Source of the DNA: a virus
Lineage: Duplodnaviria; Caudoviricetes
DNA length: 64,000 nt
Reading direction: 5' to 3' (one strand)
IMG/VR virus record: IMGVR_UViG_3300029288_000148
Coordinates: 11,773-75,772 of that record
How positions within the stretch are numbered: position 1 is the first letter of the stretch; each line of letters begins with the position of its first letter. The notes beneath the pieces were generated by a model. The model saw nothing but the letters and a program-made list of their open reading frames with translations. It did not search any database and was not told the DNA's origin. The position numbers were made by a program, and so were the translations under genes. Positions 1 to 64,000 of the stretch are shown here, in pieces.

Positions 1-3000
1 GCTCTGCTGCAGACAGGATATTATAAGTATTCTCAATCATACTGGAAAAAATATCCCGGACCTGTCTTTCTGATCCAAGTCTTTTCCACATTCCCTTTTC
101 GGACGTTGCTAAAACATCCTTGCCCGTGCCAGCCATTCCCTTACTCTTTTCAAACTCCTCAAATACTCTTCTTAATGGTACATAATACTGGTGCTCCTTC
201 TTAATCTTCTCAATAACCTCTCTCGATATTTTCCCCGATTCAGCATAGAAATCGAGCAATGCTTCATTATACTTCTGAACCTTTGATTGAAAGTCCCAAA
301 GCTCCCTCACCCCATATTGCTTTTCGTACAGGTCAATCTTTGCCTTGGCATCAGCTATTGGCATAACTGCCTGTTCTGGCTTCCTGTTCTGGTAAGATTC
401 CAAACTATCTTTTGCAAGCAAATAATCCGAATAATCCCCGTATTTTTTTGAACCTTGAAATAATTTATGGGTTTTTAACACAGACATAAGACCTTCAATG
501 TCTGTTCTTATCTCAATGTCTTTCCCTCGCTTAAAATAAGGGTGGTATAACAACCATTGCTGCGCCCTGCCATCAATACCCATCATGGCCTTTGCGGAAG
601 CATACGGGTCCTTAAACATCACTGCATTGCTGCCAACAACCTTCTTCCATTCTTCTGAAAGGTTTTTCATGTACTGCAAGTGGTTCACATAAGAATATAA
701 GAACTTGTCCGGATCCCACGATTTTATTAATCCTTCAAACCAAGGATCTTTTTTCTCGTTTTCAATATAACGTCTTGCTCTCGGATCAAGGTCAGCGTAA
801 TCCTTAAACTCCTTCCTTGCTGTTTCCAGTGCCTCTTTTATCGGTGGTGCCGCATCAAGCATTTTTTCAAACCAAGCATGGAATTTCGGAAGCTCTGTCT
901 CAACTTTTTTGGAATCTGCAATATAATTCCAGGTAAATTCCGCAATGGCTTCTGTCTTGCTTCTTGCACTCACCGGATAATTAATGTCCATGAGAAAGTC
1001 TGCAAGCTCTTTTTTGAAATAGTCACGCTGTAATACTCCTGCTACAATATTATCTCCATATTTTGCCCGTAACTGAGCTAATCGCTTTTCTCTGGCTGCA
1101 AGTTGTGGCTGAAGCTTTGTCTTTAACTCGTTAGCCTTAATTACAGATATTCTTGGAAGATTAGTTTTTTTATCAATCTCCTTGGCATCACGGTCAATCT
1201 TATCAAAGTCACGGTAAATTCTTCCCTTGTACTTCACGCCAACAGACCTAATTTCTGCAGCTACATCAGCATATTTCTCCGGAAGGTTCTTTGCGCCAAC
1301 AACATTTCTGAAATCAAATATCTGGAAATCGAGCCAATGTCCCAGTTCGTGCGAAAGTACCCGGAAGTCTTTTAATCCTTTTATTCTGACAATACCGCTA
1401 TCAGGGAAGAATACCCCTGCAGCATTTTTCAAAAACCTCTTTATCATACCTGACCTTACACCTCCTCCGGGTTTCCTCTTGAGGTTATTAATAAGATTCC
1501 TGCTTATCTGCGAAAGTGTCATAGAATTATTCAGGTCGCTGCCTCCGTAGGCTGGATCCTCCTTTGTACTTAATGGCAACTGATCGCCAAATCCAATAGC
1601 CTCGGCATCCTGTTTTGTTTCCGTCTTTATGGTGTTGCCGGCCCTGTCGTTCTTATCCCTCCACCTGCGATTCTTCGATGCTCTTGTTCCAAGTGCTTCT
1701 TTGCGCTGTGGTAATCCTTCTGGCTTTGATGGCGGTACATCCGGCTTCTCTTTCCAATATCCTTTTTCAATGTTTTCCAGAATATCCTTTGTGCTCATAA
1801 AGAATGGTTTCTCTATAAGCTGATTCTTGGTGTCAAACATTGATACATCGGCACCAATATTATTAGCCTTCCACTCAAGATCGACAAAAAACTCTCCGTC
1901 CTTATCCTCGAATAACTTGCCCTTAATATCAGAAATCTCGGTTAATGGCAGCAAATCATAGTGTCCTCTTTCCTGTGCTGTCAATTTTCTGCCATAGGTA
2001 AGCGTTTCAAATCTCTCCCCTGGTTCCAGTTCTGCCCTTACAAATCCCTCTTTAGGATATGTGCCAATATCAAAAGGTCTTGATGTCAATCGATATTTAT
2101 ACTCTTTGGCTCCTTCTGGCGCTTTCTCGGCCCTTACTTCTTTTATTTCTGGTTTCTGTTCAGTAAGCCATTTGTTTACTTCCTTCATTATGGCATGTAT
2201 CCCCGATTCTGCAACTGGGACTTTTTCCCCCTTGAGAAATGACATTAATCCCTGCCTGTATTTTTTATTACTATCGCCTGAAAGACCATAAATAGCATCA
2301 CTAATCATCTTATTCCTATCCCAATCACTTACAGCAATTTTTGTCTTTTCTTTTATAGAATTAAGATAATCCTCATATTTTACATATCCAGGTATTTCTT
2401 CTGGTACAAACTTTTCTTTTGGTGCTTCTACTCCTCCCTCGGTAAACTTTTTCAGGTTAGCGTTAATATCCCTCTGCAGCTTGCCCAACTTAACTCCGGT
2501 ATATTCTTCAAAGAAATTCTTCCAGTTCTTATTGTTGTAAAAATTTCTGTCCTGAAGTGCCTTTAAATTCTTTGCATCAATCTCCTTTTTAAGTGCAGTA
2601 AAATGCTTTGTATTTACCTCTATACTCTTTGCCTTTGCCTTTTCTATATCCTCGGCAGAGTATTTTATGCCACGCTTCTGCCCGTCCTCTATCGCTCTCT
2701 CAAGTGCCTTCTGTGACATTTCATTGACATACTTCGTGACAATATCCGGTTCGGTAGGTCTTACTTCTGGCATCTCCGGCTTCCGCTCTTCCGGCAATAC
2801 TTCTTCTGCCTTAAACTCATAACGGGATAATGCCTCATTCTCTCTGCCAATAGGTATTCCTTCTGCATCCGCTAATAACTGGCGTCTTGCTGATTCTCTT
2901 GCCTTTGCTTCTGTCAGATCAGGACTGCTTGTAAGGTATGCCCTTCTCCATTTTTCCTCACCTTTCTTCCGATAAAAAGTTTTAAATACCTTATCTCCTC

Positions 3001-6000
3001 TATCAAGTGCTCTGTTTATTAAGTCAACATCTTGATTTGAATCATAATCTGCCACCTCCGGTGATCTTAGTTCTGGCAGTTCTTTTTCTACTTTTGGTGT
3101 AACAGATTTTGCTTTCTCAATATCGCTCCTGTATTTCTCAATTAAATCATAAGCCTCTCTTGGTTTGTTTAACAACTCTGATACCTTATAACCTAATTCC
3201 CCGCCTCCCTGGAGCCAAGATATATATTTACCCGAATCCAGACTATCAGTATATTTTTCAACACCCATAACATCAGCAACCATATCAAGTAATTTCTGTG
3301 TAACGGGTGTTCTTGTATTAGGCTGATATTCCGGAAAGCTCTCCCGATCACTAACTATTTCCGGTTTCTCTGGTGCTGCTGCAAATAGATCCCCTTGCGT
3401 TAACACTTCCTCTATCTTGCCTTTTCTTTCACTATTTAAGTCATCAATCTCTCTTTGCAACTGCGCGGCTCTCTCCTCAAAAGGTTTCCGGATTCTTTCT
3501 ACTGCACCCTCAAGATCAAATCCCTGCTCCTCTCTTTTAATAATCTCATCCGGATCAACGGGCTTATTGTCCCCAAATAGACCTACTCTTTCTTTATTTG
3601 CCTTATCAATGGCGTCTTGAATCTTTTTAGGGATCAATTTAAGTTCCTCTTGCTTATCAGCAATCTTTTTATCGTACTCCTTATTGATCTTATCAATTTG
3701 CGCCTGTTGTTCAGGTGTTGCTTTGATCTCAGACTTTACAGGCTTTTCTTCTGGGACAGATTTGCCCTGATCTTTGCCAGCTTCATCGCCAGCTTTATCA
3801 AGTTCGGAGACGGCTTCTCTTTCTTCGTCTGCCCGTTCTGATTCGATTCGTTCGCGTTCTGCGTCTTCATCTTTAAGTATTTTTTTAACTCGTTCAACAT
3901 CATTCTTATCAATAATTCCGTATTCGACTGCTTTGTCAATATTGTCCAAGGTCAAATCTCCATAGTCCTTCGCAAATGCAACAACCTTCTCATTTGCGAT
4001 TTCTTCCATTACATCCTTAATTTTAATAGGTCTGCCTATTTCTTTACCTGGCTTGAGATTGAGTACTCCTCTTTTAAACATATTTTCCAAACCATCAATA
4101 ACAGCTTGTGTATCAACATTTGCATTGCCCTTTAAAATATCATCTATTGCCTTGTCTCTTGTTTTAACATCTCCCGGCAAGTCGAGATCATATAAATATA
4201 CTCTTGCCTCTAACATCATATCAAGGAAAGTCTTAAACTCCCCCTCCGGAATATCTGCAAGCTTTTTATTGTCGCCCCTGACTGCCGTTTTTCTGACCTT
4301 ACTGCCGTTTTTCTTGACAACAAGTTTTTTGCCTTCCATGCCAATTGAATACTTGTCCTTTTCGGATTCGCCCATCAATCGCCGAATGTGACTTCTTATC
4401 TCCCCCTGCCTTGATTTGGTTGTGCCCTTGGCATTATATTCACTCACTAACCCCGCAATCCGATCATTTATGCGAATAGCCTTTTCTTCTGGTGTTTCGA
4501 CCTTCTTTGGCTCAATGGGTTTTTCTGGCTCTGACGGCTTCTCCTCTTTGATCTCAGGTGTTTCAGCCTTAACTTCTGGTTTCTCGACAACCCCTTCTTT
4601 CCCGGGATCCACAACAATCACGTCCGGGATCTCCTCTTTTATAACATCCTCCGGTTTAATATCTCCTTTAGGAATAAAACTGTAATATTTCGCCACAAGT
4701 TTATTCTCCTCCGGTGTTCTTTCATTAACATTTTTCTCAAGTGCAGATACCAGTAAGGCATCATCAAATCCCTCCTCTTTTAATTTCTCAATGATCTTTG
4801 TCTTTTCTTCAATCGGTAATGAAGCAGCCTTCTCCTGAATCTTCATGTCATTCAATTGCGCCTGATTACGGATAGCAAAAGATTCTGCCTCCTCCGGTGT
4901 GCCAAACTTTTTCCTTTCCACTAACACACCTTCTTTGTTGACCATATCTACATATACCCCGTTTTGCGTAATCTTATCTCCATAAAGATTAATATCTTCC
5001 ATTGCGGTTCCCCTCGATGCCCAAAGAAGCTTCTGTTTTAATCTCGCAGGGATATTTTCATTTTGCAGGATCATACCCAAATACGCATCATCATGTGCGA
5101 GTTTCCTTACAAGTGTTTTGTAGTCCTTTCCCCCAACCGATTCTATCTCATACGGCACAAGATCAACAGCAAATATCCCTTCCCCTGCCTTGTTTGGATT
5201 GTATGCTACTGATTTATAAAAGTTCATCGCCGCTTTTTTCGGATCTTCTATTGCTGATGGTATCCTCCCAACTTTATGTGAAAGCTTTAGCATAGCAAGC
5301 ATAGCAGCCGTACTAATAAAATCATCTTTCGTTGCCGGCCTGCCTTCAAGTAATGCTCCTCCTCCTGCGAATAATGCGCTCTCTGCAGTCAGCCCTCCTA
5401 TTCCTATTGCTCCCTTTGCACCCAATCGTCCAATAGCATTAGGGATCATTGATGCCTTTTGCGCAAGCATTGATGCCCCAATTCCAAAACCTCCTACGCC
5501 AAGACCAAGAACAGAACTCTCCATGCCATGTTTAAACACCTGTGACAATCTTATATCATCAAATGATGCATCAGGCACCGCCCATTGCCCAAGGGCATCT
5601 GTTATGGCAGAATACGATCCAAGGGCAGCCGATGAACTACCCATGCCCTGTAATGCTATTGTAGTTCTTTCTGCAGCTTTCAATGCAAACTCCCCAGCAA
5701 GCCTCTCCGGAATACCTACCTTAATCATTTTCTTAGTAGAATTTTCCATTATTTTCTTCACAAATGGAGCTGCGGCTTTCTTTGTAATAGTCGTTCCAAG
5801 TTTCCCCCCAAGACCAAATGCCGGCATGTCTAAAAGAAATCCCAATACCATTGCCGTTACATCGGTCATAGTGTCGCTGTCATACTTACTCAGCCATTCC
5901 TCCGGTGCTCTTGATTCGCCATTAATAATGTTATCTGCCAACCCAGTTATGGTTTGATTATACGCCCTGCCAAGGATATATGTAAGCTTTGACGGAGTTT

Positions 6001-6754
6001 TTAGAAGCATATTAAGGCGATCCTTCTCCTTTAAAAGTGCAGCTCTCTCCTCAGAAACAATCGGTTTTGAAATAAATGGTCCTGCCGTCGGAAGTATTGT
6101 GCCTACCGATTGTTGCTCTGCCGGCAATGCAGCAAGTTTCTTGTCTATTTCAGCTAATTCGGCTTCCGTCTTTGTTTTGAAATAGTCTTCGCCAAGTGTT
6201 TCACTGATTACTTTTTGTCCAATACGCTGTTCCTTAAACCCTGCTTTCGGTTCTTCAATCTTTAGCTCTGGCTTTTTTAAATGATCGAATCGCTGTTCCG
6301 TAAGATAGTTTCCTATGGAGAATTGCAGGGTGCTTTTAAAAATATCCTTCCCTGTATATCTGTCTTTCTCTTTTTGTGTTGTTAATAAATCTGAATCTTC
6401 TTCTACGTCTTCTGGTTTGGAGACGGTCTCGGGAAATCCTTCCTCTACTTCCGGCTCTGTTGCTTTACCCTTACGAACCTGGGCAAACATATCTTCAAAT
6501 ACTTTTGCGCTTGGCAAACCATAGTCGCCAGCTTCTTTTTTTTTTAACCCAAAGGTGTATAAGAACTCATTATAGTCAGAAGGTATCGCATAATTATCTT
6601 CCAGTAATTGCTTATGTAGCAAAGAAGCATTTGAAGTGTCTTTAAAAGTCTTTTCAAAAATAGCATAGTCTTCCGGTACCGCATACTGATCTTTCAATAA
6701 CTGCTGGTGTAGTAAGTCTAAGTCCGGGTGTTTTTTTACTTCTTGATCTGCCAT
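1..6754 (-). CDS. Giant (>2251 aa, 3'-truncated by window) ejected cargo / large polyvalent protein with zincin-like HExxH, DarA_C-like and LPD38-like segments
   Basis: Absent from the ORF track. I translated an open frame from ATG at 6754 (MADQEVKKHPDL...) to base 1 with no stop. It has a duplicated N-terminal motif (LLHQQLLKDQY/LLHKQLLEDNY), a G/A-rich hydrophobic stretch, YRLTSRPFDIGTYP...TYGRKLT (~1960-2100), VLSHELGHWLD (~1330-1362) and YYVPLRRVFEE...GSERQVRDIF...IENTY near the window start. It occupies the last cargo position after the muzzle gene. Confidence 0.85.
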   Translation of the reverse strand, partial: MADQEVKKHPDLDLLHQQLLKDQYAVPEDYAIFEKTFKDTSNASLLHKQLLEDNYAIPSDYNEFLYTFGLKKKEAGDYGLPSAKVFEDMFAQVRKGKATEPEVEEGFPETVSKPEDVEEDSDLLTTQKEKDRYTGKDIFKSTLQFSIGNYLTEQRFDHLKKPELKIEEPKAGFKEQRIGQKVISETLGEDYFKTKTEAELAEIDKKLAALPAEQQSVGTILPTAGPFISKPIVSEERAALLKEKDRLNMLLKTPSKLTYILGRAYNQTITGLADNIINGESRAPEEWLSKYDSDTMTDVTAMVLGFLLDMPAFGLGGKLGTTITKKAAAPFVKKIMENSTKKMIKVGIPERLAGEFALKAAERTTIALQGMGSSSAALGSYSAITDALGQWAVPDASFDDIRLSQVFKHGMESSVLGLGVGGFGIGASMLAQKASMIPNAIGRLGAKGAIGIGGLTAESALFAGGGALLEGRPATKDDFISTAAMLAMLKLSHKVGRIPSAIEDPKKAAMNFYKSVAYNPNKAGEGIFAVDLVPYEIESVGGKDYKTLVRKLAHDDAYLGMILQNENIPARLKQKLLWASRGTAMEDINLYGDKITQNGVYVDMVNKEGVLVERKKFGTPEEAESFAIRNQAQLNDMKIQEKAASLPIEEKTKIIEKLKEEGFDDALLVSALEKNVNERTPEENKLVAKYYSFIPKGDIKPEDVIKEEIPDVIVVDPGKEGVVEKPEVKAETPEIKEEKPSEPEKPIEPKKVETPEEKAIRINDRIAGLVSEYNAKGTTKSRQGEIRSHIRRLMGESEKDKYSIGMEGKKLVVKKNGSKVRKTAVRGDNKKLADIPEGEFKTFLDMMLEARVYLYDLDLPGDVKTRDKAIDDILKGNANVDTQAVIDGLENMFKRGVLNLKPGKEIGRPIKIKDVMEEIANEKVVAFAKDYGDLTLDNIDKAVEYGIIDKNDVERVKKILKDEDAERERIESERADEEREAVSELDKAGDEAGKDQGKSVPEEKPVKSEIKATPEQQAQIDKINKEYDKKIADKQEELKLIPKKIQDAIDKANKERVGLFGDNKPVDPDEIIKREEQGFDLEGAVERIRKPFEERAAQLQREIDDLNSERKGKIEEVLTQGDLFAAAPEKPEIVSDRESFPEYQPNTRTPVTQKLLDMVADVMGVEKYTDSLDSGKYISWLQGGGELGYKVSELLNKPREAYDLIEKYRSDIEKAKSVTPKVEKELPELRSPEVADYDSNQDVDLINRALDRGDKVFKTFYRKKGEEKWRRAYLTSSPDLTEAKARESARRQLLADAEGIPIGRENEALSRYEFKAEEVLPEERKPEMPEVRPTEPDIVTKYVNEMSQKALERAIEDGQKRGIKYSAEDIEKAKAKSIEVNTKHFTALKKEIDAKNLKALQDRNFYNNKNWKNFFEEYTGVKLGKLQRDINANLKKFTEGGVEAPKEKFVPEEIPGYVKYEDYLNSIKEKTKIAVSDWDRNKMISDAIYGLSGDSNKKYRQGLMSFLKGEKVPVAESGIHAIMKEVNKWLTEQKPEIKEVRAEKAPEGAKEYKYRLTSRPFDIGTYPKEGFVRAELEPGERFETLTYGRKLTAQERGHYDLLPLTEISDIKGKLFEDKDGEFFVDLEWKANNIGADVSMFDTKNQLIEKPFFMSTKDILENIEKGYWKEKPDVPPSKPEGLPQRKEALGTRASKNRRWRDKNDRAGNTIKTETKQDAEAIGFGDQLPLSTKEDPAYGGSDLNNSMTLSQISRNLINNLKRKPGGGVRSGMIKRFLKNAAGVFFPDSGIVRIKGLKDFRVLSHELGHWLDFQIFDFRNVVGAKNLPEKYADVAAEIRSVGVKYKGRIYRDFDKIDRDAKEIDKKTNLPRISVIKANELKTKLQPQLAAREKRLAQLRAKYGDNIVAGVLQRDYFKKELADFLMDINYPVSARSKTEAIAEFTWNYIADSKKVETELPKFHAWFEKMLDAAPPIKEALETARKEFKDYADLDPRARRYIENEKKDPWFEGLIKSWDPDKFLYSYVNHLQYMKNLSEEWKKVVGSNAVMFKDPYASAKAMMGIDGRAQQWLLYHPYFKRGKDIEIRTDIEGLMSVLKTHKLFQGSKKYGDYSDYLLAKDSLESYQNRKPEQAVMPIADAKAKIDLYEKQYGVRELWDFQSKVQKYNEALLDFYAESGKISREVIEKIKKEHQYYVPLRRVFEEFEKSKGMAGTGKDVLATSEKGMWKRLGSERQVRDIFSSMIENTYNILSAAE

Positions 6755-6767
6755 GTTATTTCATTTA

Positions 6768-8204
6768 TCAACGTCCTGTTTTTCCGGGAATATAAACATC
6801 GGGTTTCCCATACTCCTTGCCGCCAACACCTTTTTTCTCAACCCTCGGTATTTCTCCGGGTGTTCTGAAGTCCTTACCCCCAATACTTTTATATTGAGGT
6901 TCTGTGTCTCCAAACACATCCTTAAATCGCTTTATAACACCATCGACCTCAACCGGCAATTCATCTACCCTGTCTCCAAGGTTCTTCCTCGGCACTGCAA
7001 TAGTTTCATTGTTGCGAGCATAAGGGAAATCACTGCTCTGCGTCAATCTGAATAAAAACTCATCCCTTTGTGCATCGTAAAACTCCAAAGTACCTTCCAA
7101 GTCTCCTCCTCCCTCCATCGGTTCCCATTCATCGCCATAAAATCTCGATGCTCCTTTTGCTCCAATAGGTATCCGGAATGTTGTATTTGAATCAAATTCC
7201 CACGGTGCCTGATAAGTCCTCCCCGCTGCCCCCGTGCCATATATGAGCGGGGTTTTCTTTTCCATCCCGGCTTTCATATTAACACTCTGACCAAGGAAGC
7301 TGAAATTTAATCCTCCTTTTCCGGATCCTCCTCTGACAGTAGTTCTTTCCTTGGAAGCATATTCTGGTAAGAATCTTCTCCTTATCCAATCCTCCAATGT
7401 CTCACCTTCCTTCTTTTCAACTGCATAAGCTTTCTCCGTAGATATTCTTATATCCTCCGGTGCGCTGCGAACATTAGAGGCTGCTTTGTTTATTGCAGCA
7501 TCAATCCTCTTTGTTGAAGTATATTCCCTGTGAGTAATAGTTGTCTTTCCCGTTGCAGGATCAAACTGAATATCGTCCGGATGAACATCCGTACCTTTAA
7601 TAAGATTGTCAAATTGTGTTGCAAAGTATTTTCCAATGTCTGCCGGCTGGAATTTGTTCATCAATAAGTTCCCCTGTAATATCTTTGATCTCTCCAACAC
7701 ATTTCCTTCGGAAGTAAAATATTTCTCAAGCCTCTTTGCTGATTCTGCCCAATCAACGGTCTGATCGTTTAATGGTTTCTGTTTCTGTACTTCAATTATC
7801 TTCTTATACTCATCCACGGCGGCCTTGTTCCTTTGCCAAACATCATTCTTTTGTTTTATCTCAAGTAACTTTTGATTGAAAGCTTTTGATAATTTCTGTT
7901 CTCCAATGTTCTCCGGTCTTATAAGGTTCATCCCTTTTGCAGCAACATCAACCCATTGGGATCTCAATTCATTCAATTCATTGCTGATCTCATCAAATCC
8001 TTTCTGGTCCTCCCAGCTCTTTATATCAACCTCGTCAAATCGGTCAAGACCTTTTTGCATCTCGGCCTCCTGTTGTTTACGCCTCTGAAAAGCTACCTGA
8101 GACAGCGTTGCCTTTGCCTGCTTCATCTCCTGAATAGGATCATAAGAAGACTCCCCGTAAAAAGGTGCTGCTATAAAATTGGGATCAAGTTTACCGTTTG
8201 CCAT
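6768..8204 (-). CDS. Putative ejected internal virion (cargo) protein, 478 aa
   Basis: Helical/coiled-coil N-half; lies between the pilot-like gene and the giant cargo gene, as in podovirus ejectosome operons. Confidence 0.6.
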   Translation of the reverse strand: MANGKLDPNFIAAPFYGESSYDPIQEMKQAKATLSQVAFQRRKQQEAEMQKGLDRFDEVDIKSWEDQKGFDEISNELNELRSQWVDVAAKGMNLIRPENIGEQKLSKAFNQKLLEIKQKNDVWQRNKAAVDEYKKIIEVQKQKPLNDQTVDWAESAKRLEKYFTSEGNVLERSKILQGNLLMNKFQPADIGKYFATQFDNLIKGTDVHPDDIQFDPATGKTTITHREYTSTKRIDAAINKAASNVRSAPEDIRISTEKAYAVEKKEGETLEDWIRRRFLPEYASKERTTVRGGSGKGGLNFSFLGQSVNMKAGMEKKTPLIYGTGAAGRTYQAPWEFDSNTTFRIPIGAKGASRFYGDEWEPMEGGGDLEGTLEFYDAQRDEFLFRLTQSSDFPYARNNETIAVPRKNLGDRVDELPVEVDGVIKRFKDVFGDTEPQYKSIGGKDFRTPGEIPRVEKKGVGGKEYGKPDVYIPGKTGR

Positions 8205-8205
8205 T

Positions 8206-8955
8206 TTAATACTTATTTCTCAAATAATCCTGAAAGGTATAATCTCCTGTGCTTAAACCAAAATTATTAGTTGTGGCAGGAGCTGAAATATCTGTAGCAT
8301 TTTTATTTGTTATTTTTTTAATTAATTCATCAATTTCCTTTGCTGAGAACTGTCCGGTCCCGGTATTATATCCCTTCCCATACAATGCTGTATAAATGTC
8401 CGGCTGTGCTGCTGCGGATGCCACGCCGGCAATGTTTTTCACCCCTGCCATCATATTCTGCGCACCGGCGTTTCTCAACTGCATGGCTTTCTCTGCTGCC
8501 TGAAGATATGGAAGTTCTTTGTTCCAGTAGTCAACACGCCTTTCTTCCTCATAAGCGGGACCGGAAAGTACATTCATATAATCACCTCTTGCCCCGGATA
8601 CCTGTTGTGCTGTCAATCTTGCAAGATCAGCTATGGATGACTGTTCACCCTGAACAAGTTTGCCAAGCATGCCATAAGCCTCAGAACCGGCACCTAACTG
8701 CGTAGCAGCCCTTATTCCTGCCGATGTAGCCCCTTTTATCTCGTTGCGGTACAACTCTCCACCAGGAATGTCCTGATCCAATGTACGCCCATAAGAATAA
8801 CCCAGAAGGCGTTTTATTGCATCCGATGTTTCCGCTGTTGGCCTTGGATTTTGCTTCTCAAGTTTATTGGCTCTGGACATCTGCACCGCTCCGGAAATAC
8901 CCTGTATTGCCGAAGATGCCGCACCTATTAATGCCATTAATGTTATCGGGTCCAT
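8206..8955 (-). CDS. Putative DNA-ejection (pilot-like) protein, 249 aa
   Basis: Ala/Gly-rich hydrophobic segments (ALIGAASSAIQGISG; NMMAGVKNIAGVASAAA) and position immediately after the muzzle gene. Confidence 0.6.
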   Translation of the reverse strand: MDPITLMALIGAASSAIQGISGAVQMSRANKLEKQNPRPTAETSDAIKRLLGYSYGRTLDQDIPGGELYRNEIKGATSAGIRAATQLGAGSEAYGMLGKLVQGEQSSIADLARLTAQQVSGARGDYMNVLSGPAYEEERRVDYWNKELPYLQAAEKAMQLRNAGAQNMMAGVKNIAGVASAAAQPDIYTALYGKGYNTGTGQFSAKEIDELIKKITNKNATDISAPATTNNFGLSTGDYTFQDYLRNKY

Positions 8956-8967
8956 ATCTTTTTTCTT

Positions 8968-11751
8968 TTAATAACTTCGTTCACTGTTTGTTGAAAAAAC
9001 TATTGCAGAATAAATTCTGACTTTTTCCTCATGCTCAGTTGTCTGCAGTCTGACTAAGCAATATCTTCCTCTCATCTCCCTGCCATTCATAGTCCTTGCA
9101 TTCTCTGTTGCAAAAGTACCAGGAGTATTCTGATCTTTTAATATCTGACCATAATAAACTCCCTCTCTATTTTCCCAGACGGCAATGTATGTTTCCATCA
9201 GCGCATAACCAGCCTCTTTGGGAATGGTAACATATCTTGACAAGGAATCCATTTGATGATCACAATAAAGAGCAAGAGCATTAAACACCTTTACTTTCCC
9301 GGGATTTATGTTAGAAGGAAATTGTACTTCTGCAAAAACATTCTCTCCGGCCCACTTCAAATATCCCTGACCTTCATCAACATTCATTATATAAAGACGC
9401 TGATTGTAAATGTGTGCAAAGAAATTACCAAGATGAACATATCCGTCTGTTGGCTGGTTTAACCTCGAAATCCACTGGCCACGGTTCTCACTAAATATAG
9501 CACCGGTTATTTCTTCTTTTACCCGGAAAGTAACCCAAATCTCATTATGTTCTACGTTTGCCCCGGACCGGACCTCAAGATTACCGCTACCTCCGTTTAA
9601 CTGAATCCATCTTAACAGATCCTTAAACCACCGCTTCATCTTTATATCAGAAATCTCAATCTGCCCGTTTGCCGCAGACCGGATATACTTCCCTTCGGTG
9701 TTATCCCAATAATATAGGTATCGATCATTGTTGAGAATACTATCCGGGTGTTGACAGCCATAATCATTCTCCATAGGTCTTTGCGTGCCAAGAAGATTAT
9801 CTATAAGGGTGAATTGTTCTGTGCCATCAGGATTAAATGTTTGTATTCTTTGAATATAAACACTCGTTTCCTTGTGCATCTGCACCACTTTCAAAGTAAA
9901 TCCTATCTCCCTCAGTCCGGTTATTGCTCCATTCTTTTTCGGAAAGTCGATATAATCCTCAAAAGTGAAATGTGCCAGGTTGTTTATCTGTGTACCGGTA
10001 ATAAGAAATCCTCCGTGCCTTAATCTCTCCGGCAAAACATTTTGTCTTAACGGGATCTTGGAATATAAGAATGGCCATCCCTGAGAAGTAAGCTTTGTCT
10101 GGTTTTCCCACCAATCGCTCGGCGCATTGCTTTCTGCCCAAAACTGATATATCTGATCCGATTCATCACGGTAGTTTAGCCGAATATATTTCCATGCATC
10201 ATTGGCAGTATTATAAACTTGCGCATAAGTCTCCGTTATCTTATTTTCATTTATGTACTGATCAATGTCTCCCTTGTGATATTTGTGTCCAAATTCATTT
10301 GTGGCAATATCATAAACCATCCCTGTCCCGTAGTAAGTAGTAATGCCCAATCCCTTCCTTGGTCTATAAATCTCGACAAGAATATTATCCATTCCCTCAA
10401 AGTCTGTCGGATGATCAATAGCCTGTATTAAAAGCCAATCAACTCCTATTGCCTCTCCATACTGTGTGCCGGTCTGTTCTATCTCATAGTCATAAACGTC
10501 TGTATATTCTGTAACAACTCCTGTTCCATCGTCAATGCATGCAATTAATCTCATTCGGTCTCCCTCTTCCCAAATATAATCCGGCACTTTCCATCTTCTG
10601 TTTTGGTTCCTTGTATGATCAATAGTGTCTTGTATCATTACAGAATATCGATCATTGCCAATATCATAAATGGCATTTGCCCTCATCTGAACAAAGAAGT
10701 CCATTGATACATTGCCGGCATATACTATCTCATAAGTATCTGCCCAAGACGGGGGATTGTGACCTATCTTAAAGGTAAGAAGCGCAATTGATGAAAGTAA
10801 TATCCCAGGATCTTCTTCTGCATACCACGGCAAATAAACCTCCATGGCTGAACACCTGATCACTGAACACTGCCTCCCGCAATTATCTTTGTAAACAATA
10901 CCAAAGCTATGTGTTGCTCCATTTTTCAGCACAGGATATTTGGCAGTCAGGCCAAGGTCAAGGATATATGCTGTGACTGTCCATCCTTCAAAGACTGTGT
11001 TTATGTCGCCTGGCTCAATATACGGTGACTGAACAAATCTTCCTGATCTATACAATACCGCAATTTTATAATCTGATGGATGCCCAACAAAAGGTATCTC
11101 ATTCGCCGTCATAGATGCCTGTAGTCCATTCTTTACGTCAAGATAAGTATTGCCTGCCACTGCAAGATAGGACGCTATCTTATCAAACCCAGGACCTTGT
11201 ACGCGGACATAATAAAAGCACCCCTCTCTTATAGTTAAAGGAATAGAAATAAAAAACGATCCTTCAATATTTCGATAAATAGTACTCGATCCATCCTCTC
11301 CTCTTTCATAATCCCAATATCCTCCCCCATAAGGTGTCCCTGGCTCTTTTGTATTATTATCTGCATTTGCCCTCCAAATAATCTGCACTCCAAATGTATC
11401 TGGATGAGAAACCAAATCTCCCTTTTTATAATTATAGCTCGGCAACCAGTTCTGTACTGTTATAGTAGTATAAGTTATCGGTGACTGAGTAAGTTTTGTT
11501 CTTAAATCATACTGTGATGCTTCTGGAGCTTTATTTTCATAATCTATTTCTGTTTCAACAATTGGTTCTACTCCGTCATAACCTTCAGTAATACTTCCCA
11601 GAACAATAGCATTTCCACAAATTAACTCCATGTGCCCGGCCTTAATAGGAACATAAGTAAATGGTTCTGCAACCTCCCCTGCAGAAATAACCTCTTTTAC
11701 CCTGTCGTTGTAAAAGTTATACCTAATATCCGTGTTATGACCGTAAATCAT
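8968..11751 (-). CDS. Tail stabilisation (muzzle) protein, C-terminal part, 927 aa
   Basis: Crass-type muzzle motifs FYND...VPIKA...GNAIVLGSITEGYD, LKNGATHSFGIVYKDNCGRQ, DYGCQHPDSI and C-terminal KVKVFNALAL...NREGVYYG...MRGRYCLV. Confidence 0.75.
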   Translation of the reverse strand: MIYGHNTDIRYNFYNDRVKEVISAGEVAEPFTYVPIKAGHMELICGNAIVLGSITEGYDGVEPIVETEIDYENKAPEASQYDLRTKLTQSPITYTTITVQNWLPSYNYKKGDLVSHPDTFGVQIIWRANADNNTKEPGTPYGGGYWDYERGEDGSSTIYRNIEGSFFISIPLTIREGCFYYVRVQGPGFDKIASYLAVAGNTYLDVKNGLQASMTANEIPFVGHPSDYKIAVLYRSGRFVQSPYIEPGDINTVFEGWTVTAYILDLGLTAKYPVLKNGATHSFGIVYKDNCGRQCSVIRCSAMEVYLPWYAEEDPGILLSSIALLTFKIGHNPPSWADTYEIVYAGNVSMDFFVQMRANAIYDIGNDRYSVMIQDTIDHTRNQNRRWKVPDYIWEEGDRMRLIACIDDGTGVVTEYTDVYDYEIEQTGTQYGEAIGVDWLLIQAIDHPTDFEGMDNILVEIYRPRKGLGITTYYGTGMVYDIATNEFGHKYHKGDIDQYINENKITETYAQVYNTANDAWKYIRLNYRDESDQIYQFWAESNAPSDWWENQTKLTSQGWPFLYSKIPLRQNVLPERLRHGGFLITGTQINNLAHFTFEDYIDFPKKNGAITGLREIGFTLKVVQMHKETSVYIQRIQTFNPDGTEQFTLIDNLLGTQRPMENDYGCQHPDSILNNDRYLYYWDNTEGKYIRSAANGQIEISDIKMKRWFKDLLRWIQLNGGSGNLEVRSGANVEHNEIWVTFRVKEEITGAIFSENRGQWISRLNQPTDGYVHLGNFFAHIYNQRLYIMNVDEGQGYLKWAGENVFAEVQFPSNINPGKVKVFNALALYCDHQMDSLSRYVTIPKEAGYALMETYIAVWENREGVYYGQILKDQNTPGTFATENARTMNGREMRGRYCLVRLQTTEHEEKVRIYSAIVFSTNSERSY

Positions 11752-11760
11752 TTCTTTTTG

Positions 11761-12180
11761 TTAAGTGATGTAAATAACCCCACGGGCATTCCATGTTATT
11801 GTGGATGTGCCATTGGTAACAATCTGGTTTATCAGCATATTTATAATACACAGGATTCTTGATGTCGCTGGATTGCCAGAATTTACATAAATGGCAATAT
11901 ATTGATAGTCCAAGTATGCCCCTGGCCCAATTACCGGATTGCTGGTAAAATCCAAATAGGCATTATTCCCCTCATAACCAGCCGTATTTCCCGTCAATTT
12001 AAACCCCCCGGCCGTATATACTCCTCCGGTGTCCGTAACTTCATTTGCAGATACCTGTGAGATGTACTGCTGATTTGCTGCGTCCTGAACATGCGTGTCT
12101 TTTAGCAACATCGCATAAATATTCTCTCCTGCCCAGTCTGTTGCAATTTTGTTTTTTTCGAATTTTGGAATTATACTCAT
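11761..12180 (-). CDS. Conserved phage virion-associated beta-sandwich protein, 139 aa
   Basis: YTAGG..L...IAIY...ITW...G pattern seen in small phage tail-associated proteins; sits between two muzzle fragments. Confidence 0.5.
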   Translation of the reverse strand: MSIIPKFEKNKIATDWAGENIYAMLLKDTHVQDAANQQYISQVSANEVTDTGGVYTAGGFKLTGNTAGYEGNNAYLDFTSNPVIGPGAYLDYQYIAIYVNSGNPATSRILCIINMLINQIVTNGTSTITWNARGVIYIT

Positions 12181-12192
12181 GATTTTAAAATT

Positions 12193-13974
12193 TTAAAATT
12201 CTTCACTTCTCAAATATACTGCAATAGTTTCTCCGGCGTTAGGGACAGAGATTAAATTAATAATTACCATATTTTCTTGTAAATTATTTGCGGAGAACGA
12301 TCCGGCACTTCCCTTCCAAACGCCATTAACTAATTCTCTCCAATAAATTGTAAATACTTCGCCCGCCGCCTTCCCTGGATATGTCGGAGTAAAGGTTAGT
12401 GCTATTTCAAGGTAGCCCACATAGGCTGATGCGCTTTTTGTCAAATAATCTATTGTTAGTCCATTCGGATCTGAAAATCCCACCAATAACGAACAATATA
12501 TCGGGACTGATGGTATTACAGGATGTTCATCTTGCAATACATCTAACGAGAAAATGCTTCCTGCGATATTTTGCATAATGACACTCCCTGTTAGTGGATT
12601 GTAAGTATCATTATTAACAATTGGATACATCCTTATCGTTTCCCCATTTGCAATATTATCCAATGCAACTAAGTTATTCCCAAGAGAATCTATTACTTGC
12701 ATCCATGAGGGGAACGAAGATAATATTGCATCTCCTGGCCCTACGGATATTGTTACTGCCTTTGCTGCTGATATTCCTATCTCTGCGAAACTCTCATTAT
12801 AAACCCATTCAAGAGAACTTTCAGATAGATTAACATATACATTTGTTATGGTTGGCACTCTTATGCTTAATGCCATAGTCCCATATAATGGAGCGACTAC
12901 GGCTGAGTTTGTTATTATCGGAAGCTTTATTGTCAATGCCATTGTTGAATAGCTTGGCATTGTCAACTTACTACCCTCTGCAAGTATTGTCTGAGATACT
13001 TCTTCAATCCCAAACTTATCAATCTCCTCGACTAAAAACCACGTTGAAGGATCTTGGCTACTTCTTCCAATAATCCTTATCTTCCTTACCTCCTCACCTC
13101 CGGTGTTGACGACTATCTCAAGTGCATTGTTCTGTGAAATAATCTCGGTGGCTTGCCCTGTTGCTACTTCCTCTTCTGCTTGCGGTAATGCAACAATGCT
13201 GGCTGGGGAATAAGTACTTTGTCTGAAATCAAGGTAAACATAGTTGTATGCAAACTGAAATAATGTTTGCCGAAGTCCGTTTATCTTTCTCGAATCATCA
13301 GTCTTATAAGTAACAACAGGCGGCTTGTCCGGAGGAATAGGTGCAAAATAAAAGTTCTTAACATTCATGGAATAATATGCCTCGTCAATAAGGCAAAGCT
13401 GTTCCCAGTATGTTGTTTCGCTTCGCGGATCAAAATTCGTTCCCGGGACAATACATTTATAAAAATGCTTTCCTTTTGAAACGATCTGTCCTGCCTGATA
13501 AAAAACTGTTTCATCCCATGCAGTAGTTGTTGGGTATGGATCGTAGCCAATACCATAGAAGAATGACTTTTTCGCCCTTTCAATATCTATTTGATAAACC
13601 GGATTTAAATTATCGGTAAATATCAATTTGCCATGGACAACCCTTGCATTACGAATCCTGTTCAACTTATTCAACCCAAGTGCATTGTTATCATTGAAAT
13701 AAACAACGGCAATAACTCTTGTGTCGATCTCTATCTCAAATATCCAATCACGGTTATAATAAGTATCAAGATAAATGAGATACAGTTTCCGGTGTTCTTT
13801 GTCAATAGCTTTTCCCAAAAGGAATGTCGTGTACTTTGAATGAGTTCCCGGATTGATCGTTCCAGTATCTTTTATCAGCCTGACAGAAAGATAATAAGTT
13901 TTGAGTGTAACGGCTTTTATCGCTTCTGCACTATCATAAGACAAATAGAAATATTTTCCAAGAAGATCACTCAT
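12193..13974 (-). CDS. Tail stabilisation (muzzle) protein, middle part, with N-terminal FISUMP remnant and C-terminal extension, 593 aa
   Basis: LLGKAID...LIFTDNLNPVYQIDIERAK and LFQFAYNYVYLDFRQSTYSP are Crass-type muzzle motifs; the first 36 aa end in LSVRLIKD, the FISUMP terminal motif. Confidence 0.7.
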   Translation of the reverse strand: MSDLLGKYFYLSYDSAEAIKAVTLKTYYLSVRLIKDTGTINPGTHSKYTTFLLGKAIDKEHRKLYLIYLDTYYNRDWIFEIEIDTRVIAVVYFNDNNALGLNKLNRIRNARVVHGKLIFTDNLNPVYQIDIERAKKSFFYGIGYDPYPTTTAWDETVFYQAGQIVSKGKHFYKCIVPGTNFDPRSETTYWEQLCLIDEAYYSMNVKNFYFAPIPPDKPPVVTYKTDDSRKINGLRQTLFQFAYNYVYLDFRQSTYSPASIVALPQAEEEVATGQATEIISQNNALEIVVNTGGEEVRKIRIIGRSSQDPSTWFLVEEIDKFGIEEVSQTILAEGSKLTMPSYSTMALTIKLPIITNSAVVAPLYGTMALSIRVPTITNVYVNLSESSLEWVYNESFAEIGISAAKAVTISVGPGDAILSSFPSWMQVIDSLGNNLVALDNIANGETIRMYPIVNNDTYNPLTGSVIMQNIAGSIFSLDVLQDEHPVIPSVPIYCSLLVGFSDPNGLTIDYLTKSASAYVGYLEIALTFTPTYPGKAAGEVFTIYWRELVNGVWKGSAGSFSANNLQENMVIINLISVPNAGETIAVYLRSEEF

Positions 13975-13975
13975 C

Positions 13976-16447
13976 CTATAAAGTAATTACTTCAATTATG
14001 TAATTCATCAAAACATCGTCCGTTGATGAGCTATCAACACTCACGGACATTATTATATTCCCCGAACTAAGAGAACTTGTTATTGTAATACCAACATTGT
14101 CGCCATAATATTCCACCGATTGATCTGTTAATGGGTTTTTGTTAATGATAAACACTGTCCCCATCTGGTCATTTGATCCTCGTCTTGCAGCATAGTCTAT
14201 TATAACTGCGCTATCTGTTGATAAATTTCCTACGACAATATTGGTTACAGCTCCATAAGGAAGTATCCCTTCAGGAATGACAGGTTCAGGTTCTTCTTCA
14301 GGAAGAACATTCGTTATACAATTAATACTATTCTGCTCAAATTGAGGATTCCCTCCAATTTCATCCCATGATACTCCATTGTCAACCGATCTCCAAATAT
14401 CTCCGGTGTCATCACCTATTAAGATAACTCCATCAGCAATATGCGTAGCGCATAGTATCGATGTGGCAATTCCCAAAACATTTATTTCTGTTGTAAAATC
14501 ATCATCAGTATAACTTATGCTTTCAGTGTTACAGCTAAATAGTATCCTTGATCCATTTGCGCCAATTATGAAATTTACCTTATTACTACCAAAGCTTCCC
14601 ATGTCTGCCCAACTCTCTCCTCCGTCAGCCGATCTCCATATATGACCATCAGTATCTCCCGCATATATATTTGATGAACTATCTGTATAGGCTGCAGAAA
14701 AACCACCTGCCTGTTTTAAGGAATAAGTTGCGCTATCAATAGTCCAATTATAAATACCTGTACTGGTAATAAGTATTACATTCGTTTCGTCAATGAAAGA
14801 AGATCCATAAAGTACTCCCAGATTTAATCCGGAAGACTTAAATGTTGCTCCACCATCTATACTGTAATTAAGGTTCCCAAGGGCATCAGAAACTACAACT
14901 ACCTCCTGAAATGCTCCGATGTGGTAAATATGATCCGATCCGGCACTCCCAGCATAAGTATAATATCCTGTTGAATAGTTAATAACTCTGCCTTGGTCGG
15001 TGCTATAAATTATATCACCATTTCCAAGTCTTGCAAAACTTGTCGGATTGCCCAGATTAAAACTGCCTTCATTTACAAATGTTATTCCAACGTCAACGGA
15101 TCTGAGAATTAATCCACCTATCGATGTCCCTGCCAAGATGAAACTTTCGGAATCGATACTCAGCGATTTAACAAGTCGAACATTGGCTACTACAAGATTT
15201 TTATCTAAATGTTCTGTTGTCCAAAAAACTCCACTATTAGAAACAAGGTAAGGCATATAAATCTCTGTTTCATCAAACATTTCGCTTGTTGCAAAAAATG
15301 CAAATTCTTTTATACTGGAAAAAGAGGCATCAATCTTATTTCTATATCCTCCCCCAAGCGCAGTAAATCCTGATTCGTTTGTTGCTCCGGTATTAGGGGC
15401 GTTCCAATGAACTAATCCAGTTTCCTTCATCTTCCCGCCTGCGTTATATGCTCCACCAATCGCACTCGCTAATTTTGCCCAATCCTGTAATGTAGGAACT
15501 CTCCACCCTTCTTCATGAACACCATTACGAAGCATATAGGCTATTCCCTTGGCATTTGTATAGGCATAGGCGCTATAGATAATGCCATAATCGCGATATG
15601 TAACCGGATCGTTATCATACCAACAATATCCTCCATTATGCCCTGCACTGCCATCTTCTGCAAGCCAATCCGCATCTAAGGTAAGGTTTGGTATTGCTGT
15701 CCCGTCAGCGTATTTTGTGACTATTAGGTTTTCGATAAGCCAAACTTGGTTGCCAACAACAACTTCTGTGTAAATATTCCCATCCAGATCAGTAAGCACA
15801 CCAATGTCAGCGTCTTTCAGCCAAAACGTAGCTTTCTCTTTTAAAAGCTTAAATATCGTATCAAACATTCCACAGGGAAGTGCGGTAAAATTACTTGAGT
15901 TATCTGCTAAAAGGTTTGGCGATGCCCAATGAGTAAGTCCGGCCTCCTTCATCTTTGCCCCAGCCACTAATGCACCGCCAAGATATGACATCAATTCGTC
16001 AAAATCTGATTCAAAAGGCACCCTCCACCCTGCAGGCGCAAAATCCCCTTGTTGTATCATATCCCAATTATAAAGCCCCCCACAGGACACCCTGTTTTCT
16101 TCATCATCATTAAATACTTTGCTCCCGGGATAATCAAAATCCCAATTCTTTCCCATCCATACCTGATCTCCAATTGCGACTTCCGGATAACCCTCGTAAA
16201 TGAATTGTGATCCAATGGCCCCGCCATAATAACCAGGAATAGAGGCGTCAATCAATAGCTCCACCTCTGCAAGTAAGGTTTCCATTAATCCAAACCCTTG
16301 CTGTTCGTCACTGGAAGCCACCCTTACGTTCAGGGCATCGAGATATTCTCCGTTTAAGAAATTCTCAACATCCTCTGGAGAATGATCTTTATTCATCCCC
16401 AGCGAAAAACGCCGCTCATCGTGATTTTGTCCCTGATTCTGCCTCAT
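13976..16447 (-). CDS. Muzzle N-terminal fragment fused to two FISUMP (Fibrobacter succinogenes major paralogous) domains, a BNR-type beta-propeller and a C-terminal domain, 823 aa
   Basis: Begins GMNKD...GEYLDALNVRV (Crass muzzle N-terminus). IGDQVWMGKN...GGLYNW...PAGWRVP and TDLDGNIYTEVVVGNQVWLIENL...YCWYDND...GWRVPT are FISUMP motifs; repeated SxDGG/SVDNG BNR motifs follow. Confidence 0.75.
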   Translation of the reverse strand: MRQNQGQNHDERRFSLGMNKDHSPEDVENFLNGEYLDALNVRVASSDEQQGFGLMETLLAEVELLIDASIPGYYGGAIGSQFIYEGYPEVAIGDQVWMGKNWDFDYPGSKVFNDDEENRVSCGGLYNWDMIQQGDFAPAGWRVPFESDFDELMSYLGGALVAGAKMKEAGLTHWASPNLLADNSSNFTALPCGMFDTIFKLLKEKATFWLKDADIGVLTDLDGNIYTEVVVGNQVWLIENLIVTKYADGTAIPNLTLDADWLAEDGSAGHNGGYCWYDNDPVTYRDYGIIYSAYAYTNAKGIAYMLRNGVHEEGWRVPTLQDWAKLASAIGGAYNAGGKMKETGLVHWNAPNTGATNESGFTALGGGYRNKIDASFSSIKEFAFFATSEMFDETEIYMPYLVSNSGVFWTTEHLDKNLVVANVRLVKSLSIDSESFILAGTSIGGLILRSVDVGITFVNEGSFNLGNPTSFARLGNGDIIYSTDQGRVINYSTGYYTYAGSAGSDHIYHIGAFQEVVVVSDALGNLNYSIDGGATFKSSGLNLGVLYGSSFIDETNVILITSTGIYNWTIDSATYSLKQAGGFSAAYTDSSSNIYAGDTDGHIWRSADGGESWADMGSFGSNKVNFIIGANGSRILFSCNTESISYTDDDFTTEINVLGIATSILCATHIADGVILIGDDTGDIWRSVDNGVSWDEIGGNPQFEQNSINCITNVLPEEEPEPVIPEGILPYGAVTNIVVGNLSTDSAVIIDYAARRGSNDQMGTVFIINKNPLTDQSVEYYGDNVGITITSSLSSGNIIMSVSVDSSSTDDVLMNYIIEVITL

Positions 16448-17214
16448 CTCTTAGGTGTCTGTCTATAAGTCTTGTACAGCATCCGTTTGTACTCGTCTTT
16501 TGTAAATGCTGACTGAAAATATCTTAATGCCTCGATTTCTTCTTCATGTCCTCTTTTTCTTCTTTCTTTTTCGGTATAAGGTGTTCTTGAATCAAATTCA
16601 ACCATTTGCCACAAAATGTATGTTCTTATGGCCGGCACACATTCTCTGGGAATAGCTGAAGATCCTGTTGCTTTTACTCCGGAAGAAATATATTCCAGAA
16701 CAATTTGGGATCTTGGCACCGATCCGGTAAACACAATTGTCCCCATCTCCCTGTCAAAACGGTAATAAGCATCATCAATGCCTCCGGGCATGCCATATAA
16801 CCCCCCGACAAACTGCCCTCCTCGAAAATGATCTGAAAAATATACCAATGATGCTGCATCAACCGTGTCATCTGCATCTGTATTCCCTACAGGCGTTCCG
16901 TCCGGAAATGTCCTTGGTAAAAGTATTTGTTGGTGGTTTGTTAATACCCTTAGTTTGCCATTTATCGGAACACCTATCTTCAGCCAATCCACAAAGTCTG
17001 CCGGAAGCGTAACTACTTTTGCTGAGTTCATTTCAAGATATACAACTTCGTAATTGTCGATATGGAAAAGATTTAACTCTGTATATCCGCTTATTGCAAG
17101 TTGCATAAGTCTGTAATAATGCCTCATGGAATAGTCTCCAAGCAGGTTTAAGACACTCATGACAATATATCTTAGTGTAACTACTCCCGGGGTTTTTGGT
17201 GAATCAAAGCTCAT
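16444..17214 (-). CDS. Tail ring / head-tail connector protein, 256 aa
   Basis: LPADFVDWLKIG and IVLEYISSG motifs typical of Crass-type ring proteins; directly upstream of the muzzle gene. Confidence 0.6.
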   Translation of the reverse strand: MSFDSPKTPGVVTLRYIVMSVLNLLGDYSMRHYYRLMQLAISGYTELNLFHIDNYEVVYLEMNSAKVVTLPADFVDWLKIGVPINGKLRVLTNHQQILLPRTFPDGTPVGNTDADDTVDAASLVYFSDHFRGGQFVGGLYGMPGGIDDAYYRFDREMGTIVFTGSVPRSQIVLEYISSGVKATGSSAIPRECVPAIRTYILWQMVEFDSRTPYTEKERRKRGHEEEIEALRYFQSAFTKDEYKRMLYKTYRQTPKR

Positions 17215-17225
17215 TTATTTCATTA

Positions 17226-17915
17226 TTAAAATTGGTTTGGCCTGTTGGCTACCTGGTCCGGAGCTAAATCCTGTGGTGGTTTATTTCTCAAAAACTCCAC
17301 AGTTTGCTTTACAAGAATATCTTCCTGTCCTGCGGGCATAGCAATATCATCATAATCACCTATCTGATCAAGGGGCACGATCATTTTTACATTAAGAGTA
17401 AATGGGTCAAACATCGAATATAGATTGTATGTCGATAGCGGGATTTTTGCAAGCCTTAAAATATGCGATGCCCCCGCAAGCAGTGTGTTATTCATCTCAA
17501 GCCGAAAAGTAGGAGTTGCATCAATTGACGATACTTCAAGTTCGTTAAAGATTGCAACAGCAGTATTGTCAAGATATGCAAAAACTATATTATCGTCTCC
17601 TTTCACCGCAACTTCTCTTATCCCCATATTGTCCGGAAGCTGCATTGGGGGATATGGTAATCTTATATGACCGCTTACAAGGCTTCCGGCAGTAACGGCA
17701 TCATATAATTCAAGCTCATACGTATATGTCCACGCATCAAGCTGGCTGTAATCGGTAAACTTCTTACAGTTTAACCATACTTGGTACACAACCTGGTTAA
17801 ACGCATTTTCCAGATATTTCTTTATGATAGCAGGATGATATTGTCCAATCATATCATCCGGATGCCCACTGGCAAGGAAATCTCCCACCAAATCGACCAG
17901 GTTTTCTTTTTTCAT
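17226..17915 (-). CDS. Tail ring protein, 229 aa
   Basis: Size, LPYPPMQLP motif and position in the ring-gene cluster. Confidence 0.5.
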   Translation of the reverse strand: MKKENLVDLVGDFLASGHPDDMIGQYHPAIIKKYLENAFNQVVYQVWLNCKKFTDYSQLDAWTYTYELELYDAVTAGSLVSGHIRLPYPPMQLPDNMGIREVAVKGDDNIVFAYLDNTAVAIFNELEVSSIDATPTFRLEMNNTLLAGASHILRLAKIPLSTYNLYSMFDPFTLNVKMIVPLDQIGDYDDIAMPAGQEDILVKQTVEFLRNKPPQDLAPDQVANRPNQF

Positions 17916-18077
17916 TTACCGTCTCTTTTTTGAAGATGATTTCTTTCCCTGCGTCCAACCGCCGCCGGCCTTCCGCTTAATTCCGATGCTGTCACTGCAT
18001 ATACCGTAAGCCGAAGATTTACTCTTACCTGATGACATTACTTTCTTAATACAGCGTTCAAGTTTTTTGGGTGCCAT
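17916..18077 (-). CDS. Small basic protein, 53 aa (MAPKKLERCIKKVMSSGKSKSSAYGIC...)
   Basis: Below the ORF-track cutoff. ATG at 18077, TAA at 17916-17918 abutting the next start; K/R/S-rich. Confidence 0.65.
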   Translation of the reverse strand: MAPKKLERCIKKVMSSGKSKSSAYGICSDSIGIKRKAGGGWTQGKKSSSKKRR

Positions 18078-18087
18078 GGTTTAAATT

Positions 18088-18792
18088 TTAAGTTCCTGTT
18101 TGTTTTTTCATTTCCGAGTATTGAAGAATGTCCGCGTCTCTTAGGTTTATCCCAAGATAGCCAAGCATCATAGCCACCAAAGAGAGCTTTTCGTCTTCAG
18201 GCCATTCAAATTCAACCGAAGCTGCTGCATTGTACGTAATATATCCAGCATACTGATTGTATGAAAAAACCGGATCAATAGGGAATCTCCAATAGTAAAA
18301 ATCAACAACAGTAACCGTTATCGGATAAATCTGTATTCCCGCACTTCTCATCACCCCTATCGGATAAGTTGTTGTTGGTCTTTTTGTATAATTACTCCTT
18401 CTTGCTGCAGCCTGCGTTTCGGTCAATATCTCTACTTGGCGGGGGATAACTTCTGGGGCAACGCCAGTAAATACCGTTTGGTTATATACTATCTGGTCCC
18501 TGTGTGCATAATCCTCTGGATACGGAAGTAATCCCGCAACTGCCGGAGTGTTTATCAATGGAGTGGCTTTAAACTTCCTCAAATCGTCTGCATTCTTCAG
18601 CGTGATCTCAACATACTCCCTTGGAACCGGTCTCCCTGGCTGATACTCCTCCGGCAATCCAAACTTCTTTTTGAACTTGTCGATATTGACAACTTTTATT
18701 AACTGACGAAATCTTTCCGGAGTTAGCACATTGCCACCGTAATCTTTGTTTAAGATTAGTTCCATCAGGCTATACATGTCGAATAGTGTCAC
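18088..18792 (-). CDS. Tail tubular / ring protein (P22 gp4-like position), 234 aa
   Basis: MTLFDMYSLMELILNKDYGG...NKD, FYYWRFPIDP and FEWPED match the first ring protein of Crass-type tails. Confidence 0.65.
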   Translation of the reverse strand: MTLFDMYSLMELILNKDYGGNVLTPERFRQLIKVVNIDKFKKKFGLPEEYQPGRPVPREYVEITLKNADDLRKFKATPLINTPAVAGLLPYPEDYAHRDQIVYNQTVFTGVAPEVIPRQVEILTETQAAARRSNYTKRPTTTYPIGVMRSAGIQIYPITVTVVDFYYWRFPIDPVFSYNQYAGYITYNAAASVEFEWPEDEKLSLVAMMLGYLGINLRDADILQYSEMKKQTGT

Positions 18793-18812
18793 TTCCTTAT
18801 TTTTTTTTAAAA

Positions 18813-18938
18813 TTATTTGTCAAATTCATTTATCGTATCCCTCTGTACTTCCGGGCATGGTCGAAACTTTGAATGAGCCTTCCAGCCTCCCCAGAAACAT
18901 ACTGCCACGAGTGTTATTACCAAATACCAGTTTTTCAT
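18813..18938 (-). pseudogene. Short membrane peptide, 41 aa (MKNWYLVITLVAVCFWGGWKAHSKFRPCPEVQRDTINEFDK), possibly a truncated spanin-like gene
   Basis: Manual translation: N-terminal TM segment then CPEVQRDTI, ending early. Confidence 0.4.
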
Positions 18939-19052
18939 ATCATTTTCTTTACTGCCCATGTGGTTCGATTACTTATTGTGTATTCTGACATAGTTATTTT
19001 CTGTGTTCATGGTTCGTTCGGTATTACATGTTTGGTTCTCCTTTGGTTTTTA

Positions 19053-19136
19053 TTACGCCTTCCATCCTCCCCAGAAAGCAAGTATCAGCAAAAAGACAAA
19101 CAGTCCTCCGGTAATGTATTTAAGTAGCTTTGTCAT
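19053..19136 (-). pseudogene. Short membrane peptide, 27 aa (MTKLLKYITGGLFVFLLILAFWGGWKA), paralog of 18813-18938
   Basis: ATGA overlap with the upstream gene; shares FWGGWKA; ends in TAA TAA. Confidence 0.4.
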
Positions 19137-19393
19137 TGCGTTTCTTTTGTATGCTCATCAAGTTTCTTTTCAATCCGGTTAAGCTGTTCCAGTACAAGGT
19201 TAAACTCATCACGGCTCACTTTTGATCCTTGCAGTCTTTCGATGTTGTTTTCGTTGTGAGTCGCCCGAAGCTCAAGTGTAGCTGCTTTTGCGGAAATTAC
19301 ACCCCATGTTGTTACCCCTGCAAGGATAATTGATACCAAGCCGGATAATGCCCACTGAGGAAGGGTTACATACTTTTCTTTGTCAAGTGTCAT
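19133..19393 (-). CDS. Single-TM coiled-coil protein in lysis cassette (holin/antiholin-like), 86 aa
   Basis: One hydrophobic helix followed by a heptad-rich tail; downstream of the endolysin. Confidence 0.5.
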   Translation of the reverse strand: MTLDKEKYVTLPQWALSGLVSIILAGVTTWGVISAKAATLELRATHNENNIERLQGSKVSRDEFNLVLEQLNRIEKKLDEHTKETQ

Positions 19394-19439
19394 CTTTAAT
19401 TGTATTAATCATAATTACCGCAAATAGTTTTAAGTCATC

Positions 19440-19739
19440 TCACTTATTATTTATTCCTACCACTGTCGAATTATCCGGATTAAACACCTTCGCCACCTTT
19501 TTAAATAACATCTGTCCTGACATTCCCAAGACAACGGAGCTGATAAATGTGATAGTGTAAATAGATGCAATCTCTTCCTTTGCATAAACAAGCACTCCTC
19601 CGCAAATAATGTTAAGTAAAGTCGATCCTATGTTCTGTTTAAAGAAAATAGAAAACTTATAATCCGGTTTTGTTAGTGCCTCATTGAACCCTAAAAGAAG
19701 GCTTATGGCCGCACCAATTAAAATAGCTACGTAATACAT
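19440..19739 (-). CDS. Holin-like membrane protein, 99 aa
   Basis: Three hydrophobic segments; lysis cassette context. Confidence 0.55.
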   Translation of the reverse strand: MYYVAILIGAAISLLLGFNEALTKPDYKFSIFFKQNIGSTLLNIICGGVLVYAKEEIASIYTITFISSVVLGMSGQMLFKKVAKVFNPDNSTVVGINNK

Positions 19740-19741
19740 CG

Positions 19742-20143
19742 CTAAACCTCCTTTTCGATCCCTAAAGCCCGGAGAATCATTTTCACAAGCTCTATATCAA
19801 AGAATCCATTAGCAACTAATCCGGCAGCTACACCATATATAATAGTATTAAGCCAGCTAAGTTCAGCCATAAACCCGATATTAACAAGATTGCCGACAAT
19901 TATAAGTACGAGTGCCACTAACCATGCTACTATCTGTTTCATGAATCCGGCAGTCTTAAATAGTGTATTAAGGAAAGCTGCAAGGAATACAGTTACAGCC
20001 GCTACCCCTGCAAGGGAGCCAAGCCATACGTTTATATTTGCAAACAGTTCCAACCAGTTTGTAGGAGGATCAACAGCCTGACCGAAAGTCGGGAGAATAA
20101 GAACAAACATCAAAGCAAAAAACATCATTAACTTTTTCATCAT
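19742..20143 (-). CDS. Multi-TM holin-like protein with signal-peptide-like N-terminus, 133 aa
   Basis: MMKKLMMFFALMFVLILPTFG|Q followed by several TM helices. Confidence 0.55.
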   Translation of the reverse strand: MMKKLMMFFALMFVLILPTFGQAVDPPTNWLELFANINVWLGSLAGVAAVTVFLAAFLNTLFKTAGFMKQIVAWLVALVLIIVGNLVNIGFMAELSWLNTIIYGVAAGLVANGFFDIELVKMILRALGIEKEV

Positions 20144-20164
20144 TTTCTTTTTTAAATTAATATT

Positions 20165-20254
20165 TCAACCTTTATAAATTATTAATAAAACAATCGCTGC
20201 AATTATACCAAGCATTACTGCCCATTCGCTTATTTCTCTAAGTGTGCTTTTCAT
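20165..20254 (-). CDS. Small single-TM peptide, 29 aa
   Basis: MKSTLREISEWAVMLGIIAAIVLLIIYKG; ATGA overlap with the endolysin stop. Confidence 0.45.
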   Translation of the reverse strand: MKSTLREISEWAVMLGIIAAIVLLIIYKG

Positions 20255-20685
20255 ACGATCACAACTTTAAACTTTTCATCCATTACATCCCAAAGCGCAT
20301 CCATAGCTTTTGAGCTATCGGCAACGTCAAGCATCCCGTCCTGATTCAGGTCATAGAAATATAAACCTGGAAGAATACACCCCTCTGAATCTTTCTGGTA
20401 CCCTGCTACGAAGTTTCCCACATGAACGAGTATTCCACTACGTCCACGGACATAAAGCAACCTGAACACCTTTCCTTTTGTCTGGTGCAGTTCTTTAACT
20501 GCATTGTATTCTCCTTCCGGGATGCAACTCACATTACGTTGATTTGAAACCCAAGGTAATTCCAATGCCTTACACCTATAAAGCAATTCCTCTCCGTTCA
20601 TCGCATAAACTGATGACATAGTTAAGTTTGGCTTGTATGTCCGACTTAATAAGAGCTTTTTTGATATGTCGCTAAAGGTTGACAT
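20251..20685 (-). CDS. DUF5675-family putative endolysin (peptidoglycan peptidase)
   Basis: ALELPW..N...SCIPEGEY, GRSGILVHVGN and DSEGCILPG motifs; start moved to MSTF at 20685. Confidence 0.8.
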   Translation of the reverse strand: MSTFSDISKKLLLSRTYKPNLTMSSVYAMNGEELLYRCKALELPWVSNQRNVSCIPEGEYNAVKELHQTKGKVFRLLYVRGRSGILVHVGNFVAGYQKDSEGCILPGLYFYDLNQDGMLDVADSSKAMDALWDVMDEKFKVVIV

Positions 20686-20687
20686 AT

Positions 20688-22400
20688 TTATATTCTTACC
20701 CATTTACCATTATAAAATACCCACTTAATGCCATTTTTAACAAATGATGTTGTCTTTGTTGTAAACTCTAAATCTTCACCATATTGTGTGCCAACTTCAT
20801 TTGTGGCATAAGCTCGAACATGAAATGTTGATCCTTCGGTTAATCCAGTAATATTCGCCACATAAGCACCTGTTGTGCCACTAACAGTAACAACATTATC
20901 AGTCAAATCAGGATTTGCGCCAGTACTCCAAACAACACCCCTTGCAGAAATAGTTCCACCACCATCATCATATACATTCCCACCGACTGAGCAAGTTGTT
21001 TTTGACGGATATGCACCAGTTGTAAAAATGACAAGTGGTTCAATCTCCTCTCCGGGATCAGGATCATTATATTCGTAAGCCCCTATACTTGGGGGAGTAC
21101 CCCATAATATTGAATCGGCATCATAAGTTAATCCAACATCAACTCCTATTCCCCGTAATTGAGATGTAGATGATAATCGCAAAAACTTATTATAGCAATC
21201 ATTATCAGGTAGTGATCCATCGGCTTGTCTTGGTGCAGTTAATCCAGTTGAATCAATTGATTGAAAATCCAAATTATTAACGGTAAGTCCTGATATGTCC
21301 CATGAGTTATGGTCATGCGTATATACAGCACCAGATCGGGTAAAAACACTTCCTGATACATTCCCGTATGACACATTATTTCGAAATATCCTCAAGTATT
21401 CATCTGCATCATACCCAGTACTTAACCTACTTATATTAAATCCAGAACCTTTATTTGCGTAGGATATATTGTTATAATATTGAGAAATTAATATATAATT
21501 ACCATACCACTCATTGGTAAAGAAGCCACTACCGTCATTATATAAAGCAAAACAATTATATACCTCACGCCTTAATTCATCAGAGGGCTGCTCTATCCAG
21601 CCTAATTTATAGCCTGATCCATCGGGCATAAATATGTTCGTATTGCAAAATGACCAGCACCCTACACATTTAATATAACCACATGATGATACATTAAATC
21701 CCTGATCTGAACAATGCCATGCTCTGCAATTATAAAAATATGTCTCACCTGTAGTACTGGTACGATTAACTACATCAAAACCAGTACCAGCATTTCCAGT
21801 AGTAAGACTATCACAAATATTATATGCATCACAATTAGTAAAAACATGTTGACCATCATTTGAACCTGAAAAGGATGAATAAAATCCAGCACCCTCACAG
21901 TTGTAAGCAACACAATTTTCCACTGCCACAATTCCGTAATTAAAAAACCAACCTACTCCTTGAGAACCTGTCTCGGCAGTATATTGTTTAAAATTTCTTA
22001 CTGTTAATCCCTGAAATTTTACATAATAAATAGGATTACTTGAATCTCCACGTATGCCAACATTTTTATAACCAACAGGGCTTAATGGATCAGAATTACT
22101 GCCATCAAGTATGGGCGTTTCTCCGGGATAATTAATATAAACTATCCAATTATCTGTTGTCCCATCACGAGTTGGACATATCCCTGCTCCATTTGTTACG
22201 GTTGTCGGATATACACCTCCTCTTATAAAAACAGTATCCCCTGGATTAACATTAGTTGTAGTCATAGCATATTGCCATGTTGCCCATGGACTCGCTAATG
22301 TTCCAGCATTGCCATTATCCCCCGTTGTAGCTACATAATAAGTATTTGCACGAACAATGGCATTGAAACAAATAAATAATATTATTAATATTTTTTTCAT
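20688..22400 (-). CDS. Right-handed beta-helix polysaccharide lyase-like protein (PL9-like) with FN3-like domain and Sec signal peptide, 570 aa
   Basis: MKKILIILFICFNAIVRA|NTYYVATTG...PGDTVFIRGGVY, Asn-ladder repeats, DGSGYKLG, GGNVYDDGG...ARGVVWS...HVRAYATNEVG; true start at 22400. Confidence 0.8.
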   Translation of the reverse strand: MKKILIILFICFNAIVRANTYYVATTGDNGNAGTLASPWATWQYAMTTTNVNPGDTVFIRGGVYPTTVTNGAGICPTRDGTTDNWIVYINYPGETPILDGSNSDPLSPVGYKNVGIRGDSSNPIYYVKFQGLTVRNFKQYTAETGSQGVGWFFNYGIVAVENCVAYNCEGAGFYSSFSGSNDGQHVFTNCDAYNICDSLTTGNAGTGFDVVNRTSTTGETYFYNCRAWHCSDQGFNVSSCGYIKCVGCWSFCNTNIFMPDGSGYKLGWIEQPSDELRREVYNCFALYNDGSGFFTNEWYGNYILISQYYNNISYANKGSGFNISRLSTGYDADEYLRIFRNNVSYGNVSGSVFTRSGAVYTHDHNSWDISGLTVNNLDFQSIDSTGLTAPRQADGSLPDNDCYNKFLRLSSTSQLRGIGVDVGLTYDADSILWGTPPSIGAYEYNDPDPGEEIEPLVIFTTGAYPSKTTCSVGGNVYDDGGGTISARGVVWSTGANPDLTDNVVTVSGTTGAYVANITGLTEGSTFHVRAYATNEVGTQYGEDLEFTTKTTSFVKNGIKWVFYNGKWVRI

Positions 22401-22401
22401 A

Positions 22402-24657
22402 TTAAAATGGATAGGTTTTCCCATTACCGCCATTATATAATTCTGTTATTTCGTCTGCGGTTAAAGCACGCGACCATACACCCACTTCGTCTACATAAGA
22501 ACCAACCATTGATCCATAATCATTTCTACCTATTCTAAAATTATTTACATTAGTTACCGGAGTTAAAGTAAACGCATCTGTAATAGGTTCTCCACCATTA
22601 AGATACAACTTATGTATATTGTCATTATCGCTCCAAGTATAAACAATATGATACCATTGTCCTGTTGTAAGTGTTGTTGTATGTTCAAATTGATCACGTG
22701 CGCTTGAACTTGCTATTTGCGCCCTTATTGTATATGGAGCTGTTGTTCCGTATAACCATATATGATACCCTTCACGATCAGTAGTAAAATTTATTTTGCC
22801 TACTAAATTATTTGCTGATGTCGTTGGATCAGAAACGCAATAAACCCACACAGATATTGATCCCTCGCCTCCTACTGATAAATCCTCTGTATTTCCCATG
22901 TCAAAGTAGCCAGTATTGCTAAATAAAACACTTCTTCCACTTATAGCTTCAGCCTGATCTTCGGTTACAGTTCCTCCTTCAGTACCATCATTACTTCCAA
23001 TTTCATCAGTAGCAGTTGTCCCAGATGTATGATCTAATTTATAATAAGCTACCAGTCCGGTAAGTAAGGATGATTGGTTATTATTAGTTACTGAAGTATT
23101 TGTAAATGGTGCAGCGTGATAACCTGCGCTATCCTGTAAATAAGGCCAGTCTCTCGCATAACTAAGCGTATATGTTAAGTTTTTATGTGAGATACTATCA
23201 AGTGCAATAAATAGACTATCATGTCCTATACTTATGCCATTCAAACCATAGGTTGTTCCTTCTTCTTTAAGTGTAAACGCTGTTTGTGGTGGCACACTAT
23301 CTTGATCAAGATACTTATTCCAGACAACCAAAACAGTATCATCCGCAAATTCCCCTACTTCTATTTTACTAATTATAGGTCTATACCCATTGTTAGTTAC
23401 CGTCTTATTTGTAAATGACTTGACTTCATTTTCGTCACTATCCTGCAAAGGGCCTAATAATGGTTTTGTGTATGCAAGTTTTAATGTTGTGTCTGCTTGT
23501 GGAGTTTGATCAAGTACGAGAAATAGTGTATCATTTGATATGGATACATTTGTAACATCAATAGTATCAACTTCTGATCCATATTCAAAATAAAAAGTTG
23601 TAGTTGCCGGAATAGAATCAGCGACTAAATTTTCAGACATTACAACTCGTAAAAGCCTTGCAGCACTATCACCAACCTCTGCACTTTCAAATGTTGGTGG
23701 CAATACAGATGTTATCTCTGTTTGTAAATCAGTAAATGCAGTAAGGAGCGAATCATGTCTATAATAAATATATGTGCTATCCCATGCAACATTAGCCATT
23801 ATGCTATCGACTTGTCGCTGAGTGTAGTATTGACCTCTTGTAGTAACAAGTGTATCACCAACCAAAACTGCAACATCTCCTAAATCTTCAATATCCGAAG
23901 CAATAATATGTACTCCTAATGTATCAGCACCATCATAGAAAGCAATTCGACTATTAACTAATCCTATTGAGTCAATCGAAAGAGAAGTACCTCCAACATT
24001 CAAAGAATTAGCTGTTACAAGCCCTGATGTAGTTATTGTTGTCGGAGTCGATATACTTCCTCCTATTGTCAGGTTATTACTTCCAAGTGCTAAATCTGCA
24101 CCAACTGTTAAAGTACCGTCTGAATGAGTTATTGTTTCGGCATTGTTGAATCTGATAACACTCGCTGAATCTAAATCAACATCATCAAAAGGATAAGTTG
24201 CACTACCTAAATCTATTGTTCCTGCTGCATTTGGAAGAAGGTTAGTGTTTATTGCTACACTGGCAAGATTTGATAATGCTTTATTGGCATAAGCGGCATT
24301 TGCTTCACTTGTTAGAATATAATTAGTCAACATACCTGCTGTATCTGCCCTGTTAATATATGGCACAAGCATAGTATTTGTATCTGCAACCATTACAACT
24401 AATGGACGTAATACATTTAAACTATCTTCTATTTCGCCTCTTACATCAAGTATAGATGCACCAGTAGTAGTATAAGAAGCACCACCAATGTATATTACAA
24501 CTTCTCCTGTCACTAATTTAACTGAATCAATTAAATCAAGTGTATTGCCACCTATTCGTATCCCACCATTGGCATGTATAGGATATTTAAATCTGTTTTG
24601 CCCATAAGCACCTATGGCAGCAAGCATAAATAATATTGTAATTAAAATCTTTTTCAT
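22402..24657 (-). CDS. Tail-fibre-like protein with SwmB-like repeats, C-terminal LamG (ConA-like) domain and Sec signal peptide, 751 aa
   Basis: MKKILITILFMLAAIGAYG|Q; ANKALSNLASVAIN...DLGS shaft motif; LVAYYKLD...WYHIV...LYLNG...VDEVGVWSRALT LamG motifs. Confidence 0.75.
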   Translation of the reverse strand: MKKILITILFMLAAIGAYGQNRFKYPIHANGGIRIGGNTLDLIDSVKLVTGEVVIYIGGASYTTTGASILDVRGEIEDSLNVLRPLVVMVADTNTMLVPYINRADTAGMLTNYILTSEANAAYANKALSNLASVAINTNLLPNAAGTIDLGSATYPFDDVDLDSASVIRFNNAETITHSDGTLTVGADLALGSNNLTIGGSISTPTTITTSGLVTANSLNVGGTSLSIDSIGLVNSRIAFYDGADTLGVHIIASDIEDLGDVAVLVGDTLVTTRGQYYTQRQVDSIMANVAWDSTYIYYRHDSLLTAFTDLQTEITSVLPPTFESAEVGDSAARLLRVVMSENLVADSIPATTTFYFEYGSEVDTIDVTNVSISNDTLFLVLDQTPQADTTLKLAYTKPLLGPLQDSDENEVKSFTNKTVTNNGYRPIISKIEVGEFADDTVLVVWNKYLDQDSVPPQTAFTLKEEGTTYGLNGISIGHDSLFIALDSISHKNLTYTLSYARDWPYLQDSAGYHAAPFTNTSVTNNNQSSLLTGLVAYYKLDHTSGTTATDEIGSNDGTEGGTVTEDQAEAISGRSVLFSNTGYFDMGNTEDLSVGGEGSISVWVYCVSDPTTSANNLVGKINFTTDREGYHIWLYGTTAPYTIRAQIASSSARDQFEHTTTLTTGQWYHIVYTWSDNDNIHKLYLNGGEPITDAFTLTPVTNVNNFRIGRNDYGSMVGSYVDEVGVWSRALTADEITELYNGGNGKTYPF

Positions 24658-24669
24658 ATTATCTTTAAA

Positions 24670-25020
24670 TTATATTACTGATGTACTATAAACTGTTTCC
24701 CAATCTGTATCTTCAACCCCATCAAAACCTAATGGCGTTAATTCATTATCTATATAATAAACACATGCTCTTACCTGTTGCCTGTATCCTGCCACTCCAT
24801 CATCAATAGTCATTATTATACTATCCTCATCAAGTTCAAGTTGTACTATATTAAGTTCCCATGTAACACCACCGTCTGAAGAAAAGTCAATAACATACAT
24901 TCCATCCCTTTCTCCTTTTCTATACCAACATAGTCCACTCGAAACAATAGTCCAGGGTGATGCTTCTCCAACTTGTCTGCTAAAAGGTATCCCTATTGCT
25001 GTTCCTATACAAATACTCAT
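24670..25020 (-). CDS. Small fibre-associated protein with internal duplication, 116 aa
   Basis: Two copies of a YR...R...Y.ID.......G...WE pattern; lies between fibre genes. Confidence 0.55.
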   Translation of the reverse strand: MSICIGTAIGIPFSRQVGEASPWTIVSSGLCWYRKGERDGMYVIDFSSDGGVTWELNIVQLELDEDSIIMTIDDGVAGYRQQVRACVYYIDNELTPLGFDGVEDTDWETVYSTSVI

Positions 25021-25023
25021 GGT

Positions 25024-26787
25024 TTATTGTATAATTATTATAAATTTCCCGTCTGTTGTTTTCATAAACCTTGTTCTTATTGCGTCAGGTGTTGCAAAAA
25101 CTTTATTCCCTGTTGTTGGAGTACCATAATATTCATAAGCACCTATATCAACCTCTGTTCCTTCCCATGGTACTTCTTTTTGTCCATAATCGCTTGTCAA
25201 CCCCACGTCTATACCCGTATCAATGGCGGGAGAAAAAGATTGTAATTCATAACTCCCCGCCTGAAACATTGGCGCATCCTGAATATTATCTTCTATAATA
25301 TCTCCACTTATATCTGCACTATTCCATGTAGCAACTGAAATATTGGGTGTGCCCCGATAATAAATTATATTTGTTGCACCTAAAGTATATATAAGATTGT
25401 TTTTAAATACATTATCTAAAACTGTTGCTCCACTTGATACATAAATTGCAGTGTCATCACAAGCATAAATAATATTATTGATAAACTCATTATCATACTT
25501 ATCAGTATAAGTTGCACCATGTATAAGCCCAATGCCATAATCTTCACAATGAGCAATTATATTATTATAAAACTTCATATTATTTGCCGTTCCTGGCGTA
25601 AGTCCTCCTATCCATAAACCGCCTCCCGCATTAATATTTTTAGGGTAATGTGCTGGTGCATTAACTGTATCAATGATATTATAATAGAACTTTAAATTCT
25701 CGCCTTGTACCTGCATTCGTGCCTGTATATTATGTATATAGTTACGATAAATCTCATTACCATCACCATTAGTATAAAGCACACCAAGCCAACCTCCATA
25801 ATCAACATCAGGAGCAGTTATCTCATTATCATAAACTTTTACATTGTCAATCCTATCTGCGTCTGTACTTTCAAGAACAATAGATGTATGTCCCCAATTT
25901 TTGAAGTAATTATCATGTATAGACCATGTATTTGATATACCACCAACCTTAATGCCATCTCCGGTATATTTTGCTTCCCAATCTGAAACAAATGTATTTT
26001 CTGTATCAAAATTGCAGTTCTTTATTTCTACATCTCTTGTATCAACAGATGCATAAGCATTTATTCCATAAAATCCTTTAATATCGCAACTATCTATCAC
26101 TATTCCATCTGCATCATCAACTATCACCCCTATATATGCATGTTCAATATCAAGATTATTAATAGTAACATAATTAACCCCATTGAGATATATCCCTGAA
26201 TATGATGATGTTGCCTTTTCAATATAAGTAAATGTCGTTGCTGGATTTGTTTCAGAATAAATAAATAAACTATCATCACCATTCCAATACCATGGTTTTG
26301 ATGCTGTTGGTGGGAATGATTCAGGTCTCTCAACTTCAATACTATCAATCCATAATCTTATTGCTGTCCAATAAGAAGGTGTTCTTATTTCTTCCTGATA
26401 CCATACGTTAGGTCTTGTTGCCTCCCATGGCCTTGACCAATTACTCGCACCCGACCAACCAACAACTGTATCCCTTGCTGTAATAATAGGCTTTTCTCCC
26501 GTACCATAAGATGTTATAACAATTGGATGTCCGGAAGTTCCACTTCCACTAAGCCTAAGTGTTGTATCTGAGTGTATTGATAATATCCATTTAGCATCAC
26601 AATTAAAATGTATAGAATCATCCGGCTGATATGTAACAGATATTAATTGTCTGATAGTTTTCCATGCCTGAGCAGGACTTTCGCCATCATTACCATCATC
26701 TCCTGAATTAGATATATAATAATTTTTATCCTGACTATTCAGAATCAGTCCAATAAAAAGAAATAATATGATAAATACATTTCTCAT
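25024..26787 (-). CDS. Right-handed beta-helix depolymerase-like protein with Sec signal peptide, 587 aa
   Basis: MRNVFIILFLFIGLILNS|QDKNYYISNSGDDGNDGESPAQAWKTI; beta-helix Asn repeats; SPAIDTG...DIGAYEY. Confidence 0.8.
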   Translation of the reverse strand: MRNVFIILFLFIGLILNSQDKNYYISNSGDDGNDGESPAQAWKTIRQLISVTYQPDDSIHFNCDAKWILSIHSDTTLRLSGSGTSGHPIVITSYGTGEKPIITARDTVVGWSGASNWSRPWEATRPNVWYQEEIRTPSYWTAIRLWIDSIEVERPESFPPTASKPWYWNGDDSLFIYSETNPATTFTYIEKATSSYSGIYLNGVNYVTINNLDIEHAYIGVIVDDADGIVIDSCDIKGFYGINAYASVDTRDVEIKNCNFDTENTFVSDWEAKYTGDGIKVGGISNTWSIHDNYFKNWGHTSIVLESTDADRIDNVKVYDNEITAPDVDYGGWLGVLYTNGDGNEIYRNYIHNIQARMQVQGENLKFYYNIIDTVNAPAHYPKNINAGGGLWIGGLTPGTANNMKFYNNIIAHCEDYGIGLIHGATYTDKYDNEFINNIIYACDDTAIYVSSGATVLDNVFKNNLIYTLGATNIIYYRGTPNISVATWNSADISGDIIEDNIQDAPMFQAGSYELQSFSPAIDTGIDVGLTSDYGQKEVPWEGTEVDIGAYEYYGTPTTGNKVFATPDAIRTRFMKTTDGKFIIIIQ

Positions 26788-28607
26788 TCAGTAAATGGAT
26801 GGGTTGTTGTTGAATTATATAACAAGGTTACATCGGCTGGTGTAAATGCCTGATGCCATATAGCGCATTCATCCATATAACCACGAAAGTTTAATGCACC
26901 ATTTGTAGTATAATTACCGAAATATATATTAGAATTAGATGAGTGTAATGTTCCGCTAAATGTATAATTAGCATCATAAGCTGTCGTTACGTCAACATTA
27001 TTAACATATATTAAATTAGTTTTTCCATCTCCCCTATGAACGAAAACTACATGATATACAGTACTATCTGAAATTGCTGCAGTAGATATAGAGCTATATT
27101 CTGTTCCAGTAGAATTATATGTCCTAAACATTATTTTACCATCTGTATCTATATAAGCTCTATGAGTAAGTACTGGTGTTGCAGTATTTGTTATTGCAAA
27201 AATATAATCTGCTGTTGAAGCACCTATTGAATCAGCCCATATCCATGCAGATACTGTAAATAATGCATCAGGATTAACATTAACATTATAAGGCACTCTA
27301 ATCTGACTTTTATATCCAATATGCCTATTGTAATTATACTTTGCGTGTGCCGTAGTTGCTGTTGTGGCAGCACCTAAAACAGCTTCCTGAATATCATTTG
27401 CATCCGCTCCCGCTGTACCGCTTGTCTCATCAAGTTTATAATAAACAGCTAAACTATCAAGTAATGGTGATTCCTGACCCTCTAATGACAAATAATTCCA
27501 TGAAATAGGTTCTCTTATTCGTATTTCAACCCATTCATCATCTGTCCAATCAGGTCTCACAAATATTGTATCTTCATTTATACGATAACTACTATCTCTT
27601 GTATTTATAGCACCCGTATGAAACCAATGTAAATCACCTCGTCTATATACATCAAGCTGTTTACCTATAAATGCTGAATGAATAATAGTACTATCCCCCG
27701 AAGATGGAGCACCTGTGGTTGTCCCTATAATAAACTTTAATATATCACCCGTAAAAGAGCCACCACCACCTGATCCTATATATCCCTGGACATAAGAGGG
27801 TGTAGCAACATAATCATTATCACTTGCACCATCTGTTGTATCTGCTAATGCAATACCTATTACTGCATTATCTAACCTTTCCTGTATAGTATCATTAACT
27901 AATTCTGCTGTTTGTAAGCGTGGCATATAATTACCCTCAGATACTCCGGTACTATCTGCTGTTCCTACCGTTGCCGTTGCTGTCCGGAAGTCTGCCGCAC
28001 TTAATGCATTAACTCCATTTGTAGCTGTTATTTGCGGAAAGGTTATTGCTGAGGGATTAGGCAGCATAAAGAATGCTGATCCAACTGTTGTTGCTCCAAG
28101 GGATGTTCGTCCGTCTGCAGCGATAAGATCAGTATTACCACCATCCCATTTAAGCCTATCCGTGTAGGCTGTGTTCCAGTTTGCAACTGGCATCGCAACA
28201 CCACTAATTGTAGGTACGGTTGATATTTCTATGCTGGTAAACCACCCCTTTAAAATCCTATCTGCTATTGTCCCTATTGATGAGGCACCTAAATTACTAT
28301 AATAATTTACCGCCGTTAATCCTGTCACATAAATAGACGATACTCGATCTATTGAATTACCTATTCCCCCTGTTATTAATAAATTATTACTACCCAAATC
28401 AAAATTTCCTCCGGAAAGCGTCAATTTGTTTATTGACTGAGTAAGAGACAAATCGTTATTGAAATTGATATTGGCTCCCGATCCCTGTAGATAAAATGTC
28501 GGTGTTGTCTTTTTTAGGGTTAAATTAGATTCCATAAGCCTGGTTGATTGACAATAAGCCATGATCCCTACAAAAAACAATATGAATAGGAAAATCAGTT
28601 TTTTCAT
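26784..28607 (-). CDS. Tail-fibre-like protein with C-terminal LamG domain and Sec signal peptide, 607 aa
   Basis: MKKLIFLFILFFVGIMAYC|Q; NWNTAY, GRTSLGATTVG...NPSAITF fibre motifs; AVYYKLDETSG...YHVVFV...GYMDECAIW LamG motifs. Confidence 0.75.
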   Translation of the reverse strand: MKKLIFLFILFFVGIMAYCQSTRLMESNLTLKKTTPTFYLQGSGANINFNNDLSLTQSINKLTLSGGNFDLGSNNLLITGGIGNSIDRVSSIYVTGLTAVNYYSNLGASSIGTIADRILKGWFTSIEISTVPTISGVAMPVANWNTAYTDRLKWDGGNTDLIAADGRTSLGATTVGSAFFMLPNPSAITFPQITATNGVNALSAADFRTATATVGTADSTGVSEGNYMPRLQTAELVNDTIQERLDNAVIGIALADTTDGASDNDYVATPSYVQGYIGSGGGGSFTGDILKFIIGTTTGAPSSGDSTIIHSAFIGKQLDVYRRGDLHWFHTGAINTRDSSYRINEDTIFVRPDWTDDEWVEIRIREPISWNYLSLEGQESPLLDSLAVYYKLDETSGTAGADANDIQEAVLGAATTATTAHAKYNYNRHIGYKSQIRVPYNVNVNPDALFTVSAWIWADSIGASTADYIFAITNTATPVLTHRAYIDTDGKIMFRTYNSTGTEYSSISTAAISDSTVYHVVFVHRGDGKTNLIYVNNVDVTTAYDANYTFSGTLHSSNSNIYFGNYTTNGALNFRGYMDECAIWHQAFTPADVTLLYNSTTTHPFTE

Positions 28608-28918
28608 AACGTAATGATTGATAAGTTGTAATTGAAAGTAATATCATCTACGGATGCGTTATCAACTGTACAGTTTAACCTGAACACACCTGCATTATTG
28701 TCTGCGGCTATCGAAAGCCCCACATCATCGCCAAATGAATCAGGGTTATAATCCGGAGCGTCAAGCGCTCCTTTATTTAGGATGCTAAAACGCCCTGCCC
28801 TCCTTAAAGCACCTCGTATCGCCGACCATGCAACTATTATCCCATGATCCGTATTTGATGCACCAACATTTATGTTTGTTACAGCGTTGTGAGTGAGCGT
28901 ATCATGTAATGTTGCCAT
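28604..28918 (-). CDS. Small virion-type protein paralogous to the C-terminal domain of ORF 13976-16447, 104 aa
   Basis: Manual alignment: AVTNI.VG..TD...RG...G...I.NK..L...GD.VG..I...VD..S.DD...NY...ITL shared. Confidence 0.65.
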   Translation of the reverse strand: MATLHDTLTHNAVTNINVGASNTDHGIIVAWSAIRGALRRAGRFSILNKGALDAPDYNPDSFGDDVGLSIAADNNAGVFRLNCTVDNASVDDITFNYNLSIITL

Positions 28919-28925
28919 AAGAATA

Positions 28926-29255
28926 TTACTTTAAAAAGAATACTTGAAACTTACATCCGGCAGCAGGAACTAATTTCGTAAACCGTCCCGGGAAAAATAT
29001 ATTGTAAGGATAGGTGTATGTCAAATACTTTGCCGCTACGGGTGTCGATGCTCCTGCTTTCCCACCATGAGCAATAGTTGTTTGCTCCTCCATTTCATCG
29101 AAGGTGCCGCCTGCCGCATCTAAGCTTATGAAAGTAGTTACAATCCTCCCTCCGAGGTCTTCATTTACCCCTCCTTCAATAATATCAAAAGCTTCGGGGT
29201 TCCCTGCACCTCCGGCTATTATCTGTTTAGGGTCTTTAAAGTTTTGGTATCCCAT
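28926..29255 (-). CDS. Hypothetical virion-associated protein, 109 aa
   Basis: ORF in structural operon, C-terminal PGRFTKL beta motif. Confidence 0.5.
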   Translation of the reverse strand: MGYQNFKDPKQIIAGGAGNPEAFDIIEGGVNEDLGGRIVTTFISLDAAGGTFDEMEEQTTIAHGGKAGASTPVAAKYLTYTYPYNIFFPGRFTKLVPAAGCKFQVFFLK

Positions 29256-29295
29256 GATTTTATAATTTTTATTGTAAAATTAATCAAATTTCTAT

Positions 29296-29333
29296 CAAAC
29301 AAAGACACCGGATGCGATAACATACCCGGTGTC
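29296..29333 (-). terminator. Intrinsic terminator-like hairpin
   Basis: GACACCGG (29304-29311) / CCGGTGTC (29326-29333) stem followed by TTTGTTTG on the minus strand. Confidence 0.6.
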
Positions 29334-29379
29334 TAAAATCATAGCCTGAAATGAAAGATAATTCTCATCGTTCAATGTT

Positions 29380-30279
29380 TCATGTCTCCACGTCTTCACT
29401 GACAACAACTCTCGTTTTCCTTGCCTTTCCAACAAGATCAACCATCTCCTGAAAGTTCTTGTTGCCGTTATAATAGTCCAAAAGGACCTGGTGCGGGTCT
29501 GATCCCGGAGTTATCTTGCATATTCCTTCGACCTTCTTACCAGCTTCAACCCACTGCCATTCCTTCTTCGATCCGTCAAACTTGATTCTTCCGGCATCAA
29601 TAAGGCTTTGGATCTTCACTCTTACCTTCAGATAATCTTCCGATCCGGAGATGTCAATAAAATGTGCATAACCTTTGTCGCCATTTCTTTTGATAACATG
29701 ATCAAGGGCAATCTTCACCTGTGGAAATGTCAACTGATCAACATTTTTCACAAAATACGACTTGGCAATAGCTCTCAGTCGTTCTTCTGGCAGTCCAATA
29801 TCTTTCCCAAATATCAATGCGCTTGCCTGTGATCTCAGCGATTCAGCATCGGCTCTCTTTTCTGCTTCGGAAATGAGGTCCTCAAACATAAACTTATGCG
29901 TTTTCCCGGGACTTTTCCCATTTTGACAAAACTGCGACTTCATATAAAGAAACCAAGCAAGCTCTTTGTCCTTCTCTTCGAGTACAAGCGCTCCATTAAA
30001 CCGTAAGTTTTTCGGGACAAACTTTCTCACTCCATGCTCTTTGACGATCACATTATTCGCATATCTCCATACCTCTGAGCCGGTAGGTGTATGAACAACG
30101 GACCTTAATGGGAAAGACATAGAATTAGGCTTATCAGGCAATTTGTTTTGTGCGGTCCTGCTTTTTTTTACTCTCCCTTCCGGATAAACAATTTTCAAAG
30201 GAAACCTTTTAAATTTGTCATAAAGCGGTTTCATGTCGTTCGGTGCCAACTGATACATCTCATCATTCTTGTATAACAT
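29380..30279 (-). CDS. Conserved Crass-type head-associated protein downstream of MCP, 299 aa
   Basis: Size and position match the conserved post-MCP gene of Crassvirales-type head modules. Confidence 0.55.
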   Translation of the reverse strand: MLYKNDEMYQLAPNDMKPLYDKFKRFPLKIVYPEGRVKKSRTAQNKLPDKPNSMSFPLRSVVHTPTGSEVWRYANNVIVKEHGVRKFVPKNLRFNGALVLEEKDKELAWFLYMKSQFCQNGKSPGKTHKFMFEDLISEAEKRADAESLRSQASALIFGKDIGLPEERLRAIAKSYFVKNVDQLTFPQVKIALDHVIKRNGDKGYAHFIDISGSEDYLKVRVKIQSLIDAGRIKFDGSKKEWQWVEAGKKVEGICKITPGSDPHQVLLDYYNGNKNFQEMVDLVGKARKTRVVVSEDVET

Positions 30280-30309
30280 AACTTTTGTATTAATTAGTTA
30301 ATCATTCTT

Positions 30310-30438
30310 TTATTTTGCTCTCTTGCGGCCTACTGGTCTTCCAATTGGTCCCCGGCCTTGTCCTTTGCCAAGCCCCATTCCCTGCCCTTTGCTTTTTATC
30401 TTCGATCCGGGGCATGGTTTGTTTGTAGCTTTTTTCAT
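30310..30438 (-). CDS. Small K/G/R-rich basic protein, 42 aa
   Basis: Manual translation MKKATNKPCPGSKIKSKGQGMGLGKGQGRGPIGRPVGRKRAK. Confidence 0.55.
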   Translation of the reverse strand: MKKATNKPCPGSKIKSKGQGMGLGKGQGRGPIGRPVGRKRAK

Positions 30439-30457
30439 TTCAATATTTATTTTTTAT

Positions 30458-30487
30458 TAAAAAAGCCGGTGTTTCTCGGCCACCGGC
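30458..30487 (-). terminator. Intrinsic terminator after the major capsid gene
   Basis: GCCGGTG/CACCGGC stem (30465-30487) followed by a T-run on the minus strand. Confidence 0.7.
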
Positions 30488-30508
30488 AGCCGTCCATATC
30501 TGGATCTC

Positions 30509-31888
30509 TTAGGAGGGTTCCATAAGAAGAAACTGGTTTCCACCACGGAAATGTGCGCCGATATGTGCACGCATATAAGTGTTCCTGCTGTCAAATTCTG
30601 TGACTTTCAGACCTTCGCCTGCGCCACCTACCTGCCATACTTCCATCCTGCGGTTATACTTACCAAGACCACGGTAACGGCATCCTATTGATGCAACCAT
30701 ATTACCGGAAACAGGATCCTTACGTCTGTTGATAGGCATCCAAATACCTAACTGCGGAGCCTCATATCCTGCGGCACCATAGAGTTTCGGATTATTGAAA
30801 ACGCCCATCCTTTTCATAAGGAACGTCCTTTCGGACTTCGTAAGGTAAGTAAAGTTGACCGATGCACTCAGAGCTTCATTGCTGTTGAAAAGCACCGAAT
30901 TAGTTGCCTGTTTTGCATAATTGATGTTTGTGTTGGCAAAATAGGTAACAAGTGAATTTTCAATGTCCTGATGAAGTGTTATCCCCAAGAGGCCAAGAAT
31001 GTAATTCCCTGCATGTTCACGGTCAAGGGTATTGTCCATTTCGTCAAATTCATCAATGTCAAATGCCCCTGATGTATATGACTGTTCGTTTCCTACCCTG
31101 CGGATATATGGTACCAGACCTTCGGTTGTCTTAATCGGCCTTCCGGTATCTGGGTCAATAAGTCCGGTGGTATTGGTTGTGATCTTGTTCCACAGAAGTG
31201 CACCGTCAATTTTCAGTGCCATTCTGTAGTCAATGTCAACCTGACCAAGAAAATAATATGCGGGAATAGCCTGTCCTCTGGATGTCACATTAAACCATGT
31301 CTGGTTCACCATTTCTGTTCCGGTGTTACCAATGGTTTCTTTGATGATCTGAGCCACATTGTCATATCTCCATACTCCCCGAAGGGCTGCGTCCGGCTGT
31401 CCTGATCCTTCTGACCAAGCGTCGGTAAAGATCACAAGCTCATCACCTGCTGTAAGTGCAGGAAACTGATCAGAAACCTCATTGGGTTCGCAAGTGATTA
31501 TCGGTGCTGTCGGATCGGTAACGTCAATGTCAACAATCGATCCCGGTACTTCGTTCTGGAATAATATCTGATCCCAAAGACGAGGATAATAATTGTTGTT
31601 TACGTCAAGGTCAATAGTGTCAAGCGTAAATGAAATAGGATCGCCGACTGCCGGCTGTACCACATTCTCTTTTACGTGAATTATTTCATGGATACGGTTT
31701 TCTTCCCAGTGTCCATATTCATCCAGCGATACTTGTTCTTCAAATCCCATGGATCTGAGTAGCTGGAAATAAGATGCTCCCTGATCTCCAAAACGGCTGA
31801 AAAGCACGTTCTGATTTTCTGGCTTGTGAATATCAAAGCCTGATACGATGTCAGAGGCGTATATTTGTGCAATAGCTTCTGGTCCCAT
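30509..31888 (-). CDS. Major capsid protein (HK97 fold, Crassvirales-type), 459 aa
   Basis: Size, order terminase-portal-scaffold-MCP, motifs NVAQIIKETIGNTGT, KTTEGLVPYI and SVNFTYL; followed by a strong terminator. Confidence 0.85.
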   Translation of the reverse strand: MGPEAIAQIYASDIVSGFDIHKPENQNVLFSRFGDQGASYFQLLRSMGFEEQVSLDEYGHWEENRIHEIIHVKENVVQPAVGDPISFTLDTIDLDVNNNYYPRLWDQILFQNEVPGSIVDIDVTDPTAPIITCEPNEVSDQFPALTAGDELVIFTDAWSEGSGQPDAALRGVWRYDNVAQIIKETIGNTGTEMVNQTWFNVTSRGQAIPAYYFLGQVDIDYRMALKIDGALLWNKITTNTTGLIDPDTGRPIKTTEGLVPYIRRVGNEQSYTSGAFDIDEFDEMDNTLDREHAGNYILGLLGITLHQDIENSLVTYFANTNINYAKQATNSVLFNSNEALSASVNFTYLTKSERTFLMKRMGVFNNPKLYGAAGYEAPQLGIWMPINRRKDPVSGNMVASIGCRYRGLGKYNRRMEVWQVGGAGEGLKVTEFDSRNTYMRAHIGAHFRGGNQFLLMEPS

Positions 31889-31945
31889 TTTATTAAAATG
31901 TTTTTAAAATGTTTTACATAAATACTTTCGCCTCTTACTTACTGT

Positions 31946-33133
31946 TTAGATCCTGCCCATCTCGGCTTCAAAAATCTTCTTGGCTTGCTCATCCCTCTCA
32001 TCAGGCTGTTCGACTTGCTTACCTGCCGTATCTTCCGGACTAATAGGAGAAGGATTGTGATATTTCTCCCTTACCTCTTTATCTGTAAGACTTCGCGCTT
32101 TCTCAAATACGGTGTGCAAAATCTTATCAAAATTCCTCATGATGATCTCAGAATACATAAACTTAGCCGTGTTTGTGATATTATCATTACTGGCATCCAT
32201 GCGTTTGCCTACGGCGTTATTAATGGCTTCTGATTCGATAGCCTTCATAACATCTTCCGAAACAACGAAATTTGTCAAAGGCTCTTTCGATCCGGGAAGG
32301 TAAAGGGGTATCTGAGATAATTTCTCTCCCATTGCCCTGCTTGCAGTACTCCAAATGGTTTTTGCCTGTGTTTCCTGCTCTGGGGTCCATTTCTGATCTT
32401 TTACATCCTCATCCTGGACAGGTTCGGGAAGTTTTAATTTCCCTTTCAACTCCTGGAGTTTAACTTTGGCTCTATGGCCTTCTTCGGCCAAACCAATCTT
32501 ATTAACCTCCAATTCATCTTCTTCAACTGATTCAGGATCCACATTGAACGTCTTCTCGATGTGCTTGCGAAGCTGTGGTTCCCTACTGGCGAGATTTGGG
32601 TTTTCCATAAGTCTTGATAGCACAATAGCATCCATGTCATCCATGTTTGCCATATCTGCGCTGTTAAGCCTGCTGAAAACATCAAAACTCTTAATTCCCG
32701 TATTCCTTACAAACTCATTGAATAAAGCCACGTCATCATTCGCGAAATTTGTTTTTGGCTTTATAGAGAGCTTGCTGCTCAATTCTTCCTTTTCTGCAGA
32801 AAGAGATTCGATCTGCTGTCTCAGCGTCTCAACCTCTTTAAGTCTTTCCGGGATATTTATTTTTTTCAGATCCTCCACTGAAGTAAACTGATCACCGAAA
32901 ATCTCTTTCAGTATGCCAGTCTCGTCAGGTTTGGATCCTGCTTCGCTCGTTGGTTTATTTTCTACCGGAGGTGCTGCCGGGACTGCCGGGGCTGCCGGGG
33001 TCACTGGTGGCTGCTCCGTCTTCTGAGGTGGTGTTTCTCCGATCTGACTCATCAGTTCGCCCACATCAATACCCTCAATGCCTTTCAACGCCTCAAATTC
33101 TGCCTGTCTGCCTTCTGGAATTTTTTTACTCAT
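31946..33133 (-). CDS. Putative scaffolding protein, 395 aa
   Basis: Acidic, Pro-rich, coiled-coil protein between portal and MCP. Confidence 0.6.
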   Translation of the reverse strand: MSKKIPEGRQAEFEALKGIEGIDVGELMSQIGETPPQKTEQPPVTPAAPAVPAAPPVENKPTSEAGSKPDETGILKEIFGDQFTSVEDLKKINIPERLKEVETLRQQIESLSAEKEELSSKLSIKPKTNFANDDVALFNEFVRNTGIKSFDVFSRLNSADMANMDDMDAIVLSRLMENPNLASREPQLRKHIEKTFNVDPESVEEDELEVNKIGLAEEGHRAKVKLQELKGKLKLPEPVQDEDVKDQKWTPEQETQAKTIWSTASRAMGEKLSQIPLYLPGSKEPLTNFVVSEDVMKAIESEAINNAVGKRMDASNDNITNTAKFMYSEIIMRNFDKILHTVFEKARSLTDKEVREKYHNPSPISPEDTAGKQVEQPDERDEQAKKIFEAEMGRI

Positions 33134-33166
33134 AGCAAGTGTTTAAGTTTTACAAATTTATGAAAA

Positions 33167-35485
33167 TTATTTTGCCGATTGTCCTGTTGCCGCACCCTGC
33201 GGAATTGCCGTCTTCTCTATTGCGTTCATAGTTGTCTGTAACGCAATCATTTCCTTTTCTCTTTCAAACTTTATAGCCTCGTATTTCTCTGTTAATTCCA
33301 ACTCCGCTGCTTTGTATCTTATCTTTTCGTCTGTCTCAATCCTAAGCCTTTCAATTTCCGTCTGATTCTTTAATTGTATTCCCTCCAATTCCCTCTGCTT
33401 ATCCAAAAGCATGTTTTCTCTTTGCAGTTGAAGTTGTTTTTCTTTGTTCTTTCTGCTTCGATAATTGAGAAATGCTTCGGCATATTTCAGGTTTCCATTT
33501 TCAAGAAGTCTTTCGATGAGGAGAAAATCTGAAAGCTCAATACTTTTCGTTCCGTCCTGATCGGGTGTCATGGCTGTCATGGCTGCCTGTAAAATAACTT
33601 CCTTGCGTTTCTCTGTGGGTTTTGCCTCGTATTTGATATAATAGTTTGCATCAACAACGTCTGCGCTAACGCTTACTATTTGTACCCCTACTCTGCCAAG
33701 GACCGGGATGTATCCTTCATAAGCTTTTTTGTTATGTTTTATTAAGAGTTGCATGCGCATAGCTGCGTTCTTAGCCACCCTTTCCTTTACGTTGATATAA
33801 GCTGCATATATCGGTCTTAATGCGTTATTTGTTGCGGCAATGGCTAATTCTGAACCTCCTACAGACTGTTCTGGGTTAGGGTTTGACGCATCGGCGATCT
33901 GGTTTACTCCGGTTACTTCCCTGATGAAGTTGATATATAAATCGAAAATCTTTATAAACTCGTCAAGCTGTCCTCCAATACCTCCTTGTAACTCCTGTAT
34001 TGGCCGGTATCCTCCGGGAATGTTTGGCTGCCCCTTGTGGGTTGTTGCCTTGTAAATAAGATCACCTGTTTCCTTGCGCATCTGCAGAAGCTCCAATGGC
34101 TCCATCTTATTGCCGCCAAGCTTCATGTTTTGCAGTGCAGTATATTCTATCGATATTCCCGAAGGGGCTGCTTGTGCAAGTGCGTTTTGTAGTTTTATGT
34201 GAGCAAGTGCTATTTGGTGAAGACAGGGCTCTGCAGACTGAACAATAGCTTTATCCGGACGACTGTAAAAATGATAGGAAAGGTTTACTTCTTTATCTCC
34301 GGGCCTTGGTATGTCATGCTGCAACCCAAAATCAAAGACAATGTTTGTTCCGACAACCCATTTGGCTTTATAGACAACGTGAATATCATAAACATCTGTT
34401 TTGCGCTTATCGGTAGCCTTAACCGTTCCCCATTCTTCTTCGTATGTAAGCTCGTCCCCGTACTGATTCTTCCTTGTCGTCCAATATTCGCTATTAACAG
34501 ACTTAAACTCGAAATCCAAAACATCGAGCATGAAATCGCTCCACTTACAAGTACTGGTAAGTTTTGAAAATTCCGCCCCAAGGTCCATATCGTTAAGCTG
34601 TGGGTTGCCATTTACTGCATTAAACTTCTTTGCGGCTTTTTGTAGTTCGGCAATATCCACATTTGGATCCTGTTTTGCAATCTCGTTTACTGACATCTGC
34701 AAAAGCTCTCCGGCCCAGACCATACCTTTAGAATCATAAGACTTTGATCTCTGTCCAATAAACATTACCGGATCAACATATCTGCTTTTAACTTTCTTAG
34801 AAAAATTATCTGTATAGTCTTTTGCGCAACAGGCATGAAAAGTCACAAAATCTCTTATAAGCCTCCGCTTAACTTCCTTCCAATCGGATATATAAAACGT
34901 ATAATCAAGCCCTTCTTCCAACTCGGTCTCCCTGCTCAGTTTAAATCCTCCCATGCCGGAATAAAGATCAAGCTCATCAACCGATTCTGGCATAAACTGT
35001 GCGCCGCTTTCAATGCCAAGCCCCTTTTCGATCTCACTAACTATGTCGTGGAACTTCATGTTAAAGGCTGTGCGTAACTTTAATTCCTCTTTCTCCCCTG
35101 TGCTTTTCGGATCAACGGCAGTAGCGACTACCTGATGCTCTGTTTGCTCCATCATGCCCTCAATGACACGCATGAATTTTGGCATTACGGAAAATACATC
35201 AAAGGAAACATTCATATACCCTTCCATGCTGCCATCTGCCTCGCTTTCATCAAGGAGTATTTTTTGATAACGAAGGACATCCTGATTGCCATTTGCCAGG
35301 TCTCTTAACTCAGAAATTTCTTTTAGCTTGTTGTAGGGGATACAGGTACGATCTTTTAACCACAGGGAAATAATTGCCTCACCATATTTTTTTGCCCATT
35401 CCTTGTTCTTTTTCTTTGGGTTGATATTATCTTCCGGAAAAGAATATGAGCCTGTTGTATATTGTTCGTAATAGGGTAATGCCAT
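33167..35485 (-). CDS. Portal protein (Crassvirales-type), 772 aa
   Basis: Follows terminase; FSVMPKF..VIEG, AIVQSAEP.LHQIALAHIKLQ, GVNQIADAS and C-terminal coiled-coil crown. Confidence 0.85.
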   Translation of the reverse strand: MALPYYEQYTTGSYSFPEDNINPKKKNKEWAKKYGEAIISLWLKDRTCIPYNKLKEISELRDLANGNQDVLRYQKILLDESEADGSMEGYMNVSFDVFSVMPKFMRVIEGMMEQTEHQVVATAVDPKSTGEKEELKLRTAFNMKFHDIVSEIEKGLGIESGAQFMPESVDELDLYSGMGGFKLSRETELEEGLDYTFYISDWKEVKRRLIRDFVTFHACCAKDYTDNFSKKVKSRYVDPVMFIGQRSKSYDSKGMVWAGELLQMSVNEIAKQDPNVDIAELQKAAKKFNAVNGNPQLNDMDLGAEFSKLTSTCKWSDFMLDVLDFEFKSVNSEYWTTRKNQYGDELTYEEEWGTVKATDKRKTDVYDIHVVYKAKWVVGTNIVFDFGLQHDIPRPGDKEVNLSYHFYSRPDKAIVQSAEPCLHQIALAHIKLQNALAQAAPSGISIEYTALQNMKLGGNKMEPLELLQMRKETGDLIYKATTHKGQPNIPGGYRPIQELQGGIGGQLDEFIKIFDLYINFIREVTGVNQIADASNPNPEQSVGGSELAIAATNNALRPIYAAYINVKERVAKNAAMRMQLLIKHNKKAYEGYIPVLGRVGVQIVSVSADVVDANYYIKYEAKPTEKRKEVILQAAMTAMTPDQDGTKSIELSDFLLIERLLENGNLKYAEAFLNYRSRKNKEKQLQLQRENMLLDKQRELEGIQLKNQTEIERLRIETDEKIRYKAAELELTEKYEAIKFEREKEMIALQTTMNAIEKTAIPQGAATGQSAK

Positions 35486-35516
35486 TACAGGAAATTTTGT
35501 ATAAAATTACAATAAT

Positions 35517-37769
35517 TTAATGAATCCTTGCGTACATGGGATATTTCCTTTTTTTGACAAACTTATCAAGTGAATATTCCTCATTATCAAGTTTGGCTAT
35601 CTCGTCATAGATGCCATGGGTGCCAAGAAGCGCATAACCTCCGGCTGTAAATAAGTCCCAATTGGTCATATCCTCTGGTCCCTCAATATCTCTGCACTCC
35701 TCGAGTACCTCGGAATGCTTCTCTATGTCGGCCTCATTTTCGATCCATGTCATATACTCCGTGAAAATATCCTGCTTGATCTTTTCTCCGGTCTGCCCTC
35801 CTGGTGTCTTGCCAAACTCAAAGGTTTTTGGATCCACTTTGTAAAGCAAGTATCCGCTATATCCACGACTGTCAAAATAGTCCCAAAGGAATGGCACGTT
35901 TATTTCCGGGAACATCTGCACCCCGTAATAAACGCACATCATCAGCATATCTTCGCCATAAAGGTTTTTGTCAAAGGTTCTGTTTGAATAAGTACAGGCA
36001 AAGGATCTTTTCATAGAAAAATCGCCATCTTTTATCTGGCCCTTCTTAATGACTGCGCCACCACCATTGGATTTTCTATTTTGTTCTGTCTTGTTAAACT
36101 TAAATGGGTCTCCTCCGGCCACTCCCCATTGCATGTTCCCAGGCTTCCAGCACTCTTCCTCGTCACTCCACCATTTCCTGTTTGATTCGCCCTCATTTAG
36201 CTGGTGACTAACAATAAACTTGCCATTTGTTTTCGGTACAAAGACTACTTTTGTGTCTTTTTCGTTGTTCTTCCAGACAAAATCTCCCCTTACAGTAAGT
36301 CCCTTGGCAAAAGACAACTCATCAATGTATGATTCAAGTTTGTGCATGTTAAACCCGGAAGATTTTGCTGCTGTCCTGAAACATTCCGCAAACCGTAATG
36401 GGTAAAGTCTTATTTCTTCTGATAAACCCTCCTGATCCCCGGCATCGATATACCCTTTGCGCCGGTTCATAAGGTATTCTCTCGCCCCAATCCTTCTTCC
36501 AATAAACTCTGCCTGCTGTTTTGTAGGATTGTGAATAATACTCATGCCATACTCGTCAATAAACCCCTGTAATCCATCATCTGCTGGCATAAATAATACT
36601 GCAAGCCCTGATCGTGTCTGTCCATTGGGTGTTCTTTCATAATAATTACTCATCTGGCACTGATGCTTGAATATCCGACCACCCCCACGCTCCATCTCGC
36701 CGACTGTTGAGGTTTTTATGGTAAAACCAATGATCTCCGATCCCATTACAAGGCACTCTTTGACAACCGTGTGCCGGTCCCAGCACGAAAGACCTTTTTT
36801 CAGCTTTCCAACCTCATCGTCATGATGAAAATAAAGCTTATCCCCGTCATACGCTGACGGATCGGCCATCTCGAAGTTTATTCCTGATTCAAGACCAAGC
36901 TCTGACATTGATAATGATCCCCGGGAGGATAGTCTTTTTGCCGGTGGTGCAAAGGAAAGCTCTGCTTTTGGAGAAGTAGATCCTTCATAGTTCGGTTTAA
37001 AGAAGAATGGCAGTTTCTTCCATGGGCCTACAAGGTGCCTTAGAAAGCATTTGCGGGCCTGAACATCGTTCATGGACTGAATACCTCCCCACGCACCAAG
37101 CGTTCGGCTTATAATCTCGTAGTTAATACATTCAGCCTTATATGTCGCTCCTTCACGTCTGTGTTTAGGGTAGTTGAAACCATAAAAGAGCCTTTTGCCA
37201 AATTCTATCCATTCATAGTCGCCGTATTTGTTTTTTACAGCAAACCCCTTTGCATTACACTCAGGGGCTTTTGTCTCAGTGAATATTTTCCGGGCAAATA
37301 AGAAGAACCTTCGGTCCCGGTCCCTGTATTTTGGCAGTCCAACATCAATATTCCACCATCCGCAATAGAAATAATGCCATCCATCAATGTATGTAGGCTT
37401 GCCATTATTGAAAAACCAGTATCCATTTAGCCTGTGGTACCATGCTTTCTCAATAAACTCGATCTCTTTGTCATAAATGTCCTTATTATTCTCAAGCTCC
37501 TCCCAAATCTCATCAAGGGTTTCAAATTTTGACTGTAATTCCTTTAGTCTTTTCGGTATTTTGGGCGGTTGCCACTTCTGTTGCTCTGCCGGTACGCCAA
37601 ATCCATCGATCAAATGATATTCCGGTGGCGCGGGAAGGTCTATTCGTATTGGAGTAAGGTCTTTATCGTCCGTGTTTACCCATAAATACCTGTCGGCCTC
37701 GTCATACTCCCCAAGTATCCGAGGGTCAACTTCCTTTCCATAGCGTTTTATGAGATATAATGGATTCAT
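35517..37769 (-). CDS. terL: Terminase large subunit, 750 aa
   Basis: KHRREGAT Walker-A variant, HHDDEVGK Walker-B region, GGDPF nuclease motif, WDLFTAGGYALL C-terminus. Confidence 0.9.
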   Translation of the reverse strand: MNPLYLIKRYGKEVDPRILGEYDEADRYLWVNTDDKDLTPIRIDLPAPPEYHLIDGFGVPAEQQKWQPPKIPKRLKELQSKFETLDEIWEELENNKDIYDKEIEFIEKAWYHRLNGYWFFNNGKPTYIDGWHYFYCGWWNIDVGLPKYRDRDRRFFLFARKIFTETKAPECNAKGFAVKNKYGDYEWIEFGKRLFYGFNYPKHRREGATYKAECINYEIISRTLGAWGGIQSMNDVQARKCFLRHLVGPWKKLPFFFKPNYEGSTSPKAELSFAPPAKRLSSRGSLSMSELGLESGINFEMADPSAYDGDKLYFHHDDEVGKLKKGLSCWDRHTVVKECLVMGSEIIGFTIKTSTVGEMERGGGRIFKHQCQMSNYYERTPNGQTRSGLAVLFMPADDGLQGFIDEYGMSIIHNPTKQQAEFIGRRIGAREYLMNRRKGYIDAGDQEGLSEEIRLYPLRFAECFRTAAKSSGFNMHKLESYIDELSFAKGLTVRGDFVWKNNEKDTKVVFVPKTNGKFIVSHQLNEGESNRKWWSDEEECWKPGNMQWGVAGGDPFKFNKTEQNRKSNGGGAVIKKGQIKDGDFSMKRSFACTYSNRTFDKNLYGEDMLMMCVYYGVQMFPEINVPFLWDYFDSRGYSGYLLYKVDPKTFEFGKTPGGQTGEKIKQDIFTEYMTWIENEADIEKHSEVLEECRDIEGPEDMTNWDLFTAGGYALLGTHGIYDEIAKLDNEEYSLDKFVKKRKYPMYARIH

Positions 37770-37775
37770 TTATAG

Positions 37776-38420
37776 TCAATTGTGTATAAATAGCGGGCGC
37801 TTTATGCTTCTTATTCTCAAATTTGATTTTCTGCAATATTCTGAACATTTTACCGCATAGATACCATCGGCCTCTACCTTTACGCTGTCAAATCCCACCT
37901 TCTTCGCCACATCAACCCGGACAATAAACGACCCCATATCTATCTGTCCAACTTTGATATGAGTTTGGAGAACATCATAGTTAATGTAATTGTGCACAGT
38001 GTCACAATAAACCATACCTACCTGAGTTTTTGCCGCATTAAACATATACTCTACAAATTTAGGCACATAATAATTGTCATCATTGGTAATAAGCACAAAA
38101 TCTTTATGGTTGAAAGCCAGTTTCGATAATCCATAATTCCGGTTTGGATGTCCGTATTGCCCGAGTCTCTTTGGTGTTTCTTCAAACTTTATTCGCGGGT
38201 CACAATAACTGCTAATGATTTTCTTGATCTTGTCTGATGCTGGTCCATCGTGAATAATATGCAACTCCCAATTAGGGTTTGTTTGAGTTAGCAAACAATC
38301 GATCATTATTCGGAGCGGTATTGCCCGCTCAAAGGCTACACAAATAATGTAAAGTTTCATCATTTTGTCATTATTTTCTGAATATACTTCCAGTATTGGG
38401 TGTCTGGAATATAAACACAT
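37776..38420 (-). CDS. Glycosyltransferase family 2
   Basis: QTNPNWELHIIHDG, NRNYGL, TNDDNYYVP (DxD-like), DGIY; likely start at MMKLYIIC. Confidence 0.85.
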   Translation of the reverse strand: MCLYSRHPILEVYSENNDKMMKLYIICVAFERAIPLRIMIDCLLTQTNPNWELHIIHDGPASDKIKKIISSYCDPRIKFEETPKRLGQYGHPNRNYGLSKLAFNHKDFVLITNDDNYYVPKFVEYMFNAAKTQVGMVYCDTVHNYINYDVLQTHIKVGQIDMGSFIVRVDVAKKVGFDSVKVEADGIYAVKCSEYCRKSNLRIRSIKRPLFIHN

Positions 38421-39091
38421 TCTTTTTTATCCCAAATCCAATTTCTTTTCTCCCAATCAAGATAATGACCACCCCAGACCTTGTGCATGCCATTTTCCCA
38501 AGCCTTTCTTCTTCTTTTTAACTTCTCAATGCTTTGCTCTTTTGGCTTACATGCTCCATAATTGACAATTACCCCATTAACCATTTTTGGTCTTTGCTCT
38601 GGCAGGGATATTGCATCAGCTCCAATTTTAAAATCCGGGTGATATTTTGCAACCATATACCTTACTTTTGCCTGGGGTATTCCGTAAAAGAAATGGTCTT
38701 GCATAGGAAGTGCAAACTTTTCTCCTGTATTAACCACTTCAAGAACCTTTAGGAGTAAATAATTATAATTCTGTTTATCGGCATGCCAGATCATCTCCTT
38801 TATGGGCTCATCAAAAATAAAATACATATCTGCAGCAGTATAAATAAACCAATCTGGCTTAACTTTGTGTATCTCCTGAATGAGTGCTTTTTGAAGCATG
38901 GGCAACTCAAACATACCATTTGTATCAAACCGAACAACCCTCATTTGTTGCTTTAACAAATACTCATAAGTTCCATCAGTTGACATATTATCTACAAAAA
39001 CGAAGTCACATCCCTGAGATCGATAATATTCAATAAATTCCGGAAGATATGGTCTTTCATTATATACAAATAGGCATGCAAATATTTTCAT
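38360..39091 (-). CDS. Glycosyltransferase (GT2-like, Glyco_tranf_2_4 type), 243 aa
   Basis: VYNERPYLPEFIEYY...FVDNMSTDGT...DWFIYTAADMY. Confidence 0.8.
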   Translation of the reverse strand: MKIFACLFVYNERPYLPEFIEYYRSQGCDFVFVDNMSTDGTYEYLLKQQMRVVRFDTNGMFELPMLQKALIQEIHKVKPDWFIYTAADMYFIFDEPIKEMIWHADKQNYNYLLLKVLEVVNTGEKFALPMQDHFFYGIPQAKVRYMVAKYHPDFKIGADAISLPEQRPKMVNGVIVNYGACKPKEQSIEKLKRRRKAWENGMHKVWGGHYLDWEKRNWIWDKKECVYIPDTQYWKYIQKIMTK

Positions 39092-39816
39092 AAAGTCATC
39101 ATTTTTTGTTTAATATAGTCGGGTAGTCCTGTTTCGGCTAATTTTTTATCTGTGTTTTTGAATGGAGGTTTTATAGTCTTGTAATATTCGATGCGCCCTT
39201 TTGAGATTTGATTATAACCATCTGTCTCAATGGCATCTTCAAATAAAATATCCAAATGTTTTATTATTGCTTTTGGTTTTTGAGACAGGATAACGCTCAT
39301 CAAATGATTATCGATAAAACGCTCAAGATTGCTTTCCGGGATCTTCCTGGCAAACTCAGACTTAAAAGCCATAGAAAGGTTTGTTCTTTGTTTTGCGTCA
39401 TATAAAATCATTTTTTTTAATGCAAAACTATAAAAGTAACCCTTGCATATATCTACCCAATCAGCTCCTTGTATTATGGCATTATGGTTGGTTGATAGTC
39501 TTTTTGATGAGGGATAAACATCTGCTGCTTGAAGTAAAAATGAAATACTATGACTATCTATTGCCCTGCCCATAATATGCCATTTTTGCGATAATGGCAC
39601 CCAATCCTCCAATCCTATGTAAGTTATTTTTCTGCACCTTGGCAATCGGTCAAAATAATCATAAAAAAACTTTGGTCCTAATTGGTTTTTATGCCGCTCC
39701 TCACAAATAATTAATTCCCACTCATGGTGCACTACCTGGTTGCATAATCCCTCCATTGGAAGCCACGCAATTTCTTTTGCGTTATATACCGGCATTGCTA
39801 CTGACTGGACAATCAT
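39088..39816 (-). CDS. GT-A fold glycosyltransferase-like protein, 242 aa
   Basis: VAMPVYNAK...WELIICEE...LQAADVY. Confidence 0.7.
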   Translation of the reverse strand: MIVQSVAMPVYNAKEIAWLPMEGLCNQVVHHEWELIICEERHKNQLGPKFFYDYFDRLPRCRKITYIGLEDWVPLSQKWHIMGRAIDSHSISFLLQAADVYPSSKRLSTNHNAIIQGADWVDICKGYFYSFALKKMILYDAKQRTNLSMAFKSEFARKIPESNLERFIDNHLMSVILSQKPKAIIKHLDILFEDAIETDGYNQISKGRIEYYKTIKPPFKNTDKKLAETGLPDYIKQKMMTL

Positions 39817-40547
39817 ACTTTTGAATAAAGATATTTTGCATAAAATTCATGAACCTTTCTTTCTACTTCCGTCCCCGTTAGCCCCAACACCAGTCCGCCC
39901 CCAATAATATTGTTTACATCAATAACAAAAGGGTTTCCGTCATAAACCATAAGATCCAGTCCGGCAAAATCAACACCAAACTTATTACACCTGCTAACAA
40001 GGTCCCTTTCCTGCTCAAGTGTAAAAAGGCTTCTTTTGTCAACAATCTCATGCTTTACATATTGCGATGCGAAAGGAGTTGTTTTAAACTGCTTTACAAG
40101 AAGTCCGGCTCCTTCGGCATAGTAATAGCGATAGCTGTAATATAAATCCTTGTCTTTGTTTTCAATAAATACCTGATAAATAAATCCCTCTTTTTTGGGT
40201 GCAGGACATGTTATTATTTTATGCAAATCATGACGAGATTGATAAATAGACTTTTCCACACAAACGCCCTTGTGTAACCTGGGATCTATGGTTAAGTCTC
40301 CAAATATCTCATTTACTCTTTCTTTGCCAATATCCCAACACCCACGATTAATAACATTTTTATCTGTAAGAGTAAAATTATCCGGAATAATATCTTTTTT
40401 TGTATAGCTCCAAAAAATATGAAGATCATATTTTTCTTTTGAGTTATTTGTAAATTTTATGCCATACTCATTACAGATTTGAAATACCCTGCATTTAGGT
40501 AAAAGAGGGTCTGGATAAAATAAAATTTTTAATTCTTTGTTTTTCAT
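39813..40547 (-). CDS. ATP-grasp-fold protein, 244 aa
   Basis: VEKS...H, IYQVFI, FAGLDLM and FVIDVNN (ExN-equivalent) ATP-grasp motifs. Confidence 0.6.
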   Translation of the reverse strand: MKNKELKILFYPDPLLPKCRVFQICNEYGIKFTNNSKEKYDLHIFWSYTKKDIIPDNFTLTDKNVINRGCWDIGKERVNEIFGDLTIDPRLHKGVCVEKSIYQSRHDLHKIITCPAPKKEGFIYQVFIENKDKDLYYSYRYYYAEGAGLLVKQFKTTPFASQYVKHEIVDKRSLFTLEQERDLVSRCNKFGVDFAGLDLMVYDGNPFVIDVNNIIGGGLVLGLTGTEVERKVHEFYAKYLYSKV

Positions 40548-41170
40548 CTGCCTTGCATTTTAAAAACATCCCTCCCTGGCTCCTTAAACTCCCCTTTAAA
40601 AATATGCTTGTCCTTGTTCATACATATCCATTGTTCCGCATGGTATCTCCATGCCTGATCAAGTGTTGAGATTTTTGGAAGGCCGTTTACATACTCTCTG
40701 TTGAACCAAAAGAAGTTTCCGGAATAATGGTCCGGGTTGTGCATAGGATTCACCCCTGATGCTCCATAACCCTTCTCTGCCACATTCTGATAATGTTCTA
40801 ACCATCGATTTAGAATTGCCTCATTGAGCCATTCTCTCCAAACATTAATAACCGTATCGGCAGGTTTTGTCACTGCTTTGGTATGAAAATAAAACCCCAC
40901 ATATTCTGAATTGTCGTTTTCGATCAATTGAATTGTGGGAAACTCGTATTTGGAAATGTCGTGGGAATAATACCTGATCTTTAATTTTGAATAAACATTC
41001 ACAACATGCTTCTCGAGCAAAAACTTTTCCTCTGCTTTACCAAGGCACCCGATGTTTATTTCCTCACAGCGATCATATAAACCGGAGTTTATCATTATCC
41101 TCAACTGCCCCATGAGTATTGAGTACCAGTGGTTGATCAAAAGGCAATGATAAAATCCGACTACTCTCAT
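40544..41170 (-). CDS. Uncharacterised virus-associated glycosyltransferase-like protein, 208 aa
   Basis: YFHTKAV...WREW...HYSGNFFW...AEQWI pattern, which I recognise from viral glycan clusters. Confidence 0.5.
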   Translation of the reverse strand: MRVVGFYHCLLINHWYSILMGQLRIMINSGLYDRCEEINIGCLGKAEEKFLLEKHVVNVYSKLKIRYYSHDISKYEFPTIQLIENDNSEYVGFYFHTKAVTKPADTVINVWREWLNEAILNRWLEHYQNVAEKGYGASGVNPMHNPDHYSGNFFWFNREYVNGLPKISTLDQAWRYHAEQWICMNKDKHIFKGEFKEPGRDVFKMQGR

Positions 41171-41805
41171 AAGCTCTTTATTGAAATTGGCGCCTCTCCG
41201 TCCTGCAACTTCTTTGCAATATCCTCCGGGCGCAACTGTAACCTTTCGTTCTCCATGTAGCGAAGTATCTCATCTTTAAGTAAAGAATTTGTATCCTGGT
41301 TTAAGAGTTCTATCAGGTTGTCTTCCAGTTCATCCTTTAATTCCCTGGCTTTTGTTATGTTCTTTGTGTCGCCGCCAAGGATCTCGAGCATTAGGTTGTA
41401 ATAGGCTGCCTCTACGGTTATTTGGTACGAAAATTTGTATGAGCGGTGTAGCCTTACAAACTCAACAATTTTCATATTCACAACCCTGTTTCGGCCTTTT
41501 AAAAAATCTTCCACTGGATCTGTGAACACTCCACCACCTATATCTTCAAAACCTACATCATGTGCTGCTTCGACTTTCCTTTTGAGAATATCAGTGAATT
41601 TTTTCCGATAAGGAGATTGTTTGTCGTAAACACAGAATATCCATTTAAGGAGTTTGTTGTTTGCAATCCCTTCGCCTGGATCGAGTTTAAAAGCCCTGAT
41701 CTTTCCAAGGTCTTTATAAACCTTCAAAATATTTTCTCCATCCGGGACCCGTATTGGGTTGAATAGCATTGACTGAAACTCCTTATCTGAAAATTGAGTT
41801 TTCAT
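41167..41805 (-). CDS. Hypothetical helical protein, possibly terminase small subunit, 212 aa
   Basis: Mostly helical with coiled-coil C-terminus; upstream of terL once the GT cluster is discounted. Confidence 0.4.
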   Translation of the reverse strand: MKTQFSDKEFQSMLFNPIRVPDGENILKVYKDLGKIRAFKLDPGEGIANNKLLKWIFCVYDKQSPYRKKFTDILKRKVEAAHDVGFEDIGGGVFTDPVEDFLKGRNRVVNMKIVEFVRLHRSYKFSYQITVEAAYYNLMLEILGGDTKNITKARELKDELEDNLIELLNQDTNSLLKDEILRYMENERLQLRPEDIAKKLQDGEAPISIKSL

Positions 41806-42068
41806 CCTCTTTCGTCATTCTGTATTTCCCGAAACAATTCTTCTTCCTTTTCCGATAATCCCTCTGGGGGATCGTATTCTTTCTTTAGTCGCTCATAACA
41901 TTTCTCCTCCCAGCCCGGGTGAATATCTTCTTCTTCGTAAAGATAATATTCAAGCTCAAATTTTCTACCACATCCCGGACAGCCTGTTTTATTAAGCGTT
42001 TGTAGTTCGTCTTTTGTCCATGCACTTCCACATGAGGGACAGCTAAATTCATAAGGTTTCAATTTCAT
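41802..42068 (-). CDS. Zinc-ribbon protein
   Basis: CPSC...CPGC; start moved to MKLKP at 42068 (ATGA overlap). Confidence 0.6.
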   Translation of the reverse strand: MKLKPYEFSCPSCGSAWTKDELQTLNKTGCPGCGRKFELEYYLYEEEDIHPGWEEKCYERLKKEYDPPEGLSEKEEELFREIQNDERG

Positions 42069-42772
42069 GATTTTAATACTGCTAAAATGTTTTTGCGCTG
42101 TATTCTCCAAAACTTTTTGCCGCCATCGGCCTTTTGATGGAGTTCATATTCGAGCGGAATATCGGTAATTCTTCTTGTAACAACAATATCCCCTATCTCT
42201 ACGTTCACTCCCCTGTCAGAATACTTATCGACATATTCCTCAACCGGTTTTCCGATATGACGTACAATGCCATAATTGACATCAGTATTTGAAAAACTTT
42301 TTAGTTTTACTGGTTCAAGACCCGCTTTCCCAAGTTTCTCTTTTAATGCCAGCCAATCCGGATCCTCTGATGGTTCTACCAAAAGATAGCCGTTAATAGG
42401 AAATAATTTCCCATCCCGTATTGCTGCAAAAATGTACTGGTATTTGATAAAGATATACCGTGCATTTCCCTCAACAATAGCATTGAATGTTTCTTTTCGG
42501 AAAGCATTGGCTACGGCAAGATAATAGATAAACACTTTATCGCCTATCTTTAATTCCATATCTGTTTTCCAAGGCATCCCGATATTTGGCTTCCCTGAAT
42601 AATGAAGTTTTGATGGCAGTGCCATGACTTCCCCGATGATGGTCACATGCTTTTCTACCTCGTAGGTCGTGTCTATGTAAAGCTCCAATCCGCTTTTCAG
42701 ACGCACAGAGTTGTTCTCTGGGTCAAGCTTTATTAGTACGTTGTTGCCGTGGGTTTTGCCTTCTGTTTTCAT
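42065..42772 (-). CDS. GroES/Cpn10-like co-chaperonin (tandem-domain), 235 aa
   Basis: HGNNVLIKLD...KSGLELY...GEVMALP...LKIGDKVF, then a second PINGYLLVEP...GIVRHIG...VEIGDIV repeat. Confidence 0.65.
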   Translation of the reverse strand: MKTEGKTHGNNVLIKLDPENNSVRLKSGLELYIDTTYEVEKHVTIIGEVMALPSKLHYSGKPNIGMPWKTDMELKIGDKVFIYYLAVANAFRKETFNAIVEGNARYIFIKYQYIFAAIRDGKLFPINGYLLVEPSEDPDWLALKEKLGKAGLEPVKLKSFSNTDVNYGIVRHIGKPVEEYVDKYSDRGVNVEIGDIVVTRRITDIPLEYELHQKADGGKKFWRIQRKNILAVLKS

Positions 42773-43067
42773 AGTCTTTATTCCAAATCGCTACTACCTT
42801 ACCGTTAATATCTTGAAAAATAACCTGCTTTTTCTTTTGTAATGTCTCAAACCGTTTACTCATTGCCCGCTTATCTTTCCGGGACAGAGCATTAAACGCC
42901 TGCAGCTCCGATTTGCGAAGGCTTATTGGTTGCCCCTTATAATTGATCGTAATATACTCATCAACTACTGCTATTGCCTTAACTGGTTCGGGTTTTGATA
43001 TTGGCCTCCGCAAAAGCCAATACCAAATTGCCCGAATAACTTTTTTTAGGTAAGTTAAAATCATCAC
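42723..43067 (-). CDS. Hypothetical protein, 114 aa
   Basis: ORF coupled to neighbours. Confidence 0.5.
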   Translation of the reverse strand: MMILTYLKKVIRAIWYWLLRRPISKPEPVKAIAVVDEYITINYKGQPISLRKSELQAFNALSRKDKRAMSKRFETLQKKKQVIFQDINGKVVAIWNKDYENRRQNPRQQRTNKA

Positions 43068-43441
43068 CTGCCGAAAAATGCTTTTAACTTCTTTTCCTGG
43101 GCGTGGAGCTCGTCATTAAGATCCTTCAACTCCTTGGTGCCCTCTGCCTGGACTTTTGGATCAGAACTCCTTTTCTTTGCCCTGATAACCCTCATGCGAT
43201 CCCCGATCTCCTGCAAGGTAAGTATGCCTTCAGGTTTTTTTGGTGCGGCTGCCGGCGGCGCAACAACTTCTTCTTCTTTCTGAGGAAGCGGTTCTTCTTC
43301 AAAATCTACGTCAGTAATTTCCGAATCCATGTCCGGAGTTGGAATTTCTTCTGTCGGGGGAACTTCTTGGGAAATTTCTTCATCGATCATTTCTCTCGAA
43401 ACTTCCTCAATGGTCAGCTTTTTGCTTTTTCTTTTTGCCAT
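43064..43441 (-). CDS. Hypothetical acidic/coiled-coil protein, 125 aa
   Basis: ORF coupled to neighbours. Confidence 0.55.
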   Translation of the reverse strand: MAKRKSKKLTIEEVSREMIDEEISQEVPPTEEIPTPDMDSEITDVDFEEEPLPQKEEEVVAPPAAAPKKPEGILTLQEIGDRMRVIRAKKRSSDPKVQAEGTKELKDLNDELHAQEKKLKAFFGR

Positions 43442-43447
43442 GACTAA

Positions 43448-43618
43448 TTAAGTTTTAAAAAAACGTGTTGTAAATTTATGAATTTTATCTGAAAGAGGAT
43501 AGCCCCCCACTTTCGTGAGGGACCTCTCCTTGCCATGAAAACAAGAAAGCAGATTACCGTCGGCATCGGTATTGACACCAAAGGTACGCTTTTCTGTATT
43601 ATAATATTTCTTCATCAT
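43448..43618 (-). CDS. Hypothetical protein, 56 aa
   Basis: Likely start MMKKYY at 43618, overlapping the end of the initiator gene. Confidence 0.4.
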   Translation of the reverse strand: MMKKYYNTEKRTFGVNTDADGNLLSCFHGKERSLTKVGGYPLSDKIHKFTTRFFKT

Positions 43619-44609
43619 CCTGATTGTACTTTTTATTTTTAGCTTTTGCTTTTTCTTGGGCAGCCCATACTTCAAAACTTGGTAATTCCAAATTTTTTAT
43701 CTCTGCTCTCCTTTCTTGATCAGCCATATCCCATTCATATAACTCCTTTGCCCTTTTCTCACCTTCTTCCCAGTCTGCTTTTGCTTCTTCCCATGTCCGA
43801 TGCCTTCTTCGGAATGGCTCATCAGGGTATTTTTCTATTTGTTCCTGATTATATAGGTTTGCTAATTCTATCCATCTCTGCATTTCGGGATCAATAGGTT
43901 CAATAGGTTTAATATTCTTATTATCCCTTTCTTCAGGATTTGGATTTGGATTTGGATTTATAGTTTCTGGTGGTATTAATTGAATTTCTGGTTCAGTTAT
44001 TTTTTTCTCTTTTTCTTTTTCTTTTTCTTCTTTATTTACTTTACTTTGTGTAATTTCTGTTCCAGAAATGCCACTTTCTGTGTCTATAATATCATTTTCT
44101 GTGTCAGTAATACTATTTTCTGTATCTATAATATTATTTTTAATATGTTTAATTTCTGGGACAGAAATACTATTTCCGGCGTCAATAATTCCATTCTTGG
44201 TATATTTATTCCGAATCCTTAAATTTAATGAATCACATATTTCAATAAAATTTAATGGCATCCTATTCCTTTTTAGGTAAGCATATTTTATCCCTTTAAT
44301 AAAATTAAGAGACCAAATAATTTTATTTTCCCATAATTCAGGATGAATAGAATCTAACTCCGCAAGTGTATTATAAATTTCCTGCAATTCACTTTCTGGA
44401 AGTTTCATATAAGCGGAAAGATATTGCCAATCCTCTTTCTTTCGGCAGTCAATAAAATGGTTGTCGCTTTTACCTAACAACTCGAGGGTTTTAAACCATA
44501 CAGCATATCCTTTAAATGGATGCTTTGTTTCCAGTACAAATAAAGATTTGCCATGTTCGCATTGGTGTGGAAAATAATCCACTACATTTTTTTTAGGACG
44601 ACCAGCCAT
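43599..44609 (-). CDS. Phage replication initiator / replisome organiser (DUF4373, Lin1244/Lin1753-like N-domain), 336 aa
   Basis: GRPKKNVVDYFPH...KGYAVWFKTLELL N-terminus, central repeats and KEEKEKEK linker typical of lambdoid initiators. Confidence 0.8.
   Translation of the reverse strand: MAGRPKKNVVDYFPHQCEHGKSLFVLETKHPFKGYAVWFKTLELLGKSDNHFIDCRKKEDWQYLSAYMKLPESELQEIYNTLAELDSIHPELWENKIIWSLNFIKGIKYAYLKRNRMPLNFIEICDSLNLRIRNKYTKNGIIDAGNSISVPEIKHIKNNIIDTENSITDTENDIIDTESGISGTEITQSKVNKEEKEKEKEKKITEPEIQLIPPETINPNPNPNPEERDNKNIKPIEPIDPEMQRWIELANLYNQEQIEKYPDEPFRRRHRTWEEAKADWEEGEKRAKELYEWDMADQERRAEIKNLELPSFEVWAAQEKAKAKNKKYNQDDEEIL
44053..44190. repeat. Iteron-like repeats (putative replication origin inside the initiator gene)
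   Basis: TTTCTG-N3-C(A/T)(G/A)(A/T)AAT units at 44054, 44075, 44096 and 44117 (21-bp period) and at 44153. The first and last are perfect ATTTCTG-N3-CAGAAAT palindromes; a pyrimidine tract lies at ~43996-44045. Confidence 0.65.
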
Positions 44610-44623
44610 AACTAAAATATAAA

Positions 44624-44742
44624 TGCCTCCGGGTTAAAAGAGAAAACCACATTGGGAACACGTGACTGAACCTTTGTGGTTTTTCTTTGCCCGGAGGCAA
44701 TATTTTTAATATAAGATATGTTACTTTCATGCGTCACGTGTT
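44624..44742 (-). ncRNA. Structured 5' leader of the initiator gene
   Basis: TGCCTCCGGG/CCCGGAGGCA outer stem and AGAAAACCACA/TGTGGTTTTTCT inner stem; loop 10-mer (44657-44666) complementary to 44733-44742. Confidence 0.55.
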
Positions 44743-44750
44743 TTACCCTG

Positions 44751-44781
44751 CAAACATAAAACTTATTTTTAATATTTCAAA
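44751..44781 (-). promoter_or_regulatory. Bacteroidota primary-sigma promoter for the initiator
   Basis: TTTG (44781-44778) - 19 nt - TATGTTTG (44758-44751). Confidence 0.7.
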
Positions 44782-44893
44782 AAAAGATCCCTCCAATAGA
44801 AGCCAGGAACGATTGATTGAGCTACTTTTGTGAAAAAGAGTGAAGTCATCAACCCGGTGGTTTCCTGGTAATTTAAAGAACGCCAGAGGGATC
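44778..44893 (-). terminator. Long multi-stem hairpin with U-tail downstream of DUF6734
   Basis: GATCCCTC/GAGGGATC closing stem, inner CCAGGAA/TTCCTGG, then TTTTTTTG on the minus strand. Confidence 0.45.
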
Positions 44894-44904
44894 ATTTTTA
44901 AAAC

Positions 44905-45768
44905 TTATGGTATTTTGTTTTTCTTCAGGAACGCCGTAACTCTTTTGTGAAGGTCCTCATCTTCCCGGTACAGCCTCATAAACACCCGGGACATCCAATT
45001 GCCTCCCTTTTTTGTCGTGCCCCACAAATGCGTGTATTTGATCTTCTTGTCGATCTCCATGGCATCTTCGGCAAGCACCTGTACCTTATTCCTCATGCCG
45101 TGCATTTTAATAAGGCTGGCGGCAAAGTATTGTTCGTGGAATAGGTTTTGATGGATCAGCACATTTGCGTACTCCTGATAGAAAAGAAGCTGGTTCTCTT
45201 CGGCAAATATGTATTCCTCACTACACTCTTTCCATTCATGAAAAAAGTCAAGGTTATGCCCTCCGCAAATGCCACAGTTATACGCGAAGTCAGTGACCTC
45301 GTTATCTACGATCTTTTGGGGTTTAATGGGAGCAGCCGCAAAGCATGGCCGGAGCATGTCGTAATACTTATAGCCCTCCACATTCATTGGTTCGTGGCTC
45401 TGGAAGCATAGTTCGGCATTGAGGATACGCTTGGGAAACTTTTGCCAAAGAAACACATCATTGTCCAGGTGGATAAATGGTTCTGTTTGTTCGCAATATG
45501 CCATAAGCTTGCCGTATGCCCAAAAGAACCGTGACACATCTTTCATGTCGTTCATCTTATTGGAATAGCTTGTTATTGGCAGTTTGAGCTTCTTAAACAT
45601 TTCGATAAAGAAGTCATTTGCCACCATCTCCACTTTTGGGAACTGTCGTGAGGCGCACAGCACAGACAGTGCCGTGGTATAGAGAAAGTCACTGTAGCGG
45701 AAGAACCCGCATTTATTGTCGAAATTATTTTCCGGATTGAAATACGAAAACACTGCTTTTTGTATCAT
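44905..45768 (-). CDS. DUF6734-family protein (glycosyltransferase-like), 287 aa
   Basis: WAYGKLMAYCEQTEPFIHLDNDVFLW, NCGICGG and EQY...YTHLWG motifs. Confidence 0.75.
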   Translation of the reverse strand: MIQKAVFSYFNPENNFDNKCGFFRYSDFLYTTALSVLCASRQFPKVEMVANDFFIEMFKKLKLPITSYSNKMNDMKDVSRFFWAYGKLMAYCEQTEPFIHLDNDVFLWQKFPKRILNAELCFQSHEPMNVEGYKYYDMLRPCFAAAPIKPQKIVDNEVTDFAYNCGICGGHNLDFFHEWKECSEEYIFAEENQLLFYQEYANVLIHQNLFHEQYFAASLIKMHGMRNKVQVLAEDAMEIDKKIKYTHLWGTTKKGGNWMSRVFMRLYREDEDLHKRVTAFLKKNKIP

Positions 45769-45798
45769 GTCTATTTTTTAATAATTGCCGATTATTAA

Positions 45799-45847
45799 TA
45801 AAAAAGGGGCAGGGGTGTGTTTGGAAGCACTCGTTGATCCCCTGCCC
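45799..45847 (-). terminator. Intrinsic terminator-like hairpin between the small-protein genes and DUF6734
   Basis: GGGCAGGGG/CCCCTGCCC 9-bp stem, 23-nt loop, T-run on the minus strand. Confidence 0.65.
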
Positions 45848-45910
45848 AATTGGGGAGCCTGATTCAAATTTGTGAAAGTCACTAAAAGGTCTGCCTGATC
45901 TACTACTGTC

Positions 45911-46156
45911 TTATACAAACTTTCCCCCAATAACATCGCCAAGATAATATCCGGTTGTGTCTGCGTATCCTGAACACAGGATAGCTTTTGCCGTTTCATA
46001 TCTCCAGCGCCATTCATTGCGGTCAATGACCTGGGTTACGCATTTGTGGATGTTGTGATACTGATCACGATCCTGCCACCCTTCCGGCTCGTGGTTTACT
46101 TTCTCTACCACAAAGCAGTTAAGGTCAACTTTCGACTGAACATAAATTGTTGCCAT
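45911..46156 (-). CDS. Small protein, 81 aa, paralog A with conserved C-terminus
   Basis: Ends WRWRYETAKAILCSGYADTTGYYLGDVIGGKFV. Confidence 0.75.
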   Translation of the reverse strand: MATIYVQSKVDLNCFVVEKVNHEPEGWQDRDQYHNIHKCVTQVIDRNEWRWRYETAKAILCSGYADTTGYYLGDVIGGKFV

Positions 46157-46189
46157 TTTTCTTTATTTTGTTTTTTTTAGTTTTTATTA

Positions 46190-46399
46190 TTAAAAAGGAA
46201 ATTCTGTTCCATATTGCATTAACAGAAATCCAAGGTACACATAAAAGTTCAATTCATCCGGCGACACCATGTCATACCGACTTTGCCCTGAAAGAGTGAA
46301 TGTAGTTTGTTTTCTTTCCTTATGACTACCTTCAGGATCAATTTCACTGGCCTGAACATGGACTTTGATCCTTGATCTTACATATCGTGTGACTGCCAT
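46190..46399 (-). CDS. Small protein, 69 aa
   Basis: MAVTRYV start resembles its neighbours; different C-terminus. Confidence 0.6.
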   Translation of the reverse strand: MAVTRYVRSRIKVHVQASEIDPEGSHKERKQTTFTLSGQSRYDMVSPDELNFYVYLGFLLMQYGTEFPF

Positions 46400-46417
46400 A
46401 GCGTAAGTTTTAAAAGG

Positions 46418-46675
46418 TTATACAAACTTACCACCAATAACGTCGCCCAGGTAATAGCCTGTGGTATCAGCATAGCCACCGCAAAGAATTGCAATAGCCG
46501 TTTCCCATCTCCACCGCCAATCATTATAGTCCATATTGATCGGCCTGCAGTGATGTTTCTGCACCCACTGTTCTTCCCTTTCCTCAACACCCCTCCGTGT
46601 TTGTGGATCTGTCTTGTCGTTCTCAGTCATCACTAATGCTTTGAGATCAACGTATGCTCTGCAATTTACTGCCAT
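46418..46675 (-). CDS. Small protein, 85 aa, paralog B with conserved C-terminus
   Basis: Ends WRWRWETAIAILCGGYADTTGYYLGDVIGGKFV. Confidence 0.75.
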   Translation of the reverse strand: MAVNCRAYVDLKALVMTENDKTDPQTRRGVEEREEQWVQKHHCRPINMDYNDWRWRWETAIAILCGGYADTTGYYLGDVIGGKFV

Positions 46676-46687
46676 GATTTTCTGAGT

Positions 46688-47275
46688 TTAGATGGTTGGA
46701 GGAATTTCAATGTGTTTGATAATACCAAACGAAATGTTTGTACCATCATCACCGTATGGCATGATATACACATTCACATTGAATGGCATGCCAGAAACAT
46801 CAAGTGCAAGATTTATTTTCTCATCATCAGCACTTGTTACCGGAGATTCATCTGCTGCGAGAACAAATGAGGTGCCAAAGGTTCTGTCATAAGCAAAAAT
46901 AAATCCGCAAGTAGTTGCAACATTATTGCTTCTGACCTTTGCGGACATATTCAATATAGAGTTGGCTTCATCAAAAAGAAGATCCCCCATCCATACTTCT
47001 ACAGGTTCTTCTTCAGCAAGTCGCCACCCCCTTGTAATCACAAGTGCAGAATCCTCTACCCTTGCTAAGTATTCCGGTAAAAGAAGCTCCATCACTGGCG
47101 CATCTTTCACCCATTTTTCCTGTGCACGATCTCTGCCGGGCCGCCTTTGGAGAGCACCTTTGTTGTAGTCCCAGGTGATTTCCTGTTCAAGCGAACTGTG
47201 CCGGCTCTTGACTCGTACATTGCGAAGGATATAATTGTTCGTTATACCCTGTCGTCCAAGTTCAATTCTGGGCAT
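46688..47275 (-). CDS. Hypothetical protein with beta-sandwich (FN3-like) C-terminus, 195 aa
   Basis: TTCGFIFAY...NVNVYIMPYG...ISFG pattern; first gene of the small-protein run. Confidence 0.55.
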   Translation of the reverse strand: MPRIELGRQGITNNYILRNVRVKSRHSSLEQEITWDYNKGALQRRPGRDRAQEKWVKDAPVMELLLPEYLARVEDSALVITRGWRLAEEEPVEVWMGDLLFDEANSILNMSAKVRSNNVATTCGFIFAYDRTFGTSFVLAADESPVTSADDEKINLALDVSGMPFNVNVYIMPYGDDGTNISFGIIKHIEIPPTI

Positions 47276-47363
47276 TTTTCACTTTTTTTAAATGTTTACA
47301 CTAAAAATTAGAATTGATAAATAAAAGAACTATTGGACAGTAAAGATAAACTTTTTTGATCAA

Positions 47364-48539
47364 TCAAAATAATTTTTGCTGTATTGGACCAGTTTCTTTT
47401 TTAGGCTCCGGCACCCAAGCATCTATTCTCGCCTGTGCTATCTTGCAGTATTCTTCCTCTTTCTCAATGCCAATAAACGAAAACCCCTCTGTTTTAGCAC
47501 CGATGCCAGTTGTACCACTCCCCATAAATGGATCAAGTACAATCCCGTGCGGGGGCGTAATGAGTTTGCAGAGATAGCGCATCAGGGATACTGGCTTAAC
47601 AGTAGGATGATTGTTTTTACCCTGCTTTGAAACAAGCCTTGTTGCTATCCTGCCTCGATCACTTTCCTCAGAACACCATGGTCTGGAACTATCAAATTGT
47701 TCATCAAATCCCTCCAATCCTTTATTCCTTTCGCTCTTGCTCGCCTTGGCAGCATAAAAAAATCTCGAAGCAGAAGCGATGCCGTCACCATGAAATGACT
47801 TGCCGTCATCGCCCTTTTGAGCAAAGTCACCATAAATTCCTCGGCTATCTCCATTCTGACCGCTCTTAACAGGAGCGAAAGCCCCGGCGTTTACAGGGAA
47901 TTGTCCAATCACTTCTTCGCTTCCATCATGGATGACATTGGCAGGGAAACGACCTTGTGGCAAATTGGTATCACCAATATATTTTCCTGCATTATCCCCA
48001 CCACAAGAAGCATGGAACTGAGCACCAGTAATATCCGTTCTTGGTGTTTTTCGTCTGTTTTGATCCCCTTCCAATCCTTCCTTATCCCACTCCACCCTGC
48101 ATCCATCAATATTAATCCCTCCTGTTCCCCATTTAAGAACATTTGCTACAACTGTCTTTTCAGAGATAGGTTTCCGAGCAAGTGTCCATAATTCCATGGC
48201 CGGTTTAAGCGCGGTACCAAATCCATTCCCAAGATTAAGCGACTTCGGGAATCCGCTGCCGTAAATCCAGGCAATAAGATCCCGTATCTCAAATCCTGCA
48301 TCTTCGATATTAACTGCCATTCTGTGCTGTGTCCGAGTACCACAAGCACAAAGTAAATGCCCCCCAGGCTTTAATATTCTTAGGGCTTCATACCACACAT
48401 ATACTTTTGGCACATCGTAGTCCCATTTCTTATTCATAAAGGAAATGCCATACGGAGGATCTGTGACAATAGCATCGACGGAATTTGCCTTCATTTGTTT
48501 TAAAGCAGTCCAGCAATCAGAATTTATCAGGCTAATCAT
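47364..48539 (-). CDS. DNA amino-methyltransferase (N6A/N4C, beta class)
   Basis: TDPPY motif IV, HPTVKP, LDPFMGSGTTG motif I; start moved to MISL at 48539. Confidence 0.9.
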   Translation of the reverse strand: MISLINSDCWTALKQMKANSVDAIVTDPPYGISFMNKKWDYDVPKVYVWYEALRILKPGGHLLCACGTRTQHRMAVNIEDAGFEIRDLIAWIYGSGFPKSLNLGNGFGTALKPAMELWTLARKPISEKTVVANVLKWGTGGINIDGCRVEWDKEGLEGDQNRRKTPRTDITGAQFHASCGGDNAGKYIGDTNLPQGRFPANVIHDGSEEVIGQFPVNAGAFAPVKSGQNGDSRGIYGDFAQKGDDGKSFHGDGIASASRFFYAAKASKSERNKGLEGFDEQFDSSRPWCSEESDRGRIATRLVSKQGKNNHPTVKPVSLMRYLCKLITPPHGIVLDPFMGSGTTGIGAKTEGFSFIGIEKEEEYCKIAQARIDAWVPEPKKETGPIQQKLF

Positions 48540-48931
48540 ATCTTTTTTCTTAACAACGCGAACACTCCACAATTTTCTTTATCATCTACCGGCTTATCAC
48601 AAACAACAAACACTACTCTTTCCGGAACATTCTCCGAATGAATATGCGGAACAATCCTCCAGGTATTTTCTATCACAAAAGAAGAAAGGGCAGCACACTT
48701 TAAAATCGCACCACCCTTTCCATTTTTCCTTAATCGATATGTATTGCCAACGGAAATGTAAAAATCACTCGGCCTATCTCCTTGAAATATATCCACACCA
48801 TCAATTAAACACAACCTCGTTACAGCCACACCAGAGAACACCACACGCCCGGACCGATGAAACGACACCGTGGCAAGGCCCCGTCTTATTCGTGGCCCCA
48901 AACTCTCCGGAGTAACTTTATTTAACTCCAT
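48536..48931 (-). CDS. Hypothetical protein, 131 aa
   Basis: ORF with ATGA coupling to the methyltransferase. Confidence 0.55.
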   Translation of the reverse strand: MELNKVTPESLGPRIRRGLATVSFHRSGRVVFSGVAVTRLCLIDGVDIFQGDRPSDFYISVGNTYRLRKNGKGGAILKCAALSSFVIENTWRIVPHIHSENVPERVVFVVCDKPVDDKENCGVFALLRKKI

Positions 48932-48937
48932 AGGAAA

Positions 48938-49096
48938 TTAATTCAAGTTAAAATCCTCAAACTCCAATATAAGCATCCCAACATAAATATACCCCAGTAA
49001 CTCAGCAATAAGCTTTGCCTGTTCCACACTATCAGCAATAATCCTTCGCTCTTTGTGAGAACCATCTCTTAACACTTCATCTGCCAGATAAATCAT
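48938..49096 (-). CDS. Hypothetical protein, 52 aa
   Basis: Manual ORF (MIYLADEVLRDG...) filling the gap; ATGA overlap upstream. Confidence 0.45.
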   Translation of the reverse strand: MIYLADEVLRDGSHKERRIIADSVEQAKLIAELLGYIYVGMLILEFEDFNLN

Positions 49097-49446
49097 TTCT
49101 TACCAGTATTATTCTCATTAACAATCGTCGGCTTCATCACCAGTATCGATACCCCTGCTCTCCCCATCTCAACCCTCAACTTTGCCTCCACCTCTTTAGC
49201 AAGGCAATCCACACAAACCCCCTTCTTCCCACACAACACCATAAACCAGTACAGCACATCCGCCATGTCCATCCTCAAATACCTTCCTCCCTCATCCTGC
49301 CAAATAACATCCGCAGCATCCTTCTGAGTTAATCGTAACTCCAATAACCGTACAGCACATAGCAAAGAACTCATTGCCTCTTTATCCCCTACATGCTCAC
49401 TGAAAGCACCTACCAACTCAAATACACTCTCTACCCTTGTCTTCAT
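49093..49446 (-). CDS. Hypothetical protein, 117 aa
   Basis: ORF in co-directional run. Confidence 0.5.
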   Translation of the reverse strand: MKTRVESVFELVGAFSEHVGDKEAMSSLLCAVRLLELRLTQKDAADVIWQDEGGRYLRMDMADVLYWFMVLCGKKGVCVDCLAKEVEAKLRVEMGRAGVSILVMKPTIVNENNTGKK

Positions 49447-49452
49447 AGCTTA

Positions 49453-50319
49453 TTAAATTATTCTTTTTGATATAAATCCAGATGCTCCCTTATGTCCGCC
49501 TCCACCTCTTTTTTTAGCAATAACAGAACAATCAACTTTTCCATTATCATTGTATAGCGAATAACTGAATTGTCTGTTTTCATACCAAAAACAAGCAAAT
49601 CCATCATAACCATCTGCATGGTAATTAATGCCAAAATTGACAGGATTTAATCTCCAGTCGTTCACACAAGCAAATAACTTGCCATCAAGCCATATTTCGA
49701 ATTTCTTGGCATATTTCTGTCGGGCTTCAACGCATAGGTATTCATAGATTGCTTTGCCTTTAGTTGAAATCCTGTCAAGAATATTCATTTCAACTCCTGT
49801 GTTTTTAAGAGAATTAGTTAATTTTGAAAAAGCATCTTCTACATTTGTAATTTCCTGCCTTGCTCCGTATTGAAACTCCAATACCTTTAATTCTTCGTCT
49901 GTTCCTTTATGTCCAAAACAGTCATATCTACCAAGTAGCCTCACAAGTTCAGGCATTTTGATTCCATCAAATAGGTGCATCCACGTTAATTCACAGGCAG
50001 CATAGTCCGAAAATTGTAACCCTTTAAATGGATTCCCTTTTCTGAAATAATTCCTACATTCATCAATAGCTGATTTATGGTGATCAATCCATGTTACATT
50101 GAAAGGATCAAGCAAAGATTCCATTGTCCCCATTGGAAATGAAATATCAACCATGGCAAGCTCAGAATGCTTTTCCCCAGAAAGAACTGGTAATGGTTGC
50201 CCATAATCCCAGCCAATTAATTCTAATTCCCCATCAATCTTCTCTTGCTCATGCCATAACTTAATTATCGCAGCTGACATCCAGCCATCTAAATCTCTCG
50301 AATGATAAATGCAAATCAT
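49453..50319 (-). CDS. DHH/DHHA1 phosphoesterase, 288 aa
   Basis: YHSRDLDG, VDIS, WIDHHKS and GGGGHKGASGF motifs. Confidence 0.9.
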   Translation of the reverse strand: MICIYHSRDLDGWMSAAIIKLWHEQEKIDGELELIGWDYGQPLPVLSGEKHSELAMVDISFPMGTMESLLDPFNVTWIDHHKSAIDECRNYFRKGNPFKGLQFSDYAACELTWMHLFDGIKMPELVRLLGRYDCFGHKGTDEELKVLEFQYGARQEITNVEDAFSKLTNSLKNTGVEMNILDRISTKGKAIYEYLCVEARQKYAKKFEIWLDGKLFACVNDWRLNPVNFGINYHADGYDGFACFWYENRQFSYSLYNDNGKVDCSVIAKKRGGGGHKGASGFISKRII

Positions 50320-50352
50320 AATTTTTAGTTTTTTAGTTAATAAATCAATTCC

Positions 50353-50694
50353 TTATCTGTATTTAACCAAATTCCTATTCCTCAATCCTCCCTCCTGCCT
50401 CCCAGGGTAAAACGTGCTACTCCTCAATATCAAATTATCACCCTCTACCAATACATTCCTCCCTAAACGAGTAAACACATACACCAACCTATAAACAGGT
50501 ATATTACTCAACTCACTCAACACCGCCTTCGTCCTACAAGCTACAATCAAGCAATCCTTCAACTCCCTTACATCATACCCCCCATTCAAAGATATTAAGA
50601 TATATATGTCCTTTTCTCTACTCCTCATAATTACCAATTGTATATCTATAACACAACCGTACAAAGATAAATTAAATTGTATATCTACATACAT
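50353..50694 (-). CDS. Hypothetical protein, 113 aa
   Basis: ORF with strongly skewed composition. Confidence 0.4.
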   Translation of the reverse strand: MYVDIQFNLSLYGCVIDIQLVIMRSREKDIYILISLNGGYDVRELKDCLIVACRTKAVLSELSNIPVYRLVYVFTRLGRNVLVEGDNLILRSSTFYPGRQEGGLRNRNLVKYR

Positions 50695-50913
50695 AAACGG
50701 ATACTTTTATTTTAAAATAAAATTAATTTTACCCAAAGTGAGTACCTGAGTGCGGTCCATGTATATATTTGGGGCTCGCATCCGCGAACCGAAATCGAAA
50801 ACCCGAACCCGCCCCCCTGCCTGTGAGCATCTCCGATGTTTCGCACACCTTAAAATAAAGCGCTCATCCCTGCCGGATCGCCAAAAAAGCAGTTTTCATG
50901 ATCTGGGCCAGTA

Positions 50914-50926
50914 GGGGAGGGGAGGG
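50914..50926 (+). other. Two overlapping KOPS-like octamers (GGGNAGGG)
   Basis: GGGGAGGG at 50914-50921 and 50919-50926, pointing at the dif-like site 26 bp downstream. Confidence 0.4.
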
Positions 50927-50952
50927 GTGCGCAATACCCTTTTATTTTGCCT

Positions 50953-50980
50953 ATTTGACATAATATTAATTATAAGCAAA
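50953..50980 (-). other. dif-like XerC/XerD recombination site
   Basis: Minus strand TTTGCTTATAA-TTAATA-TTATGTCAAAT versus E. coli dif GGTGCGCATAA-TGTATA-TTATGTTAAAT: 21/28 identical, XerD arm 10/11; intergenic. Confidence 0.7.
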
Positions 50981-51130
50981 TTGGGGTGTGTAGCTGTCAT
51001 TGTCTGAGTGCCCGCATATATGGTCATTTGCGGCGTTGTTTGTCCGGTTTCTGTCACAACAAAAATGATCAATCCATGTAATAATCTGATCTAATTAGTG
51101 TTAGTGCAGATATTAATTAGTTTTGGTATG

Positions 51131-51161
51131 TTTGTCAGGTTGATGGGAATGTGTAAATTTG
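51131..51161 (+). promoter_or_regulatory. Bacteroidota promoter
   Basis: TTTG (51131-51134) - 19 nt - TAAATTTG (51154-51161). Confidence 0.65.
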
Positions 51162-51177
51162 CAATAAATCGGCAATA

Positions 51178-51771
51178 ATGGAAAATAGTGAAATAACTGG
51201 CTCGGGACTGTCCCCGTTCTCTCCTGTCTCTCCTTCCTCTCCTGTGTTATCTTCTGACTTGCTTACCTTATTCGGTGCGCTGGATAATGGTAAGCGTCGG
51301 ATCTTCCGCAAGCTATATACTTATCTCTGGCGCTATCTCAGGCCATTGGACAATTATTCAATATTGCAGGATTACTGGGCGTTTCATTATGTTATTACTG
51401 ATGTTTATAAACTGCCCTTCGGCTTGGTTGCGCTCCTGTCTTGGCTGTACCAGGTATCGGGCAAAGGTGTGAATATAATTGATTCAAGGCGGTTTTATAA
51501 TACTCGTCCGGTTGCAATGAGCGTGCGCAATCATTATGAATATATGTCCGTATTGCGCAAGTCTGGATATATTACCCGTTATACTCGTGATCCTTCTGCC
51601 CCTTATCTCCTGCGCTCTGTCAGTCGTCAGCCTATATTTATCAAGGTGACTGCGGAGGGGTGCAAGTTGATTGAGAACATTGAGCGGGATACATATAACT
51701 TAATTATGCGCTCAGTTATGCGTGAAGTGACAACAGGCGCACCGAAACGCAAGAGACGAAAAAAGGCCTGA
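51178..51771 (+). CDS. Hypothetical protein, possibly winged-helix DNA-binding, 197 aa
   Basis: LRKSGYITRYTRD...IKVTAEG wHTH-like end and basic C-terminus; has its own promoter. Confidence 0.55.
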   Translation: MENSEITGSGLSPFSPVSPSSPVLSSDLLTLFGALDNGKRRIFRKLYTYLWRYLRPLDNYSILQDYWAFHYVITDVYKLPFGLVALLSWLYQVSGKGVNIIDSRRFYNTRPVAMSVRNHYEYMSVLRKSGYITRYTRDPSAPYLLRSVSRQPIFIKVTAEGCKLIENIERDTYNLIMRSVMREVTTGAPKRKRRKKA

Positions 51772-51809
51772 GCAATGCCCAGACCTCGTTAAATCGGTTT
51801 ATTTGGCCT

Positions 51810-52025
51810 CTATTCGAGTTTAGCCTCAAAGTCTTTTATTGAGCGTTCGTAATATGCAAGCTGTTGCAATGTCATTGGTTCATGTTCGGGCGCAAACTTC
51901 GGCAAAGCGTGTCTTAATATTGCTTTACAGGTGCTTATGCAATCCTTTAGGTTCTCATCCTTCGCCCTGCAAACATTGTGCAGGCGTCTTATCTCTGCCC
52001 TCATGGCCTCATAATTATCTGTCAT
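51810..52025 (-). CDS. Hypothetical protein, 71 aa
   Basis: ORF in leftward early run. Confidence 0.5.
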   Translation of the reverse strand: MTDNYEAMRAEIRRLHNVCRAKDENLKDCISTCKAILRHALPKFAPEHEPMTLQQLAYYERSIKDFEAKLE

Positions 52026-52044
52026 TGTATTGGTTTTAATAGGT

Positions 52045-52365
52045 TTATACTATTGTAGCCTCTTGGTTGATCTTTGCGTGGTTTAATACTTCCTTTGCAT
52101 ATTGCAACATTGCATGGGTTAAATTAACCTGAAATATCTGGCTCCTCATGCTTGGGATCATGCCGAAGGCCGACTTATCGGCCTCCTCTTGCTCCTCCCT
52201 GACTTGCTTGATTATCTGGGCATATCTGGCCCTGTTTGTCTGGCCCAGATATTCAATAGCTTTATTTTTGTCAAATTCAATGCCCTGATATTCAGATATT
52301 TGTTTGATGAGTTCGACGGTTTTATTTCTCATCCATCCAATTAAGTCAAATTCATTGCTTTCCAT
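52045..52365 (-). CDS. Hypothetical protein, 106 aa
   Basis: ACACACACA leader immediately before ATG. Confidence 0.55.
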   Translation of the reverse strand: MESNEFDLIGWMRNKTVELIKQISEYQGIEFDKNKAIEYLGQTNRARYAQIIKQVREEQEEADKSAFGMIPSMRSQIFQVNLTHAMLQYAKEVLNHAKINQEATIV

Positions 52366-52391
52366 TGTGTGTGTAATTTAGTGGTTATTAA

Positions 52392-52592
52392 TTAGTTATC
52401 AAGTTCGGGAATATGTCCGTATTGTGTTTCTTTTGCTCTGATGCCCCTTATTTCTGCCTTATAACTCTCCGGCAGATCGACAAACCAGACAGCTAAAAAC
52501 GGGCTGTTAATTGGTCGTATTTCCTTGAGTCTGAAATCAATATAAAAGGTTACATTATCCTTTGTCATTGTTGGCAGTTGTCTTGCTTCCAT
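52392..52592 (-). CDS. Hypothetical protein, 66 aa
   Basis: FYIDFRLKEIR motif; leftward early run. Confidence 0.55.
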   Translation of the reverse strand: MEARQLPTMTKDNVTFYIDFRLKEIRPINSPFLAVWFVDLPESYKAEIRGIRAKETQYGHIPELDN

Positions 52593-52596
52593 TGTC

Positions 52597-52830
52597 TTAA
52601 TAGTTTAATGATTGGTAACTTATTGAATTACAGGCGTTAAACTTCCTAACCAGATTGATTTTTATGTTCCGGTAGTGTGTTATTATGCTCATTTTGAACG
52701 GGATATTCGTTTCATGCCGTTCTGTCCTCAGTTTATACCTTTGTTCCTGAAGTTGAATAGAAATCAGATCAATCATTGTGAATAAATCACTGACTGTCAG
52801 CTCATTGTTTTCGTTTTTTTGTGGTTTCAT
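52597..52830 (-). CDS. Hypothetical protein, 77 aa
   Basis: First gene after the leftward promoter; AAAACACACA leader. Confidence 0.5.
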   Translation of the reverse strand: MKPQKNENNELTVSDLFTMIDLISIQLQEQRYKLRTERHETNIPFKMSIITHYRNIKINLVRKFNACNSISYQSLNY

Positions 52831-52856
52831 TGTGTGTTTTTTAGTTTAACTATTGA

Positions 52857-52888
52857 CAAAGATATACTATATATTATATATCTGCAAA
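52857..52888 (-). promoter_or_regulatory. Leftward Bacteroidota promoter of a divergent pair
   Basis: TTTG (52888-52885) - 20 nt - TATCTTTG (52864-52857). Confidence 0.75.
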
Positions 52889-52927
52889 TTATTTAACACT
52901 TTTTTTTAATAAAAATATGTTAAAATA

Positions 52928-52959
52928 TTTGCTTATGTCATTTGAATAGTTTAATTTCG
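52928..52959 (+). promoter_or_regulatory. Rightward Bacteroidota promoter of a divergent pair
   Basis: TTTG (52928-52931) - 20 nt - TAATTTCG (52952-52959; one mismatch). Confidence 0.65.
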
Positions 52960-53009
52960 CCCTCAGAATAGATGTAATAAACATTAAACACACACCTAAC
53001 ACACACATT

Positions 53010-53672
53010 ATGAGTAAATTAAACTTTATGGAATTGAATGAACCAGATATAAAGCTGGTTCATCGTGGCTCAATGGCTCTTTCAGACCTTGAGACTTTAT
53101 CCCTTATCCTCTCCGGTGTCGATCCGGCTGAGAAAGCTAACAGGCTCCTGAATGCCTGTGAGTACGATTTTAGCGAGTTATCCCGCTATTCTTATACTGA
53201 CCTTATTAATTATGGTCTGTCACACCTTCAGGCCGTCAGATTGATTGCAATGATTGAATTTAGCAAGCGCAAAGCAATACAGCAGACAAGGGAGCGCAAA
53301 GTAATTAGACGTAGTCGTGATGCCTATGAAATTTTGTCGCCTCTCCTCTCTGATCTGGATCACGAGGAATTTTTTGTTTTGTTCCTGAATAGATCAAACA
53401 AAGTTATTAAATATGAGCGTATATCTCAGGGAGGAATGGCCGGAACAGTTACCGATGTTAAAATTATCCTCCGCAAAGCTTTGGAGAATAAGGCGAGCAG
53501 CCTGATATTGTGCCACAATCACCCCTCGCACAATAACAACCCATCTGATGCTGATATTTCAATCACTCGCAAGATAAAAGAAGCTTCCGCACTTATGGAC
53601 ATCCAGACCCTTGACCATATTATTATATGCGGCAAAGATTTCTATTCCTTTGCTGATAACGGACAAATTTAG
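53010..53672 (+). CDS. radC: RadC (JAB/MPN domain) protein, 220 aa
   Basis: LSDLETLSLIL N-domain; HEEF...LNRSNKVI...HNHPS...PSDAD...LDHIII. Confidence 0.92.
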   Translation: MSKLNFMELNEPDIKLVHRGSMALSDLETLSLILSGVDPAEKANRLLNACEYDFSELSRYSYTDLINYGLSHLQAVRLIAMIEFSKRKAIQQTRERKVIRRSRDAYEILSPLLSDLDHEEFFVLFLNRSNKVIKYERISQGGMAGTVTDVKIILRKALENKASSLILCHNHPSHNNNPSDADISITRKIKEASALMDIQTLDHIIICGKDFYSFADNGQI

Positions 53673-53699
53673 TATTAATCACTTAAAACACACAAGACC

Positions 53700-53879
53700 A
53701 TGCAAAACGTTGAAATTAAGAAAAACAGCAACATCCTGACCATTACGGTCGATCTGTCAAAGAACTCAGGCCCGTCAAAGTCGGGCAAAAGTATTGTAAT
53801 CGCCTCAACTCTGGGTAATACCCTGATTGATCCGGAAAAGAAAATTTATTTGGGGCTGAACGTTTACAGCACCCGATAA
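53700..53879 (+). CDS. Small conserved protein, 59 aa (MQNVEIKKNSNILTITVDLSKNSGPSKSGKSIVIAST...)
   Basis: Below the track cutoff; I.VDLS...GPS.SGK...IAST motif. Confidence 0.7.
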   Translation: MQNVEIKKNSNILTITVDLSKNSGPSKSGKSIVIASTLGNTLIDPEKKIYLGLNVYSTR

Positions 53880-53922
53880 GCTAACCAGAGGGGGAGCGAT
53901 CCCCCTCACAATACACACACAA

Positions 53923-54231
53923 ATGACATACAGAGAATTTGAAAAGTTTATGATTGATCGGTATAATGCCTATTGGGTGAGCTTCTGGACAAGACCGAGC
54001 AAGGACGCCCCCCTGATACGCCTGAGTGATGCCGAACTGGCCGAACAAATTAGTCAGGTTGATTCTATTGGACTCTCAAGTGGTATTGAAAGCCTGATGA
54101 TTGATTTAGTTGTCTGGCACGAAAAATCAAACCAGCCGATTGAAATAACTTGCAAAATGCTTAGAAGTAATTTAAAGCGGTGTGTTGAGATCCTGCCGGA
54201 GATACTTGATAAAATACCTGTTTCATTATGA
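53923..54231 (+). CDS. Hypothetical protein, 102 aa
   Basis: ACACACACA leader; coupled ORFs. Confidence 0.5.
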   Translation: MTYREFEKFMIDRYNAYWVSFWTRPSKDAPLIRLSDAELAEQISQVDSIGLSSGIESLMIDLVVWHEKSNQPIEITCKMLRSNLKRCVEILPEILDKIPVSL

Positions 54232-54503
54232 AAAAATACACATTTGAAACCGATTGTGTTCATTCCACTTGTGAGGACATTACCGAAACCGTTGACAAGG
54301 CCAGAAAAATAACCTACCGGACATTTTTACGGCACGTTTTGTTCTCTGACCTTTGCGATCTGTTTCCCTTCTATGACAGATACCCTAATCAGGGCGGACT
54401 GATGCTGAAAAATGACTGGCATATATTTTACCATAGGTCAACATATAAAGGCCAGAGGTACTATTATATACGCCATTCAGGCATAGAATATATATTTACT
54501 TAA
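54228..54503 (+). CDS. Conserved phage hypothetical protein, 91 aa
   Basis: ITYRTF...NDW...RSTYKG...HSGIEYIF motif. Confidence 0.6.
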   Translation: MKKYTFETDCVHSTCEDITETVDKARKITYRTFLRHVLFSDLCDLFPFYDRYPNQGGLMLKNDWHIFYHRSTYKGQRYYYIRHSGIEYIFT

Positions 54504-54747
54504 TTCTTACCAGCATGGAAACAAAGAGCGAACCTAATTACATAACTGCCGGACTTATTGAGGCACTTGCAGAACTTATTTACAGATACCTCAAACAGAA
54601 AGAGTATGAGGCGTAAAAGTGTTAAATACTATTACTGTCGCCATTGCGGAAAGCGTTACAGCGATTACGCAATGGCTGACTTTTGTTTTAAAGTGGATTT
54701 GAGACTACTGGAGAACGAACAGAAAGAGAAACCAATTAAGAAACACC

Positions 54748-55023
54748 ATGAAAAACCCTAATTTAAGCCTGTTTCCCGAAGAATATCCCGAACAGGAATA
54801 CTACACCCCCACTTTGGAGCAAGACGAACCCATAGAGCCGGAAACGGCTGAAATACCTGATGCGCTTGGATCGGACTTTGTTATCAAAAAATGCCGATGC
54901 AAACAATTATTGCTCGTTGATCCGGCTTATGCACACCTGAATTTAAAGCGTGATCTTATTTGCGAGTGTTGCAATCCCGGACTTGCAAAGAAATATCTTA
55001 ACTACTTAAAAATGAACTTATGA
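54748..55023 (+). CDS. Hypothetical Zn-binding protein, 91 aa
   Basis: CRC...CECC. Confidence 0.5.
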   Translation: MKNPNLSLFPEEYPEQEYYTPTLEQDEPIEPETAEIPDALGSDFVIKKCRCKQLLLVDPAYAHLNLKRDLICECCNPGLAKKYLNYLKMNL

Positions 55024-55202
55024 AAACAGCAGAAGAATTGATCAGAAACATTAATTTTCCCTTATTAAGGGAACAAAAACGTGAACTTCTTGAGATTGCA
55101 GAAGATTATAATAAGGATGTATCAGGGATTATTAACCTCCTTGATGCCATTCAGGACTTTGCCTGTGATGAGCTTAAAATTGATGAAAAATTAATTTTCT
55201 GA
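55020..55202 (+). CDS. Conserved phage hypothetical protein, 60 aa
   Basis: LLREQK..LL...GIINLLDAIQD motif. Confidence 0.55.
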   Translation: MKTAEELIRNINFPLLREQKRELLEIAEDYNKDVSGIINLLDAIQDFACDELKIDEKLIF

Positions 55203-55203
55203 A

Positions 55204-55548
55204 ATGAATTTTAAGGATAAACAAATATTGTGCAGTAAGAGGCGGGCCAGACTATTAAAGCACCCAACAAAAAGCGAACTCAGATTTAAAAAGAGGTTAG
55301 AGGCTGCAAATATTAAGTTTATGTTTCAAAAAGGGTTTATTCAGGGAGATAATTTCTGTATTGCAGACTTTTATCTCCCGAAACCCTTAAAGATAGTTAT
55401 TGAAATAGACGGCAGTTATCATAACGGTCAACAACAGCAGACAAGAGACCATAATAAAGATGCCTACTATAAACAACGTAAGTTTACAGTTATCAGGATT
55501 AAGAACTCAGAGGTTAATACTTTTGATCTTACCTTTCTTAAAAAGTGA
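55204..55548 (+). CDS. DUF559/Vsr-like endonuclease, 114 aa
   Basis: TKSELRF...FQK...IADFY...VIEIDGSYH...RD..KD.Y...VIRIKN. Confidence 0.85.
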   Translation: MNFKDKQILCSKRRARLLKHPTKSELRFKKRLEAANIKFMFQKGFIQGDNFCIADFYLPKPLKIVIEIDGSYHNGQQQQTRDHNKDAYYKQRKFTVIRIKNSEVNTFDLTFLKK

Positions 55549-55579
55549 TGTTAGTAATAATTAATACCTTTGTAACGAA

Positions 55580-55996
55580 ATGAGCGAACGGGTAATAAAT
55601 AAGACCCACGATCTTATTGTCAACAACGACATGGCAATAATTGACTTCTTGGCAGACCTTGAGGATCGCTCCACGATCAGCATCCTCAGTAAGCATCTGG
55701 CCGAACAAAAAGACCTGCGCTCATGCATAGTTTGTCATCACAAGAAGGAGAAGTTAATCACTATTTTATTGGCAAACGATCCTTTTGAAATAAATAAGCC
55801 GGGAAATGTCCTGATGCTGTTTTATGCCCCGGCAAACAATATAACACTTGTCACAAAATACTTTACTGAATGGTTAAGCATAACAGATTATTCAGAAAAG
55901 CAAAAACGTATAGCAATAAGAGAAATCATTGATTTGCTTATTGACTGCAAAGACAAGATGGAAAGGCAAAATGTTCAAACCAACTTTATGGGATGA
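55580..55996 (+). CDS. Hypothetical protein, 138 aa
   Basis: Preceded by a TACCTTTG -7 element (55565-55572); followed by a terminator. Confidence 0.55.
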   Translation: MSERVINKTHDLIVNNDMAIIDFLADLEDRSTISILSKHLAEQKDLRSCIVCHHKKEKLITILLANDPFEINKPGNVLMLFYAPANNITLVTKYFTEWLSITDYSEKQKRIAIREIIDLLIDCKDKMERQNVQTNFMG

Positions 55997-56002
55997 ACAG
56001 CC

Positions 56003-56048
56003 GGAAGGCCGGGTTTATGTGTGTGTTTTCCCGGTCTTCCTTTTTTTT
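56003..56048 (+). terminator. Intrinsic terminator with 16-nt GU-repeat loop
   Basis: GGAAGGCCGGG / CCCGGTCTTCC stem, loop TTTATGTGTGTGTTTT, T8 tail. Confidence 0.75.
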
Positions 56049-56068
56049 ATTAACTAAAAACAGAAATT

Positions 56069-56482
56069 ATGAAAAAATTGATTTTCTTATTTTTGCTGAT
56101 GAGCATGAAGCTTTCCGCTCCTCCGGGTATCTCGATTCCGGTCATCCTGAAGACGGAACCGCTGAATAATCTGGAAGCAATATGGCAGGCTGTTATCATG
56201 GTGGAGAGCAGAGGGAACCCAGATGCGTTCTGCATAGATATTAACGGACAGCCAAGCGTAGGTATTGCTCAGATCCAGCCGTCACGAATAGCGCACTATA
56301 ACAGGCTGGCAGGAACATCATATATGCTGAAGGATTGTTTTGATCCCGAAGTAAGCAAAGAAGTGTTTATGTACTTTGCCAGAAAGATAGGAAATGAGGA
56401 ACGGCTGGTTAAGGCATGGAACGGTTCAGGACCTTTAACAGAAATCTATTTAGCCAAAGTAAAACAATTCTACAATTTTTGA
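56069..56482 (+). CDS. Lytic transglycosylase (SLT/lysozyme-like) with signal peptide, 137 aa
   Basis: AVIMVESRGNPDA (catalytic Glu), GIAQIQP, AWNGSG; N-terminal MKKLIFLFLLMSMKLSA. Confidence 0.75.
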   Translation: MKKLIFLFLLMSMKLSAPPGISIPVILKTEPLNNLEAIWQAVIMVESRGNPDAFCIDINGQPSVGIAQIQPSRIAHYNRLAGTSYMLKDCFDPEVSKEVFMYFARKIGNEERLVKAWNGSGPLTEIYLAKVKQFYNF

Positions 56483-56573
56483 TTTATGACAAAAAGAAAA
56501 ATTGTTATTACAATTCTGATCTGGATATTTTTTATCCTGATGATCTTATTTCTCTAACTAATACTTACTTGCT

Positions 56574-56810
56574 ATGGAATGTCCCTTTAATAAAAAAATT
56601 CACTGTATGTATCTGGAAGAAGCAAGAGATCACGGTTTCTTGCTTTATCCTGATTGCCCTTCCTGTCCTCACTACGAAGAGGAACCTCTTGATCCTCCGC
56701 AATATGTCGGACGGAAAGCCTATGCTATCCTTATTGGTGGCGCTGTTGGTTTTGTTTGTATGATACTCGCATCAATCTATGTGGTGTATAATTTGCTATT
56801 CACATGGTAA
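56574..56810 (+). CDS. Cys-containing membrane-anchored protein, 78 aa
   Basis: CPF...C...CPSCPHY plus a C-terminal TM segment. Confidence 0.5.
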   Translation: MECPFNKKIHCMYLEEARDHGFLLYPDCPSCPHYEEEPLDPPQYVGRKAYAILIGGAVGFVCMILASIYVVYNLLFTW

Positions 56811-57079
56811 AAGCATTCACACCCCGGAAAAAGAAGCCTGTAAAGGTTTTGGACAAACAGACAAAAACAGTCCGTATTGATGCCAATACTCTCATTGAGG
56901 TATCTGTCAGCATCCCGGACGATGTGGCCAGAGAAAGGTACTATGAACGCCATAAGATCGTTGTAAAACCATTTTGGAAGCGGGAGCAGCCGTTGACAAT
57001 GGATGATGCGCTAAAAAAGCCAAAAGAAGTACCTATCGAACAGATAGAAGATGTTTTAAAAGAGGAAGAGGCCGAATAG
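56804..57079 (+). CDS. Hypothetical protein, 91 aa
   Basis: Last + strand ORF before a terminator. Confidence 0.5.
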   Translation: MVKAFTPRKKKPVKVLDKQTKTVRIDANTLIEVSVSIPDDVARERYYERHKIVVKPFWKREQPLTMDDALKKPKEVPIEQIEDVLKEEEAE

Positions 57080-57090
57080 CCTCTTTTTTT
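57068..57090 (+). terminator. Intrinsic terminator at the convergence point
   Basis: GAGGC-cgaata-GCCTC followed by T7. Confidence 0.65.
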
Positions 57091-57586
57091 ATTTTTGTCC
57101 TCTCAATTCTTCAATGTATTTCTTGTTAAGAGTCCCGATGATCTTTGCAACCTCGTCCAAACTATATTTGTAACCAATAATTAAACCCCTGCGCGTAGAA
57201 AAGTATTTCCGGTATTCCTCTTTGAGTTCTTCGGCCAGAGCCTCTAATTTTGCCCAATCAGCCTTTACTTTGCCTCCAGATGCCTCCTCAACCTCCTGAG
57301 AATACTTTATACGGACCTCGGCCGTGGCTTGATCATACATAGCATGTTCCCCTGGCGTTAATAGAACGATGTTTTTTAAATAGAACCTGAAATGAGGATA
57401 TTTATTCATCCCTTTTGGCAAAACGTGAGCAAATAAGTTAAACCAGAATGGATGTCCGGGATAAACGCCCCTTAACCAAGTCCCCGTCAAAAAGGATTTC
57501 CGGGACCTGATATTCCAGATAATTCTAAATAGCATTGCCTCAGTTATCTTGCTTGGTCCGGGTAGTGGAAAATCTTCAATGTTCAT
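57089..57586 (-). CDS. HNH-like nuclease, 165 aa
   Basis: FAHVLPKG..YP....NIVLLTPGEH..YD matches the HNH H-N-H spacing. Confidence 0.6.
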   Translation of the reverse strand: MNIEDFPLPGPSKITEAMLFRIIWNIRSRKSFLTGTWLRGVYPGHPFWFNLFAHVLPKGMNKYPHFRFYLKNIVLLTPGEHAMYDQATAEVRIKYSQEVEEASGGKVKADWAKLEALAEELKEEYRKYFSTRRGLIIGYKYSLDEVAKIIGTLNKKYIEELRGQK

Positions 57587-57692
57587 GGTGGTATGTTTTT
57601 TAAATGAAAAACGAGGATCTTCAATCTCAGAAAACCCTCGTTTTGTTTATTTAACAGTTAAGTAAGAAACTTATCATTGCAAATGTAAAGTT

Positions 57693-59246
57693 TTAATTTG
57701 CATTAAGCAAGTCGCAAATCTCTTTTACCGTTGCATATTTCAAAAATTCCTCTTTGTTCTTGTACTTCTCCAAAGACGGAACACTTGGCCTTAACTCCAA
57801 CCATCTCTCATTGTCTATTCTCGGATGAACTGATAAAAGATCGTTATACAGCCTTTTTGTGGTCGAAAACTCCCTTTCGTTACCCTTATCCCACTCCGGG
57901 ATCTGCAGGCCGTATTTGTTCAGCTCTTTCATCAGAGGTTTTTCCAATTTTACCTCCTGTTCTTCAGGCGTTTTGTCAAAGTTTATGTTTGGCTGGATGT
58001 CGGCATTGGTCTGTACCTGTTCTTCCTTTATCTCCCCTGTAACAGCATCTATTTCCGTAATTTCTTTGCCCTTAAACGGTGCTGTCAATATATCAAGCTT
58101 TCCTCTCTGCCAGGCATCAATGATCTCGCGAAGCTTCTTATTGGTGTTCTTCCCCGGAATGGCAACCATAGCCTCTATCATCTCGCTCTTGGTGTTAATC
58201 GTCTCTACAAGCAGTTCTGTGTCCATCTTGCTCATAGCATCGATAGTCCATTCACCAGCATCCTTTCGTTCCTCCTGTGCCTCCGGAGATAGCTCCTTGC
58301 CATCAATCTTGGTTATCTTGCCATCGAACATCTCCACAGATCCTCTTTCTGGCCTAAAAGGAGATTCTGTCTTGGCAAGATCATCATTTGCGGATGCTGC
58401 AAGTCCCTCGGATGTTATTGTTGTTGGCTTTTGCTCCGGCTCCGGTTCCGGATCAGACTTAACTGGTGCAAAGTTCTTCGCCTCAATCTTATCAATGGCT
58501 CTGGCTGTGACTTTCTTGCTGCGCTCCTCTGCAAAATCTTTATCAGGAATAGACAAGGTTACTCCGTTGCCCTGATCAATAACCAAAGTCTGATCTGCCG
58601 GAATATCAACCGCTTCTTCTGTTGTATAAAGTCCGTTAATTACATCAGGAAATAAATCTCTGGCTAAAAATCCAAGCGCCCTGTAATTCACCATCCTGGC
58701 AGGATACTTCCACCAAGCTGATGATTTGTACTTCCATCCATCTGATCCACTCACCTGTTGTTGTGTTATCCAAAGCCCAGCTCTCTTTGCCTGCCCAACG
58801 GAAAATGATCGGGTTATTGTTTGTCCGTTGTCTGCCCTCGATGCCGTGATGCGGACCACAAGATTCTCGTTCTCTATACTGCCTTCCTCAGTCTCGATCC
58901 ATGATGCTGTTTTTAATTTGCCGGACATAAAGATCATGCTCTTTGCCAAGTCTCCCTTTATTGACAACAATCCATTCACCGGAATAATGTGCTGTAATGC
59001 CGTCAGGGGAGGTAACTGCAACTGATAACCCTGAATCAATATCGCCACAACTGATTCAACCTTGCCCTTTGTAAAGTCAGGTTTCCCGTCCGGTAGTTTT
59101 TCGTAAAGGTGATAGGGAACCAGCTTACTATTCAGCAAAAGCCTTGCAAACTCCTGCATCTTCTCAATACTCTCATAGGCGTTCTCAACAAATTTGGGAA
59201 GCCTTGTCTCTGTGGATTTCACTAATCCTGCTTTCTCGTCGCTCAT
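57693..59246 (-). CDS. RecT-like single-strand annealing recombinase with long C-terminal extension, 517 aa
   Basis: AILIQGYQLQLPPLTALQHI...NG...YPARMVNYRALGFLARDLFPDVINGLYTTEE. Confidence 0.75.
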   Translation of the reverse strand: MSDEKAGLVKSTETRLPKFVENAYESIEKMQEFARLLLNSKLVPYHLYEKLPDGKPDFTKGKVESVVAILIQGYQLQLPPLTALQHIIPVNGLLSIKGDLAKSMIFMSGKLKTASWIETEEGSIENENLVVRITASRADNGQTITRSFSVGQAKRAGLWITQQQVSGSDGWKYKSSAWWKYPARMVNYRALGFLARDLFPDVINGLYTTEEAVDIPADQTLVIDQGNGVTLSIPDKDFAEERSKKVTARAIDKIEAKNFAPVKSDPEPEPEQKPTTITSEGLAASANDDLAKTESPFRPERGSVEMFDGKITKIDGKELSPEAQEERKDAGEWTIDAMSKMDTELLVETINTKSEMIEAMVAIPGKNTNKKLREIIDAWQRGKLDILTAPFKGKEITEIDAVTGEIKEEQVQTNADIQPNINFDKTPEEQEVKLEKPLMKELNKYGLQIPEWDKGNEREFSTTKRLYNDLLSVHPRIDNERWLELRPSVPSLEKYKNKEEFLKYATVKEICDLLNAN

Positions 59247-59265
59247 AAATAATAGTTATTAAAGT

Positions 59266-59664
59266 TTAAAATTTCCTGTTTCTTATTAATTCATTACTAC
59301 GTGGCCATGCAGAATCGATTACCAGAATAAAAAAATACTCGTCAAAATTCTTTTTTCTGACTTCAAAAAAATTTGGTTCTGGATCTGCTTCAAGTGCAGT
59401 CAGCTCAACCTTATCCGGCCACATGGCAGTACACATCCATACCCTTGCGTCCTTATCAACACACAGATCATGGATGCGCAGATCATTAATCGTATATTTC
59501 GGGAAGTCCTCTTCATAATGCGCATACTGGAAAGCATCAGGATCAATCTCTCCTGCCGTTGTTATGTCAAGAGATAGAGGAGGCTTCTCAGTCAAAAGCT
59601 TCGGAGTTATTACTGCCGCCGCAATACCAACTCCAAGTGTTTTAAGAAATTGTAGTCTGTTCAT
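59266..59664 (-). CDS. Hypothetical protein with Tat-signal-like N-terminus
   Basis: MNRLQFLKTLGVGIAAAVITP; start moved to 59664. Confidence 0.5.
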   Translation of the reverse strand: MNRLQFLKTLGVGIAAAVITPKLLTEKPPLSLDITTAGEIDPDAFQYAHYEEDFPKYTINDLRIHDLCVDKDARVWMCTAMWPDKVELTALEADPEPNFFEVRKKNFDEYFFILVIDSAWPRSNELIRNRKF

Positions 59665-59963
59665 AATCCAAATTTTTTTACAATCCAACTTAATCCGGGT
59701 TTAATCCACTTGTTTTGACTGCGGATAAGCACCTTGTTTGACTTAGGGTAATAATCAATCACTCCAAATTGGCCATTGTTAAGAATAATTCTGCCTTGTT
59801 CCTCAATGATCGTTACCATTGCTTTTTTTTCTAACAATGGAAGATATTTCTCCATAAAGCGTTCCATGCGTTCCTCTCTGATTGCCTTAGTATGCAGTCC
59901 CAAGGATGCCAAATCATGATCCGCAGCTTGTGCTCTTTCCCGGTAAATCTCTGACTTTTTCAT
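59661..59963 (-). CDS. Hypothetical protein, 100 aa
   Basis: Start MKKSEIY at 59963 (ATGA overlap); IDYYPKSNKVLIR motif. Confidence 0.55.
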   Translation of the reverse strand: MKKSEIYRERAQAADHDLASLGLHTKAIREERMERFMEKYLPLLEKKAMVTIIEEQGRIILNNGQFGVIDYYPKSNKVLIRSQNKWIKPGLSWIVKKFGL

Positions 59964-60544
59964 AGCTTGTAATTTATTTCTTCGTGTTTTGAAACCCAGC
60001 TCCGGGCTTTTGGATGGATCCACTCAATGCCCAGAAAAGCAAAAAAATCCTCCTCCGTTTCAAATGGAGGCGGCAATGTAGGACAGGATTTGTACTCAGG
60101 CTTAATTCGCCAGGTGCTTCCCTTGTGATCACATTCTCGCTTTAGTCTTAACCCATCAACAGTCCCGGCATAACCCAATCTCGACCATCTTATCGCTAAA
60201 TGATTACTATAGACAGACGATCCGGTACGGACTGCAAGCATTCGTCCCCAGTCGGCTTTATTGACTACAATATACAGCTCAATTTGCACTCCCTTGTCAG
60301 GATATTTAAAGCGTTTTAGACGAGCTCCATTAACCACTAATCCCGGGTAGCCCTCCGGAAAAATACGACCTATTGAAAATTCGTCCTTTGGAATTACTAA
60401 TACCTCAACGTTCCCACAAAAATCACATTCTCTACGTACTGAGCCAGCGACCGATATTTTCTCGGCAGACGGCTGTAAATAAGCTATGAACCGTCTGGCA
60501 ATGTCCTGTGCCTTAACTAAAGGCATTTTACATCCTTCGCTCAT
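59960..60544 (-). CDS. Minimal family X DNA polymerase, 194 aa
   Basis: VAGSVRR...GNVEVL, QIELY, RTGS and FETEEDFFAFLGIEWIHP PolX motifs. Confidence 0.8.
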   Translation of the reverse strand: MSEGCKMPLVKAQDIARRFIAYLQPSAEKISVAGSVRRECDFCGNVEVLVIPKDEFSIGRIFPEGYPGLVVNGARLKRFKYPDKGVQIELYIVVNKADWGRMLAVRTGSSVYSNHLAIRWSRLGYAGTVDGLRLKRECDHKGSTWRIKPEYKSCPTLPPPFETEEDFFAFLGIEWIHPKARSWVSKHEEINYKL

Positions 60545-60897
60545 GGGTTATAGATTAATCGTTCTTCTTCTGGTCTCTGATCAGGATCAAGTTCAAATGC
60601 AGGTCTTGGCCGTCCATAATATAATAATATCATTTTTGGATTTACTTTGCCAAGCATAAGGACTCTGTATATATCTCCAAGAAATATATTTTGATCTCGG
60701 AAAATAGTCATAACATCTACTGGTATTGGATAATCAATATTTCTTATAACTCTTTGAAGATAATATTTACCTCTATGCTTTTTCCTTACAAGTGTACTAA
60801 ATCTTGCCCCAGATATGCCATCAGAAGTGTTAGGACTTATTGCCACACCATGAATTAAGGCAACTTCAATATTTGGGAAAATTGGTAAATCGTGCAT
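60541..60897 (-). CDS. Hypothetical protein, 118 aa
   Basis: Coupled ORF. Confidence 0.5.
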   Translation of the reverse strand: MHDLPIFPNIEVALIHGVAISPNTSDGISGARFSTLVRKKHRGKYYLQRVIRNIDYPIPVDVMTIFRDQNIFLGDIYRVLMLGKVNPKMILLYYGRPRPAFELDPDQRPEEERLIYNP

Positions 60898-60900
60898 GAC

Positions 60901-61200
60901 TTACTCGATATAGCATGAAATACCATCAAGTGTAATGAACCTGCGTATTGGCTGTCCCTCTTTCTCAGTCTTTCTTGCCCGGACCTGATGGTTTATCGTG
61001 ACCCAATCTCCCGGCCTTACATCTTTTAACTGATCCATGTTCGCATTAACAAACTCATAAGGGACCTCATTAACATTTCCCCTGGCATCAAAAACCTCAA
61101 GGATTACTGTTCGCTTACTAAATTTGTCGCTAATTCTCTCCGGGTTGCCTAATTCGATAACCCTTCCGCTAATGTCAAATCGATTCTCCTGTTTTTTCAT
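60901..61200 (-). CDS. DUF3127-family (Bacteroidota SSB-like OB fold) protein, 99 aa
   Basis: ISGRVIE...FSKRTVILE...YEF...GDWVTI..QVRAR. Confidence 0.75.
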   Translation of the reverse strand: MKKQENRFDISGRVIELGNPERISDKFSKRTVILEVFDARGNVNEVPYEFVNANMDQLKDVRPGDWVTINHQVRARKTEKEGQPIRRFITLDGISCYIE

Positions 61201-61221
61201 TTCGCTAATTGTTTTTTAAGT

Positions 61222-61644
61222 TTATAATAGTTCATCGCTAATAAATATTTCAGTTCGTGGCTTCTCTGAATAAAGCTTTCTGCAGGTCAGAAATGCTATC
61301 TGGCTGTCGTCCTTCCAAAAGATACCATTTAATGAATCTTGTACCAGTTTTTCAAGGTTGTCAATATCGGATTTTGACGTATGCCATTCTGGGGCGTTTC
61401 CCTTCAATTTAAGCGCATTTTGCCCTGAACCATAGTGAGCCTTCGGTCTGGGCATGTAGAAAGTAACATCAAGGCTTATGGCTCCTGTGAGGGGTTCTTT
61501 CGGTGCTTGGTCCTGAACAACCCATGCAAGCGTTTCCTTTTCCTGGCTTGATGGATCATAAGTGCCGGTAAAATTTCCCCGTTTAAAGCTTCTGTGTCTT
61601 GCCTGTGCTTTTGGCACTCCCAATATTACCAAATGAATCTTCAT
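61222..61644 (-). CDS. rusA: RusA-like Holliday junction resolvase
   Basis: GVPKAQARHR, FYMPRPK, KSDIDNLEKLVQDSLNG..WKDDSQI; start moved to MKIHL at 61644. Confidence 0.88.
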   Translation of the reverse strand: MKIHLVILGVPKAQARHRSFKRGNFTGTYDPSSQEKETLAWVVQDQAPKEPLTGAISLDVTFYMPRPKAHYGSGQNALKLKGNAPEWHTSKSDIDNLEKLVQDSLNGIFWKDDSQIAFLTCRKLYSEKPRTEIFISDELL

Positions 61645-62066
61645 ACCGGTATCCCAAATTGCCAACCAAGTAAAAATGTCACTCCAATACAGAGCGCAAT
61701 AAGCTTGAACATAAACAGAAAATGTTCTGATGCAATTCCTGTCTTTCGGAAAAACCATCCGAATAGCTTGTCAATAGGATCTGTGGTGCCAATAAAGAAT
61801 ATCGGCTCTTTCTTCATCAGGTTATATACCAAGTCCGATAATGCCCATTTTAAGGACAGCGCACCAGTAGCCACATACCAGAAGTTTGGGTCCACATCCC
61901 CATTCCTGAAGTGGTAATGGTTTGTCAAAAATAGAAGCATTACGATATAAAATACGGCATCATACCAGAATCTTATATACTTGCTCAAAGTCTTATATCC
62001 CCGGTCATAAAGAGCATCGGGGACCATTTTGAATACAATCATTAAGAAAACAATTAATAAATACAT
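61641..62066 (-). CDS. Membrane protein, 141 aa
   Basis: Several hydrophobic helices. Confidence 0.6.
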   Translation of the reverse strand: MYLLIVFLMIVFKMVPDALYDRGYKTLSKYIRFWYDAVFYIVMLLFLTNHYHFRNGDVDPNFWYVATGALSLKWALSDLVYNLMKKEPIFFIGTTDPIDKLFGWFFRKTGIASEHFLFMFKLIALCIGVTFLLGWQFGIPV

Positions 62067-62147
62067 AGCTTTAACAAATTAAAATTATGAATATAATTAT
62101 CAGTATTATAACTATTATGTTTGTTCAAAATAAACAACTTCTGTCTT

Positions 62148-62735
62148 TCATTTCCTTCCACTTATGTCAATTTCGTAACAACTGTAGAATACCCTCCCGT
62201 CTGGAGCAAAGATTTTATAAGGATATATTGTATTTGTAAATTCAGTCTTTAATTCAACCATTCTCGAAAATGGTAACTCTTTTGGCTTCTCAAGTTCCTT
62301 TGTGACAATAATGAACTTAAATTTCAGATAGTCATAATTAAACAAGTATCTGCCTTTATGTGAGGAATGATGATAAGTTGACCAAATCATTACCCGCCAT
62401 GATGGTTTTATCTTAACATACTCATCTATGTTGGTAAGGTTAGTAACTATCTGAACAAGTATCTTATTAGTAATACAATAATTGGCAATCTTATGTAAAT
62501 CTTTATATATCCCCGGCTCTCCTCCTGATATTGCAACCATTTTAGGCTGTTCTTTCCAAATCACATCAATCCAATAGTTATAATCATGCTCATTATATTC
62601 TGGTGGTTTTCCCGTATGCCAATTAACAGAACAATATGGGCATTTAAGGTTACATTTCATTGATGGCTTAATCATTATAATCGAGCCTCTTTTGAGTAGT
62701 TTTGTTAATTCCCAACGATACTTTTTTAATTTCAT
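62148..62735 (-). CDS. Short radical SAM protein, 195 aa
   Basis: CNLKCPYC, ISGGEP, VTNLT; no SPASM extension. Confidence 0.85.
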   Translation of the reverse strand: MKLKKYRWELTKLLKRGSIIMIKPSMKCNLKCPYCSVNWHTGKPPEYNEHDYNYWIDVIWKEQPKMVAISGGEPGIYKDLHKIANYCITNKILVQIVTNLTNIDEYVKIKPSWRVMIWSTYHHSSHKGRYLFNYDYLKFKFIIVTKELEKPKELPFSRMVELKTEFTNTIYPYKIFAPDGRVFYSCYEIDISGRK

Positions 62736-63544
62736 GTCTTTTTCAATATATGTTTAAAATGAAGTGTCGGCAGCCCATTCCACCAATTCCATCCAAATAG
62801 ATATTCAACTACCAGGAAATGTTTTTTAAAGTAATGAACCTTACAATGACCAAAGTAAAACCGTTTGTTTCCTCGGTGAGTAGTGAATGTTATAAGCTTT
62901 GTTCCTTCATGGGTGCATAGCCATTCTTCTGAGATAGGTGTTTCAGGTGTTGGCCACCTTAATACTTTCCCTCCGTCATTTCCTTCATCCCATTTAGCTT
63001 CGGGCATTATGTCCCACCAGGGAAGAGGCTTAGGACTGTTGCAATAAATAACTTTTTGTGATCCGTCCTTCCATTTCCCCTCCTGGAAGAACCATTCATT
63101 AAAAGCCCAATGGCTGTTTCTTAGTCCCTGCCAGCGATAACATAGATAGAAATATTGCAATGATTGTTTCCATGTCTTTTTTTCAAACGGCCAGCACCTA
63201 TCTAATAAGTCATTGGCTTTATCCTCGAGCAGAGCATAGGGCATAATCAGCCAGGGGAACCACTTTTCTTTTTTCTTTCTCAGAAACCAGTAATGACCTG
63301 AATAATTAACCGTTAATCCTGTTGTCAATGTGAACATCCAAAAGTAGGGATGCAGATAGAGCTTCCATTTCTTAAATCCCGGTTTATGCTTTAGCACTCT
63401 GAACTCTCCATCTTCCTCAATCCTGGTGTTCATAAATTCCAAAACCTTATGCCTGAATGAGAAGGGGATCCAGTAGGCTATTGCACTGATCACTCTTAGT
63501 GGGAGTCCTGTAAGGATAATTGATATGTAAAGGATTATGTTCAT
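62732..63544 (-). CDS. Trp-rich hypothetical (membrane-associated) protein, 270 aa
   Basis: Very W/F/K-rich with an N-terminal hydrophobic segment. Confidence 0.55.
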   Translation of the reverse strand: MNIILYISIILTGLPLRVISAIAYWIPFSFRHKVLEFMNTRIEEDGEFRVLKHKPGFKKWKLYLHPYFWMFTLTTGLTVNYSGHYWFLRKKKEKWFPWLIMPYALLEDKANDLLDRCWPFEKKTWKQSLQYFYLCYRWQGLRNSHWAFNEWFFQEGKWKDGSQKVIYCNSPKPLPWWDIMPEAKWDEGNDGGKVLRWPTPETPISEEWLCTHEGTKLITFTTHRGNKRFYFGHCKVHYFKKHFLVVEYLFGWNWWNGLPTLHFKHILKKT

Positions 63545-63999
63545 TTCTCTTTTTTTATTTGACCTGACAGTGCTGATTTAGCACCATATGAACATCCTGC
63601 TTTAAAACATATCAATATTGCTTCCTGAATTTCTGTTAAATGTGAATAGTCTTTTGATGGCATAAATTGTTCTCTTGCCCATTCTTCAATATCTTCATCC
63701 GAAGGTTGTGTTTTGATATCAAGCAATAAATGTTCTGCACGATCTTTTGCCACCTGAATAGCGGCATACTCTTGCATTGCTTTAAATACTTGTTCCTGAG
63801 TATATAATAATTTAAATCCATCACCATAATCATCAGGAGCACCAGCGTATTTCATAAGTATTTCTCCTGCCCCTTCATCTGAAACCTCGATAGATTCAAG
63901 ATACCAGTCAATGTCATTTACACGCCATGTCCAAGCAACATCTGTATGAATTATATTCCCAATTCTTTGATGTGCATAATGCTTTATTCCACGTAAACA
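63541..63999 (-). CDS. Hypothetical protein, 5'-truncated by the window edge
   Basis: The frame of track ORF 63541-63855 stays open upstream to the window end (CLRGIKHYAHQRIG...EILMKY). Confidence 0.55.
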   Translation of the reverse strand, partial: CLRGIKHYAHQRIGNIIHTDVAWTWRVNDIDWYLESIEVSDEGAGEILMKYAGAPDDYGDGFKLLYTQEQVFKAMQEYAAIQVAKDRAEHLLLDIKTQPSDEDIEEWAREQFMPSKDYSHLTEIQEAILICFKAGCSYGAKSALSGQIKKEK

Positions 64000-64000
64000 A

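Follow-up and report, generated by a model that had tools for sequence, protein, structure and literature searches.

The muzzle protein gp44 of phicrAss001 (PDB 7QOK) is formed by one chain, and no lectin domain was described for it (Bayfield et al., 2023, PMC10172136). The 'split nozzle' reported for Pseudomonas podophage A1002 is a precedent for the distribution of a nozzle-type protein over several genes (PMC13730344). The locus compared here with these systems lies in a 64,000-nt stretch (the window) from an uncultured crAss-like phage, whose complete 75,772-bp record carries direct terminal repeats. It resembles the gp44 locus in the fold of the muzzle body (Z 10.0 for the relative P0048) and in distant sequence similarity via phrog_14478, and probably also in its place among the virion genes, where putative ring-protein genes precede it and a giant gene of putative cargo type follows. 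It differs from gp44 in that a sugar-binding-type FISUMP domain stands between the N-terminal segment and the propeller, an adhesin cassette is nested in this domain, and the chain is broken at this place.

DGRs frequently target FISUMP and C-type-lectin folds. The structural model of P0048 resembles both a C-type-lectin variable protein, TvpA of Treponema denticola (PDB 2Y3C), and FGE-type lectin folds, whereas the domain considered here is interrupted, divided between two polypeptides, and accompanied by no DGR. With respect to the FISUMP family itself (PF09603, TIGR02145), the second FISUMP domain of the locus (FISUMP-2) is a full member, and the first (FISUMP-1) matches its first three quarters. 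In modular phage receptor-binding proteins, e.g., T7-like fibres and tailspikes, a conserved N-terminal anchor carries exchangeable C-terminal modules. The locus likewise encodes a conserved 215-residue anchor followed by tails that are unrelated among relatives, but here the anchor consists of a nozzle/muzzle segment plus three quarters of a lectin domain, and the break falls inside a domain rather than between domains. In chaperone-usher pili, an incomplete fold is completed by a strand from another subunit (donor-strand complementation). The same principle is proposed here, with a beta-rich fold devoid of its last strands being filled by the N-terminal extension of a partner, and the resulting joint would also be strong and non-covalent; the folds, however, are unrelated (Ig-like in pili, C-type-lectin-like here), and there is no chaperone or usher in the present case.

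The divided domain is encoded by two genes on the minus strand, as are all parts of these genes given below. ORF A (13976-16447, 823 aa) includes, in order, the N-terminal muzzle segment, the shortened FISUMP-1, the full FISUMP-2, a BNR-type propeller, and a terminal domain, and its TAG stop codon (13976-13978) ends the cassette. ORF B (12193-13974, 593 aa) opens with 36 residues consistent with the end that FISUMP-1 lacks and continues into the muzzle body. The two genes are separated by a single nucleotide (13975; junction letters TTA TAG G ATG), and hence the ORF B frame differs from that of ORF A. The stop codon of a 256-aa virion gene upstream overlaps the ORF A ATG by 4 nt. The original prediction placed the divided domain at 13867-16447, which corresponds exactly to ORF A plus the first 36 codons of ORF B, and the anatomy that it described agrees in every detail with the ORF coordinates, the junction, and the profile matches. 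The muzzle chain in the window is broken a second time, further downstream.

The muzzle N-terminal segment (ORF A residues 1-75; 16223-16447) is kept in 54 proteins among the matches listed. It can be aligned with the unsplit muzzle ORFs of the outgroup contigs L028 and L029 (their residues 11-57), and its counterpart in gp44, judged from position, is the ring-joining end (residues 1-67). The following N piece of FISUMP-1 (residues 76-214; 15806-16222) ends with ATFWLKDAD. NCBIfam TIGR02145 matches residues 87-212 only with profile positions 11-139 of 176, and the domain ends approximately 30-40 profile positions early, at residue 214 (~15806); the N pieces of relatives match the Pfam profile from position 1 to positions 153-158 of 187. 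The C piece (ORF B residues 1-36; 13867-13974) ends with YLSVRLIKD and was assigned by HMM extension. Its residues 8-36 align with the last 29 positions of the FISUMP HMM, and residues 29-36 contain the terminal S-V-R-x-[IV]-[KR]-D strand of the family. When residues 8-36 were appended to the N piece, the match reached the end of this small HMM, built from 4 complete copies, with a modest gain of ~8 bits, compared with -1 to +2.5 bits for shuffles (n = 5). The 36 residues alone are too short for Pfam, against which they gave no significant match. Among 25 relatives, S30 and R32 are invariant, and K25, L33, I34, and K35 are conserved in at least 90%. FISUMP-1 is not contiguous in one chain, the full domain being obtained only when both gene products are counted, and dN/dS values of 0.05 (N piece) and 0.08 (C piece) point to purifying selection on both.

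The cassette interrupting FISUMP-1 comprises 609 residues. Its first part, FISUMP-2 (ORF A residues 216-428; 15164-15802), is a complete domain that matches PF09603 over the full 1-187 of 187 positions at residues 229-427 (E 8e-44), and the score of the complete ORF A for this family is 150.6 bits, with a curated cut-off of 33.9. The second part, a BNR/Asp-box beta-propeller (residues 431-715; 14303-15157), gave weak BNR, Sortilin, and F510_1955 matches, and its residues 432-714 share 38% identity with the propeller nested in the fused relative P0014 (E 7e-48). The third part (residues 716-823; 13979-14302; dN/dS 0.06) consists of a Pro/Glu linker and the terminal domain, which (residues 728-823) is similar to a free-standing 104-aa ORF at 28604-28918 (37% identity, E 7e-20). 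In all proteins with the muzzle N-terminus among the matches listed (54/54), FISUMP is broken at residues 176-219, mostly 205-219, and is followed by tails of 100-900 aa. The content of these tails is unrelated among the 49 ORF A relatives listed, which include fn3 (20/49), Lcl_C (12/49), and LRR (5/49) types; an extra FISUMP and a propeller are other tail types. Modular diversification, as anticipated from the single locus, is supported by these 49 relatives and by the near-identical backbones of P0014 and P0048, which carry different cassettes. The tail-tip arrangement probably anchors exchangeable host-recognition modules.

The same split arrangement is common to more than 100 related phages. 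Flavobacteriia or other Bacteroidota are the probable hosts of this clade. ORF B starts at the split position in approximately 119 of 126 related cluster representatives among the matches listed, and 115 of these 119 starts are at most one residue away from it; the spacers between ORF A and ORF B in relatives vary between -8 and +9 nt. Alignments by MAFFT with the two-part query were sound only in sets with enough two-part rows. The FISUMP domain is indeed cut by a cassette, but the adhesin insert of the original prediction is not an insertion event in the present genome, since the arrangement is old and clade-wide, and close relatives at 76-93% identity keep the entire cassette. In a single contig, L046, ORF A precedes fibre genes, and the 56 kb examined contain no ORF B; ORF A and ORF B may not always adjoin, or this contig may be chimeric or incomplete. 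For the window itself, it is scarcely conceivable that the split is an artefact, whether from chimeric assembly or from a frameshift introduced by sequencing into one long gene. The source genome is complete with direct terminal repeats, and the full architecture of ORF A is also found in P0135-P0137, of which one is represented by 15 contigs, with the same gene order in more than 15 IMG/VR contigs. An identical TAG + 1 nt + ATG junction in an independent metagenome contig with ~90% identity (L032) argues against the chimerism that the original prediction had named as its own possible undoing.

Single-chain relatives (P0014, P0048, P0237, P0020, and P0045 among the matches listed) have a compact in-frame insert between both FISUMP pieces. 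Four of these fused forms are within the 126 ORF B representatives, the fifth being P0237. They are nested inside the split clade at three or four places, and the nearest kin of P0014 and P0048 is a split form, P0056. The outgroup muzzle ORFs of L028 and L029 form one chain, with the N-terminal segment and the body in a single 1249-aa ORF, and are devoid of exactly FISUMP and its insert. Among the proteins listed, none combines an unsplit muzzle with a FISUMP free of interruption.

The fold was analyzed in an AlphaFold model of the single-chain P0048 (mean pLDDT 76.8), a relative that is ~60% identical to ORF B residues 1-330 and thus stands in for the window protein. Seven chains with the C-type-lectin/FGE fold align with this model from residues 76/80 to 399/401, i.e., from the first FISUMP strand to the SVRLIKE end (residue 398); the DGR variable protein TvpA (2y3c) is among them, with Z 8.1. 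Contacts between the two FISUMP pieces are deduced from these ranges, because VIA-align gives only the first and last aligned residues. Confidence is lower for the C piece (pLDDT 56-74) and for residues 150-210 (below 60). Residues 411-687 of the model match residues 68-269 of the phicrAss001 muzzle 7qok_A (Z 10.0, rmsd 3.8 Å, 186 aligned residues). When all 949 residues of the model were searched by Foldseek, the matches were exclusively multi-domain and of low TM, and a read-through model of the split relative L010 was uninformative (pLDDT below 50 across ORF A).

The muzzle body (propeller/IG1 region; ORF B residues 37-330; 12985-13866) is assigned by this fold match of P0048 and by phrog_14478, positions 165-278 of which match ORF B residues 207-320 (E 2.7e-12). 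The lineage-variable C-terminal extension with the stop codon (residues 331-593; 12193-12984) is 55-79% identical among close relatives, compared with 89-95% for their core. The ORFs upstream match phrog_13977 and phrog_14543, both annotated as 'virion structural protein', and downstream lies an ORF of more than 2251 aa with a DarA_C domain. The continuity of the N-terminal segment with the body, which is a feature of crAss-type muzzles, is absent, as the two parts are encoded separately, by ORF A and ORF B, respectively. This split explains the annotation of the 'muzzle' as several ORFs, the first of which is called a FISUMP protein. A tblastn search against GenBank phages identified no relative of ORF B and only generic FISUMP matches for ORF A; for the distal muzzle ORF, only structural proteins of Flavobacterium elemo-phages were found (23% identity). 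Sequence searches of the PDB with ORF A and ORF B gave nothing significant. No paper was found in the literature for Crassvirales together with FISUMP, and nothing relevant for split phage receptor-binding genes.

The conserved split, the single-chain forms, the model, the selection on both pieces, and the outgroup all favour the prediction that the two FISUMP pieces constitute one fold. We consider it probable that this fold is completed in trans and provides a cassette-exchange site for receptor-binding modules; trans assembly, as well as its stoichiometry, receptor binding, and the route of recombination, are what we infer. The muzzle (tail-tip nozzle) protein of the clade would have gained FISUMP between the ring-joining N-terminal segment and the propeller body, and a loop approximately 30 residues before the FISUMP end would have become a landing site for receptor-binding/adhesin cassettes. 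In most lineages, including that of the window, the cassette closes with a stop codon, leaving the last FISUMP strands to the start of the tightly coupled next gene, and translational coupling may provide similar amounts of the ORF A and ORF B products. The 36-residue N-terminus of ORF B would then enter the unfinished ORF A FISUMP and restore one lectin fold, by which the piece that bears the adhesin and joins the ring would be tied to the muzzle body; a hexameric assembly like that of phicrAss001 would place six copies in each virion. As conserved FISUMP halves flank the cassette like homology arms, cassettes could be exchanged by recombination. A somewhat better than even chance is given to the fullest version of this proposal, namely that, throughout a clade of environmental crAss-like phages, the tail tip contains a C-type-lectin domain that is split by nature and is both a donor-strand-type joint and a cassette plug-in site. 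According to this version, the muzzle body supplies the last two or three strands, locking in the adhesin-bearing ring-joining subunit, and receptor-binding cassettes, perhaps also whole genes, are swapped between the conserved domain halves.

The most serious competitor, albeit an unlikely one, assumes no complementation: ORF A would be a self-sufficient fibre-like adhesin anchored only by its N-terminal 75 residues, with an N piece that tolerates the loss of the last strands, and ORF B residues 1-36 would have been co-opted into the body or another interface. The low confidence of the C piece in the P0048 model and the contig L046, in which ORF A has no adjacent ORF B, are consistent with this scenario. 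However, ~120 clusters retain the S-V-R-L-I-K-D hallmark in ORF B (S30 and R32 being invariant), the C piece is under purifying selection (dN/dS 0.08), and, judging from the outgroup, its residues were not part of the ancestral body. Moreover, single-chain forms retain both pieces, and the lectin-fold matches of the P0048 model span both.

Completion of the domain in trans is also preferred over readings that involve one polypeptide or a retroelement. It is very unlikely that the two genes nevertheless yield one fused protein, either across the junction alone or across the whole cassette, via stop-codon read-through, frameshifting, ribosome hopping, or RNA splicing. Three relatives (L010, L012, and L017) do have ORF A and ORF B in frame, with a gap of one or two TAA codons and one or two sense codons, but the frames differ in the window and in most relatives. 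The spacers of -8, -4, -1, +1, +2, +3, and +9 nt and the stop codons TAA, TGA, or TAG, together with these differing frames, indicate no conserved recoding signal. No tRNA genes, and thus no suppressor tRNA, were found in the window; no intron or other RNA family was matched in Rfam over 11000-18000 at E up to 1; and the cassette has no flanking repeats and is under purifying selection as a protein. An intron- or intein-type element was rejected, given the lack of an Rfam match and the composition of the cassette, in which FISUMP and a propeller precede a small terminal domain and TAG. It is highly improbable that a DGR acts on the FISUMP domains and that the split is a trace of a retroelement, even though such targeting is frequent for FISUMP and C-type-lectin folds and the P0048 model resembles TvpA. 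No reverse transcriptase (PF00078) was matched in the complete 75.8-kb genome, whereas control genomes gave matches, and no template/variable (TR/VR-like) repeat pair was found in 11000-18000. The DGR association mentioned in the original prediction is inapplicable here, because the complete genome has no reverse transcriptase.

The arrangement in the window would have arisen by gene fission at the site of domain insertion, with single-chain relatives persisting, and the coexistence of single-chain and two-chain forms offers a clean system for studies of gene fission and fusion. If the proposed assembly is true, FISUMP-1 is a natural structural domain that tolerates both a nested insertion and chain breakage at one loop, and the 36-residue piece and its partner could be a natural split-domain pair for engineering of phage host range in the laboratory. 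Bacteroidota podophages would then attach and exchange host-recognition modules on the nozzle itself rather than on separate fibres.

All genes in the muzzle part of the window lie on the minus strand. ORF A (13976-16447, 823 aa) overlaps the preceding gene, which encodes a 256-aa virion protein, by 4 nt, and ORF B (12193-13974, 593 aa) follows in a different frame, the junction reading TTA TAG, a single G, and the ATG of ORF B. Residues 87-212 of ORF A correspond to positions 11-139 of 176 in TIGR02145 (NCBIfam), and residues 229-427 cover the full PF09603 profile (1-187, Pfam); thus, FISUMP-1 breaks off at ...ATFWLKDAD. A complete FISUMP-2 opens two residues past this break. The propeller region (residues 432-714) contains four Asp-box-like motifs and is 38% identical (E 7e-48) to the propeller of the related protein P0014, while a Pro/Glu linker precedes the terminal domain formed by the last ~100 residues (13979-14302). 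This domain shares 37% identity (E 7e-20) with a separate 104-aa ORF (28604-28918) immediately upstream of the fibre/tailspike cluster, and the two may represent a common docking or oligomerisation module. The first 36 residues of ORF B end in YLSVRLIKD; residues 207-320 match phrog_14478, positions 966-1269 of which are matched by a 927-aa ORF farther downstream.

The split is widespread among relatives. ORF B residues 1-330 as a query retrieved at least 129 clusters. Among the matches listed, 119 of the 126 clusters with an informative N-terminus begin at the ORF B start position (115 of these 119 within one residue of it), and four contain the C piece internally in longer proteins. With ORF A residues 1-215 as the query of an exhaustive HMMER search, and with earlier matches pooled, 54 proteins bearing the muzzle N-terminus were obtained, all 54 with FISUMP-1 broken at the homologous site. 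The tails after the break span 100-900 aa and include fn3 (20/49), Lcl_C (12/49), and LRR (5/49) domains, as well as, frequently, a complete second FISUMP (Pfam). With the exception of L046, the examined IMG/VR contigs share the order ring-like gene, ORF A, ORF B, ~140-aa ORF, and ~900-aa ORF. The junction of TAG, 1 nt, and ATG recurs in L032, an independent metagenome contig, and the phage genome record is complete (75,772 bp, with terminal repeats). An assembly artefact is excluded. The muzzle split originally noted is confirmed; the cassette is not a recent insertion, being retained whole in close relatives of the window at 76-93% identity.

Several unusual arrangements were observed at the break. 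In L046 (positions 5983-13083; a 56-kb contig, 76% complete), three fibre-like genes with signal peptides come after ORF A, and no ORF B homologue was found in this contig; either entire genes can occupy the split site or the contig has been rearranged or is a chimera. In P0283 (172 aa), a signal peptide and a beginning that resembles pectate lyase lead into a stretch ~85% identical to the FISUMP-1 N piece of the window, which ends in ...FWLKNS at the exact break point; recombination at this hot spot, or a chimeric assembly there, may explain this protein. ORF A of the contig L025 (L025:4199-5998) carries, besides the usual cassette, an Lcl_C-like domain nested in a second, earlier loop of the N piece, indicating that more than one FISUMP-1 loop accepts inserts.

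ORF B residues 1-36 alone are below the length needed for a Pfam match. A FISUMP HMM of 198 positions was made from four complete copies found in this phage group. By itself, the N piece aligns with positions 55-160; with ORF B residues 1-40 added, the alignment reaches position 198 and gains ~8 bits, compared with a shift of -1 to +2.5 bits for five shuffles of these 40 residues. The HMM end is likewise reached in six of seven relatives once the ORF B start is added. In an alignment of 25 relatives (40-52% identity), S30 and R32 show no variation, and K25, L33, I34, and K35 are kept in at least 90%; these residues mark the terminal strand that is the hallmark of the FISUMP family. Comparisons with L031 and L032 (dS 0.75-1.2) gave dN/dS values of 0.05 (N piece), 0.08 (C piece), 0.06 (cassette tail), and 0.03 (body); neither of the two FISUMP-1 pieces is decaying. 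The HMM extension, the conserved S30 and R32, and the low C-piece ratio support the proposal that ORF B begins with the missing FISUMP end. The outgroup L028/L029 has one 1249-aa ORF (phrog_14478, E 1e-32); ORF A 17-66 aligns with its residues 11-57, and ORF B 104-142 with its residues 127-165. The gap between these blocks equals the spacing from 37 to 104 in ORF B, which places ORF B 1-36 in the inserted lectin domain rather than the ancestral muzzle; the extra material in the clade of the window is exactly FISUMP-1 plus its cassette.

In a read-through construct of L010, a split relative with both ORFs in one frame, the ORF A part was poorly folded. P0048, a natural single-chain form, was modelled with an alignment (A10) covering both halves (mean pLDDT 76.8). 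In the FISUMP N piece pLDDT was 71-85 at residues 80-150 and below 60 at 150-210; it exceeded 90 in the insert and was 56-74 in the C piece. In an all-against-PDB structural search, residues 411-687 of the model matched residues 68-269 of the phicrAss001 muzzle (7qok_A, Z 10.0), confirming the muzzle assignment. Seven C-type-lectin/FGE-fold chains (8oks_B, 5aoh_B, TvpA 2y3c_A, 5hha_B, 9mzu_A, 4x8b_A, and 1y4j_B; Z 7.3-8.2) all aligned from residue 76-80 to 399-401, and FISUMP-1 starts at residue 80 and its SVRLIKE end lies at 398. Since one compact target domain can cover this range only with the two pieces packed against each other, the model provides good but indirect indication of such packing in P0048, the search giving first and last aligned residues only and the packing being read from these ranges.

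The main rival to joining of the FISUMP-1 halves in trans, namely that the products of ORF A and ORF B do not complement each other, is considered improbable. Recoding or splicing across the junction is also unlikely: frames vary among relatives, as do spacers (-8, -4, -1, +2, +3, or +9 nt), the window contains no tRNA genes, an Rfam search of the cassette locus gave no match, and no repeats were found flanking the cassette. ORF A stop codons in relatives are TAA, TGA, or TAG. A DGR was looked for in the complete genome and at the locus and is absent.

A second muzzle break (8968-12180) follows ORF B, with a conserved 139-aa ORF (phrog_644, function unannotated in that PHROG) and then the 927-aa ORF; a ~140-aa and ~900-aa pair occurs in every relative examined. 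ORF B residues 331-593 (12193-12984) are the fastest-changing part of the locus among close relatives (55-79% identity versus 89-95% in the core). In other lineages long FN3 arrays replace this extension, ORF B reaching ~1230 aa, and it looks like a second variable tip. An open-ended ORF (2-6754, >2251 aa) with a DarA_C domain sits where crAss-like phages have cargo or RNA-polymerase genes.

The phicrAss001 muzzle gp44 is one chain with a ring-joining domain, a seven-bladed propeller, two Ig-like domains, and a crass domain, its length varying by insertions in the IG2 and crass regions only (PMC10172136), whereas the muzzle N-terminus and body of the window are in two ORFs. A literature search found no paper joining Crassvirales to FISUMP; a split nozzle has been described in an unrelated Pseudomonas podophage (PMC13730344). 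Gene fission of structural proteins and modular receptor-binding proteins are already known, and with these we class the present case, in which the unusual feature is a break inside a domain, conserved over a large clade.

P0014 (1063 aa), P0048 (949 aa), and P0237 (861 aa), as well as the fragments P0020 and P0045, have all elements in one chain. In these proteins one compact insert sits between the FISUMP N piece, which follows the N-terminus, and the FISUMP C piece, which precedes the muzzle body. The insert is a propeller in P0014 and an Lcl_C-like domain in the other four. In a FastTree of the conserved muzzle body rooted with L028/L029, basal lineages, including that of the window, are split, and fused forms sit at three or four separate places within the split clade, with parsimony counting four changes. 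P0056, the closest relative of P0014 and P0048, is split; together with the scatter of fused forms, this indicates that the split and fused states interconvert. P0014 and P0048 have almost identical backbones and different cassettes, which shows cassette swapping on a constant backbone and, together with the unrelated ORF A tails, supports the predicted modular diversification. All fused forms seen carry one compact insert each, and elongated multi-domain cassettes were seen in split genes only. Because a nested insert must return its two ends together, the chain break may be what makes long cassettes possible.

Follow-up and report, generated by a model that had tools for sequence, protein, structure and literature searches.

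In the textbook view, tailed phages are assembled wholly in the cytoplasm. The fibres of the Bacteroides phage crAss001 (gp22-gp26) and the hub on which they dock have been described (Bayfield et al. 2023, PMC10172136). The genes gp21-26, followed by gp27-30, present the same plan as the locus analysed here: a small protein, fibre, tailspike and lectin genes, and a lysis cassette with a gp30/DUF5675-type enzyme. The crAss001 fibres dock by an N-terminal peptide, and a 116-aa stub in the window (the whole stretch of 64,000 nucleotides that was analysed) and the leaderless fibres of its relatives may do likewise. However, gp21-gp26 all lack a leader, their block lies between the portal and capsid genes whereas the block of the window comes after the capsid gene, and sequence similarity is limited to gp30.

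For exoproteins of Bacteroidota, both the Q-rule and its stabilising role have been established (PMC5837995, PMC10653852). In Porphyromonas gingivalis prophages, genes with a predicted SPI cleavage that exposes Gln have been interpreted as an adaptation to the host Sec system (Matrishin et al. 2023, PMC10367356). These are genes of unknown function from temperate siphoviruses, taken as modifiers of the host envelope, and the paper names no fibres, depolymerases or tail parts and gives no virion evidence. Q-rule leaders on phage genes are already known from that work, and the window is not the only stretch to suggest the idea. Nevertheless, the literature search found no description of leader-bearing tail fibres for crAss-type or any tailed phage, with the prophage study as the nearest report, in agreement with the novelty claimed for crAss-type phages in the preliminary description.

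Phage-type fibres exported by Sec can still fold, as reported for the mosaic adhesive trimer (MAT) fibres of Bdellovibrio bacteriovorus (Caulton et al. 2024, PMC10769870). The likeness is one of architecture, with a signal peptide, a conserved N-domain (beta-rich and of ~130 aa in the MAT fibres), a phage-like trimeric fibre and swappable tips, but MAT fibres are encoded by bacterial genes and are displayed on the bacterium's own cell surface, outside any virus particle. Similarly, the secreted beta-helix polysaccharide lyases and hydrolases of Bacteroidota (PF13229, PF22842) carry a leader followed by the YYV...G.D..G...PW.T cap and the helix. Many of them are T9SS cargo, whereas the phage copies have short hairpin tails instead of a T9SS domain.

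Finally, two phages of Cellulophaga baltica, phi18:3 (KC821620.1, a Pachyviridae podovirus) and phi10:1 (KC821618.1, a siphovirus), also carry a fibre/pectate-lyase-type block upstream of the lysis genes, which in phi10:1 includes the pectate lyase gp095 too. Every member of these blocks has an MKK-type leader with Gln at +1 and, as in the window, the head and core tail proteins have none. The host phylum is Bacteroidota in both cases, and phi18:3 is among the nearest cultured relatives by terminase (27% identity). Nonetheless, the block proteins share no detectable sequence similarity with the four proteins of the window, and no LamG domains were found in them. In the literature searched, no text discussing the leaders of phi18:3 and phi10:1 was found.

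Organization of the cassette

The window belongs to an uncultured Bacteroidota phage, a crAss-related (Pachyviridae-like) podovirus with a complete genome of 75.8-kb and ~100 ORFs. Positions 20688-28607 of the minus strand hold four late genes, all of which were found where the preliminary description had placed them; they encode two fibre+LamG lectin proteins (P0001 and P0003) and two putative right-handed beta-helix enzymes (P0002 and P0004). The features of the locus are collected in Table 1. The cassette occupies a hypervariable fibre slot with an endolysin-like gene directly downstream, and throughout the stretch that begins with the 109-aa gene and ends with the endolysin-like gene, neighbouring genes overlap or lie no more than 12 nt apart. 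For instance, the stop of the 104-aa gene overlaps the P0001 start by 4 nt, and the DUF5675 gene and the end of P0004 share 16 nt. With a GC content of 0.35-0.37, the block is richer in AT than the sequence on either side (0.40-0.43).

Table 1. Genes of the fibre slot and of the adjoining lysis region
Feature	Coordinates	Strand	Description
109-aa leaderless protein, first in fibre slot	28926..29255	-	position conserved in relatives
104-aa leaderless protein	28604..28918	-	C-terminal domain of the muzzle piece (823 aa) as a separate ORF
P0001, 607 aa	26784..28607	-	leader, conserved N-domain, tail-fibre repeats, beta domain, C-terminal LamG lectin
P0002, 587 aa	25024..26787	-	leader (1-18), right-handed beta helix, short C-terminal tail
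116-aa leaderless stub	24670..25020	-	fibre-type N-terminal peptide of the slot, MSICIGTAIGIPF...
P0003, 751 aa	22402..24657	-	leader (1-19), fibre region, two SWM/Ig-like repeats, C-terminal LamG lectin
P0004, 570 aa from MKKIL start	20688..22400	-	leader (1-18), Pel9A-like beta helix, ~95-aa C-terminal repeat-type domain, hairpin tail
DUF5675 protein, 150 aa, endolysin-like	20251..20703	-	PF18925, E 7e-20
Three small envelope proteins: 133 aa (leader), 99 aa and 86 aa (membrane)	19133..20143	-	hydrophobic N-termini

The cassette had been presented as a twice-repeated gene pair, and this repetition is real but distant, with LamG domains that are 23% identical (E 5e-8) and beta-helix N-termini that are 28% identical (E 4e-6). 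The adjoining genes were also recognized as lysis genes: the DUF5675 protein resembles crAss001 gp30, annotated as an L,D-carboxypeptidase (32% identity, E 2e-7), and the three small membrane or leader proteins come next. In one related locus (L029), the gene next after the leader-bearing block encodes a protein with 37% identity to the 99-aa one. Judging only by their position, these three are probable holin/spanin-type lysis partners.

Leaders of the four proteins

The four proteins start with a classic signal peptide, with the N-termini previously written for them: MKKLIFLFILFFVGIMAYC before Q in P0001 (leader residues 1-19, nt 28551-28607), MRNVFIILFLFIGLILNS before Q in P0002, MKKILITILFMLAAIGAYG before Q in P0003 and MKKILIILFICFNAIVRA before N in P0004. 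The leaders were called by our own rule set, a heuristic for n-, h- and c-regions, together with conservation, and they are predictions. All four n-regions contain K/R (MKK or MR starts). The h-regions are uncharged over 13-16 residues, within the length typical of signals (~7-16) and below that of a stable membrane span, and the -3/-1 positions hold small or neutral residues (AYC/Q, LNS/Q, AYG/Q and VRA/N), with Gln at +1 in P0001, P0002 and P0003. The AF2 model of P0001 has a confident helix at residues 2-19. Concerning P0004, the longest ORF starts 11 codons further upstream (22433), within the end of P0003, and the form with the leader starts at 22400, 1 nt past the P0003 stop.

When the heuristic was applied to the ~100 ORFs of the genome, the only large proteins flagged were these four, along with a few small proteins of lysis or membrane type. 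Capsid, portal, terminase, ring, muzzle and cargo proteins were all negative, which bears out the earlier remark that head, ring and muzzle proteins have no leader. A domain search gave no T9SS CTD match in any of the four proteins, as had been proposed for the two enzymes. Regarding the sequences themselves, the leaders appear to have every feature of Bacteroidota Sec/SPI signals, and the data support this assignment. A lipoprotein (SPII) signal was considered and rejected, because a Cys near the site is present only in P0001, whose homologues have A, G or S there, and no lipobox Cys lies near the cleavage site in P0002, P0003 or P0004.

Conservation and exchange of the leader

Among the fibres of related phages, leader-bearing and leaderless forms were both found. 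Gln occupies +1 in 27/50 leaders of the P0002 family and in 19/22 of the phage-encoded slot and cultured-phage proteins, and in an alignment of 30 P0001-family sequences no column but M1 and Q20 is invariant. The P0002 and P0004 homologues (40-94% identity) keep leaders even though the leader sequences have diverged. In 51 related loci the heuristic flagged 17 of 511 ORFs, all 17 in the fibre slot or its lysis end. Moreover, among the beta-helix relatives in IMG/VR, 34 have a leader followed by YYV and 14 begin exactly at M-x-x-YYV, that is, the same family occurs in other phages with the leader exactly deleted (MATYYV...). As far as can be read from these sequences, the leader is a separable module and looks to be under selection.

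Bounded by the 299/109-aa genes on one side and the ring genes on the other, the slot is hypervariable across the 51 loci and its contents are fibre-like. Relatives whose capsid proteins are 59-91% identical hold leaderless or leader-bearing fibres in it.

The O-glycosylation motif D[ST][AILVMT] is found 39 times in the four proteins of the window against 13.3 expected, and 20 times in P0003 against 5.1 expected. This enrichment is absent from the leader-bearing slot proteins of relatives (24 vs 24.6 expected) and from phi18:3 gp085-087, with one motif each. Cysteine content does not differ between leader-bearing and leaderless beta-helix forms; P0004 has 15 cysteines.

Fibre proteins, enzymes and leaderless neighbours

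The two LamG proteins match Laminin_G_3 (E 3e-16 for P0001 and E 6e-20 for P0003). In the AF2 model of P0001, the LamG part (385-600, pLDDT >90) is a generic ConA-like lectin fold by structure match. The phage-fibre shaft motifs attributed to these proteins were recovered: P0001 residues 143-210 are 55-80% identical to repeats of leaderless tail fibres, and between P0003 residues 124-160 and a leaderless fibre from another locus (L021) the identity is 70%. The leaderless fibres that share repeats with P0001 and P0003 present Mtd_N-type starts, S74 and similar features. Furthermore, the leader is retained in P0003 homologues (46-53% identity), whose mature part also begins with QN[KR][FY]KYP.

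On the other hand, P0002 and P0004 have no fibre shaft modules, unlike the two LamG proteins. P0002 matches Beta_helix (PF13229, E 4e-22) and P0004 a Pel9A-like beta helix (PF22842, E 8e-13); matches to PDB sequences are weak, and "lyase" is the label of the preliminary description. The P0002 helix begins immediately after the leader, with NYYISNSGDDGNDG, and the protein ends in ...DGKFIIIIQ. Most of its 84 homologues likewise go from the leader directly into the YYV motif, and distant bacterial homologues have T9SS domains too (PF18962 in many). P0004 ends in the hairpin tail NGIKWVFYNGKWVRI, and its six full-length homologues (47-51% identity) all have leaders and similar tails.

Three leaderless neighbours complete the slot. 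The 109-aa protein had no Pfam or PHROG match and is found at the same position in >15 related loci (49-57% identity), whether the fibres there have leaders or not. The 104-aa protein is similar to residues 729-823 of the 13976-16447 product, the 823-aa muzzle piece (37% over 97 aa, E 4e-11), and this resemblance makes it a candidate docking or partner module. The 116-aa stub aligns over its full length with the N-terminal part (residues 1-102) of an 826-aa slot protein that is leaderless too, from another locus (L051; 33%, E 2e-14), and carries the motif M[GS][IL]..IG..., which is the N-terminus of the first leaderless fibre in many relatives. By comparison with residues 1-26 of crAss001 gp22, it could be a hub-docking adaptor.

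Probable export and possible destination of the proteins

Clues to the destination come from the two Cellulophaga phages, which are unrelated to each other. Their leader-bearing tail-end proteins with Gln at +1 (phi18:3 gp085-087 and phi10:1 gp091-094) all carry the GenBank annotation 'structural protein, experimental MS/MS proteomics' (7/7), to be read with the limit that periplasmic proteins, if sticky, can co-purify with particles. The annotations cite the proteomics of Holmfeldt et al. 2013 and do not record the cleavage state of the virion copies, and the proteins correspond to the four in the window by position, with no homology detected between the two sets. By this analogy, the four proteins may well be part of the virion. 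The leaders on the four proteins, the conservation of these leaders and the annotated analogues therefore make Sec export with signal-peptide cleavage likely.

Exported proteins could also act without ever joining the virion, a somewhat unlikely reading. In the envelope of the infected cell, the glycan receptor or the capsule would be masked from within by the lectin-fibres and cut by the enzymes. This would ease release, keep progeny off debris (the job of T5 Llp) or exclude superinfection, and MS/MS detection would reflect co-purification. The enzymes fit such a role, since their helices adjoin the leader and neither P0002 nor P0004 has a virion-binding N-terminal domain, and the operon is linked to the lysis genes; in PBR31, the leader-bearing enzyme gp40, beside the lysis cassette, has been proposed as a lysis aid, and the prophage proteins with Q-rule leaders were read as envelope modifiers. 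The leaderless muzzle pieces also carry candidate receptor-binding modules of the virion already. The fibres argue in both directions. Only the 116-aa stub has the fibre-type docking peptide of the slot, to which the mature N-domains of P0001 and P0003 bear no likeness; yet these N-domains are conserved across proteins whose distal parts differ, which is the standard design of attached fibres. A leader-bearing fibre replaces the first leaderless fibre in three related loci (L011, L014 and L016), where the slot has no leaderless one. Likewise, one leader-bearing fibre N-terminus is common to the Cellulophaga siphovirus and podovirus, as is typical for receptor-binding modules, and the MS/MS annotations cover all seven proteins.

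It is quite unlikely that the N-terminus does not serve cleaved export at all, either because cytoplasmic folding and trimerisation are complete before a saturated or shut-off Sec system can act or because the N-terminus is a buried hub anchor. To our knowledge, tailed-phage assembly is cytoplasmic in all studied cases, which counts in favour of this option, as do the docking of crAss001 gp22 via its N-terminal 26 residues and the use of leaderless fibres by relatives whose capsid proteins are 91% identical. However, the N-terminus of gp22 is not hydrophobic, and an anchor gives no reason for a conserved -3/-1 site with Gln at +1 in 41 of the 43 distinct P0001-family leaders, a residue whose known role at that position comes only after cleavage. 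Moreover, the positive n-region sets an N-in/C-out topology, and there is no conserved internal start for a leaderless isoform, Met 25 being present only in P0001 and its two closest relatives. In bacteria, homologues that share this leader are cargo of the T9SS and therefore truly exported.

That these are recently captured host exoprotein genes (morons) with vestigial leaders of no consequence is very improbable: the block is AT-rich and the beta-helix family is plentiful in Bacteroidota as secreted or T9SS proteins, but 185,579 species genomes hold no homologue above 40% identity (the sole match is 28% identical), homologues are numerous in metagenomes and viral contigs, the leaders last across deep divergence and are cleanly deleted in other phages, the fibre parts are of phage rather than host type, and the slot is a conserved fibre slot. 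The evidence supports the cassette as the phage's own set of fibres and enzymes rather than stray host genes. Considering the block as a whole, the best explanation is an exchangeable host-recognition cassette of the phage used by the route proposed below, and our confidence in this explanation is about even.

Proposed two-compartment assembly

In the assembly route proposed here, the four genes would be co-transcribed late with the endolysin-like gene, and their products would be made as Sec preproteins, pass the inner membrane and be cut by the host signal peptidase I, usually exposing Gln (pyroglutamate rule). They would then fold in the periplasm like ordinary Bacteroidota exoproteins. Contact with the cytoplasm-built particle would come only once holin and endolysin breach the inner membrane and wall, probably in a short phase with the outer membrane still around both compartments. 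The proteins would dock on leaderless adaptors, for which the 116-aa stub and the muzzle C-terminal domain (the 104-aa ORF being its free copy) are candidates. A second job before lysis would be compatible, with the host's own surface glycan cut or masked from within.

The preliminary description had proposed export followed by attachment to virions or by remodelling of the capsule. The export-type leaders and the fibre cassette stand; that the exported pool is the one that joins particles is a tentative suggestion, and remodelling stays a live rival. In general terms, it is possible but doubtful that some Bacteroidota tailed phages build heads and core tails in the cytoplasm and attach Sec-exported, SPI-trimmed, periplasm-matured fibres, lectins and depolymerases after holin and endolysin merge the compartments. 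Such maturation would include pyroglutamate formation and possibly glycosylation or disulfide bonds. The fibres of crAss001 and of the Maribacter phage Panino are leaderless; therefore, the chassis does not need export.

If fibres were routinely exported first, this would be a new late assembly step in tailed phages, and infectivity would gain a checkpoint coupled to lysis. It would also explain how phages can take over exoenzyme and lectin genes of their hosts without re-adapting the products to folding in the cytoplasm, and fibres of Bacteroidota phages, gut and marine crAss-type ones included, would have to be expressed with their leader, in the periplasm and with a pyroGlu start. The cultured Cellulophaga phages, for which proteomic data exist, allow a direct test. 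If the proteins acted only on the envelope, they would represent a widespread phage system for receptor destruction or masking.

Genome context and organization of the four genes

The source record is listed in IMG/VR as a complete 75.8-kb genome with direct terminal repeats, and the window covers its bases 11773-75772. By terminase, the nearest cultured phages are the Cellulophaga phages phi13:2, phi18:3, phi19:3 and phi46:3 (Pachyviridae, 27% identity), together with Maribacter phage Panino and podoviruses of Flavobacterium and Tenacibaculum. Since the hosts of all these phages are Flavobacteriia, the phage was named a crAss-related, Pachyviridae-like podovirus of Bacteroidota and not a crassvirus proper.

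Positions of the features discussed in the text (window coordinates unless a locus is named)
Feature	Position	Strand	Basis or remark
Terminase	35517-37769	-	PHROG 6681
Portal	33167-35485	-	PHROG 6547
395-aa protein	between portal and major capsid gene	-	gene order
Major capsid protein	30509-31888	-	gene order
299-aa protein	between major capsid gene and four-gene block	-	gene order
104-aa ORF	28604-28918		leaderless
P0001	26784-28607	-	fibre with LamG
P0002	25024-26787	-	beta-helix enzyme; hairpin tail at 25024-25110
116-aa ORF	24670-25020		leaderless
P0003	22402-24657	-	fibre with LamG
P0004	20688-22400	-	beta-helix enzyme; hairpin tail at 20688-20760
Domain before the P0004 tail	20700-21000		residues ~466-560
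DUF5675 gene	20251-20703	-	endolysin-like
Ring- and muzzle-type virion proteins	after four-gene block	-	gene order
End of 823-aa muzzle piece	13976-14260		last 95 residues
Giant cargo/polymerase-like ORF	last, after ring/muzzle genes	-	gene order
137-aa protein	56069-56482	+	early region
199-aa protein	G000:C1:8871-9470		upstream of the window
phi18:3 gp086	L136:4545-6902		KC821620.1
phi10:1 gp093	L141:14101-16434		KC821618.1

Translation bore out the four ORFs and N-termini of the preliminary description, with one correction: the leader-bearing form of P0004 begins at 22400, and the upstream ATG at 22433 falls within the end of the P0003 gene. By Pfam, both P0001 and P0003 end in a Laminin_G_3 domain; P0002 (PF13229) and P0004 (PF22842) contain right-handed beta helices. 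No T9SS sorting domain was found by Pfam in the enzymes, as had been stated, and a T9SS-cargo reading of the four proteins was ruled out on this ground; a lipoprotein reading was ruled out because only P0001 has a Cys near the cleavage site, and its homologues have A, G or S there. The gene pair described as repeated twice does exist, but the kinship between its copies is only distant and a fresh duplication did not hold. The pairs resemble a pair of cassettes built to a single design.

Leaders (signal peptides of the Sec/signal peptidase I type) were called with our own simple rule set for n-, h- and c-regions over about 100 ORFs of the genome. It flagged P0001-P0004 and a few small proteins of membrane or lysis type; head, ring and muzzle proteins, already reported to lack leaders, were not flagged, and the cargo protein was also negative. 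The 137-aa early protein has a leader closely like that of P0001 (MKKLIFLFLLMSMKLSA, followed by PP).

From the 109-aa gene (29255) through the DUF5675 gene (20251), neighbours overlap or are separated by at most 12 nt, which places the four genes in one late unit ending in the endolysin-like gene. The proximity of lysis genes was likewise confirmed, the DUF5675 product being 32% identical (E 2e-7) to crAss001 gp30, annotated as an L,D-carboxypeptidase; three small envelope proteins follow it. Alternative internal starts yielding leaderless isoforms were not conserved in the four proteins and their homologues, and a scan for sigma-70 promoters and terminators gave counts at chance level.

The fibre slot in related loci

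The comparison set comprised 51 loci selected by their capsid proteins, which share 59-91% identity with that of the window. These loci are hypervariable in the region bounded by the conserved 299/109-aa genes on one side and the conserved ring genes on the other, and the four-gene block is the fibre slot of the phage. Its GC content (0.35-0.37, window 20000-28000) is lower than the 0.40-0.43 of the structural genes on either side, which fits a cassette swapped between phages.

The survey of related phages proposed in the preliminary description found both leader-bearing and leaderless slot fillers in these 51 loci. Large leaderless proteins occur in about 11 lineages, and the first of them usually opens with a common peptide (MGLKQIGI..., MGIQNIGIK..., MSLAIRIGGL...). 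Leader-bearing proteins occur in about seven (the window, L006, L010/L011, L014, L016, L029 and L051), and in L011, L014 and L016 a leader-bearing fibre replaces the first leaderless one. Of 511 ORFs in the related loci, 17 were leader-positive, and all 17 lie within the fibre slot or its lysis end. The arrangement in crAss001 is similar, with a small protein followed by fibres gp22-26 and lysis genes gp27-30, but its fibres are leaderless; the N-terminal 26 residues of gp22 dock in the tail hub (Bayfield et al. 2023, PMC10172136).

Fibre modules, tails and docking candidates

Residues 143-210 of P0001 recur, at 55-80% identity, in leaderless tail-fibre-type proteins with Mtd_N-type (MAIQIQ..RRG), MANIIKPKRS... 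or MSTYSP... starts, in agreement with the claim that the LamG proteins keep fibre motifs. The module is also present in many leader-bearing proteins, a leader being found in 44 of the 119 homologues listed for it. Downstream of the leader, a few recurring mature N-domains are fused to varied distal parts, which is the usual build of attached fibres with swapped tips. Hence, the fibre proteins of the window are probably real phage fibres. The AF2 model of P0001 showed a helix (2-19), a beta domain and, with confidence, the LamG domain; the fibre region was left unmodelled, as expected for a monomer; in a fold search its LamG matched only the generic ConA-like lectin fold.

The short beta-rich tails previously noted in P0002 and P0004 are tandem hairpin ends of the form [DN]GK-hydrophobic-hydrophobic-x-hydrophobic (DGKFIIIIQ; NGIKWVFYNGKWVRI; YNGKILKYNGKFVVQ), also present in the homologues P0016, P0021, P0282, P0311, P0351 and P0358. 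The hairpin resembles cell-wall or glucan-binding repeats, or the last strand of a T9SS domain, and may be a docking tag. A second C-terminal tail, G[RN]KP.AL....L.G[YF]KRNRSY, was observed in the P0002/P0003 homologues P0007, P0012, P0212, P0215 and P0216. It is common to leader-bearing proteins of beta-helix and fibre type that are otherwise unrelated, and points to a C-terminal module for assembly or docking that both types share. P0004 also carries a domain of about 95 aa before its tail (...RGVVWS...YHVRAYATNEVGTQYG...), a repeat that is found very often in giant proteins (28,177 library matches, E up to 0.001; up to 34 copies per protein).

Regarding the virion side, the 116-aa ORF alone among the slot proteins of the window has the leaderless fibre-type N-terminus. 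Over its whole length it aligns with residues 1-102 of a leaderless 826-aa slot protein of L051, a long fibre of which it is the N-terminal domain, split off; there are shorter versions in L006 (186 aa) and in L041 (76 aa). The 104-aa ORF is a free copy of the C-terminal domain of the 823-aa muzzle piece (37% identity to its last 95 residues, E 4e-11), and no copy of this ORF was found in the 51 related loci at E below 1e-5. We infer that both ORFs are candidate virion-side docking partners.

Conservation of the leader

When 30 members of the P0001 family were aligned, Met1 and Gln20 were the only invariant columns. Gln at +1 of an allowed site was found in 41/43 distinct leaders of this family, in 27/50 of the beta-helix family, and in 19/22 phage-encoded cases (window, relatives and cultured phages). 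In Bacteroidota, this residue (the Q-rule) is exposed by signal peptidase I and then cyclised, stabilising exoproteins (PMC5837995, PMC10653852); since it matters once exposed, conserving it is sensible only if cleavage occurs. Leaders of drifted sequence are kept in homologues of P0002 (40-94% identity) and P0004 (47-51%).

Moreover, among IMG/VR contigs of the beta-helix family, 34 members have the leader followed by YYV and 14 begin exactly with M-x-x-YYV, indicating that the leader can be, and has been, cleanly deleted. Such precisely leaderless forms were seen in viral contigs at L057-L063, L085, L093, L096, L097, L099, L106, L123 and L124; these loci are a natural control set for leader function. 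The leaders thus look selected rather than vestigial. A single-protein scan for close viral-contig relatives of P0001 or P0002 found none.

The Bacteroidota O-glycosylation motif D[ST][AILVMT] was considered as a mark of periplasmic passage. It occurs 39 times in P0001-P0004 vs 13.3 expected (20 vs 5.1 in P0003 alone), and is at or below expectation in the remainder of the genome. No enrichment was found in the leader-bearing slot proteins of relatives (24 vs 24.6 expected) or in phi18:3 gp085-087, and the mark was dropped for this reason; in the beta-helix family the leader form is weakly and non-significantly higher (150 vs 114 expected; leaderless, 46 vs 48; p 0.18). The enrichment is a hint of local value and not evidence that holds in general. 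The leader and leaderless beta-helix forms do not differ in cysteine content, and this mark was dropped as well. Upstream of the window, the 199-aa protein has an N-terminal membrane anchor (MKKAETIIIIVALIALLAGAFYGG) and four such motifs vs 0.5 expected.

Leader-bearing proteins annotated as structural in cultured phages

No homologues of P0001-P0004 were found in 50,697 GenBank phage records. The proteomic evidence concerns positional analogues, with no detectable similarity, in Cellulophaga phages. In phi18:3, gp085-087 begin with MKNKITIIMILMSISFGYS, MKKTIYILSILLLTISGVSA and MKHTFSIVLFFILSIGLNA, each followed by Q, and lie directly upstream of the lysis cluster; all three carry the GenBank feature note 'structural protein, annotation based on experimental MS/MS proteomics analysis', which speaks for presence in the virion and is silent on cleavage of the virion copies. 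The same holds for gp091-094 of phi10:1, a siphovirus unrelated to phi18:3, where gp095 is a pectate lyase with a leader, and leaders are absent from the capsid, tape-measure-like and core tail proteins. The ~780-aa, MS/MS-annotated phi18:3 gp086 and phi10:1 gp093 are identical in leader and mature N-terminus, a module exchanged across virion types, as receptor-binding modules behave. The three leader-bearing genes of phi18:3 recur in phi13:2, where the annotation of two of them is pectate lyase.

Full-text searches agreed with the statement that no description was known: they turned up no account of tailed phages whose tail fibres or depolymerases bear a leader. The nearest paper found is Matrishin et al. 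2023 (PMC10367356), which noted that some Porphyromonas prophage genes with no known function carry Q-rule leaders and read them as envelope modifiers. According to Benler et al. 2018, phage DGR target proteins have no signal peptide, which they took as a phage mark. The MAT fibres of Bdellovibrio, which are phage-like and trimeric and carry a leader and a conserved N-domain, show that fibres of this kind can be exported and fold (Caulton et al. 2024, PMC10769870).

Possible routes of export and assembly

The main alternative is a role confined to the envelope, where the proteins would destroy or mask receptors or capsule for release, progeny protection or exclusion. The enzymes, without any N-terminal domain, and the muzzle pieces, which carry leaderless receptor-type modules, speak for it, and we consider it unlikely, though the strongest of the alternatives. 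An uncleaved anchor or a bypass of Sec is less probable still, being hard to reconcile with the Q-rule. Vestigial host capture is very improbable given the conservation and clean deletions of the leader, and recent capture is disfavoured because close homologues are absent from 185,579 species genomes (a single match, 28% identical, in a Saprospiraceae MAG).

Export and cleavage of the four proteins are, on the other hand, likely, and their membership in the virion is somewhat favoured; that the exported pool is what ends up on the particles is proposed only tentatively. In this route, the one that we favour, late transcription of the four genes would be shared with the endolysin-like gene. 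Sec would export the proteins, signal peptidase I would cleave them, and folding would take place in the periplasm. They would meet the particles once holin and endolysin merge the compartments, and would then dock on leaderless adaptors.

Follow-up and report, generated by a model that had tools for sequence, protein, structure and literature searches.

The window analysed here, a stretch of 64,000 nucleotides, is the last 64 kb of a complete virus record of 75,772 bp whose assembly is circular, and its dif-like site occupies a gap of about 480-550 bp between two divergent genes (Table 1). An 11-6-11 site of 28 bp that matches E. coli dif at 21 positions, with two overlapping octamers about 26 nt from the XerD arm and aimed at it, had been claimed in the original prediction, and all of this was recovered on re-examination. 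Identity to E. coli dif amounted to 7 positions in the XerC arm, 4 in the centre and 10 of 11 in the XerD arm. This site alone gave the best dif match in the window (runner-up, 19/28), and a score of 21 was reached in 1 of 30 Markov shuffles, with about 0.03 such matches expected per shuffle. The absence of a phage integrase, noted earlier for the window, was extended by profile searches to the complete genome, in which neither PF00589 nor PF00239 recombinases were found. No tyrosine integrase (PF00589) was detected in any of the four genomes of the clade tested, this phage (G000) and G001-G003, and a recombinase of the phage's own was thus rejected.

Table 1. Features of the dif-like locus and related loci (positions are those of the window unless a locus is named).
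Feature	Position	Strand	Remarks
KOPS-like G-run GGGGAGGGGAGGGG	50914..50927	+	two overlapping GGGGAGGG, also two AGGGGAGG; 5'->3' at XerD arm
dif-like site	50953-50980	+	reads ATTTGACATAA TATTAA TTATAAGCAAA
dif-like site in dif orientation	50953-50980	-	TTTGCTTATAA TTAATA TTATGTCAAAT
XerD-binding arm (predicted)	50953..50963	-	TTATGTCAAAT; conserved AG next at 50951-50952
Central hexamer TTAATA, strand-exchange region	50964..50969	-	shared with at least 120 bacterial dif sites and relative G002
XerC-binding arm (predicted)	50970..50980	-	TTTGCTTATAA; 1 base from TTTGCCTATAA of ten Bacteroidales/'Rikenellaceae' genomes
XerC-side gene, MarR-like winged-helix DNA-binding protein	51178..51771	+	197 aa
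XerD-side gene, small protein without family	50353..50694	-	G002 orthologue 40% identical
Bacteroidota-type -7 promoter box TAtcTTTG, leftward operon	50662..50669	-	TAnnTTTG in relatives
Conserved non-coding blocks between G-run and leftward promoter	50732..50892	-	about 160 bp; alignment of 11 relatives
Two CGCTTT boxes	50857-50862, 50885-50892	-
Conserved block GGGGGGCGGGTTCGGGTTTTCGATTTCGG	50789-50817	-
Conserved block ATACATGGACCGCA	50751-50764	-
Conserved block CTCACTTTGGG	50732-50742	-	block set also listed with CTCACTTTGG
Replication-initiator-like gene	43599-44609
RecT-like recombinase gene	57696-59246
RusA resolvase gene	61225-61758
RadC-like JAB gene	53010-53669
Second-lineage cassette	L279:18690-18800 (G828, 34,021-bp record); also L200-L278		divergent gap just upstream of small ORF and terL

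The portal and terminase proteins matched phage families in a protein family search, and the closest cultured relatives by TerL, at 26-27% identity, are Cellulophaga, Maribacter and Flavobacterium phages. When searched by blastn, neither cultured phages nor PLSDB plasmids gave a relevant match to the region. Direct terminal repeats of exactly 127 bp are present both in this phage and in its relative G002; they have the size of an assembler k-mer overlap and therefore indicate circular assembly, not mapped virion ends. The site lies 13 kb from terL, and no tRNA was found in its intergenic gap. RecT-like, RusA and RadC-like genes flank the early region and make the phage recombination-proficient. 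A non-exhaustive scan of roughly 50 proteins revealed neither ParA/ParB nor other genes for plasmid maintenance; many of the small ORFs belong to no family.

The protein encoded next to the XerC arm had no match in Pfam or PHROGs. The top Foldseek hits of its AF2 model (pLDDT 75.5) all belonged to the MarR family and, if the modelled fold is right, the protein may be an early or switch regulator of the phage. An equivalent ORF of 181-209 aa adjoins the XerC arm in 12 of 13 relatives examined. On the XerD side, translation probably begins near 50627 and not at the called start, 50694, because a conserved promoter box falls inside the ORF as called; the ATG near 50627 would yield a product of about 91 aa, and most relatives have one of 93-109 aa. 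A flank of about 250 bp is conserved on this side, starting with the KOPS-type motif. For its conserved blocks, roles as an origin, as regulator sites or as accessory sequences for Xer are conceivable. No Rfam match was obtained in the gap or in the blocks, and a structured non-coding RNA was rejected, as no covariation-supported fold was found on either strand.

Relation to Bacteroidota dif and conservation among phages

The original prediction had suggested comparing the site with dif of Bacteroidota and searching for it in related phages. The first comparison gave a likeness much stronger than that to E. coli dif, making Bacteroidota dif the relevant comparator. The phage site is identical at 27 of 28 positions to TTTGCCTATAATTAATATTATGTCAAAT, found in ten genomes that are mostly MAGs labelled Rikenellaceae or Bacteroidales, and the AG following the XerD arm is also common to the phage and these ten genomes. 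The exact 28-mer was absent from the species genomes; in a scan with one genome per species, the 21-nt core was identical in the dif sites of at least 120 species, and some 115 of these are Bacteroidota. This core occurred as one copy per contig among the matches listed, and as one copy per whole genome in all five genomes checked. For Bacteroidetes outside Bacteroidia, the predicted dif is nnGTnnTATAA TTTATA TTATGT[T/A/C]AAAT (Kono 2011, PMC3025954, suppl. 2), and in that set the XerD arm of the phage equals the predicted Capnocytophaga dif arm and its centre equals the Pedobacter centre. The inner ATAA of the XerC arm is invariant while its outer bases vary, as they do in bacterial dif. In its 11-6-11 layout and its partly palindromic arms the site agrees with the consensus of the host phylum.

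A TerL-alignment search yielded 38 relatives. All 14 related phage records checked (TerL 68-86% identical) carry such a site, and the pattern ATAA-N6-TTATGTNAAAT, allowing at most one mismatch, was matched in 13 of 15 relative records, among them all six that are at least 90% complete. One of the 13 pattern matches, that of G020, does not look like a real site. The circular relative G002 (72,210 bp; TerL 73% identical; typical protein identity about 50%) has TCAGCCTATAA TTAATA TTATGTCAAAT in the same gap, where the flanking orthologues share only 40% and 29% identity. Nowhere is the DNA of the two genomes more conserved than in a 36-nt HSP over the site, and each genome has one copy of the core.

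In a comparison of 20 distinct phage-borne sites, there was essentially no variation in the inner XerC arm or in the XerD arm, and the central hexamer took several forms (TTAATA, TAATTA, TTATTA, CTATTA, TTATCA or TTATAA). This combination of fixed arms and a variable centre is how a recombinase site is conserved and does not fit an accidental dif-like operator. The centres TAATTA, TTATTA, CTATTA and TTATCA were absent among 94 bacterial hits in a phylum sample of 401 genomes, which suggests that the phage centre need not match a host. Such apparent freedom to drift is expected if the site recombines with itself. In eight of nine metagenome contigs with a TAATTA-type site, a CCCTACCC motif lies no more than 60 nt from the XerD arm.

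Some relatives (G002, L129:4752-4779; G012/G016, G013 and G009) have an additional perfect XerD-arm-like half site, TTATGTAAAAT or TTATGTCAAAT, located 75-145 nt away on the XerC side and mostly inverted. G000 is without one.

The G-rich motif, the host machinery and a second phage lineage

In the whole 75.8-kb genome GGGNAGGG occurs only 12 times, 3 of them on the + strand, and in the rest of the phage genome the KOPS-like motifs show no clear bias in orientation towards the site (8/12 and 7/9); replicon-wide KOPS polarity was rejected as not significant. In 18 of the 20 distinct phage-borne sites, a GGGNAGGG-type motif directed at the XerD arm is found at a distance of 24-56 nt from it, a placement that is not chance, judged from the background rate. 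Relatives usually show TCCCCTACCCTAT beyond the XerD arm, which is ATAGGGTAGGGGA on the other strand, within a spacer that is otherwise unalignable. Among 119 bacterial dif loci, nine, including one with the 27/28 site, have CCT[C/T/A]CCCT at most 100 nt from the XerD arm (at 36-55 nt in eight of the nine); over the same distance on the XerC side the motif was found in no locus.

On a complete Bacteroidales chromosome of 2.2 Mb (G004), GGGNAGGG switches strand at dif. There GGG[CGT]AGGG was counted 52 times toward dif and 10 times away, against 26 and 17 for the composition-matched reverse GGGA[CGT]GGG (Fisher p=0.012, one chromosome only), and all G-rich octamers were skewed. When homologous contexts around the 119 dif loci were collapsed, AGGGGAGG was the most abundant polar A2G6 octamer (33 toward, 1 away), with 13 and 1 for its reverse. 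A first de novo octamer count had been discarded and redone in collapsed form, since a conserved gene about 1.5-3.5 kb away on the XerD side of many bacterial dif sites had raised it artificially. The assignment of the G-rich motif as KOPS is thus well supported, not proven, because the skew extends to all G-rich octamers and the case rests on a moderate excess over controls. The conserved gene, present near many Bacteroidales dif sites (L003-L122), shows a repeated ...ACAGGGGAGG... context; it is unannotated, and in our own reading this context looks like the 'QRRGGKG' box of GyrA/ParC.

An FtsK gamma domain was present, one each, in all seven candidate host-type genomes, and its helix GYNRAGRIIDQ aligned to GYNRAARMIE of the KOPS-bound P. 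aeruginosa gamma domain (2VE9, E 4e-14). The same seven genomes all encode XerD (310-344 bits) and a second Xer paralogue. We take the N, R and acidic positions of the host helix to be those of the E. coli KOPS-blind positions N1296, R1300 and E1303. The host machinery is thus compatible with XerCD/FtsK use of the phage site; XerCD binding and cleavage and recognition by the gamma domain are inferred only. On the G004 chromosome the XerD gene is located 11 kb from dif.

Around the host type that carries the 27/28 site, no integrated copy with a close TerL was found in 702 genomes (401 order-level and 301 family-level), a sample that does not exclude rare or unstable integration. The prophage matches were discarded, being remote TerL homologues and one 125-nt fragment only, and none of the 17 related records with a reported IMG/VR end class is a provirus. 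The 125-nt piece, 82-86% identical to terL of the clade at the nucleotide level, lies alone in intergenic DNA (G937:C7 ~56,045-56,168; L292:45-168) of a bacterial genome whose family also includes G024, a genome with the 27/28 dif. This piece may point to the host lineage or to an earlier exchange of DNA between phage and host.

Canonical TTTATA-type dif cores were also found on 79 viral contigs. In 29 of these the core is accompanied, 9-60 nt from the XerD arm, by CCCCTACCC in 1-4 copies, which often overlap or stand in tandem. Complete members of this second lineage are HK97-type tailed phages of 34-35 kb, without PF00589 and unrelated to the clade of G000. Its small contigs were not accepted as microviruses, as CheckV placed them at 12-16% completeness and the complete members are HK97-type tailed phages; a Phage_F search was blank on the small contigs, but also on control genomes.

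Possible roles of the cassette

The near-identity to Bacteroidota dif, the conservation of the site, the motif on its XerD side and the host proteins together support the idea, put forward in the original prediction, that the phage exploits host XerCD and FtsK. No biochemical data are available. On this predicted basis, it is very probable that this phage of Bacteroidota, its relatives and the second lineage act on their own DNA through the XerC/XerD-FtsK machinery of their hosts. The prediction had left two options, integration at dif and resolution of dimers of a plasmid-like carrier state. They remain unresolved, and of the two we favour resolution.

The favoured reading is that of a working XerCD/FtsK cassette that resolves multimers or catenanes of a circular phage episome, and we give it about an even chance of being correct. 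The identity of the cassette, its conservation, its geometry and the compatible host proteins are observed, and from these we infer binding, FtsK dependence and an episomal phase. The phage DNA would be circular after infection, and host XerC and XerD would occupy the two arms. FtsK would load at the adjacent G-rich motif, travel 25-55 bp to the XerD side and activate XerD, whereupon two copies of the site would be recombined. The main gain would be the conversion of multimers and catenanes, products of phage RecT/RusA recombination, into monomer circles, which would serve an episomal carrier (pseudolysogenic) phase. Since the phage encodes RecT and RusA, multimers should arise, and in a reaction of the site with itself only the arms must fit the host recombinases, leaving the central hexamer free to drift. 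Chromosomes and large secondary replicons resolve their dimers with this same design, a canonical dif and a permissive FtsK loader (PMC2533119), and DNA next to the XerD site is known to matter for FtsK activation (Bonne 2009, PMC2673442). The lack of an integrated copy in the 702 genomes also favours resolution over integration. Several points stand against resolution: the phage shows no partition genes among the proteins scanned, a concatemer-packaging phage has no obvious need of monomers, and the KOPS polarity across its genome is not significant. FtsK is normally active only at the closing septum, and this restriction, too, speaks against resolution, as do the unidentified host and the absence of experimental data.

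The main rival is reversible XerCD integration at the host dif in the manner of an IMEX, with FtsK-activated XerCD excision giving an unstable lysogeny that resembles a carrier state; it appears rather unlikely to us. Exchange between phage and host is chemically possible, as the arms and centre of G000 and G002 are identical to real host dif, and the absence of an integrase in G000-G003, the missing partition genes, a MarR-like regulator in a divergent control region that resembles a switch, and the terL fragment in a genome of the candidate host family are all in line with it. Other viruses of Bacteroidota are reported to integrate at dif (PMC9719478; PMC3091885). Yet no integrated relative was found in the 401 order-level and 301 family-level genomes, no proviruses occur among the classified records, and the central hexamers of most relatives are unseen in bacterial dif samples. 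A canonical dif with permissive KOPS is excised efficiently, and the known IMEXs, to our knowledge, avoid FtsK-dependent sites, which further argues against integration.

We consider it quite unlikely that the site is no recombination substrate, whether as a decoy for XerCD/FtsK that disturbs division, as a chance dif-like operator or promoter, or as captured host DNA. Its position between divergent promoters, next to the gene of a DNA-binding regulator, would suit such readings, but chance resemblance is excluded by the exact 21-mer in at least 120 dif sites, chimeric assembly and recent host DNA capture are excluded by its recurrence in diverged relatives from different metagenomes, and a single site per genome would be a poor titrator. 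Very unlikely, in our judgement, is a role in genome cyclisation or end processing, by which the site would help to close or process terminally redundant DNA after injection as loxP does in P1, or act near the start of packaging. The cassette of the second (34-kb) lineage does lie just upstream of a small ORF and terL, but the site of G000 is 13 kb from terL; moreover, its 127-bp 'terminal repeat' is an assembler k-mer overlap, so that the true ends are not known, and there are no read data.

Compared with the dif sites of chromosomes and chromids (E. coli; V. cholerae dif1/dif2, PMC2533119), the phage site has the same 28-bp 11-6-11 form, arms of host consensus and one copy per replicon, and in both cases GGGNAGGG-type polar motifs are aimed at the site with a geometry on the XerD side suited to FtsK activation. 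Unlike chromosomal dif, it is located in a divergent promoter gap of a tailed phage and not at a replication terminus, it has one local guide motif without polarity across the replicon, and its centre varies among relatives. The IMEXs (CTXphi, VGJphi, TLCphi; microvirus and PhiCjT23-like proviruses of Bacteroidota) likewise combine a dif-like site with the lack of an integrase of their own. However, these are small ssDNA or double-jelly-roll viruses or islands with defective or atypical sites and routes that do not depend on FtsK, and are found integrated, whereas the present phage has 76 kb of tailed-phage dsDNA, a canonical site with an FtsK guide and no integrated copy in the genomes searched. 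P1 Cre/loxP, ColE1 cer, pSC101 psi and Acinetobacter pdif resemble it as single sites that keep an extrachromosomal replicon monomeric; cer, psi and pdif share the use of host XerCD, unlike P1, which has its own recombinase. The cer and psi sites rely on accessory sequence of about 180 bp, located on their XerC side, and work without FtsK, in contrast to the conserved flank of the phage, which lies on the XerD side and opens with a KOPS-type motif.

Small ssDNA and double-jelly-roll phages that exploit Xer, and plasmid sites resolved by host Xer, are already known. In the literature searched, we found no paper describing dif in a tailed or crAss-like phage, nor a canonical host dif with an FtsK guide conserved through whole clades of large integrase-less tailed phages, and in this respect the observation appears new. 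As a broader and tentative proposal, which we regard as doubtful, integrase-less tailed phages of Bacteroidota, crAss-like ones included, would carry a portable 'dif + FtsK-loader' lifestyle module coupling the genome to the division machinery. The module would either hold a low-copy episome in monomeric, heritable form or let the phage dock reversibly at the terminus of the chromosome, and GGG(T/G/A)AGGG would be the KOPS of the phylum. If true, such a module would explain in molecular terms the stable carrier state of these phages, which has long been debated. With a working cassette, the persistence of crAss-like and other Bacteroidota phages without classical lysogeny would become open to testing, and a sequence-based marker for host prediction would be gained, because the dif arms of the phages mirror host dif. 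Phage cassettes that keep only the essential parts would also offer a first functional clue to the KOPS consensus of Bacteroidota.

Two further records from isolate genomes, G832 and G833 (L234, L247), are predicted IMG/VR proviruses of 43-46 kb. Each has a perfect dif at a distance of about 580 nt from one end, and 0.5-1.3 kb from the opposite end there is a perfect XerD-arm half site in inverted orientation. These records may represent tailed prophages seated at dif.
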